Source of the DNA: Candidatus Lokiarchaeum ossiferum
GTDB taxonomy: Archaea; Asgardarchaeota; Lokiarchaeia; Sigyniarchaeales; Promethearchaeaceae
Assembly (NCBI GenBank): GCA_025839675.1
Contig: CP104013.1
Location: 5,250,001 to 5,282,000, forward strand
DNA length: 32,000 bases
Direction: 5' to 3'
In this document: positions 1-32,000 of the stretch, in pieces
Layout of the letters: each line of letters opens with the position of its first letter
How positions within the stretch are numbered: position 1 is the first letter of the stretch
Position numbers and translations under genes: made by a program
The notes under the pieces: generated by a model
The model's input: the letters and a program-made list of their open reading frames with translations, nothing else
Database searches by the model: none
Told to the model about the DNA's origin: nothing

Positions 1-434
1 GGGATTTCATCTATAAATACCCTTACTTGGTTATAAATATCCTGTTTAGACACAAATAATACTTTTATCGAACTATCTTCAATAATATACTTCCATGTTT
101 GCAATAATTCTTTCTCATACATTGGAATCCATCGACAATTTAATCCATAAGTTGCAAAAGCACATATTGCCCATTCTGCTCGATTATCTGCAATAATACC
201 GATAGAATCATCTTTCTTCAGAATTTCTAAATTGGCAAGTCCACCTCGCAAATTATCAACTCGTGAAGCTAACTCTTCATATGTGACCCACTGAAAATCT
301 CCATTCTCATCTTTTTCGCCAATACATAAATTTTTTGGATATTTTTTTACTGTATTTTCGAATAAATCTACCAAATTTGTAGGATCGTCATATCTTATGA
401 TTAATTTATTAGTACCGTATTCTTCCCTCGTCAT
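1..434 (-). CDS. AMP-dependent acyl-CoA synthetase/ligase (long-chain fatty-acid-CoA ligase-like). Only the N-terminal 144 codons are present; the rest lies beyond the window start
   Basis: Absent from the supplied track because it has no stop in the window. Manual minus-strand translation from the ATG (complement of 432-434) gives MTREEYGTNKLIIRYDDPTNLVDLFENTVKKYPKNLCIGEKDENGDFQWVTYEELASRVDNLRGGLANLEILKKDDSIGIIADNRAEWAICAFATYGLNCRWIPMYEKELLQTWKYIIEDSSIKVLFVSKQDIY and stays open to position 1. The pattern (W..TY.E....V..L..GL......D.IGI.A.NR.EW.....A....G....P.Y) is typical of the N-terminal subdomain of ANL-superfamily acyl-CoA ligases. Confidence 0.75.
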   Translation of the reverse strand, partial: MTREEYGTNKLIIRYDDPTNLVDLFENTVKKYPKNLCIGEKDENGDFQWVTYEELASRVDNLRGGLANLEILKKDDSIGIIADNRAEWAICAFATYGLNCRWIPMYEKELLQTWKYIIEDSSIKVLFVSKQDIYNQVRVFIDEI

Positions 435-632
435 TTTTTTCACTTTAGATTATTAATTGACTAATTTTGAATTATTCAAAATTTTAAATCTACATAGTAT
501 TTTTTTCATGGCATTTTTAATAGTTTCCTTATGATTCTTTCCGAAAAAAGGAGGGAAAAATTTTCGTTGAATTTACATCCAATCAAATATGAAGTTAAAA
601 ATTTTTTTTTTTCAAGAAAAATATATGCCATC

Positions 633-1640
633 TTAAGTGAAAAAAAGAATTATGCCATAAAATGTTGCGGAAAATAAAGCCGCAATAGGGAAAGTAACTA
701 TCCAGCTATTAACCATCCTTTTAAAAGACCTCTTGTCTGGATGTTCACCTTTCATTCTTGCTGATCCGATTAATGCAAAAATAAGGATATGTCCTCCAGA
801 AACTGGGAGACCTAAAAGTGTTGCAGCTAGAATAATAATTGCCGTTGCAGCTTCAACTGCTAAAGCTTCACTGGGTCTTAATTGCCCTGCTGTCGTTCCA
901 ACATTTTTTATCAGGTTTCTTCCTATTAACATTAACCCTAGTGCAAAAGCGCAACCCGCAACTATAATAAGAATATTCATTTGGGAAACATCAATTTTAC
1001 TTGATCTCACAAGTCCATAGAAAATACCTATGGCATTACCGGAATCATTTCCTCCGCGACTAAATTGATTAATACAAGCAAATAATATGATTAAATAACG
1101 AAAAATCGTTTCGTTTTTTTCAACTTGAAGCAAACTATCATTTCGATTTTTCATTATTCTATTAATTATAAATTGTCCCATCATTGCTCCTAAAAAACCT
1201 AATAATGGAGAAAGTACCCATCCTATGGTTATTTTCCCCATATTTATCCAATTTATACTACTGAAGTAGTTTTTTTTTTCAGCAATTGCCCAAATAAAGC
1301 TTATTCCGAAAACCGAACCCACGACTGAGTGAGTTGTTGAAATTGGAACACTTGTTTTGGAAGCAATGAGTAACCAAAAAGATGTTCCTGCTAAAATTGC
1401 AAAAATCATATTGGAATTGTAATCGACATCTTCCCCCAATAAATCCGCTCCAATCGTTTCCCCGACCTTTGAAGAAAGAAAAATTACTCCTAAAAATGAT
1501 AAAATTCCCCCCAAAATAATTGCAAATTTTAAGGTTAATGAACCACTACCATACACTGTCGCCATACTCTCATCTTGCGCGCCTATTCCGAAGGTAAGAA
1601 TAATTGCGAAGATAATTAAACAATATGTTAACCAATCCAC
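633..1640 (-). CDS. pit: PiT-family inorganic phosphate transporter
   Basis: 335-aa polytopic hydrophobic ORF with a GTG start. It has two PHO4/PiT-type signature segments: GAQDESMATVYGSG near the N-terminus and GGNDSGNAIGIFYG in the second half. It sits 23 nt downstream of a DUF47/PhoU-like gene on the same strand, the usual pit-accessory pairing. Confidence 0.85.
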   Translation of the reverse strand: MDWLTYCLIIFAIILTFGIGAQDESMATVYGSGSLTLKFAIILGGILSFLGVIFLSSKVGETIGADLLGEDVDYNSNMIFAILAGTSFWLLIASKTSVPISTTHSVVGSVFGISFIWAIAEKKNYFSSINWINMGKITIGWVLSPLLGFLGAMMGQFIINRIMKNRNDSLLQVEKNETIFRYLIILFACINQFSRGGNDSGNAIGIFYGLVRSSKIDVSQMNILIIVAGCAFALGLMLIGRNLIKNVGTTAGQLRPSEALAVEAATAIIILAATLLGLPVSGGHILIFALIGSARMKGEHPDKRSFKRMVNSWIVTFPIAALFSATFYGIILFFT

Positions 1641-1663
1641 TTCTTTTTATCTCCTACAATTTT

Positions 1664-2305
1664 TCAAAGTTGATATTTGACAATAAGTCGATGGATTCCA
1701 TCTGCAAAAGTATTGGCTGTATCAATAGTTTTCATAATATTATGAATCAAACGATCGAAATACATAAAATTTCGAGTCCCTAAATTTAAATCATACAAAA
1801 TTTTTAACACATATAGATCATCGCGTTTTGCTTCTCTACGATTTTTTTCGATCAAATTTAGATAATTCGAAGCTTCATTAAAGTCAGTAAAAACGGCTTT
1901 GATGGCTTTTTTTAATAAAGTGCCAATTATTTTTCCCTTTTCACATATAGAAATTAATCGGGGGATTAATTTCGGAGGAACTAACGTTGGAAAATAGATT
2001 GTACCTCTTCGGACAACATCTTCTGCTTTATCAACAACTTCATCCATTTGGCTAATTAAAAATAATCTATCTTCTCTCGAAAATACTAAGGATTCGCGTG
2101 AAAAAAGGCGATCAATAATTTGATCATGAATTTGATCCGACTTTTTTTCTGCTAAGATAGTATCTTGTGCATAAGATTCCATTTGTGACGCGTTTCCCTC
2201 ACATAATGCCACGATTGTCTTATACATTGATTCTAATGCAAATTCTATTTTATCTGCACCATCATAATATAAATCTTGTAATTTCTTCTTTTTCGCTTTT
2301 ACCAT
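1664..2305 (-). CDS. DUF47/PhoU-like putative phosphate transport regulator (Pit accessory protein)
   Basis: 213-aa soluble ORF of helical-looking composition, directly upstream of and co-oriented with the PiT gene. Length and synteny match the COG1392/PhoU_div family usually co-encoded with PiT. The call rests mainly on synteny and size. Confidence 0.6.
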   Translation of the reverse strand: MVKAKKKKLQDLYYDGADKIEFALESMYKTIVALCEGNASQMESYAQDTILAEKKSDQIHDQIIDRLFSRESLVFSREDRLFLISQMDEVVDKAEDVVRRGTIYFPTLVPPKLIPRLISICEKGKIIGTLLKKAIKAVFTDFNEASNYLNLIEKNRREAKRDDLYVLKILYDLNLGTRNFMYFDRLIHNIMKTIDTANTFADGIHRLIVKYQL

Positions 2306-2393
2306 TAACTATTGATCAAAAAAAAAATATTACTTAAATAAATTTGTGAAAGTATAGTAGTGGTTTTTACATGAAAAATGAAGAAATATGTAA

Positions 2394-3512
2394 TCATGTT
2401 TTATGGTTCAATTTTTTTTTGGGAAGCTTGGCTGGGTTTTTTAAATTTCCGCGAATATCGAAAGCCTCTGCGTATGGTTCAAATTCTTCACTAATGGCAC
2501 AACATGCTCCGAAATAAGTGATTAGAAATTCTTCGGATCTGGCCCATTTTAATGTGGCTTGACTTGGAATCTCCATTCTTGATGCTCCGGCTTGAATCGC
2601 CCATCGCTCTAATTCTTTACTCCATTTGCCCTTTGGTCGCATACAGCCTAACGAAAATGAACTCTGGGGCAAAAAAATCTTAGCAATAAAAATAATTCGT
2701 GAAATTTCACTTGGGGTTAATAAATGAAATCGTGAGTCCATAATCCCCTCTTTCCTTGGAGGAATCATGGCGATAAATACGAGTAATTTTGGATTATTTG
2801 CCGCGAGTAATTTCAAAACATCTAATTCTCTTGCAATCTTGCCAAATCGGGCACCTATTAAAATATGGGGCGTAACTCGAAGATTGGCGGTTAATAAAGC
2901 ATTATAACTCGAAATATAATCTTCCACAGTATTTTGTAAATGAAAAAGTTCAGAAATCGATTTTTGATCTAAAATCATATCAAAAGAAACATTGTCAATT
3001 CCACATTCCTTCAAAGCAAAGGCTTCTGGTTGAGACACTAATCCCACATGAGAATTAAGATAGAATGGATTATTTTCTTTAAAATCCTTAAGAAGTGAAT
3101 CATATTTTAATATTGGCACTTTACCCGTTGAAGTGCATCCTCCTGAGATTAAAGCTCCAATGGCACCTTTTTCAACCTTTGAATTTAAATTCACAATTAA
3201 ATCTGATTCTGTACCTGCTTGTATCATACTTCCTAAATATTTTTTATCGCAATGCTCGCAATTTAGCTCACAATCTGTCCCTGTTACTGAAATTGCTGGA
3301 AAGTTTTTTCCTGGAGTATACGCCTTTAGAATTTTTTTCTCTTTTAGCTGGTTAAATCGATAGTTTCCAATCTTATTAAAAAATCCATCCCAGTCTAAAT
3401 CCGAAGGTTCCTTTAATAATTTTCGCGCATCTGCCCAAGTGAATGTTTGGTTAATATATTTTGAATAATATTGTTCGAGTATTCCTAATTCAGCCATTTT
3501 GTTAATCCTCAT
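2394..3512 (-). CDS. Radical SAM protein, biotin-synthase-like; candidate LipS1/LipS2-type lipoyl synthase subunit
   Basis: Contains the CxxxCxxC radical-SAM motif (CELNCEHC) and a Gly-rich segment (GALISGGC). Extra Cys residues (GCMRPKG, GACCAISEE) could hold an auxiliary cluster. It is the last gene of a co-oriented trio with lplA and a second radical-SAM gene. The second ATG at 3497 is preceded by GAGGA and may be the true start. Confidence 0.65.
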   Translation of the reverse strand: MRINKMAELGILEQYYSKYINQTFTWADARKLLKEPSDLDWDGFFNKIGNYRFNQLKEKKILKAYTPGKNFPAISVTGTDCELNCEHCDKKYLGSMIQAGTESDLIVNLNSKVEKGAIGALISGGCTSTGKVPILKYDSLLKDFKENNPFYLNSHVGLVSQPEAFALKECGIDNVSFDMILDQKSISELFHLQNTVEDYISSYNALLTANLRVTPHILIGARFGKIARELDVLKLLAANNPKLLVFIAMIPPRKEGIMDSRFHLLTPSEISRIIFIAKIFLPQSSFSLGCMRPKGKWSKELERWAIQAGASRMEIPSQATLKWARSEEFLITYFGACCAISEEFEPYAEAFDIRGNLKNPAKLPKKKLNHKT

Positions 3513-3534
3513 TGTTTATTTTATTGTTCATATT

Positions 3535-4389
3535 TCACAGATATTTTTCTAACCATTTTTTAGATGCGTACTTATTTTTTGCTAAATTTTCTGCTTCCAG
3601 GTTTTCTTTCTTAGTAAGGGGTTCTGTTTGAAATTCGATTCCAAAAATGTGTTGAAATCCCGCTTTAAGTTTATCAACAATTTCACGTTCGCTAAGATTA
3701 TTTATATCGGTATTATTCTCATTATTTTGACAGATTCCAATGACTTTGGATCTTACTGATTGAACCATTTTCGTATAAGTTACTCCCACGGGAGCCTTCA
3801 ATATTTGATACATAAATTCTGGTTCTACGGATAATAAAATTGTGCCATGTTGTAATAATGTTCCATTACGGATCGTTTGAGCATTCCCTGAGATCTTTTT
3901 TCCTTGAGTTAATAATGCTGGACAATGTATCTTTCCAACATCAATACTAACACCCATTTCTTCTAATCCTGATGCTAATGATTCTAAAATCACTTGATAC
4001 CGTAAAGGAATTGATGAATCATATTCTCGGGGTGAATTTTTTAATTCTGGGATATCTTTAAGTTTACAAATTACAGAATAAGTGATTTCTCCGGTTGAAT
4101 CATGTAAAACTGCGCCTCCACCAGTTATTCTTCGAACAATATCCACATTATTCTGTTTTGCAGAATTTAAATTAATTTCTGCATTCAAAGATTGGTGCAA
4201 ACCGATAGTAGCGGTGGAAGGATTCCACTTATAAAAGCGCAATAAATTTGGAGATTCTCCTTTAATAACACGTTCTAATAGCATTTCATCTATTGCCATG
4301 TTTTTTGGACCGTTATTTGTTTCGAAAGGAATATATCGCCATTTCTTCATTTCAATCATCTCAAATATCCAATAGGGAATCCAATTCAT
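3535..4389 (-). CDS. lplA: Lipoate-protein ligase, catalytic (LplA N-terminal) domain only
   Basis: Carries RRITGGGAVLHD and GKKISGNAQ (catalytic-lysine motif) of the BPL/LplA/LipB catalytic fold, plus the terminal KYASKKW motif. At 284 aa it has no LplA C-terminal/LplB accessory domain. The annotated start overlaps the upstream ORF by 29 nt, so internal ATGs at 4359 or 4350 are more plausible starts. Confidence 0.85.
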   Translation of the reverse strand: MNWIPYWIFEMIEMKKWRYIPFETNNGPKNMAIDEMLLERVIKGESPNLLRFYKWNPSTATIGLHQSLNAEINLNSAKQNNVDIVRRITGGGAVLHDSTGEITYSVICKLKDIPELKNSPREYDSSIPLRYQVILESLASGLEEMGVSIDVGKIHCPALLTQGKKISGNAQTIRNGTLLQHGTILLSVEPEFMYQILKAPVGVTYTKMVQSVRSKVIGICQNNENNTDINNLSEREIVDKLKAGFQHIFGIEFQTEPLTKKENLEAENLAKNKYASKKWLEKYL

Positions 4390-5392
4390 TATAAATGAGT
4401 AAACATTCTTGGGTTGTTAAATCTCTCGGGTACCCATCTTGTTCTTCTCCTGGTCTGGATGTATAATATGGTCGATTACAATCAGGACATCCTGCTGTTT
4501 TAAAAGCTGTATTTAGTTGAATGATGTGAGTTAATTCATCTTTGGTTAGGGACTTAATTTTTGAGAGTCTTCCATCATTTGAAAATCTAAATCGGTCATA
4601 ATTATCTATATTGTTTAAAAGAAGATATCTGCATAATTGAATATGCCTGAAATGAGTCATTAAGGGTCGAGGGGCATTTTCCATGGGTGTTCCTTTGACG
4701 GGTGTAAATAGAAAAATACCAGGTAAAATGTCTTTTTCTACAACATTCTTAATACTTTGGATCATATCTTGCTCCGTTTCTCCTAAACCCACAATAAAAT
4801 GAGTCGTTGCATTTCCAAGACCAAAGATTTTCAAAGAACTGCTTAAAGCTTCCCAGTGTTTCTTCCATGAATAGGGTCCATGTATGTTTTTTCCTTTAAT
4901 ATCATCAAAAAGTTCTTCATAACATGCATCCAATGCAATTCCGATCCTTTCAAGGCCCGAATCTTTAAGTTCTTTTAACTTTATCGGAGGAACTGGGGGG
5001 ATTGCTGCAGAAATGGCTAAAGTGGGAAAGTGCATATGGATTATTTTTACGATAGATCGTACATCATCATAAAATCCTTTATAATTTAACACTTGAATGC
5101 AAATCCTTCTAAATTTGTTATCGCTTTCATGACTTTGATTAACTTTCAATTGTTGGATAAAATCCTCCCAATTAAAATCTGGCCATTGAATGCGTGATAA
5201 TTGTTCAGTACTTTGTAATGTGGGAGTGTGACCTTGAGGACAAAAACTACATTTACCGATACAATATTCTTCAGTATATGTCATCAAGTAGCAGGTTGTC
5301 GGTGGTGTGTCCATTTTTAGCCTTTTTAATCCTAAAACTGCGGCACTTCCAGTAGAAACTCGTATTTTTTCTGGTTGTTTGGAATTTAGCAT
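4361..5392 (-). CDS. Radical SAM protein; candidate LipS1/LipS2-type lipoyl synthase subunit
   Basis: Contains the CxxxCxxC motif (CIGKCSFC). Further Cys clusters (TTCYLMTYTEEYC upstream, AGCPDCNRPYY near the C-terminus) could bind a second Fe-S cluster. It is the first gene of the radical SAM-lplA-radical SAM trio, and its stop abuts or overlaps the lplA start. Confidence 0.65.
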   Translation of the reverse strand: MLNSKQPEKIRVSTGSAAVLGLKRLKMDTPPTTCYLMTYTEEYCIGKCSFCPQGHTPTLQSTEQLSRIQWPDFNWEDFIQQLKVNQSHESDNKFRRICIQVLNYKGFYDDVRSIVKIIHMHFPTLAISAAIPPVPPIKLKELKDSGLERIGIALDACYEELFDDIKGKNIHGPYSWKKHWEALSSSLKIFGLGNATTHFIVGLGETEQDMIQSIKNVVEKDILPGIFLFTPVKGTPMENAPRPLMTHFRHIQLCRYLLLNNIDNYDRFRFSNDGRLSKIKSLTKDELTHIIQLNTAFKTAGCPDCNRPYYTSRPGEEQDGYPRDLTTQECLLIYNELDSLLDI

Positions 5393-5495
5393 TTAAAAAT
5401 CTCGAATATGGATGAATAAATTTATATCTTTCTTAATGCAAAATATTATATCAAAGAATTGGGTTTTGAATTATAAGCTATAATAGGAGATAAAT

Positions 5496-5939
5496 ATGGA
5501 AAAATTAACACTTTCGAATGGAGCCAAACTAAAATTAGATCCCAACAATCATGAACAAGCTTACAATGATTTTATTGATCTCTTCTTTAAACCGGGTTAT
5601 ATAAAGTCAAATGATATCACAAAAACAATTAGTGCGAGTATTAAAGAAGTTGAACGCATTTCATCCATATTTAACTTGTCCAAAGGAGAAGTTATAACCT
5701 CTTTATTGCAAACCATTGAGCGGAGACTTCCCAAAGATATTGCTGAATTGACAGGGGAAGTTGATAAAATCGAAATTTTGTTCGAAAATATGGATGATTA
5801 TCAGATGCAAATTCTTGATTTAATAAAAGAGAATAATTCACCAGAGAAAATCCGATTGGAAGTATCTCAATTAGTTGAAAATCTGAACCTTTTTGAAATT
5901 TCAGAATTGCTTATTCATTTAGCAAAAAAAATAAAATAG
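5496..5939 (+). CDS. Hypothetical small acidic protein of helical-looking composition
   Basis: 147-aa ORF with a GGAG Shine-Dalgarno-like element (taggagataaat) just upstream of the ATG. I recognise no family motif. Confidence 0.5.
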   Translation: MEKLTLSNGAKLKLDPNNHEQAYNDFIDLFFKPGYIKSNDITKTISASIKEVERISSIFNLSKGEVITSLLQTIERRLPKDIAELTGEVDKIEILFENMDDYQMQILDLIKENNSPEKIRLEVSQLVENLNLFEISELLIHLAKKIK

Positions 5940-5962
5940 ATTATCCAAATCTAATTAATTTG

Positions 5963-7354
5963 CTATATCATTTTCTTTTTCTTTTCTTCTGAACTTAAAT
6001 CTAATTCTGCCAAAGCTTGTAGCATTGCATCTTCTTCAATATTAAGATCTGAATCATCATACTCGCTTGAAATTTCATTAAAATCAGGGCTTCCATCATC
6101 TTTGATTTTAAGTTCAGTAGTAAATGCATCAAATGTGGCGGGTTCAGATTTTTGGATTATTTTTTGTTCCGTAACATAAATCTCATTTGCTTCACTGTCA
6201 AATTCTTCGGTTTTCGGGGCAAGAGAGCCTATTTCAAAAGAAACATAATCTTCAAGAGCTACTGGTGGAACTTCTCCCTCATAAATCACAATTCCGTAAG
6301 GTAAATCTTTTTTCTTTTCTTTTGATTTCGCTGAAGTGCTCGGAGTTGCAACCATGTCTGCGATATCATCTAAGGCTGCTAAAATATCGTCCGGTAAACC
6401 TTCATTACTCTCCTCAACAGGTTTTATACTTTTTTCTTCTGTAGCGATTTCTGAGCTTTCAGGTTGTATAGTTGAAGTTGGATCCGAAGATAAGGAACTC
6501 TCGGATATCCCGTCTAGCGCTGCAAGAATATCGTCCAAGTTTTCTTCTTCTGTATAGCCTAATTTCGCAGAATCGGGTTTAGGGGGTTGCATATCTGAAG
6601 CCATTTTTGCAATATCACCCAATATATCATCTTCCGATTCTGAAAATTGGTTTTCAAGCATATTATTGTCATTAACTGTTTGAGCTTGTGATATTTGATC
6701 TTTGGTAATTGGAGTTGGTGCAAGATCATCCATATCAAACATCATATCTTGATCAATTCCAACGATATTATTTTCATTTGGACTCACTGCGACATCTTCA
6801 TCGCTCCAATCCTTAAGGAAATCTAAAACTCCTTCCATAGCGGCCATATCTTGGTTTGTGCTTTTGTCCATTTCAAAATTTTCAGATAAGTTTGCTTTTG
6901 CTTCTTGTTGAATTCTTTGATCTCGGTCCCTATTTGCTTCAATTTCTTTTTTAAGGGCATCGGTTACTTGATTTCCCGCTAAAATGAAGGCAAATTTATG
7001 GGCTGCATTTCGTAAATATTCCATATAAAAGCCAACACGTAATGGGTTTTCAATTCCTCCAAAAAGCATATATTCATTATTCACAAATTGTAATATAACA
7101 AAACCTGAATCGGATTTAACTAATATTTCACGCAAACTTCCGTTGTCGACTGAAGTGCACAATCTTTCTGCAAGATCAATCAATGCGGAGCTGCTGGCCG
7201 TTTCTGCATCAGCATCCATTTCATCACTCGTTGCTGTAGCGATTTTCATACCAATTCGACTTATAACTGCAACTCGTTTAAGATCCGTCCCACTTTCAAT
7301 TCTTTGGATTTCATTCATTAGTGCTTTTGCCGTTTCAGGTTCAACCATGGACAT
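5963..7354 (-). CDS. Roadblock/LC7 (MglB-like) domain protein with a long acidic, probably disordered C-terminal tail
   Basis: The N-terminal ~127 aa (6974-7354), LKRVAVISRIGMKIATATSDEMDADAETASSSALIDLAERL...LREILVKSDSGFVILQFVNNEYMLFGG, fit the Roadblock/LC7 pattern. The remaining ~335 aa are D/E/S-rich low complexity with repeated [DE]D.[IM]L..[LI] motifs. Confidence 0.7.
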   Translation of the reverse strand: MSMVEPETAKALMNEIQRIESGTDLKRVAVISRIGMKIATATSDEMDADAETASSSALIDLAERLCTSVDNGSLREILVKSDSGFVILQFVNNEYMLFGGIENPLRVGFYMEYLRNAAHKFAFILAGNQVTDALKKEIEANRDRDQRIQQEAKANLSENFEMDKSTNQDMAAMEGVLDFLKDWSDEDVAVSPNENNIVGIDQDMMFDMDDLAPTPITKDQISQAQTVNDNNMLENQFSESEDDILGDIAKMASDMQPPKPDSAKLGYTEEENLDDILAALDGISESSLSSDPTSTIQPESSEIATEEKSIKPVEESNEGLPDDILAALDDIADMVATPSTSAKSKEKKKDLPYGIVIYEGEVPPVALEDYVSFEIGSLAPKTEEFDSEANEIYVTEQKIIQKSEPATFDAFTTELKIKDDGSPDFNEISSEYDDSDLNIEEDAMLQALAELDLSSEEKKKKMI

Positions 7355-7511
7355 TGTGAATTCAACTCAGTAAATCTGATTCTATATATAAATAAGTTCT
7401 TGTTCTATCTATAAAACTTTACCTTGGCAAACAAGAAAAAATTTTGTTTACTTTCGGATTCCTCTCATTCTCGTCATTTAAATATAATCTTACAAAAGAA
7501 AATCGAGAACA

Positions 7512-8786
7512 ATGTTTAGAGAGAATAACTCATCTTATTTTGAAAAACGAAATGCCATTCCAAAAACATCCGACAAAATTAATTATGTTGGCAGTCGTGC
7601 GTTATTTGATCCCAATTTTGTACCAGATGTTTTTGTTGCTAGAGAGAATAAAACTCAGTTGTTAAAGGGAACGCTTTTGGATGCAGTTGAAGATAATTAT
7701 GCAACAAATGTAAACATGTATGGTTTGAAAGGAACAGGTAAAAATCTTTTTGTGAATCAGTTTTTCAAAAGTCTGATTAAAAATCAATTCAATCGTAGAA
7801 ATAGGAATATAGCTTGGATTGAACCATCTAAGAAATCTCCAAATTTTCTTATAATCAAAATAGATTGTGAGAAAAAGGAATTGGAACAAGTTTTCTTTGC
7901 GATTTTAGAGCAACTCGCTCGTGAAATACAATATTCTTTGAAAATTGATGAAATCATTCGTCTAAGTCCTGGAAAATTATGGAACTTAATCAAAATATTG
8001 ATCAATAAATTTTCCCTTCCCATTCTTTTATATCTGCAACAAATTGAGTATATAGACTCCCAAATTATTTCAAAATTCTTTGCTTTTGCTAAAAGCACTA
8101 AAAATTTGCAAATTATTACTTCCATTAATACTGGAATTCAAAAATATTCTTTCAAACAATATGAGGGATTACAACACCGTATACAAATGGACGATTACAA
8201 CACTTCGGAATTAAAAAAAATAACCCAAGATCGAAGTACTATGGCATTTCATAATTCTCTCGAAGTGGAGTCTATAAATATGATTGTTGATTATGTTTCT
8301 GATTTTGATCTGCAAGTTCCAGGATCCTGCATTAATTATTTGAAAGAAATTCATCCTTACATGCAAGGAAGGGGCCAAATTTTTTCAGATGATTTGCGAG
8401 GGATAAGTCAATATCATTTTGATAGTTTTCATTTAGATTCTTTGTCCTTGGCAGATTATATTGTTGATACTGGAATTGAAGAACGTCTATTTTTGGAGTA
8501 TATTGTAAATTATTTTCAGAAGAAAGATCAATATTACATTCCATTTTCTGAAATCAAAAATGCATACAAAATGACAAGTGAAGAATTAGGTTTTAAATCA
8601 GAATCAGATGAATTTTATTCCTATCTGCAAGGGATTACGAATATGCAAATCTTACGTCCAAGTCATGATCAAAAAATTCAATCTCCACAAAGATACAAGG
8701 GTATATACCCAATAGCACACTATCTCACAGTTCCACTTGAAGAAATCAATGATGTTTTGAGTTTTTCGTTCGGAATTATGGACTAA
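7512..8786 (+). CDS. Orc1/Cdc6-like AAA+ protein with degenerate Walker A and B motifs
   Basis: The motif order matches archaeal Orc1/Cdc6: N-terminal LFDPNFVPDVFVARENKTQLL; a P-loop-like YGLKGTGKN (7722-7745); IIKIDCEKK...VFFAILEQL; a Walker-B-position ILLYLQQIEYID (8022-8048); a sensor-1-like LQIITSINT; then RIQMDDYNTSELKKITQDRSTMAF. A C-terminal ~130 aa could be a winged-helix domain. Confidence 0.6.
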   Translation: MFRENNSSYFEKRNAIPKTSDKINYVGSRALFDPNFVPDVFVARENKTQLLKGTLLDAVEDNYATNVNMYGLKGTGKNLFVNQFFKSLIKNQFNRRNRNIAWIEPSKKSPNFLIIKIDCEKKELEQVFFAILEQLAREIQYSLKIDEIIRLSPGKLWNLIKILINKFSLPILLYLQQIEYIDSQIISKFFAFAKSTKNLQIITSINTGIQKYSFKQYEGLQHRIQMDDYNTSELKKITQDRSTMAFHNSLEVESINMIVDYVSDFDLQVPGSCINYLKEIHPYMQGRGQIFSDDLRGISQYHFDSFHLDSLSLADYIVDTGIEERLFLEYIVNYFQKKDQYYIPFSEIKNAYKMTSEELGFKSESDEFYSYLQGITNMQILRPSHDQKIQSPQRYKGIYPIAHYLTVPLEEINDVLSFSFGIMD

Positions 8787-8805
8787 ATTATGTTATCATT
8801 AATGA

Positions 8806-9588
8806 TTAGTCACACCAATTGGTCAATTTAGATTGATTGATTGGTATATTGACTTTTTTTTTCAATTGTAGGCCTGATTTTTGTTCAATTATCTTAAATA
8901 TTTCACCTACAACGTCTTGAGGGGTTTTATTTTCTGTCCAGATACGAAAGAATTTATTACTTTTCTGAAGTTTGAATTCTTTAAAGATTTCTTCATATTT
9001 CTTTAAAACTCTGAGTAAATATTGATAATCATCTTCATTCCATTTTTGCCGTTCTTTATCTAAGGATCCACGTTTATAAATTCTGCTCATAACTGTTTTC
9101 GGTTCAGCTTCTAAGTAGATAACACATTCATCTAACCAAGAAACGGATCTATAAGTATCATCAATTAAATCATAATCAATTTTTGGCAATGAAAGTGCTC
9201 TGGCATAAATTAACGTGGAGAGTGGACTTCGATCGAGAATAGCAATATTTTCCCGATGGTTTTTGATGAATTTCGAAACTAATCTATTCCGCTCAATCAT
9301 TTGTTGATTATAGTGAATTTCTGCCCGAAAAGCGGTTTGTTTATTTTTTGATCCAAAAGGAACCGGTGGAACTGCTCGAAGACGTTCAGGATATAATTTG
9401 ATATTTGTAAAATCTTTGAATGTTTTACTTAAAATGTTATATATTGTTGTTTTACCCACACCGTGAACGCCTGCAATAGAAAAAATGAAACCATCTTTTT
9501 TGGTTCGCGATGTTTTTTTGTGAGATCTACGCGCTGATTTTTTTCTAGTTCTTTTCTGGTAATCGCGATATTTATCTAATGTGGTCAT
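8806..9588 (-). CDS. P-loop kinase of the deoxynucleoside kinase (dNK) type with a basic N-terminal extension
   Basis: Has Walker A IAGVHGVGKTT, an ERS-like LDRSPLSTLIYA and a lid-like SRIYKRGSLDKERQKWNEDDYQYL. The first ~30 aa are Arg/Lys/Ser/Thr-rich (RTRKKSARRSHKKTSRTKKD). Confidence 0.5.
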   Translation of the reverse strand: MTTLDKYRDYQKRTRKKSARRSHKKTSRTKKDGFIFSIAGVHGVGKTTIYNILSKTFKDFTNIKLYPERLRAVPPVPFGSKNKQTAFRAEIHYNQQMIERNRLVSKFIKNHRENIAILDRSPLSTLIYARALSLPKIDYDLIDDTYRSVSWLDECVIYLEAEPKTVMSRIYKRGSLDKERQKWNEDDYQYLLRVLKKYEEIFKEFKLQKSNKFFRIWTENKTPQDVVGEIFKIIEQKSGLQLKKKVNIPINQSKLTNWCD

Positions 9589-9815
9589 GAATATCCCTTC
9601 TGAGATTTTTGTTTCTGGTAGCGCTTAAATCTGACTTCTACAATTGTTTCTGTGTATTGAGGTCTATTAATCTTGGTATTAATTTCCCAATATGAATCAA
9701 CTGTCACTAACTTAAGTTTTTTTAGATCCTATAAAAAATCGAATGGTTTACAAAATTATTAGATTAGGAAACCAATTCGGGATAAAACTAATAAGGGAGA
9801 AAAATACTTTAAAAA

Positions 9816-11219
9816 GTGATAGATGTGAGGTTTGAAGATCGGGAAAATATTATTCAGAATATGCAAGAAATTGTTAATTCTATACCTTCAAAATATTACA
9901 GCGATATCCTTTTTGACACTACATCTTCTTTAACTGTTTCAAAATCTCGTTCTGGAGAAAAAGTTAATGCTAATTTGAAAACAAGAGGATTTGTCTTTAG
10001 AATTTATAATGGTGAACGCTATTATGAACTTTCCACTGCCGCAACTGGTATTTCAAAATTAAAGGAAAATGTAGCAAAATTGTTAAGTAATATTGAGAAG
10101 AAATCAACAATTGAACTTGTTTCTTATCCAAAGCATGAAATTGATAGAGATGTCCCGATGAATATTGATTTCACTCAGATGGCTCTTTCTGATAAATTAT
10201 CTAAAATCAATAATGTTTATGATACTCTAAAGAAGATTGATGATCGCGTTCAAAATTCGGTTATCCGGTATCAAGATTCGATTCAAGAGAGAATTTTTGT
10301 GAATACAGAAGGAAGTATTTTACGCCAAAAAATTCCTCGAATTTCCACCTATCTTGCTCCTCTTGTAAAAGTAGATGGAAGGAGTGATTCTGATTATCAT
10401 TTTGTCAGTGGTCAAGGTGGATTTGAAGTTCTAAATGCAATCAATCATGCTCTTCTCTCTGATTTGGTTAAATCTTCGATCGAATTGGCTCAAGCTCCGT
10501 TACCTCCAACGGGAAAAATGCCCGTTGTGCTAGATCCAAGTGTTTCTGGATTTCTCTCTCATGCTGTTTTTGGTCATGGTGTCCAGGGAGATGCTATTTA
10601 TGAAGAACGCAGTGTTTGGAAAAATCATTATCAAAAACAAGTGGCTTCAGAAATTTTGAGTATCACCGATAAACCAATAGATGGAATCTATGGTAATTAT
10701 TTCTTTGATGATGAGGGTGTGTTGTGTCAAAAAACACCACTAATAGAAAAAGGTATATTAAAAAATTTTCTTCATTCTCGGATGACTGCGAGTCTATTAG
10801 GGATGGAAGGTGATCTTCATGGAAATGGACGAAGACAAAGTTTCATGCATCCGATTTTTCCCCGGAATTCAAATACCTTTATCGAACCTGGAGATTATGA
10901 TATTGATGAAATCATTTCCGAAATGGAGTATGGGTTGTTATTAGTTAAAGCGAGTCACGGCTTGGAAGATTTTGATGGTTCAATTCATTGTAATTCAAAA
11001 TCTGGTTATGTTATTGAAAATGGTGAAATTAAAGATCGAGTCAAGGGTATATCATTATCGGGCGATGCGATAAACATGCTCATGGCTGTAGATGCTGTCT
11101 CAAAAGGACCCGTTGATTTTATTGGGATGAATAGTCGAAAAGGGTTGAATGAAATGGTGCCTATATCTTTTGGTGGAGTCTATATACGATCCACCAATGG
11201 ATTTGTAAGTCCAGGATAA
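9816..11219 (+). CDS. tldD: TldD-family protein (TldD/PmbA peptidase U62 fold), probably non-catalytic variant
   Basis: 467-aa ORF with a GTG start after gggag. It has the family-typical DDEGV..QKTPLIEKGILKNFL, GNGRRQSF..P.PRNSNTFIEPG and ENGEIKDRVKG segments. The metal-site motif reads HAVFGHGVQGD (10560-10592) instead of the HExxxGHxxEGD type. Confidence 0.8.
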   Translation: MIDVRFEDRENIIQNMQEIVNSIPSKYYSDILFDTTSSLTVSKSRSGEKVNANLKTRGFVFRIYNGERYYELSTAATGISKLKENVAKLLSNIEKKSTIELVSYPKHEIDRDVPMNIDFTQMALSDKLSKINNVYDTLKKIDDRVQNSVIRYQDSIQERIFVNTEGSILRQKIPRISTYLAPLVKVDGRSDSDYHFVSGQGGFEVLNAINHALLSDLVKSSIELAQAPLPPTGKMPVVLDPSVSGFLSHAVFGHGVQGDAIYEERSVWKNHYQKQVASEILSITDKPIDGIYGNYFFDDEGVLCQKTPLIEKGILKNFLHSRMTASLLGMEGDLHGNGRRQSFMHPIFPRNSNTFIEPGDYDIDEIISEMEYGLLLVKASHGLEDFDGSIHCNSKSGYVIENGEIKDRVKGISLSGDAINMLMAVDAVSKGPVDFIGMNSRKGLNEMVPISFGGVYIRSTNGFVSPG

Positions 11220-11230
11220 AGGAGGGTACT

Positions 11231-12610
11231 GTGATGTCACAAAATGAAATGGATTCAAAATATAACTCAATTGAAACTGTTGCAAATTTGGTTAAGTCAG
11301 AAATTAGCAAAGCAGGGATTCCAAAATATGATATATATTTACTTGATGAACGGGTAAATGGGATCTATTTTCGGAAAACTACAATTGCTGAGCAAACTAA
11401 TTACCATAATATATCTTATTTTATTCGAGTTTTCGAAGATAAAGGTCCTGAAAACATGGGTATAGGGGTGGTTCAATTAAATTCCATCCGATCTGAAGAT
11501 ATTCAAAAAGCCATTGAATATGCTCAAACCATCGCAAAAATGAATAATGGTCCAAAATATGACTTAGTGGCACCAGGTAAAAACTATCCAAACCCTGTTA
11601 CCTTCGATAAAAATGTTTGGTACCATCCAGAAGAATTCTTAAATGAAAAATCACTGGAATTACGCCAAGGATTAACCGAGCTTATTCCAGCAGTCCCAAA
11701 TTTTGGAACTCTTCGAACATATAGAAAACAAAAAATGTTGGTAAATTCCGCGGGACTTCATAAATTAAAGCGAAGTACCAATTTTGGATATGAATTTTCT
11801 TTCAAAGCTATGAAAGCTGGAAGAATGGCAGAATATTGGCCAAGTGGGTATATCAAATCGGCTCAAGATTTAAAGTTTTTAGAACGCATCCCTGAATGGG
11901 CTTCAAGAGCTCGTGATGCTCTGAGAGCCACACCTCCTCCCTATGAACCTTCAATTGATGTAATATTTGCTCCGTCAATTGTACGATCCGCTTTGCTTGC
12001 GACAGTTGGATATTCTGCTTCAGCCCAAGCCTTGTTTGAACGTTATTCCCGCTTCAAAAAAGATAAAATCGTTGCCTCAGAAAATTTCACATTAGTCGAC
12101 GACGGTTTGATTGAAGGTGGACTCGGAACTTCGGCATGGGATTCCGAAGGAAATCCAAAGCAAAGAACTCCAATTATTGAGAATGGGGTTATGACAAATT
12201 TCCTCTTTGATCAAAAATTTGCTACCTTATTAAACGAATATTCAACTGGTAATGCTCAACGTAAACCTTCAAAAGGTGGAGATATGACTATCGAGTTTAA
12301 TAATCTTGTTGTAAACCCTGGCGATCAATCCTTAAAAGAAATTGTTGCTAATTCAAAGAAAGCTCTCCTTCTAATTAAATTTCCTTGGATTCATCCGAAT
12401 TCAATTACGGGTGATTTTGGTGCTTCCATTGATAATGCTTATATGATTGAAAATGGGAAGATGACTCGTCCTATTCGTGGAGGGAGTGTTTCTGGCAATA
12501 TTTATGAAATGCTTAAAAATATTGATGCAATTTCAAAAGAAACTCGCACTGTCATGAATTCTAAGGTTCCTTATATCAAATTTAAAAATTTGCACCTATC
12601 ATCCAAATGA
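11231..12610 (+). CDS. pmbA: PmbA/TldE-family protein
   Basis: 459-aa ORF. GGAGG lies at 11220-11225, which favours the ATG at 11234 as the start. It has the family-typical WDSEGNPKQRTPIIENGVMTNFL, GNAQR, NNLVVNPGDQSLKEI, TGDFGASIDNAYMIENGKMTRPIRGGSVSGN. It starts 11 nt after the tldD-like stop. Confidence 0.8.
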   Translation: MMSQNEMDSKYNSIETVANLVKSEISKAGIPKYDIYLLDERVNGIYFRKTTIAEQTNYHNISYFIRVFEDKGPENMGIGVVQLNSIRSEDIQKAIEYAQTIAKMNNGPKYDLVAPGKNYPNPVTFDKNVWYHPEEFLNEKSLELRQGLTELIPAVPNFGTLRTYRKQKMLVNSAGLHKLKRSTNFGYEFSFKAMKAGRMAEYWPSGYIKSAQDLKFLERIPEWASRARDALRATPPPYEPSIDVIFAPSIVRSALLATVGYSASAQALFERYSRFKKDKIVASENFTLVDDGLIEGGLGTSAWDSEGNPKQRTPIIENGVMTNFLFDQKFATLLNEYSTGNAQRKPSKGGDMTIEFNNLVVNPGDQSLKEIVANSKKALLLIKFPWIHPNSITGDFGASIDNAYMIENGKMTRPIRGGSVSGNIYEMLKNIDAISKETRTVMNSKVPYIKFKNLHLSSK

Positions 12611-12622
12611 TTTTTTTCTTTT
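12611..12622 (+). terminator. Oligo-T tract (T7-C-T4) directly after the pmbA-like stop; possible archaeal-type termination or attenuation signal
   Basis: The sequence tga-tttttttctttt starts at the stop codon (12608-12610). The next gene starts at 12639 with gagga upstream. T-runs are common in this AT-rich DNA, so support is weak. Confidence 0.3.
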
Positions 12623-12638
12623 CCAGAGGATCAATCTA

Positions 12639-14561
12639 ATGAAATTAAAGACTCCAATGAAAATTTTGTCCATTTTTGGAATTATACTCTTTGCAGGTCT
12701 TACTCCTTCGAGTTCTTATATCACAATCATTGATTCTTTATCAACATCTAAAGGTTCCCTTATTCTCCCTAATATGGAAGAAATACCTGGTGGCGAAGAT
12801 ACTCAAATACAGTATGGGCCGACCGGCAATCTTCATGTCATATATTATGAGAGATTTCTTGGAACAAATTCCTTGAAATATTCTGTAAAACATAATGATC
12901 AATGGAGTATTCCACACACAATCTTAGAAAATACAAATCATCAATTGACCTTTGATTTTTCAGTTGATTTGAATGACAAAATCCATCTTTCCTATGGTGA
13001 TTCTTTCGGGAATATTACTTACCTCACAAATTCTAAAGGATTCTGGGAAGACCAAGCCCTCATATCAAAAAATAATAAAACTTTATCATCTGAAATCAAT
13101 CTTGGGGCTGATTCCTTTTTCAATCTTGCAACCTCCACGGAATTTAGTCCTCAAAATAAATCTTTAACGTTTATCTACCAATATCCTACCTTAAATCACA
13201 CTGTAATAAATCAAACAGTTTATATTAATTCCTCCCAATCTGGTGAACCCAGCATTTCTAATATAAATCTTGTTAATAAATCAATCTGCGTTAACGTATC
13301 TAAATTCGATTCTACATTGATTGAAACATCTCCTTCCATGGTTTCTGATTCGAATGGAACAATTCATATTGTTTATGAAGGATTATGGAACAATCCTCAA
13401 TACCCAGATGAGCCGATTTGGGATGTGTTTTACACCACATTTACAAAGAATTATACTTCATACAAATTTAGCTCACTTACAAATGAAACTACAATTATCA
13501 ATTCTACCACCAATGAAACTCAATCCATCCTTACCAACACTACCACTTACATTTCTAATCGTACAGGATGGTTTTCGAATCCAATCCAATTATCAAATTC
13601 TACGCCATCCCTTCAATATTTATCTCCAATAATTGCGAAGGGAAATAATAATCAACTACATGTGAGCTGGATTCAATCCATTAATAATACGGAATATATG
13701 TTAGAATTAGGGAGTTTGAACAAAAATCACACTGTTTGGAATTCCAAAATTCTACCTTTTGCTGTGCCCCTTTCTGAAATAAAATATTCCATGGTGATTG
13801 ATTCTTTAAATACTTGTCATTTGATCTTCAAAAAACTTGAATTAATTTCCAATTTAACTCGTTTCTCTAATTTGACTTATTTTAGTAACCATACTGGCTA
13901 TTGGAAATACTCCCAATTGATAGAACCATTTTATTCTCTTTCTGATTTTGATATTAAATTAGATCCCATTAATAATCGCCCTTTTGTTATGGTTTCTGGA
14001 AAAATCACGGAAAATTCAAATTTGCAATCTTTTATGCTGAAATTTGTGGAAGGGGCTTTTGGAAATGAGTTGGGGTATTTGTCTTCCATAAATGGGAAGC
14101 AAATCACACTCCAAACAAAGAAAGATGATTTTATAACTCCTGTCGATATAAATTTACCCGCCTTTGATTCATCATCTCAATATATCCAAGCCTTCTCTAA
14201 ACGTCTGGTTTCTTTATCCTTAACCCTCGAAAATTTGCAGTCGTATGATCAATCCCTTTCTTTAAACATCGTTTTAAGAAATGTTTCTATTATTCAATTG
14301 GCAGAGAGTAATTATTTCACCCAAAATCTGAGTTCTTTAGCAGCTCATTCATATGAAGAATTCTTGTGGGAATTTGAATTTATTTATGCAGGTTCCAGAA
14401 TAATTGCCTTAAATATTGAACGAGATGGCTCTATTTTGTATTGTATTCAGTTTATTGTCATTATAAAAGAGAGTTTTTCAATGACTCCTAATTTCCTCAT
14501 CTTTTCTGGGTTGATTACTGTGTTTAGTGTAGGATATTGGTATTTAAGAAAAAAATCTTGA
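12639..14561 (+). CDS. Membrane-anchored extracellular protein: sequon-rich, beta-propeller-like repeats, N-terminal signal/TM and C-terminal TM anchor
   Basis: N-terminal hydrophobic segment ILSIFGIILFAGL. C-terminal TM FLIFSGLITVFSVGYWYL followed by RKKS. A blade-like motif recurs (GNLHVIYYE, DKIHLSYGD, NGTIHIVYEG, NQLHVSWIQ, NTCHLIFKK). I counted 23 N-x-S/T sequons by hand. Confidence 0.7.
   Translation: MKLKTPMKILSIFGIILFAGLTPSSSYITIIDSLSTSKGSLILPNMEEIPGGEDTQIQYGPTGNLHVIYYERFLGTNSLKYSVKHNDQWSIPHTILENTNHQLTFDFSVDLNDKIHLSYGDSFGNITYLTNSKGFWEDQALISKNNKTLSSEINLGADSFFNLATSTEFSPQNKSLTFIYQYPTLNHTVINQTVYINSSQSGEPSISNINLVNKSICVNVSKFDSTLIETSPSMVSDSNGTIHIVYEGLWNNPQYPDEPIWDVFYTTFTKNYTSYKFSSLTNETTIINSTTNETQSILTNTTTYISNRTGWFSNPIQLSNSTPSLQYLSPIIAKGNNNQLHVSWIQSINNTEYMLELGSLNKNHTVWNSKILPFAVPLSEIKYSMVIDSLNTCHLIFKKLELISNLTRFSNLTYFSNHTGYWKYSQLIEPFYSLSDFDIKLDPINNRPFVMVSGKITENSNLQSFMLKFVEGAFGNELGYLSSINGKQITLQTKKDDFITPVDINLPAFDSSSQYIQAFSKRLVSLSLTLENLQSYDQSLSLNIVLRNVSIIQLAESNYFTQNLSSLAAHSYEEFLWEFEFIYAGSRIIALNIERDGSILYCIQFIVIIKESFSMTPNFLIFSGLITVFSVGYWYLRKKS
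13848..13901 (+). repeat. Three tandem hexapeptide sequon units, S-N-x-T-x-[FY] (SNLTRF SNLTYF SNHTGY)
   Basis: In-frame reading: tcc aat tta act cgt ttc / tct aat ttg act tat ttt / agt aac cat act ggc tat. Confidence 0.6.
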
Positions 14562-14604
14562 TTGGTTAATAATGCTCAGAAATTCTTAATTTATATTTAA
14601 ATAG

Positions 14605-14614
14605 AAAAAAAAAG
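14605..14614 (-). terminator. T10 tract on the minus strand, 17 nt downstream of the stop of the 1170-aa gene; candidate archaeal oligo-T terminator
   Basis: The plus strand shows A10 (atagaaaaaaaaaaggt) in the 70-nt convergent gap between 14561 and 14632. Confidence 0.4.
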
Positions 14615-14631
14615 GTATGTCTTAATAAGAT

Positions 14632-17600
14632 TTACTTTTTCTTTTTTTTTAATATTATTAGAACAACTACCGAGGATAAAACAATTACCCCTGAAGCACC
14701 ACCAATAATAAAATATGTTAAGTTATTACTATTATCTTCATTTTCTAATATAGTTATTATAATTGATTTTTCATTTGATTTACCATAACCATCTTCAATT
14801 ACAATTTTGACTTCATAGGTTCCTGATTCCCAATTGTCTACATTCAATATGATAGAATCTCCAGATTCCCATGAACCAGTACTATATTCTGTTCCATTAA
14901 CATAAATGGTAAATTTTGTGTCCAAATCAAATTCTGGATCTGTAATACTCCATGTAATATTAGAAATAATATTAGTTGAAATCATATCATACATAGGATC
15001 TGATATTTGGGGTATGTTATTTTGTTGTATCGTAATAAAAACAGAATTATATTGTTCTCCACCTGCACCATCAGATAAATACAGTGTATAATTATTTTCC
15101 CCTTCAATTATCCCAGATAATGAAATATTTATCGAATTTTGTCCTTCATTCCAAGATCCTGTCAAAATAATTATATCGTTTTCAAATATGATGAATGTGC
15201 CTGAAGGGCAGTAACTATCTGAAATAATCCAAGAAATTTTAAAATTAGACAAAAATGCATAGCTTGCATTATTTGGAGTAAATACTGTTGGAGCGAGATT
15301 AATTACATTGACCATCAAAGTATCATTTATTTCTTCACCTAAACCATCAAATACTTTTATTGTAATGTTATGCAATCCTATAGATAATGATTCAAGAGAA
15401 AGTGATATTGGCAAAATATTTGTCCAATAGTCTGGATTGTTAATTATATCATTATTTACTGATGAATTATCTATGAAAAGTTCATACGATTGATTCAAAG
15501 TTGAATTATCTTGAACATACCAAGTTAAAATTCGGTCAGTATTATTGAATTCTATTATTATATCCTCATAACTATTTAAAATTGGCTTTTCATTTACAAT
15601 AGTTTTGTTAATTTTGAAAAATATTGAATAATTTTCATCCATATCTTCAATTTCGTTAAAATTATTACCATATAATTTATTTCCATAATTCAGTCCAATT
15701 ATATATTCTTCATTTGATATATTTATTGATCTATAATTAAAACAAATATCTCCATTTTCCCATATAATGGCTTGAAAATCACCAATCATCATATTAGAGG
15801 ATTCAAGAGTAAAATTCATCCATGAAATTACAATATAAGAATCTTGACTATTTACAAATACCTTACTGTCTTCACTTATTTCAACATTAGATAAATATGG
15901 AGCAATTACATAGCTTGTATTTTCAGAAGTTGATGGAAATGAAGATATGGAATCATTAATTTTTGATTCAAAAGCACGAATATATCCACGTAAAGAAATA
16001 TAGAGTGATGAAACTTCTCGGTTAAATAAGGTGAAATTAAAATGAAGAATCTCTAAATATTCTCCCCCATCTTCAAAGGTAATTTCTTTTTGGTTTAAAG
16101 GTTCAATCCATTGAAATCCTGTATTATTATATGCCGTATATTCATACATTGGATATATAATACAATTTACACTTTGATTTTCAGATATTGTGCTATTTCC
16201 ATAAGAATTTTCTGCTACAATTGCATAATAATATGTCTGGTTTTCAAAAACAATATCATGATATTCATTTATTGTTCCACCTATAGTGATTAAAGGTGTT
16301 AATCCTGAGATATCATCTATTTCTGAAATTTCTCTGAAAATATGATAGTAATTAATATCAATTTGATCATTCCAAAATAGTGAGATAAGCCCATCATAAT
16401 TAGGATTTGGATTTATCTCATTTACAATTGGTGCTGAAGGTATATCATAAATTACCTCTACTTGCTCACAATTTGAAATGCTACTGTTTCCATTAATATT
16501 CTCTGCACATATTACATAATAGTATTCATCTTCACTAGGTACTATATCGATAAAAACATTTTCATCATCATCCACTGTTGCAATAGGAAGTGAACTTGAT
16601 ACATCTGTAATGATTGAAGTGTCTCGAAAAATATGATAATTAGAAACTTCTGGCATAATCTGCCAAGTTAGGTAAATATCCCCATCATTATCTGGATTAG
16701 GGGATATTGTAGATAACGTTGTCGGATTAGGCACAGAAAGAGTTACTTCTACTTGTTCACAATCAGATATTGATGAGTTTACAGTGCTATTAGTTGAAAT
16801 TACTACGTAATAATATGTATCATCTACAGATACTATATCATGATAAAAATTATATGATGTTGTTCCTATTGGAGATAAATTTGATATAGAATCGATAATT
16901 GATGTATTTCTGAATATAATGTACTCAATCTCACCTTCCCCAGTTATAAGGTCCCAAACTAAAGTAATATCCCCATCTAAATCAGGATTTGGATCAATTT
17001 CATATAAATTTGGTCTGTTTAATAATATTTGTTGTATTGTTATATTTTTACAATTTGAAATAGTTGAATTAATAAGTCCATTTCCTGCTACAATAACATA
17101 ATAATAAGTTCCATCTGGTACTTTATCGATATATTGTGTTTTAAACCAATCATCTGTAAAGCCTATTGGTAATAATCCGGTGATAGAAGTTATTTCAGAT
17201 TGAGAACGGTAGATATAATAAATACTAGCTTCTTCTATTGAAGACCATGTAATTATTACATCTCCATTATCATTATAACGTTTTGAAACGGATTGCAAAA
17301 CTGGTGTATCTATTTGATCGCCATCAACCACTGGATACATATCATATCTTGATTTACCTTCCGAAGAAAATATATGAATATAATAAGTTCCTGTAGTTGG
17401 AATTGATTTTAATTCAATAATATGAGAGTATTGATAAATATCATCTATAAGAAAAGGTGTAGAATTAAGAATTGTTACTCCATCACCATCTAAAATCTCA
17501 ATTTGCAAATTTGCATATTCATAAGAATTTAAGCAATAAAATGTTAAATTCCAGTTTTCAAGAAGCTCAATTTTATAATAATCATCATCTAAACAATATA

Positions 17601-18144
17601 AATCTGTATAGTATGTATCAAAAATAATTGATTTTGCATTTAAATAATCACTATTACTCTCAAATTCATCATCTTTATAATCATCTATGTATAAATGGTA
17701 ATAATCTTCTGTTCCCCCAAGAAATTCTACCAATATATAATAAGTTTCTGTCGCAGGAATATTTTCTATATAAATATGTGCAGAAAAATCACCTATTTCT
17801 CTTATTCCTACTTCAGTAGTTCCATCTTCTCGATATAAATGAATATCATATAGACAAATTTCTTCTTCAACATAGAAAATAATACTTACATTTTGATTCA
17901 ATATTAGATCAATAGACCACCAATCATCATTATCAAGATATCCATAATCATTTGTATATTTAGAAATTGATGTGGCATCACCTAAATTATCGTTAGGTTC
18001 AGTTTCAAATGAAGATTTTACCGTGAGATTCAACAAGTTTTGATTCACATATTGCATACCTGAAAACACAGTTACAAAACTCATAAAAAAGAAAATTGAA
18101 AAAAATATCAATCCAAAATTTCTTTTTTTATCTTTTTTATACAT
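14632..18144 (-). CDS. Large mosaic cell-surface protein: signal/TM, 2 PPC-like, 4 FN3-like, 1 NIDO-like and 3 Ig-like modules, then a C-terminal TM anchor
   Basis: 1170-aa ORF. N-terminal FGLIFFSIFFFMSFVTVFSG; C-terminal FIIGGASGVIVLSSVVVLIIL followed by KKKKK. Domain blocks are listed separately. It has many N-x-S/T sequons. Confidence 0.85.
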   Translation of the reverse strand: MYKKDKKRNFGLIFFSIFFFMSFVTVFSGMQYVNQNLLNLTVKSSFETEPNDNLGDATSISKYTNDYGYLDNDDWWSIDLILNQNVSIIFYVEEEICLYDIHLYREDGTTEVGIREIGDFSAHIYIENIPATETYYILVEFLGGTEDYYHLYIDDYKDDEFESNSDYLNAKSIIFDTYYTDLYCLDDDYYKIELLENWNLTFYCLNSYEYANLQIEILDGDGVTILNSTPFLIDDIYQYSHIIELKSIPTTGTYYIHIFSSEGKSRYDMYPVVDGDQIDTPVLQSVSKRYNDNGDVIITWSSIEEASIYYIYRSQSEITSITGLLPIGFTDDWFKTQYIDKVPDGTYYYVIVAGNGLINSTISNCKNITIQQILLNRPNLYEIDPNPDLDGDITLVWDLITGEGEIEYIIFRNTSIIDSISNLSPIGTTSYNFYHDIVSVDDTYYYVVISTNSTVNSSISDCEQVEVTLSVPNPTTLSTISPNPDNDGDIYLTWQIMPEVSNYHIFRDTSIITDVSSSLPIATVDDDENVFIDIVPSEDEYYYVICAENINGNSSISNCEQVEVIYDIPSAPIVNEINPNPNYDGLISLFWNDQIDINYYHIFREISEIDDISGLTPLITIGGTINEYHDIVFENQTYYYAIVAENSYGNSTISENQSVNCIIYPMYEYTAYNNTGFQWIEPLNQKEITFEDGGEYLEILHFNFTLFNREVSSLYISLRGYIRAFESKINDSISSFPSTSENTSYVIAPYLSNVEISEDSKVFVNSQDSYIVISWMNFTLESSNMMIGDFQAIIWENGDICFNYRSINISNEEYIIGLNYGNKLYGNNFNEIEDMDENYSIFFKINKTIVNEKPILNSYEDIIIEFNNTDRILTWYVQDNSTLNQSYELFIDNSSVNNDIINNPDYWTNILPISLSLESLSIGLHNITIKVFDGLGEEINDTLMVNVINLAPTVFTPNNASYAFLSNFKISWIISDSYCPSGTFIIFENDIIILTGSWNEGQNSINISLSGIIEGENNYTLYLSDGAGGEQYNSVFITIQQNNIPQISDPMYDMISTNIISNITWSITDPEFDLDTKFTIYVNGTEYSTGSWESGDSIILNVDNWESGTYEVKIVIEDGYGKSNEKSIIITILENEDNSNNLTYFIIGGASGVIVLSSVVVLIILKKKKK
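14749..15591 (-). repeat. Three tandem ~95-aa Ig-like modules (aa ~852-1132)
   Basis: A recurrent pattern appears three times: ..I.W.v.D......y.i..n........W..g..i.i....l..G.hN/Y.i.v.DG.G......v.i. The copies are RILTWYVQDN...GLHNITIKVFDGLGEEIN; KISWIISDSY...GENNYTLYLSDGAGGEQY; NITWSITDPE...GTYEVKIVIEDGYGKSNE. Confidence 0.6.
15715..16062 (-). other. NIDO-like (nidogen-type) extracellular domain pattern (aa ~695-810)
   Basis: By-eye match to the NIDO consensus order: FNFTLFNREVSSLYISLRGYIRAF (fpFfG..y.sLyVs.NG.isF); SFPSTSENTSYVIAPYLSNVEI (fP.....liAPfwaDvd); YIVISWMNF (vvvTWe.V); GDFQAIIWENGDICFNYRSI (NtFQavL.tDG..sF.iFnY..i). Confidence 0.45.
16159..17307 (-). repeat. Four tandem ~95-aa FN3-like repeats (aa ~280-662)
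   Basis: Each unit reads P....i.PNPd.DGdI.L.W......i..Y.IFR....I.....l.Pi.........D.v.....YYYv..A.N..GNSsiS.c..V. For example NPDLDGDITLVWD...YIIFRNTS...TYYYVVISTNSTVNSSISDCEQVEV and NPDNDGDIYLTWQ...YHIFRDTS...EYYYVICAENINGNSSISNCEQVEV. Confidence 0.75.
17335..18003 (-). other. Two tandem PPC-like (pre-peptidase C-terminal type) domains (aa ~48-270)
   Basis: The first copy opens with the hallmark EPNDNLGDATSI, continues with ..DWWSIDL...LYREDG and ends in ETYYILVEFLGGTEDYYHLYI. The second runs FESNSDYLNAKSI...DDDYYKIEL...ILDGDG...GTYYIHIFSSEGKSRYDMY. Confidence 0.55.
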
Positions 18145-18700
18145 GGTTTCAATTACTTCATTTAACTTTTTAAATTTTAATTTTTTTTTTTAAATCCATT
18201 TTTTCATAAAATTAATTACCCCATTGTATAAAACTTTTGATTCTTGACCAACCAGAGTGTCTAATTGTGAAAAATGGCATGATCTTAGCAAATAACTCGT
18301 CTTTCTGGTTTGGAAAAACTCTAAGCGGTTATCCTGTCTTCTTACTCGACACTATTTGGCGTCCATGATTCACTTTTCATGATACATATATCATGTCGAT
18401 ATGTCTCTGTGGTCTGAAATCGGTCATTCACTCCTAATTGCCCGAGAACATGTCTAAAATTCTATAATATTGTCTTCACCCGCATTATCCTATCTTTTGG
18501 CTCCTGAAAGTGAAAAAAATCTGGTTATGGTGTTTAGTGAATTGACTTGGTGACACATTTTGCTTTCATAATTTTGAATAGTTGTTCGAAATTCGTAAAT
18601 CAGGTAAAAATTTCTATTGTTATTTGAAATGTGATTACAAAATTGAAGGAAAAAAAAATGGGAGACGTATTTTTGTCGGGCACTTTTAACCATATACATT

Positions 18701-18708
18701 TTTATATA
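18701..18708 (+). promoter_or_regulatory. Candidate TATA box (tttatata) for the giant ORF
   Basis: It lies 44 nt upstream of the ATG at 18752, which would put a TSS ~20 nt before the start. An aagga SD-like element sits at ~18738-18742. TATA-like strings are frequent in this AT-rich DNA. Confidence 0.3.
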
Positions 18709-18751
18709 AAAAACTGTAAATTAAAACCATAGATTATAAGGACAGAATTTT

Positions 18752-21700
18752 ATGGTTCTAATAAAAAAACAACTAATGAAAAGAAAGATAATGGCTTTCT
18801 TTATTTTAAATTTATTTACGGTATCAACGGCTTTTGATATATTGGCCTCAGGATGTCCTTTTCCAGAGAATATGGAAATTGATTTAAATTTGGGTTATGG
18901 GGTTGAAGATAATTTAACCGGATGGATTGATGGAAAGTTTAAAATTAGAATATATGACGATTTGATTATAAATTGGACTGATAATAAATCTGGATATCGT
19001 AAAATAACGATATGGAATGATGAAGGTAGAAGTATTTTTAGTGATTTTTATTTTTCTCGGGGAGGAGATCAACAATATGTTATTCATCTCGATCCAAATA
19101 ATAATAATTATAATAATTTTCAACCAGGTGAAAATTATTCTTTACAAATCTGCAATTTAATTCACTATTTCTCACCAATTGTTAAATCTTGTTCTGATCT
19201 TATTAATTTTGAAATTATTAAAGCAAAATCACAACTACAATTTATTGAAAATTTAGATTTTGATTCAAATAATCTTGATATGGGGGTTTATATTATTGAT
19301 AAATCAGGATTTCCTGTTGATCCCCATTTTCTCTACAAATATGAAATTGTACTAGCAAATTATTACGAACCACAAAAAAAATTAGCTTTTGAACCAATAA
19401 ATCTTGATTATATAAATCCTAATACGAACAACTATGAAGCAATTACATTTGGAGTTACTGATATAAATGGATTGTTTGAATATGAAGAAAATAAAAACAA
19501 TATTCCTCAAAATTACATTGTAAGATGGAATTATTGTGGAAGTGATTTATATGAAAGTGCATCAATTGTAGATTCTCTTGATTTTGAACATATTTTTTCT
19601 CCATTTGACTATACAGGACCTGATCCTATTGGTGATGATCCTTCTGATGGCAATATTAATTCTTTATCCAATTCTTCTTATTCCTATACCGGGTTAAGAA
19701 AATATTATTCTTGGATAAATGTAACTGAATCCGAATTACAAGGATTTAATTTAGATGATGTCTCAACGTGTTATTATCAATTTGGAGTGTCTGAAGATAG
19801 AGATTCATTATATGTTGGAACAATTTCAAATTTTGATTTTAAGGGAAAATTAATCTCCCCAACTGTTTATTATTATGGAGATGAAGTAAATTATGCAAGT
19901 TTATCCGTAAATTTTGAAGCCTTTAGAGAAGTCAATAAAGATAAAGATCATGTTCCTCATTCAGAGATTTTCAATATTGATGTATTATTATTAGATGAAT
20001 ATGGATCAATACTCGAAAGACAAGACTTATTCAATGGAAATAATACAGATTTTATAACTAAAAAAATATCCTTCAATGAAATTCATTTCAATGAACCCAA
20101 AAAATTCAGAATTGGTTTTGATATATCAATAAATGTTTTTAATAAACACACATGTTGGGATTATTCTGATGAATTTTATTTTTGCATTAGAGAAATAGAT
20201 ATTGACATTATGAATAAAAATGCTCAATGGGCACAAAGTTCAAATTTAGATGACTGGTATGGATATACTTTTTCTGAAAATACAAAAAAAATTAAGTATT
20301 CTGAATTAAATAATGGAGAATATGAATATTTAGCAAATTATCCAGCAGAAAATTGTTTTAATAATACTGAAAATTTGTGGGAAATGCCATTAAATAGTTT
20401 GCTTGATTCTTCAGTTCCTTATACTACAGGAATCCAAAATTATAAATTTGATGAAGATCCTTTTACAAATTCAATTAACACATGGGGTTTAAGTTCAAAT
20501 AATGATGGATTTGATTTTGCTGGAGGATATGTATCTGATATTGGATCTTATTATGACTATTTTTCAAATGGAAACTTAAATACGGAAGGAATTGAATTTA
20601 ATTACCTTGATTTCATAAGATCAGGTCGTAAAACTTATCATAATTTACCATCGTTTAGTTTTGAAAATGTTAAATATCGTAATAAATGGGCAGGTATGTC
20701 AATCCCATTTTCATTATCTGATTTAGGAGATCTATATTCATATAAAGAACTTTTTATTCAATATGACGTTGGTTCTAACCCTGTAACTTGTACTGGATTA
20801 AATTATGAAATAAAAACATTATTAGTCAAACCAGATAATTCGATAATAGAATTGCATAGTCAAAACCATAATCATTTTTATTTTAAATCATTTCAGCATT
20901 CTTTAGAATCATTAGAACCTGGAAATTATCAACTAGTTTTCATAGCTGAGACAGCAAACTGGCATTCCGAAAAAAACATAGATATCTTCTTTGATAATAT
21001 TAAACTAAAATCAACTTTAGAAATTAAAAAAAATGCCTATTCATTTATCGCTAATTCTGGAACTGTAATACCAGAAAATAATGGACCATTATATCTTGAT
21101 GGAGAATTTACAATTAGAAACCAGATTAATTTTACTGAAAATTCAATAAATCAATCTAATTTAGATTTGAAAATTGTGTATGAAAATAAAAAAATAATTA
21201 ATTCATTAGATGATGGAGACGCTGATTTTGCTATTTTTTTTATTCCTATAGAAAATCACACTATTGAACTGGATTCTTATATGATTACAAGCGAGTTTTT
21301 TGATAGTAATTATATAAAGCAGGATGCTATTGTAGATTTAAATAGTTTAAAGGGTAAAAATATCACCCACTTCAAGATTAGGATAAAAATGCATATCCCC
21401 TCATCGACAAGAGGATATTTGAATTCAGCAGATATGTTTTTATTAACATTTTCTAATTTAACTATAATTTCAAATGACACTATAAATGAGTTCAATTATG
21501 TTAGTGATTTTGATTTATGCTCATTTAAGCAAATTACTCTTGATGTATATGCAAAAAAAGATGCTTCATGTAAAAAATATAATAAAAATAGCGCCATATT
21601 AGCCACTTCAATGCAATATTCTTATAAAGATAGTTATGCCATCGCTTCAGTAATGTCTGAAAGAACAAAATCTTTTGGCTTATCAAATACATATTTTAAA

Positions 21701-24700
21701 GGAGACTTAAATTTAACCATTAAAAAATATATTCAATATCCAACATATTATGATAATCCAATTAATTCAAAATTATACTTCGATCTATATTTGGAAAATT
21801 CTAATGGAAATCTAGTAAAAATTTTTACAGAACTTATTTGGGAATCTGATATTTCATCAATAGATTATTTTGATAATCCAAATATTAATTTGTCATTAAA
21901 TCTCGATAATGTTTTTGAAGAATTTTATAATCTAGGCGAGGAGTATTCTGATGTTTATGTGATATCTTATCGAACAGTATTGTCATCACTTAATGATGGA
22001 TTTATTCCTAAACTTGGAGTTGAAATTCTCAAGAGTTCATTAGTTTTAACCGATCAACCTCCGATAGGGAACTGGATTAATTTAAATTCAGGTGATATAA
22101 TTACTGGAAATAAAATGCTTCAAGTTCAAACATTAACTCACGATTGTAATGGAGTTCGGTTCTTAGGTAGTTCAGATGGTGGATTAACATTCAAAACTAT
22201 TGGAGAAACATATGTTCATGATGAAAATTGGATTTTTGGATACGATTTTAATACTGAAGAGAGTATGATTTTCCCAAAAAATGATGAAGATTTCATTGTC
22301 ATTGCACAATTTATGGATGATTATGAAATTGTCAATATTACATCAATTGAAATAATAATTGATAATTCTCCACCTGTTATTTCTTTTGGAAATTCGCTGA
22401 TTAATGATGATATTTTAGTAGAACCAAGAAATATAAAAATTGATACTAATTCAACAGACATTCAATATATTGAACTATATGCTGAAAAATATGATGAGGA
22501 AGGGCAAAAGTTAGAGAAAATTTTAATAATGACTGATGATGATGGAAACGATGGCTGGGAATTTGACTTTAGTCCGTTATTATTAGAACCTTCTATTTAC
22601 AATTTTAATGCGATCGCGTATGATAGAGCATACTTAGAAGGATTTTGTGAGGCTACAAATTTACTTGTAAATTGGATTGATCCGCATTTTTATTATCCAA
22701 CTCCAGAAAATAATAGTTTTGTTAAAGGAACTATTGATTTTTATTTCAGTATTGGAACACCTTGGATTGATAATATTGTCATTTCTACCGCTTCTATATC
22801 TACGTTTAATATTGAAGATGCTGCTTTTCAAGAATACGTTGTTTTAAATAAAAATTCTACTGAAGATATATATCATTTTGATATAAATTCTAAGGATGTG
22901 TTTGGAGAATTCTCAAATGGCTATTATTATATTGAATTTGAATTTAACGTCAATAGCTATTCGCAGAAACATTATTATTGGCTCTATTTTGATAACCAAC
23001 CTATAGTATGTGATATTTCAATAAGTGATACTGTTAAAATCAATGAACATACAATAGATTTTTCATTATATCAACCATTTTCAGGAAATGAATTTAGCAA
23101 TAAAGTCAATGTCCTTGGTGAAGATAATTGGATTGCGGATAGTTTTCCTTTAAATTTGGAAATTATTCCAGCTTATTATGAAGATTTAGTTTATATCCAA
23201 TATTATTTAGAGATTTATAAAAATAATGATATGGAATCTTTAGGAATCTCAGAAAATCTTAATTATTCATATATAACACAAGATATTTATAAATATCATA
23301 AAAATGACATATTAGCTCGCCAATTGGAAGAATTTTCAAATTATTATCCTTCCCAAATAACTGATGGATATTCATTTTTATTAGATGTTAGTAATGGAAT
23401 ATTACATACATTAGGAGAAATAATAGTAGAAGATAATTTAATTGGAAATAATATTTTATATGATTTTAATCAATATCCATATCTTGCCTATATTATTGAA
23501 TTTTCATCAAATGGATTTCCTATTGAATATGTTAATAATCAAAATGAAATGATGGCCTCATCATTAACTAACTTATTTGATGAAGCCTTTAACGATATCT
23601 TAAATGACAATTTTCAAGGAGCTTATGATATAGTTTTGAAAAAAATCAAACCTATATTAACTGGATTAACTACAAATGAAAAAGAAATTCCTTGGACTAC
23701 TCCAGAACGAATATTGATATCTGAATTTAATAATAAAGAAGACATTCAACCTAATCCGAGAATCGATCTATCACATTATCCAGATTGTTATTTTTCATTT
23801 GCAATTGATACGGAAGATAAAGTAGGGAATAAAGCAATTTATTCTACAGAATTATATTTGTTGGATAAAGGAAATCCAAAATCATTAATTGTTTACCCAG
23901 AGTTTAACGAACAAGTAATTCTTCCTGTAAATTTGAATACTAACGAGGAAATTTCCTTGAATTTCTCGATTTATACAAATGATATGGATATTGCTGAACT
24001 CTCATTTAAATCTGCAATAGCATATACAGAATTTTTGGAAAAAAATTTAGATTTATCATTAACACAAATAATGCCGAACCATCTTTCAGAATTTCAAGTT
24101 GTGCTAGATTACGATACTGCATATAGTCTGCTTAATGATTTTACAGATAATCCAACAATTTTTTTTGAAATTGAAATAATCGATCAATTGGGAAAAACTA
24201 GTATTTTAGAATCTGAGTTTTCATGTGTTGAGCAATATGATTACAACTCTCCAAATATCACCATTATTCAAGCACCTAATAATGAAATAACATATACAGG
24301 GGGATTTGATTTAATCTTGGATATTGATGATGTTGATGAAAATGGAAACGAAGGTTCAGGTGTTAAATATATTGAATTATGGGTTAATGAAATAAATAAT
24401 AATTTTGGTCCTGGGGAAATTAATTTTCCGATAATGCGATGGCATTCAATATTAGAACAAAATAAAAAAATATATCCTGAAATTTTTAATAATTTCTTAG
24501 GTTTAGTTTTAGAACCTGAAAATGATGGATATTATCACATTAATCCATGGAATATGTCAGGAAGATATATGGATTTATCAAATTATTCTAATGGTGATTT
24601 TGAGTTCTATATTAAAGTATATGATAATAATTGGAATTATGAAATTATAGAAATAAATGCCAATATAATTATGCCTCAATTTAATATTAAACCGAATTAC

Positions 24701-27700
24701 CCAATTCATACAGATGGTACTTCAAACTCATTAAACTTTAAACTCATAGATTTTGGTAATTCCATTTTGGATATTGAATATATTCTTCATAATGATGATA
24801 TGAGTATAAATGCGATCTCTTCTGATGGAATATTTACTGGTTTAAATAATCAAACTACATATTATTTTGATTTCAAAATATCACAATTAGATGGTTCTAT
24901 TATTTCAAATAATCATACATTTGAATATCCAGAAAAAATATCTAAAGAAATCTATGGGATTTCTTCAAATACTATTCAAAATTATTATCTTCCTTATTCC
25001 ATTCCAATCGATAATAGTGTCCCTTATGAATTTTCATTCACAATACAAAATGATGATGTTATTCAAGATTATTATGTATTAGAAGCTAATTGGCTTGGAG
25101 AAGGAATTGTAGAAGAGAAAATTTTGTATGTCGATGGCAAAATAGCCGATTCTGTTGAAGAATTATCTGCCATTTCGATTAACAATAATGCAAAATATTT
25201 AATCAATACTTATGAACTGAAAGATGGAAATCATAATTTCAGTTTAGAAGTTTTATTTAATAATCAAAACTCTGAAAACAGTTCCATAGTTAATTTTATT
25301 GTAGATAATTCTCTTCCCTTATGGATTTCGAGTGGATTTTGGATAAATAATATTTCTCAATATTCCATTCCATCAAATTATAATGAAAATCCTATAGTAT
25401 ATACAAATAATCAAGTTGAAATTCAAGTTAATGCATATGACCCCCAATCAAAATTGAAGAATCTCGAAATATGGATTCAAAATGATGAAGGATTAAGTGA
25501 AATCTATAAGGATATTCCTCTTGAAACATCTATTGTAGATTATTCTACATTTTTAACTATAGAAGATTTAAATAATCTATTTATATTTAAAGATGGAAAT
25601 TATATAGTTTGGGTTAAGTTGATTGGAGAATCAGGATTGATTGAATCTCAAATAATAGAATTATCTCTCATGACTGAATTACCAACAGGAAATTTTATAA
25701 ATCCTTATCTACCGACGAATTATGAAAATCAAATCATCAATTTAGATTTTAAAACCGTTATGAATATTGAGTTAATAAAATCTGTGGAGTTTTTTATCCA
25801 AACTCAAGGTAACTTAAATGATTTTGAGCTGAATATAGACTTATTAAAATGGTTAGGTTATGGTTCAATTGAAATGGATTCTTCAGATGAATTTTATTAT
25901 TCATTTGATTATATTAATGATGAATATCATGATACAAATGCAACTTTTTGGGTTAAAATTATTGATAGAGCAGGAAATGTCAACTATATTAGAACAAGTG
26001 ATAATCATTATATCATCCTGTATAAAATTGAACTTGATAATTTTAATGGAATATTATATTTAGATGATAATGAAAATATAAATGGTAACTTAATTAACTA
26101 TGAAAATTCAAGTGCAACTGCTGAATTAAGTATTTTTAATGGGATTTCTTATATACCCCTTGAAGGAACTGAAACTTTAATTGGAGATGGTGGATCTTTT
26201 ACAATAAATTGGGTTGATAATAATCAGAATATTCCAACTGAGTTAACTGAAGGTTTTATTCCAATAAATTGCATAGAATTTTCAGATTATGGAAATTACC
26301 AACTCTATAGTCAAAATTTTGTCCAATCAGGTAAATTTAATAATAGTGACAACTATCAGATCGCTTTAATAACAGGTAATTCAAATCCATTTTTGTATAT
26401 ATTTGATCATTCCCTCTCGAGTATTTATGAATGGGATGTAAAATCTGTTGAAATTGGTAATATTGGTTCAAATGTAATTCAGGTCAATAATTGGGATGTT
26501 GATAACGATGGGTTTAATGAGTTAGTTATTTTATCCGATATGTGTCTGACCGTTATAGATTGGAACACAGAATATGCTATTTGGCAAATTAATACATATC
26601 CATTTTCAAATAACAACCATATTAACGATTTATCAATAACTGAACAGTATCCAATTAATATGGATTATAATTCAACCCATATAATAATAGGATTTAAAAA
26701 CACAATATATTCCTTTTCAATTGATGCTAATTTAGCGATGGAATTACACGAATTATGGGAAATCCCTTCAGGTGAAGAATTAATTCAATTTACTTACAAT
26801 GAAATTATTGGTTTTGCAACTTTATTAATTATTACAAAACAATCAATATATTATTTGAAAGATAAATCTTGGAATTTGATATTTAGTACATCATATAATT
26901 TATTATCTTCTGTTTTTGTTGAAAATTTAGATTTAGATCCGGAAAACGAAATAATATTTGGAGTATTAAGCAATTTTGGAACTGATATTGTTCAAGCCAA
27001 ATACAATTATGAATTTAATGGATGGGAATTTGTCTCTACAGTTCTTTTTTCAAATTTAAATAAAATATATGATATAAAAATGGGGCATTTATCAAATACA
27101 AATTTAGGAAATATCGTAATTGCTTCCAATGAAGGATTATCTATTGTAAATCCTCCATATCTTGAAAAAAAGCAGGAATATGGCCTTGATCCAACTAATA
27201 TTGTCACTACGAATGAATCTCATAATGGAATTTATGAAGATTATTATTCTGATATAAATCAATATAAATATTCTGCAGAAAAAGGCTATATGAGTGCAGA
27301 ATTTCCAACAAGTATTACAAAAACAGAGAATTTATTGTCGATATCTGCACCCCAAGCATCGGAACAAAAATATGTATCACCTAAACATTTCTTGTCAACA
27401 GCGACAACATCAAATTCGAGATTATCAAGTAAGATTGACACAGGTATTAATTCAAATAACTATTTTGCATCATCGATCATTAATTCTTTTTCCGGTGGCT
27501 CTACATCTGAATTCAATGGTTTAACTCAAGATGAATTAGATTCCTATCCCTGGAATACAAAATATTTTGGATATTCGTTCGTCAACCATGATTATATTAA
27601 AAATAGTTATTTTAATACTGAATCAAGTAACACAGTAATAACAACGAGTGAAGGTGCGCAAGGATATTTTGAAGATTACAATAATCTTAAAGGATCAATC

Positions 27701-30700
27701 AAATTTAGTTGTGATTTCAATGAAGAAAGTTCAATTGATTTAGAAAGTGAAGAAAATTATGATCTATTTCCAAGAACATGGGTTCCTAAAACATATAATG
27801 GTAGAGATATCCTTGAAGCAAATGGCTGGGATCATATAATGGCTTTTGATGATCTTGATATTAGAACTGATGGTGTTGCACAGAACGTTTCGGATATTGA
27901 ATTTCATATAGAAGTTGCAAAATCAGATTGGAGAGATGTTGATGATTTAATATATAAAATCATCCCAATGGATGGAATAATACAAGAATTAGGTGATTGG
28001 CATGATATTTCTGAAACACAAACATTTGACATTCCTTTGGATGTAGAATCTTTAACCGTAGAAGAATTCAATGATTTGTACATATATATCGCCGATAATC
28101 TTATTGGTCGATTATCATTCTATACTGATACGGTTTCCTTAGATTATACATTAAATAATTTCAAACCTGATGATGTTATCTATAATGGCATAGAATTAAA
28201 ATTGACTTATGGTGATGACAAAACTGTCACTGTTGATTTACCTTCGAATTCCTACGTGGAATATAGTATTGATGATGATGATGTAATATTTAATTATAAT
28301 ATTCCAAAATCTCTTATTAATAGCTATGAAAAAGTTAAGAAAATCGAATTTATTTTGGATAAACCTTCATACTACGATGTTACTGTCGATTACAATCGAT
28401 TAATTGGCGATTATGATAATTCCAATACGGATTATTGGGATAATGTGGTTAATGCTGATACTCTTAATCATTTAAAGTATGAACAAGAATTTACTTATAC
28501 CTTTGGCGATGAATTTATAGATTTCAGTTTCAATCCCAATGTAAATATCAATTTTAAAGGTTTTTCATTAGCATCTACCAACTTTGGTAGTGAAAAAACA
28601 TTAGATTCAATCACTGATGAGTTTTCCAATATGAAATTTCTTTCAACTATATACATTAAAGATACTTCAAACATAGTCCGTACTTATGGTGATCCGCAGT
28701 TTTCTACAATAAATAATGGCAAACAATGTACTATGGATGAATTTACCTTTTATTATGATAGTTTACTTGCAAATAATTTACTCGTATCTGATCAAGGAAA
28801 TTATAATTTAAAATTCATTATTATTACTGAAATTATTTTAGAAGATCCTTCAAACGATTATATATTTAATCACGATAATTGGGCATTAAAACCAATTATT
28901 AACATTCCAGTAAATTGTCTAAATACTGCTAAAATAAGATTGGATAAGAATTCATATATTGATTCTCAAAATTCATTTACAGAAAAGACATATCAAATCT
29001 TTAAACAAAATCAATTAGACCTTATCAAGTTATCAGACACTGGTTTGCGTGTTGATTTTAATAGTGTAATAAATTACAATATGACAGCATTTCAAAATAA
29101 TAATGAAGTTAGCATCTCTGAGTATATTCATGATGGTTTTCTATCAAATTTCCCATTAAAGATTAGTGTCTCATCAAATAATGCATTGATCAGTTCATCA
29201 TTATCAATTAAAATCTCAGATAATTTGAATGTTGGATCTATTTCTGGCTCAAATTCAATTCAGGTAATATATACAAAAGATCTATATCTTTATCCTGATG
29301 AAATTACTCTTGATATTTCAGGATCTATATATGATTTTGATAGTTTAGATTCTGATATTTATCTTTATTTGAAATTTGAAATATTCAATGAAGGAGTCAA
29401 TGGGAAGTGGATGAATTCGATTGATTCTTTAACTAGTACAAGATTTGATTTTGATATTTCTGAATCAAATGAAAATTATATCTATCCAGATACATTAGAA
29501 TCACTAACTCATTTCGATTATTACTACAATGAGGAATCAAAATCAAATCCAAGAGCAAAAACCATTCCCCTTAATCTCTTAATTGAAGATAAGATAATTA
29601 ACAAATTGAGCGGTGAGGACTTTGAACAGAAGGTTCAAGAAATTAGAAAAATTGAACTTTCACTTGAAGGTAGTATTGCTCATTATTTATGGAATAATCC
29701 TGAAAGTGGTGGAATTTCTTCTTCTTCAAGCTTTATAAATCAGAATCTATTTAATCCAGAATTTCATGATCCAATGGAAGGCAGTAATTGGATAAGTGAT
29801 AATGCTGGAAAAAGTACTATATGTATTCAAAACGAATTAACAACTATTAATTTACTTCCATCACCTAATATTCATTCAAACCAGTTTATCTTTAATTATA
29901 GCATATCACCATATTCTGAAAGTAATTATGAGCTTATTGATTCAATATATAAAGAAGATGGAAATTATTACCTGAGATATCTTTTAATCATTGATCAAAA
30001 CAATTACATATTAGAGAACCATAGTAATTTTGACAGTTCACTTATAAAAATTGATATTTCCAAAATTCATTTAACGTATAGTGTAATAAATGGTAATGAA
30101 TCTATTAGAGAAAGCAATTATGAAGAAATCCAAGAATTTCGACTGGATATTGACGATTCGAATGATCTTGATACTTTAGATATCTCATCTTTATTCAGTA
30201 TTAATATTAGTTCAACATTACCAAATACTGAAACATTATTTGCTACTGACGAGGATTTAATATGGGGTAATAATCCAATATCATATTTAGCACTAAAAAA
30301 CAAATATACTGCACAATATGATATTTTATTGGAAAATAGTGTTGAAATGGTGATATCTGATAATTTAAGAATACTTTCATCGAATAACTTGAAACTATAT
30401 TTATATGAAAATTTTGAGCAATATTTACAATATGATAGTACTCTTGGACTATACTTTATTGAGGGAAGAAATGGAATTCTATGGTCCTTACGGAACGAAA
30501 GATTTGAAACCTTGAAAATGAATTGTGAAGTTATTGATAGTGAGGTTCAAATTGAATTAGAATCTTGGAATTCAGATGTAGAATTACTTAATAATGGTAA
30601 AACTAAAACTGTTTCAATCGCTGATGCTGATGGAGATAATGATCAAGATATAATACTAGATACTTCAACTGTAATCTATCAGCAAAAAAATGAAGCAACT

Positions 30701-32000
30701 TATGCCATGAAAATATCTACCTTTGATAATGATGATGAATTGATTTGTGATATGAATTTCTTAGCAATTCAAGATAGAGGGGCACCTCATCCAGAATTTT
30801 TTGGTCATCTATCAGAAATTGTGGAATTTGGTCGAAATTTTAGCCTAAATGTTGTTGATTATTCCACTGATTTAACTGATATTTATTTATTTTATTCATA
30901 TAATGAAACTGGACCATTTATTGAATTAGATCATCAATCTATTACAGAGACCCAGAATTATTTCAGATATGAAATTGATAGTGAAAATTCTTCAGCATAT
31001 TTAAACGAAGGTAAAATATTTTTCAATTTTACCTGTACTGATGATTCAGGTTTAAATGGTTCAACAATATTATCATGTATAATTGATAGATCTCCTATTG
31101 ATCCACTATTTTCTGTAATTGATTTTGAGAAGACAATATTGGATGAAAATGACGATGAGATGAATTGTATATCAGTTCAAAGTAATATTGAAATTGATAT
31201 TCCTTATGAAGCAGAAACTGAAAGTGATTTAGATTATATCAAATTGTTCTTAATTTGTAATGATGAAATCATATGGAAGAATACATACTTCCCCTCTGAT
31301 TTAGTAAGAAGTGAAAATGGATATGAACTTCAATTCAATATATATGAAAATGTCATCAAATACATTATGAACTATAATATTAGCGATACTCTAAGGTTTG
31401 AATGGCAGACTGTAGATAAAGCTTGTAATATTCATGAATTTAAAAAAAATTATACCTTCAATCTTGATTCCGATTTTGAAATTTTCCTATGCAATGATGA
31501 TGGACTCATGCTTAATCAAAATGAAATAGATTTCTATTATTATAATGAATATATTAATGGAAAAGTTGTTGATTCATTTGGACAACCATTACCCAAGGAT
31601 TTTGAGTTTGATTTGTGCTTAGATGGTCTTATTCTCAATAAAACAAAGATTACTAATAATTATGGTAGTTTCAACGCTAAAATTGTTTCTTGTGAGTTGT
31701 ATTCTAATGATTTAAGATATAATCAAGATGTAATAATTAATGGAATTGATGGGAAATTTGAACAAGATAAGTCTATTCAAATGGGTGCGGGACTATCCTC
31801 AAGGTATTCACAAATTGATGCAGTAAATCGCTTATTTTTGGAAAGTGACAAGGGAAATATAGTCTTGAAATATGAAAATATGGATTACTCTGAATATAAT
31901 ATACTTGATGGATTTGAAGGATTTCATTTTGACTTGTTTATTCCGGCTGCAGTAAGCTATTTGTCTGGATCTACATTTAGTGAAATTCAATTGCAATTCT
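18752..32000 (+). CDS. Giant secreted/cell-surface protein, partial (at least 4416 aa; 3' end beyond the window): signal peptide, many diverged Ig-like modules, FG-GAP-like propeller region
   Basis: Not in the supplied track. An in-frame TAA at 18737-18739 is followed by the first ATG at 18752. My codon-by-codon reading found no stop to position 32000. I re-checked the frame at 22361, 25301, 26501 and 30620. The track lists no ORF in this frame here, which it would if any in-frame stop closed an ORF of 60 aa or more. All other-frame ORFs in the interval are 76 aa or shorter. The N-terminus is MVLIKKQLMKRKIMAFFILNLFTVSTAFDILASGC. Confidence 0.9.
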   Translation, partial: MVLIKKQLMKRKIMAFFILNLFTVSTAFDILASGCPFPENMEIDLNLGYGVEDNLTGWIDGKFKIRIYDDLIINWTDNKSGYRKITIWNDEGRSIFSDFYFSRGGDQQYVIHLDPNNNNYNNFQPGENYSLQICNLIHYFSPIVKSCSDLINFEIIKAKSQLQFIENLDFDSNNLDMGVYIIDKSGFPVDPHFLYKYEIVLANYYEPQKKLAFEPINLDYINPNTNNYEAITFGVTDINGLFEYEENKNNIPQNYIVRWNYCGSDLYESASIVDSLDFEHIFSPFDYTGPDPIGDDPSDGNINSLSNSSYSYTGLRKYYSWINVTESELQGFNLDDVSTCYYQFGVSEDRDSLYVGTISNFDFKGKLISPTVYYYGDEVNYASLSVNFEAFREVNKDKDHVPHSEIFNIDVLLLDEYGSILERQDLFNGNNTDFITKKISFNEIHFNEPKKFRIGFDISINVFNKHTCWDYSDEFYFCIREIDIDIMNKNAQWAQSSNLDDWYGYTFSENTKKIKYSELNNGEYEYLANYPAENCFNNTENLWEMPLNSLLDSSVPYTTGIQNYKFDEDPFTNSINTWGLSSNNDGFDFAGGYVSDIGSYYDYFSNGNLNTEGIEFNYLDFIRSGRKTYHNLPSFSFENVKYRNKWAGMSIPFSLSDLGDLYSYKELFIQYDVGSNPVTCTGLNYEIKTLLVKPDNSIIELHSQNHNHFYFKSFQHSLESLEPGNYQLVFIAETANWHSEKNIDIFFDNIKLKSTLEIKKNAYSFIANSGTVIPENNGPLYLDGEFTIRNQINFTENSINQSNLDLKIVYENKKIINSLDDGDADFAIFFIPIENHTIELDSYMITSEFFDSNYIKQDAIVDLNSLKGKNITHFKIRIKMHIPSSTRGYLNSADMFLLTFSNLTIISNDTINEFNYVSDFDLCSFKQITLDVYAKKDASCKKYNKNSAILATSMQYSYKDSYAIASVMSERTKSFGLSNTYFKGDLNLTIKKYIQYPTYYDNPINSKLYFDLYLENSNGNLVKIFTELIWESDISSIDYFDNPNINLSLNLDNVFEEFYNLGEEYSDVYVISYRTVLSSLNDGFIPKLGVEILKSSLVLTDQPPIGNWINLNSGDIITGNKMLQVQTLTHDCNGVRFLGSSDGGLTFKTIGETYVHDENWIFGYDFNTEESMIFPKNDEDFIVIAQFMDDYEIVNITSIEIIIDNSPPVISFGNSLINDDILVEPRNIKIDTNSTDIQYIELYAEKYDEEGQKLEKILIMTDDDGNDGWEFDFSPLLLEPSIYNFNAIAYDRAYLEGFCEATNLLVNWIDPHFYYPTPENNSFVKGTIDFYFSIGTPWIDNIVISTASISTFNIEDAAFQEYVVLNKNSTEDIYHFDINSKDVFGEFSNGYYYIEFEFNVNSYSQKHYYWLYFDNQPIVCDISISDTVKINEHTIDFSLYQPFSGNEFSNKVNVLGEDNWIADSFPLNLEIIPAYYEDLVYIQYYLEIYKNNDMESLGISENLNYSYITQDIYKYHKNDILARQLEEFSNYYPSQITDGYSFLLDVSNGILHTLGEIIVEDNLIGNNILYDFNQYPYLAYIIEFSSNGFPIEYVNNQNEMMASSLTNLFDEAFNDILNDNFQGAYDIVLKKIKPILTGLTTNEKEIPWTTPERILISEFNNKEDIQPNPRIDLSHYPDCYFSFAIDTEDKVGNKAIYSTELYLLDKGNPKSLIVYPEFNEQVILPVNLNTNEEISLNFSIYTNDMDIAELSFKSAIAYTEFLEKNLDLSLTQIMPNHLSEFQVVLDYDTAYSLLNDFTDNPTIFFEIEIIDQLGKTSILESEFSCVEQYDYNSPNITIIQAPNNEITYTGGFDLILDIDDVDENGNEGSGVKYIELWVNEINNNFGPGEINFPIMRWHSILEQNKKIYPEIFNNFLGLVLEPENDGYYHINPWNMSGRYMDLSNYSNGDFEFYIKVYDNNWNYEIIEINANIIMPQFNIKPNYPIHTDGTSNSLNFKLIDFGNSILDIEYILHNDDMSINAISSDGIFTGLNNQTTYYFDFKISQLDGSIISNNHTFEYPEKISKEIYGISSNTIQNYYLPYSIPIDNSVPYEFSFTIQNDDVIQDYYVLEANWLGEGIVEEKILYVDGKIADSVEELSAISINNNAKYLINTYELKDGNHNFSLEVLFNNQNSENSSIVNFIVDNSLPLWISSGFWINNISQYSIPSNYNENPIVYTNNQVEIQVNAYDPQSKLKNLEIWIQNDEGLSEIYKDIPLETSIVDYSTFLTIEDLNNLFIFKDGNYIVWVKLIGESGLIESQIIELSLMTELPTGNFINPYLPTNYENQIINLDFKTVMNIELIKSVEFFIQTQGNLNDFELNIDLLKWLGYGSIEMDSSDEFYYSFDYINDEYHDTNATFWVKIIDRAGNVNYIRTSDNHYIILYKIELDNFNGILYLDDNENINGNLINYENSSATAELSIFNGISYIPLEGTETLIGDGGSFTINWVDNNQNIPTELTEGFIPINCIEFSDYGNYQLYSQNFVQSGKFNNSDNYQIALITGNSNPFLYIFDHSLSSIYEWDVKSVEIGNIGSNVIQVNNWDVDNDGFNELVILSDMCLTVIDWNTEYAIWQINTYPFSNNNHINDLSITEQYPINMDYNSTHIIIGFKNTIYSFSIDANLAMELHELWEIPSGEELIQFTYNEIIGFATLLIITKQSIYYLKDKSWNLIFSTSYNLLSSVFVENLDLDPENEIIFGVLSNFGTDIVQAKYNYEFNGWEFVSTVLFSNLNKIYDIKMGHLSNTNLGNIVIASNEGLSIVNPPYLEKKQEYGLDPTNIVTTNESHNGIYEDYYSDINQYKYSAEKGYMSAEFPTSITKTENLLSISAPQASEQKYVSPKHFLSTATTSNSRLSSKIDTGINSNNYFASSIINSFSGGSTSEFNGLTQDELDSYPWNTKYFGYSFVNHDYIKNSYFNTESSNTVITTSEGAQGYFEDYNNLKGSIKFSCDFNEESSIDLESEENYDLFPRTWVPKTYNGRDILEANGWDHIMAFDDLDIRTDGVAQNVSDIEFHIEVAKSDWRDVDDLIYKIIPMDGIIQELGDWHDISETQTFDIPLDVESLTVEEFNDLYIYIADNLIGRLSFYTDTVSLDYTLNNFKPDDVIYNGIELKLTYGDDKTVTVDLPSNSYVEYSIDDDDVIFNYNIPKSLINSYEKVKKIEFILDKPSYYDVTVDYNRLIGDYDNSNTDYWDNVVNADTLNHLKYEQEFTYTFGDEFIDFSFNPNVNINFKGFSLASTNFGSEKTLDSITDEFSNMKFLSTIYIKDTSNIVRTYGDPQFSTINNGKQCTMDEFTFYYDSLLANNLLVSDQGNYNLKFIIITEIILEDPSNDYIFNHDNWALKPIINIPVNCLNTAKIRLDKNSYIDSQNSFTEKTYQIFKQNQLDLIKLSDTGLRVDFNSVINYNMTAFQNNNEVSISEYIHDGFLSNFPLKISVSSNNALISSSLSIKISDNLNVGSISGSNSIQVIYTKDLYLYPDEITLDISGSIYDFDSLDSDIYLYLKFEIFNEGVNGKWMNSIDSLTSTRFDFDISESNENYIYPDTLESLTHFDYYYNEESKSNPRAKTIPLNLLIEDKIINKLSGEDFEQKVQEIRKIELSLEGSIAHYLWNNPESGGISSSSSFINQNLFNPEFHDPMEGSNWISDNAGKSTICIQNELTTINLLPSPNIHSNQFIFNYSISPYSESNYELIDSIYKEDGNYYLRYLLIIDQNNYILENHSNFDSSLIKIDISKIHLTYSVINGNESIRESNYEEIQEFRLDIDDSNDLDTLDISSLFSINISSTLPNTETLFATDEDLIWGNNPISYLALKNKYTAQYDILLENSVEMVISDNLRILSSNNLKLYLYENFEQYLQYDSTLGLYFIEGRNGILWSLRNERFETLKMNCEVIDSEVQIELESWNSDVELLNNGKTKTVSIADADGDNDQDIILDTSTVIYQQKNEATYAMKISTFDNDDELICDMNFLAIQDRGAPHPEFFGHLSEIVEFGRNFSLNVVDYSTDLTDIYLFYSYNETGPFIELDHQSITETQNYFRYEIDSENSSAYLNEGKIFFNFTCTDDSGLNGSTILSCIIDRSPIDPLFSVIDFEKTILDENDDEMNCISVQSNIEIDIPYEAETESDLDYIKLFLICNDEIIWKNTYFPSDLVRSENGYELQFNIYENVIKYIMNYNISDTLRFEWQTVDKACNIHEFKKNYTFNLDSDFEIFLCNDDGLMLNQNEIDFYYYNEYINGKVVDSFGQPLPKDFEFDLCLDGLILNKTKITNNYGSFNAKIVSCELYSNDLRYNQDVIINGIDGKFEQDKSIQMGAGLSSRYSQIDAVNRLFLESDKGNIVLKYENMDYSEYNILDGFEGFHFDLFIPAAVSYLSGSTFSEIQLQF
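26318..27150 (+). other. FG-GAP/VCBS-like beta-propeller region inside the giant ORF
   Basis: Blade-like segments carry D-x-[DN]-x-D-G-type loops: NNWDVDNDGFNELVILSD (D-loop at 26501), VENLDLDPENEIIFGV, MGHLSNTNLGNIVIASNEG. An isolated further motif SIADADGDNDQDIILDTS lies at 30614-30667. Confidence 0.5.

Follow-up and report, generated by a model that had tools for sequence, protein, structure and literature searches.

A giant gene of Candidatus Lokiarchaeum ossiferum encodes a surface protein with an exchangeable, deaminase-like C-terminal tail and may carry a polymorphic toxin-immunity-type system

Introduction

Candidatus Lokiarchaeum ossiferum is among the very few cultured Asgard archaea, and contacts with partner cells through its protrusions are thought to be central to its biology. 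The stretch of its DNA analysed here (32,000 nt in all; the window) raises the question of what is encoded by a frame that opens at ATG 18752 and is still open at the last base. This frame is absent from a mechanical list of ORFs because it runs off the window end, as an earlier note on the letters alone had guessed. That note took the ORF to be unannotated and its product to be a candidate cell-cell or cell-substrate interaction factor without an obvious described family. L. ossiferum has no ordered S-layer, and 'complex surface proteins' protrude from its single membrane (PMC9834061).

The giant frame and its extent

Recomputation gave a frame open from 18740 to 32000 on the forward strand, preceded by TAA at 18737-18739; counted from ATG 18752 to base 32000 it comprises 4,416 sense codons without a stop, exactly as the earlier note had described it. 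Given the base composition of the region itself, 8.9% of codons should be stops. The probability of a run without any would then be about 1e-178, and the view that 13 kb of open frame cannot be due to chance holds. The remaining five frames contain 274-728 stops, their longest open stretch being 142 codons, and the GC content by codon position across the giant frame (36.6/27.9/16.5%) has a clear coding periodicity. Alternative genetic codes were rejected; the standard code already yields dense, sensible ORFs over the whole window.

The window matches 'Candidatus Lokiarchaeum ossiferum' at 100% identity. For this organism GenBank lists the giant gene as hypothetical protein NEF87_004486 (UYP48201.1; 7,593 aa; P0003), and RefSeq lists a version that starts 8 codons later at ATG 18776 (WP_457917599.1; 7,585 aa; P0001). 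The word 'unannotated' was therefore true of the ORF track only. Positions 18400-32000 are matched at 100% and without gaps by the Logan assemblies SRR22273278 and SRR22273277 (loci L003 and L004). Extension of the contig, which had been advised, led in both to a stop after 7,593 codons, with the gene end at window-equivalent 41533. That the frame is an artefact, whether a chimeric contig, a pseudogene or a row of shorter genes taken for a single one, is highly improbable: apart from the fact that both Logan contigs end at window position 18400, 5′ of the gene, nothing positive speaks for it, and against it stand the identical 7,593-codon frame in the closed genome and two independent short-read assemblies, the single collinear 7,451-codon frame retained by a homologue of about 38% identity (DNA of 40% GC), the negligible probability of a run without stops and the strong codon-position periodicity. 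The window holds the N-terminal 58% of a real 7,593-aa membrane-anchored surface protein of L. ossiferum, whose features are collected in Table 1.

Table 1. Features of the giant gene, its product and the adjoining gene; nucleotide positions are those of the window, and residue numbers of the C-terminal layout are those of the 7,593-aa version (P0003).
Feature	Position	Strand	Basis
1,170-aa surface protein, divergent; N-terminal signal, C-terminal TM segment followed by KKKKK	14632..18144	-	hydropathy
TATA-like A/T box TTTATATAAAAAA, ~40-50 nt 5′ of ATG (putative)	18701..18713	+	sequence reading only
AGGA	18739-18742	+	sequence reading
Giant gene, first 4,416 of 7,593 codons (58%)	18752..32000	+	no stop; 100% match to P0001/P0003; whole ORF in two assemblies
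Predicted signal peptide, Lys/Arg-rich n-region then hydrophobic core IMAFFILNLFTVSTAFDIL	18752..18853	+	hydropathy; same layout in P0004
Alternative RefSeq ATG	18776..18778	+	comparison of P0001 with P0003
Cys35 directly after A-S-G	18854..18856	+	sequence of both orthologues; G-S-A-C in P0004
Ser/Thr-rich linker, residues ~2860-2925	27329..27526	+	sequence; opens the least conserved ectodomain part (conservation profile)
Poorly conserved central region, residues ~2995-3540	27734..29371	+	BLAST and global alignment with P0004
Hydrophobic helical hairpin	residues 6615-6636 / 6643-6659		P0003
Acidic loop, ~290 aa	between hairpin and third hydrophobic helix		P0003
Third hydrophobic helix	residues 6959-6985		P0003
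Helical region, ~330 aa	after third hydrophobic helix		P0003
Junction F-N-M-V-D-P	residues 7321-7326		P0003
Exchangeable tail, 267 aa	after junction, to C-terminus		P0003

The N-terminus and the ectodomain

The basic, hydrophobic, signal-like N-terminus that had been read from the letters agrees with hydropathy, by which alone export was assessed: the Kyte-Doolittle value peaks at 1.93 over residues 5-23 counted from the RefSeq start, and a hydrophobic N-terminal segment follows a Lys/Arg-rich region in both P0003 and its homologue P0004. When the site at the conserved Cys35 is compared with the lipobox [L/V/I]-[A/S/T]-[G/A]-C, it reads L-A-S-G-C in P0003 and F-G-S-A-C in P0004, with A or G at position -3. 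This site is ambiguous, being equally compatible with a non-canonical lipobox and with a signal-peptidase-I site.

Composition counts confirmed a product that is acidic (in the ectodomain, 16% D+E vs 6% K+R) and rich in Asn, Asp, Ile, Tyr and Phe (N 10.8%, I 10.8%, D 8.2%, Y 6.8%, F 6.2%). The N-x-S/T sequons, said to be many, are not enriched: the part of the protein within the window has 49, against 65.7 +/- 6.9 in composition-preserving shuffles. Seven Dx[DN]xDG-like calcium-type motifs are scattered along the protein, and the ectodomain has a modest excess of beta-type periodicity. The Ser/Thr-rich linker of the earlier note was found again, and residues ~2995-3540, when aligned globally with P0004, have 20-26% identity and 10-28% gaps and give no BLAST alignment.

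These 4,416 residues gave zero matches in Pfam (E up to 1), NCBIfam or PDB sequences, either as a single sequence or as a two-sequence profile, and no Ig-type domain of Pfam or NCBIfam was among them; the earlier impression that no catalytic motif is recognisable here was thus upheld. The sole hint was Rae1, a WD40 protein, at a non-significant E of 0.6 over residues 2439-2525; residues ~2480-2830 gave us a propeller-like impression, with which this match, not significant in itself, falls in line. Long nucleotide tandem repeats, which had been noted as missing, were not detected by TRF in the window part, and no internal repeats were found at the protein level either, all 81 sliding profile HMM windows scoring below 5 bits against the protein itself. 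The ectodomain, of about 6,580 aa, is acidic, non-repetitive and probably beta-rich; in this cell, which lacks an S-layer, it most likely makes up one of the long surface structures.

The statement that the giant gene adjoins other surface proteins also stood. The divergent neighbour of 1,170 aa and the 1,668-aa upstream divergent gene at the homologue's locus, L002, share several BLAST HSPs (24-30% identity, E down to 7e-17), and the head-to-head arrangement with the giant gene is conserved there. Pfam gave no match for the neighbour itself; its L002 counterpart bears a PPC domain.

The C-terminal module and its junction

The informative part of a giant ORF can sit wholly outside the window in which the ORF was noticed, and in this protein it lies in the last 1,000 aa. 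Ahead of the tail stands a module of three hydrophobic helices (Table 1). Across the family the net charge runs -2.0, -1.7, -0.6 and then +1.4 after the third helix, and the composition, acidic in the ectodomain and loop, becomes balanced in the C-terminal region. This charge bias and composition suggest an N-out/C-in topology, with the tail on the cytoplasmic side of the producer. An AF2 model of the module has a mean pLDDT of 50.7, the hairpin and third helix (~70-84) being its best-supported parts; only local elements of it are usable, and Foldseek against PDB gave nothing significant. The predicted cytoplasmic position of the tail speaks against simple secretion, so that the tail could reach another cell only if membranes fused or were exchanged, or by some other step. 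The neighbourhood of the giant gene encodes no known system for toxin export and no known processing peptidase.

P0004 (7,451 aa), from another assembly, is collinear with the giant protein at about 38% identity. A word-indexed homologue search with the whole window part returned only the query itself, P0004 having been placed in the cluster of a 1,320-aa fragment. Genome scans gave no locus in the first and three in the second, and a metagenome scan gave one small locus. The family as treated here comprises 13 members, that is, relatives with the junction, of which those named belong to Promethearchaeota or Sigynarchaeota; several complete members, of 907-3,295 aa, lack a signal peptide.

All 13 members share the junction motif [hydrophobic]-x-[hydrophobic]-[V/I/S]-D-P. 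Nearly all of them are detectably similar in pairwise BLAST over the 400 aa before it, and the tails that follow, 186-1,221 aa long, represent about nine types unrelated to one another. Between P0002 and P0004, an identity of 91% as far as the junction gives way to unrelated sequence; their DNA is likewise 91.8% identical and then abruptly unrelated, and their downstream genes differ, encoding an LRR protein and a WD40 protein, respectively. In L002, positions 31612-32005 hold an orphan copy (87.6%) of the 394 bp whose end lies about 5 codons ahead of D-P; this copy follows the WD40 gene and has become frameshifted. In Pfam searches the tails of P0002, P0004, P0005, P0007, P0008, P0011, P0014, P0017, P0018, P0020 and P0023 matched no toxin family. 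The tail of P0002, with HxE...PCx7C, was considered as a deaminase relative and dropped, hhalign showing no relation to a deaminase alignment.

The deaminase-like tail

The tail of the L. ossiferum protein contains RYTDTERK at 7512-7519 and PPCRSCQK at 7549-7556, and with them all the predicted zinc and catalytic residues (D7515, E7517, C7551 and C7554). This is the signature 'RxxDxExK ... CxxC' of the BURPS668_1122 clade of deaminases (PF14424; Iyer et al., 2011, PMC3239186), in which, as predicted for the tail, RxxDxExK lies in helix 2 and PCxxC in helix 3. Against PF14424 the tail scores 24.3-26.9 bits (E 4e-5 to 6e-6), which is below the gathering threshold of 29.6 bits, by 2.7 bits at best. 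It aligns with P0024 over ~190-250 residues (E 2.4e-4 by phmmer in 1.84 billion proteins, 7.6e-12 by pairwise BLAST). PF14424 is carried by P0024 and P0026-29, and the profile search returned PF14424 proteins only. In an alignment of six rows R..DTE.K and PPC.S are invariant, and the second Cys of CxxC is present in five, the tail included. One of these relatives, P0026, is located in a bacterial array of cassettes of PF14424 toxin and Imm3.

The AF2 model of the tail is poor (pLDDT 43), and in a Foldseek search against PDB it gave nothing significant, the top hit being the dsDNA deaminase DddB at E 0.57; the predicted helix-strand-helix-strand order around the motifs fits a deaminase, as in the clade. 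SUKH is among the immunity proteins of the clade, which was described from bacteria and one eukaryote, archaea not being listed (PMC3239186). Besides its score, the tail differs from the clade in having K, not S, after CxxC-x, in about 180 extra residues ahead of its core and in being joined to an archaeal giant protein. On this comparison the tail looks like a nucleic-acid deaminase of the BURPS668_1122 type (PF14424-like).

The downstream partner gene

Within the 1.6 kb of L. ossiferum DNA that were examined 3′ of the giant gene, the next gene overlaps its stop codon by 8 nt. Its product consists of a SUKH-1 domain (PF09346; 39.8 bits with the whole protein and 44.2 with the N-terminal piece, against a cut-off of 25.4), with further matches to SUKH_5 and SUKH_6, followed by ~14 LRRs, and hydropathy revealed neither a signal peptide nor a TM segment. 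The partner thus resembles SUKH-1 (SMI1/KNR4) immunity proteins (Zhang et al., 2011, PMC3113570) in a domain above the Pfam threshold, in the position of its gene right after a toxin-like C-terminus and in the missing signal peptide, but differs from them in the fusion to LRRs. Imm-LRR is itself a recognised immunity class, and archaea are stated to lack most immunity superfamilies (Zhang et al., 2012, PMC3482391). We take the protein to be a putative cytoplasmic cognate immunity protein or inhibitor. Among 10 loci, the same-strand gene immediately 3′ encodes an LRR protein in six and a WD40 protein in one; the other three have no partner gene there. Because the LRR protein recurs beside unrelated tails, it may belong to the constant part of the system rather than represent a variable immunity gene.

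Which system does the locus encode?

Read to its end, the gene does not lack a described counterpart, as had been supposed: the last 1,000 aa and the next gene have the architecture of polymorphic toxin-immunity systems. The swappable deaminase-like tail and the immunity-type gene make the locus look like a weapon of cell-to-cell conflict or kin recognition rather than a plain adhesin. The earlier proposal of a cell-cell interaction factor remains compatible with this. We hold, with moderate confidence, that the 7,593-aa protein is the carrier of an Asgard-specific polymorphic toxin-immunity-type system. For toxicity, immunity, cleavage and the route of delivery we infer the following course. 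The giant ectodomain would contact another cell, the tail would be freed at or near the Asp-Pro junction and would then act as a toxin in cells without the matching partner protein, and recombination at the junction would exchange cassettes of tail and partner between strains.

Bacterial carriers have short border motifs, such as VENN in CdiA and DPxGL in Rhs. Like the CdiA/CdiI, Rhs, MafB and other such systems (Zhang et al., 2012, PMC3482391), the Lokiarchaeum family has a large exported carrier whose backbone is conserved, a short motif, likewise conserved, at the border to a variable and toxin-like C-terminus, a partner gene just 3′ of the carrier, a pre-junction segment that recurs as a displaced orphan (here in L002) and partner domains of the SUKH and LRR immunity classes. 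It differs from them in several respects. The host is a single-membrane archaeon, the carrier has a non-repetitive stalk without FHA, RHS/YD or PAAR repeats, and no T5SS, T6SS or T7SS genes lie nearby. A three-helix hydrophobic module precedes the junction, the predicted location of the tail is cytoplasmic, unlike that of classical secreted toxins, and the motif phi-x-phi-[V/I]-D-P is new. We describe the locus as a polymorphic-toxin-like system on a new archaeal scaffold with a new junction motif.

Giant repetitive adhesins of the RTX/Bap/SiiE type are acidic proteins of several thousand residues with scattered calcium-type motifs, and their Ig-like tandem arrays are visible in DNA. The Lokiarchaeum protein resembles them in acidity, size and the Dx[DN]xDG-like motifs, but has no repeats detectable in DNA or by profiles and ends in a TM module and an effector. 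Polymorphic toxin systems are described as rare in archaea (PMC3482391), and none had been experimentally characterised there as of 2021 (PMC8416519). In Thermococcales, the organisation of the VARTIG module has been likened to such systems; like the present family, it is a large archaeal surface protein with a C-terminal part hypervariable by recombination and with variable downstream genes (PMC8416519). VARTIG, unlike the Lokiarchaeum family, is built of recognisable Ig domains and has no recognised toxin or immunity domains, and the two have no sequence relationship.

Two other functions have to be weighed. First, the protein may be an outside-in sensor of virus attachment, contact with non-kin or damage, whose tail, freed at D-P, would act on the cell's own nucleic acids in suicide, dormancy or editing, the SUKH/LRR/WD40 partner being a cytoplasmic inhibitor and nothing being delivered to other cells. 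The N-out/C-in topology predicted from the charge bias of the family, the relatively well modelled hairpin and third helix, the change from an acidic ectodomain and loop to a balanced C-terminal region, partners without a signal peptide or TM segment and the absence of secretion and processing genes nearby all accord with such a sensor. We nevertheless consider it unlikely: the abrupt swap of tails on 91%-identical backbones and the orphan are the signature of an inter-strain arms race, which is expected of delivered toxins, the tail has its closest relatives among bacterial cassettes that pair a secreted toxin with Imm3, and the topology is based on charge counts and on a low-confidence model. 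Some defence systems, it should be said of the arms-race argument, diversify their effectors too.

Second, and somewhat less probably still, the protein may be in essence a giant adhesin or a structural surface fibre holding protrusions or cells together, with the C-terminus as an anchor and cytoplasmic docking domain, an inactive or regulatory tail and the LRR protein as a cytoskeletal or signalling adaptor. Surface densities seen by cryo-ET connect parts of the protrusion network (PMC9834061), and a fibre would suit the size, signal peptide, acidic ectodomain with its modest beta-type periodicity, syntenic surface-protein neighbour and lack of a catalytic motif in the window part, as well as an LRR partner that recurs whatever the type of tail. 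It leaves unexplained, however, the wholesale replacement of tails at a conserved D-P junction, the orphan remnant, the intact set of predicted catalytic and zinc residues and the SUKH immunity domain of the partner, and the tandem repeats typical of giant adhesins are not detectable here.

Implications for Asgard archaea

A bolder proposal, doubtful though worth stating, is that Asgard archaea have a class of their own of membrane-embedded polymorphic effector carriers, composed of an ectodomain, the three-helix module and an exchangeable cytoplasmic effector. The effector would be held by the LRR/SUKH/WD40 partner and freed at Asp-Pro, and would act either in the producer, in suicide or editing triggered by contact or infection, or in the partner cell after transient fusion of protrusions. 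If so, this would be a delivery logic without a bacterial counterpart, and would offer a molecular handle on self/non-self recognition in the intimate cell contacts invoked for eukaryogenesis.

If the carrier of a polymorphic toxin-immunity-type system is the correct reading, the finding would add a new scaffold and a new junction motif to the repertoire of polymorphic toxins, and may yield a nucleic-acid deaminase new to archaea, from a class of proteins that matters for base editing. It would also put a name to one of the largest structures on the surface of L. ossiferum and provide a system of kin discrimination or antagonism in Asgard archaea that could be tested in culture.

Identity and Continuity of the Giant Gene

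The frame that opens on the + strand at ATG 18752, preceded by a TAA at 18737–18739, runs to base 32000, and recomputation agrees with the earlier note that its 4,416 codons contain no stop. At the regional composition (27% GC) the stop rate among random codons is 8.9%, which puts the probability of such an open run at about 1e-178, beyond chance as had been supposed. The remaining five frames hold 274–728 stops apiece, and the giant ORF has 36.6% GC at its first codon positions against 16.5% at its third. Recoding is not involved, since the rest of the window, read with the standard code, is a dense array of ordinary genes. As had been suspected, the mechanical ORF listing reports only ORFs closed inside the window, and it omits the giant one because this runs off the end. 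The translated ORF matches a 7,585-aa hypothetical protein of L. ossiferum (RefSeq) at 100% over the full length of the ORF. The GenBank record (UYP48201.1, locus tag NEF87_004486, 7,593 aa) starts at ATG 18752, and the RefSeq start lies 8 codons downstream. Thus, public records do annotate the gene, although under no more than a hypothetical label.

The window covers 58% of the gene, and two independent Logan assemblies (runs SRR22273278 and SRR22273277) carry the frame in full, with all 7,593 codons. Both are 100% identical to window 18400–32000 without a gap, which makes a chimeric or frameshifted contig very unlikely. Both contigs stop exactly at window position 18400, inside the divergent intergenic region upstream. 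The giant gene does lie beside two other surface proteins, each carrying a signal at the N-terminus and, at the C-terminus, a TM helix with a basic tail after it (…LIILKKKKK in the 1,170-aa protein and …YLRKKS in the other). Searches for Rfam families in the window found none.

Features of the window other than the giant gene
Feature	Position	Strand	Remark
Housekeeping gene run	1–5392	-	
AMP-binding enzyme fragment	within 1–5392	-	runs off window start
PHO4 phosphate transporter and PhoU-like protein	within 1–5392	-	
Lipoate-protein ligase and radical-SAM protein	within 1–5392	-	ORFs overlap by 29 nt
372-aa protein	within 1–5392	-	no Pfam match
463-aa Roadblock/LC7 protein	5963–7354	-	N-terminal PF03259 (E 1.4e-6), a domain type typical of Asgard genomes; long acidic C-terminal extension
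TldD/PmbA-family metallopeptidase tandem gene pair	9816–11219 and 11231–12610	+	directly upstream of surface-protein cluster
Surface protein	12639–14561	+	no Pfam match
Surface protein, 1,170 aa	14632–18144	-	no Pfam match
Divergent intergenic region, 607 bp	18145–18751		

Ectodomain and Membrane Module

The signal-like N-terminus proposed earlier, basic and hydrophobic, is recognizable in residues 1–34 as a K/R-rich n-region and a hydrophobic core followed by A-S-G-C, and the 7,451-aa full-length homologue P0004 is laid out likewise with G-S-A-C; these could be signal-peptidase-I sites or non-canonical lipoboxes. The other ~4,380 residues encoded in the window fit their earlier description as acidic (D+E 16%, K+R 6%) and rich in N, I, Y, and F. 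This part has no match in Pfam (E up to 1), NCBIfam, or the PDB sequences, consistent with the absence of a recognizable family or motif at first reading. Likewise, no tandem repeats were found in its DNA, and 81 overlapping profile HMMs compared with the protein itself gave off-diagonal scores all below 5 bits and revealed no internal protein repeat. By a crude measure, hydrophobic periodicity is modestly beta-like here (53.7% of windows vs 47.2 ± 1.5% in shuffles) and alpha-like in the C-terminal region. The supposed abundance of N-x-S/T sequons does not hold: 49 are present where composition predicts 65.7 ± 6.9, and the impression thus reflects Asn/Ser/Thr richness only. Elsewhere in the protein, residues 6995–7593 (L003:21335–23131) contain zero sequons against 5.6 ± 2.2 expected from composition, and a 290-aa loop between hydrophobic helices contains 4 against 1.6 expected. 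The Ser/Thr-rich linker noted around 27330–27520 is real; it spans 27329–27526 and opens the least conserved ectodomain stretch (residues ~2995–3540).

Beyond the window, hydropathy and an AlphaFold model indicate a hydrophobic helix-turn-helix hairpin (6615–6636/6643–6659) and a third, long hydrophobic helix beginning at 6959. The model, built with 16 family sequences, has an overall pLDDT of 50.7, rising to ~70–84 in the hairpin and third helix. Family-wide, net charge is -2.0 on the N-terminal side of the hairpin and -1.7 on its C-terminal side; the third helix is preceded by -0.6 and followed by +1.4. The 290-aa loop matches the ectodomain in acidity, and the last 600 residues are charge-balanced. 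Under the positive-inside rule, these charge counts, made without a dedicated predictor, suggest that ectodomain and loop are outside, joined through the hairpin, and that the C-terminus is cytoplasmic.

Family Range

P0004 comes from assembly GCA_040961015.1, where its gene lies on a contig of 33.9 kb (40% GC). It aligns collinearly with its L. ossiferum counterpart, at 37.7–38.7% identity over residues 9–2994 and 3540–7361. Upstream of the P0004 gene lies a divergent large surface-protein gene, homologous to the 1,170-aa gene of the window and encoding a PPC-domain protein, so that the head-to-head arrangement is conserved. An exhaustive HMMER search with the last 1,200 residues among 1.84 billion representative proteins found just 23 proteins, and several of these align in order along the giant protein's C-terminal half (e.g., P0010 beginning at residue 3628 and P0014 at 4843). 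Where sources carry names, these are "Promethearchaeota archaeon" or "Candidatus Sigynarchaeota archaeon," and the three family loci in species-representative genomes are all in Promethearchaeota MAGs. The family is rare, and to the extent that its members are labeled, it is confined to Asgard archaea. Shorter complete members (907–3,295 aa; L011:8001–14891, L012:8001–12677, L013:8001–10724, L014:5278–15165) lack a signal peptide and begin inside the part that corresponds by homology to the ectodomain or loop; each may represent an orphan cassette with a start of its own or a functionally different form.

Junction and Exchangeable Tails

A helical region of ~330 aa leads to the motif F-N-M-V-D-P (7321–7326), whose general form, [hydrophobic]-x-[hydrophobic]-[V/I/S]-D-P, is present in all 13 family members covering this region and marks the point where their similarity stops. 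Pairwise BLAST finds nearly all pairs similar over the 400 residues before the junction, whereas the tails are similar in only four pairs, giving about nine types of 186–1,221 aa. P0004 and P0002, a relative from a sister assembly, are 91% identical over 1,130 residues with the last ~190 unrelated; their DNA identity (91.8%) ends abruptly, and the downstream gene differs as well (WD40 and LRR, respectively). After the WD40 gene in the P0004 locus (L002:31612–32005) lies a second, 87.6% identical copy of a 394-bp pre-junction segment whose end falls some five codons short of the D-P junction. The copy is decayed, being frameshifted and closed by stops, and a gene caller had placed a 105-aa ORF on it in the wrong frame. 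In CDI and Rhs loci, an older cassette displaced by recombination leaves its pre-junction segment behind the current tail/partner pair (Zhang et al., 2012), and the orphan copy resembles such leftovers.

Deaminase-Like Tail and Downstream Partner

In Pfam, the L. ossiferum tail has a single match, to PF14424 (Toxin-deaminase, BURPS668_1122 family), with E 6e-6 and a score of 26.9 bits, just below the 29.6-bit cut-off. The tail aligns with the PF14424-bearing protein P0024 (247 aa; E 2.4e-4 library-wide), and a profile of these two sequences retrieves only PF14424-bearing proteins. In a six-sequence alignment, R..D-T-E-x-K and P-P-C-x-S are invariant and the second Cys of CxxC is kept in five rows, the tail included, where the motifs read RYTDTERK (7512–7519) and PPCRSCQK (7549–7556). 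The clade signature was described as "RxxDxExK in Hel-2 ... CxxCxS in Hel-3," with DxE replacing HxE/CxE (Iyer et al., 2011; PMC3239186). AlphaFold modeled the tail poorly (pLDDT 43), although the motifs fall in the expected helix-strand-helix-strand order in the model; Foldseek returned nothing significant with it (top-ranked, a DddB dsDNA deaminase at E 0.57). By signature and homology, rather than by formal Pfam score or fold, the tail likely belongs to the PF14424/BURPS668_1122 deaminase clade. One relative, P0026, is encoded in a bacterial locus where PF14424 toxin and Imm3 cassettes stand in tandem. The bacterial locus L005 (2707–6013), with RecR nearby, carries two PF14424 toxin-deaminase genes and an Imm3 gene after the first, a classical cassette array that includes the named proteins most closely related to the L. 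ossiferum tail. The P0002 tail (L001:3506–4188) looks deaminase-like by eye (H-M-E-S and S-P-C-x7-C); this resemblance was dropped, since the tail has no Pfam match and hhalign finds no similarity between it and the PF14424-type alignment.

Both Logan contigs carry a 520-aa gene whose start lies 8 nt ahead of the stop codon of the giant gene (ATGATTGA). Residues 25–145 of its product form a SUKH-1/SMI1_KNR4 domain (PF09346; 39.8–44.2 bits, cut-off 25.4), the remainder consists of LRRs, and no hydrophobic segment was found in it. Among the immunity superfamilies that polymorphic toxin systems use, SUKH is the best known (PMC3113570; PMC3482391), and it is listed among the immunity proteins of the BURPS668_1122 clade (Iyer et al., 2011; PMC3239186). 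As read from its sequence, the gene after the giant gene is of the immunity type. An LRR protein is encoded directly downstream on the same strand at six of ten loci (L003, L001, L008, L011, L012, and L013), a WD40 protein at one (L002), and no partner at three (L009, L014, and L015). The segments before the LRRs (~45–195 aa) are mutually dissimilar save for one tandem pair. Imm-LRR is a recognized immunity class (PMC3482391). Because LRRs recur beside unrelated tails, the LRR part could also be a fixed element of the system; specificity for a given tail would then reside only in the segment preceding it (SUKH in L. ossiferum).

Interpretation

The evidence best supports a polymorphic toxin-immunity-like system that uses a new carrier specific to Asgard archaea; the architecture and evolutionary behavior of this system are displayed by the loci themselves. 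The tail would act as a toxin and the partner would neutralize it, with putative cleavage at the Asp-Pro junction; the tail may then reach another cell, its route being the most conjectural step. Simple secretion is at odds with the predicted C-in topology, which leaves room for two other possibilities: a self-directed, contact-triggered effector, and transfer after transient membrane fusion between protrusions. A plain adhesin would account for the window part only, leaving the junction, the tail swapping, the intact catalytic residues, and the SUKH domain unexplained.

The portions of PMC9834061 drawn on here describe L. ossiferum as having a single membrane and no ordered S-layer and as bearing "complex surface proteins," some of which link parts of the protrusion network; these portions tie none of them to a gene. 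Zhang et al. (2012; PMC3482391) describe polymorphic toxin systems as rare in archaea; archaeal ones were later predicted by Makarova et al. (2019), as cited in PMC8416519. In the toxin-immunity-like system, what is already known is the kind of toxin, the immunity domain, and the evolutionary logic; what is new is the carrier, together with its membrane module and junction motif, in a host lineage, the Asgard archaea, of special interest.
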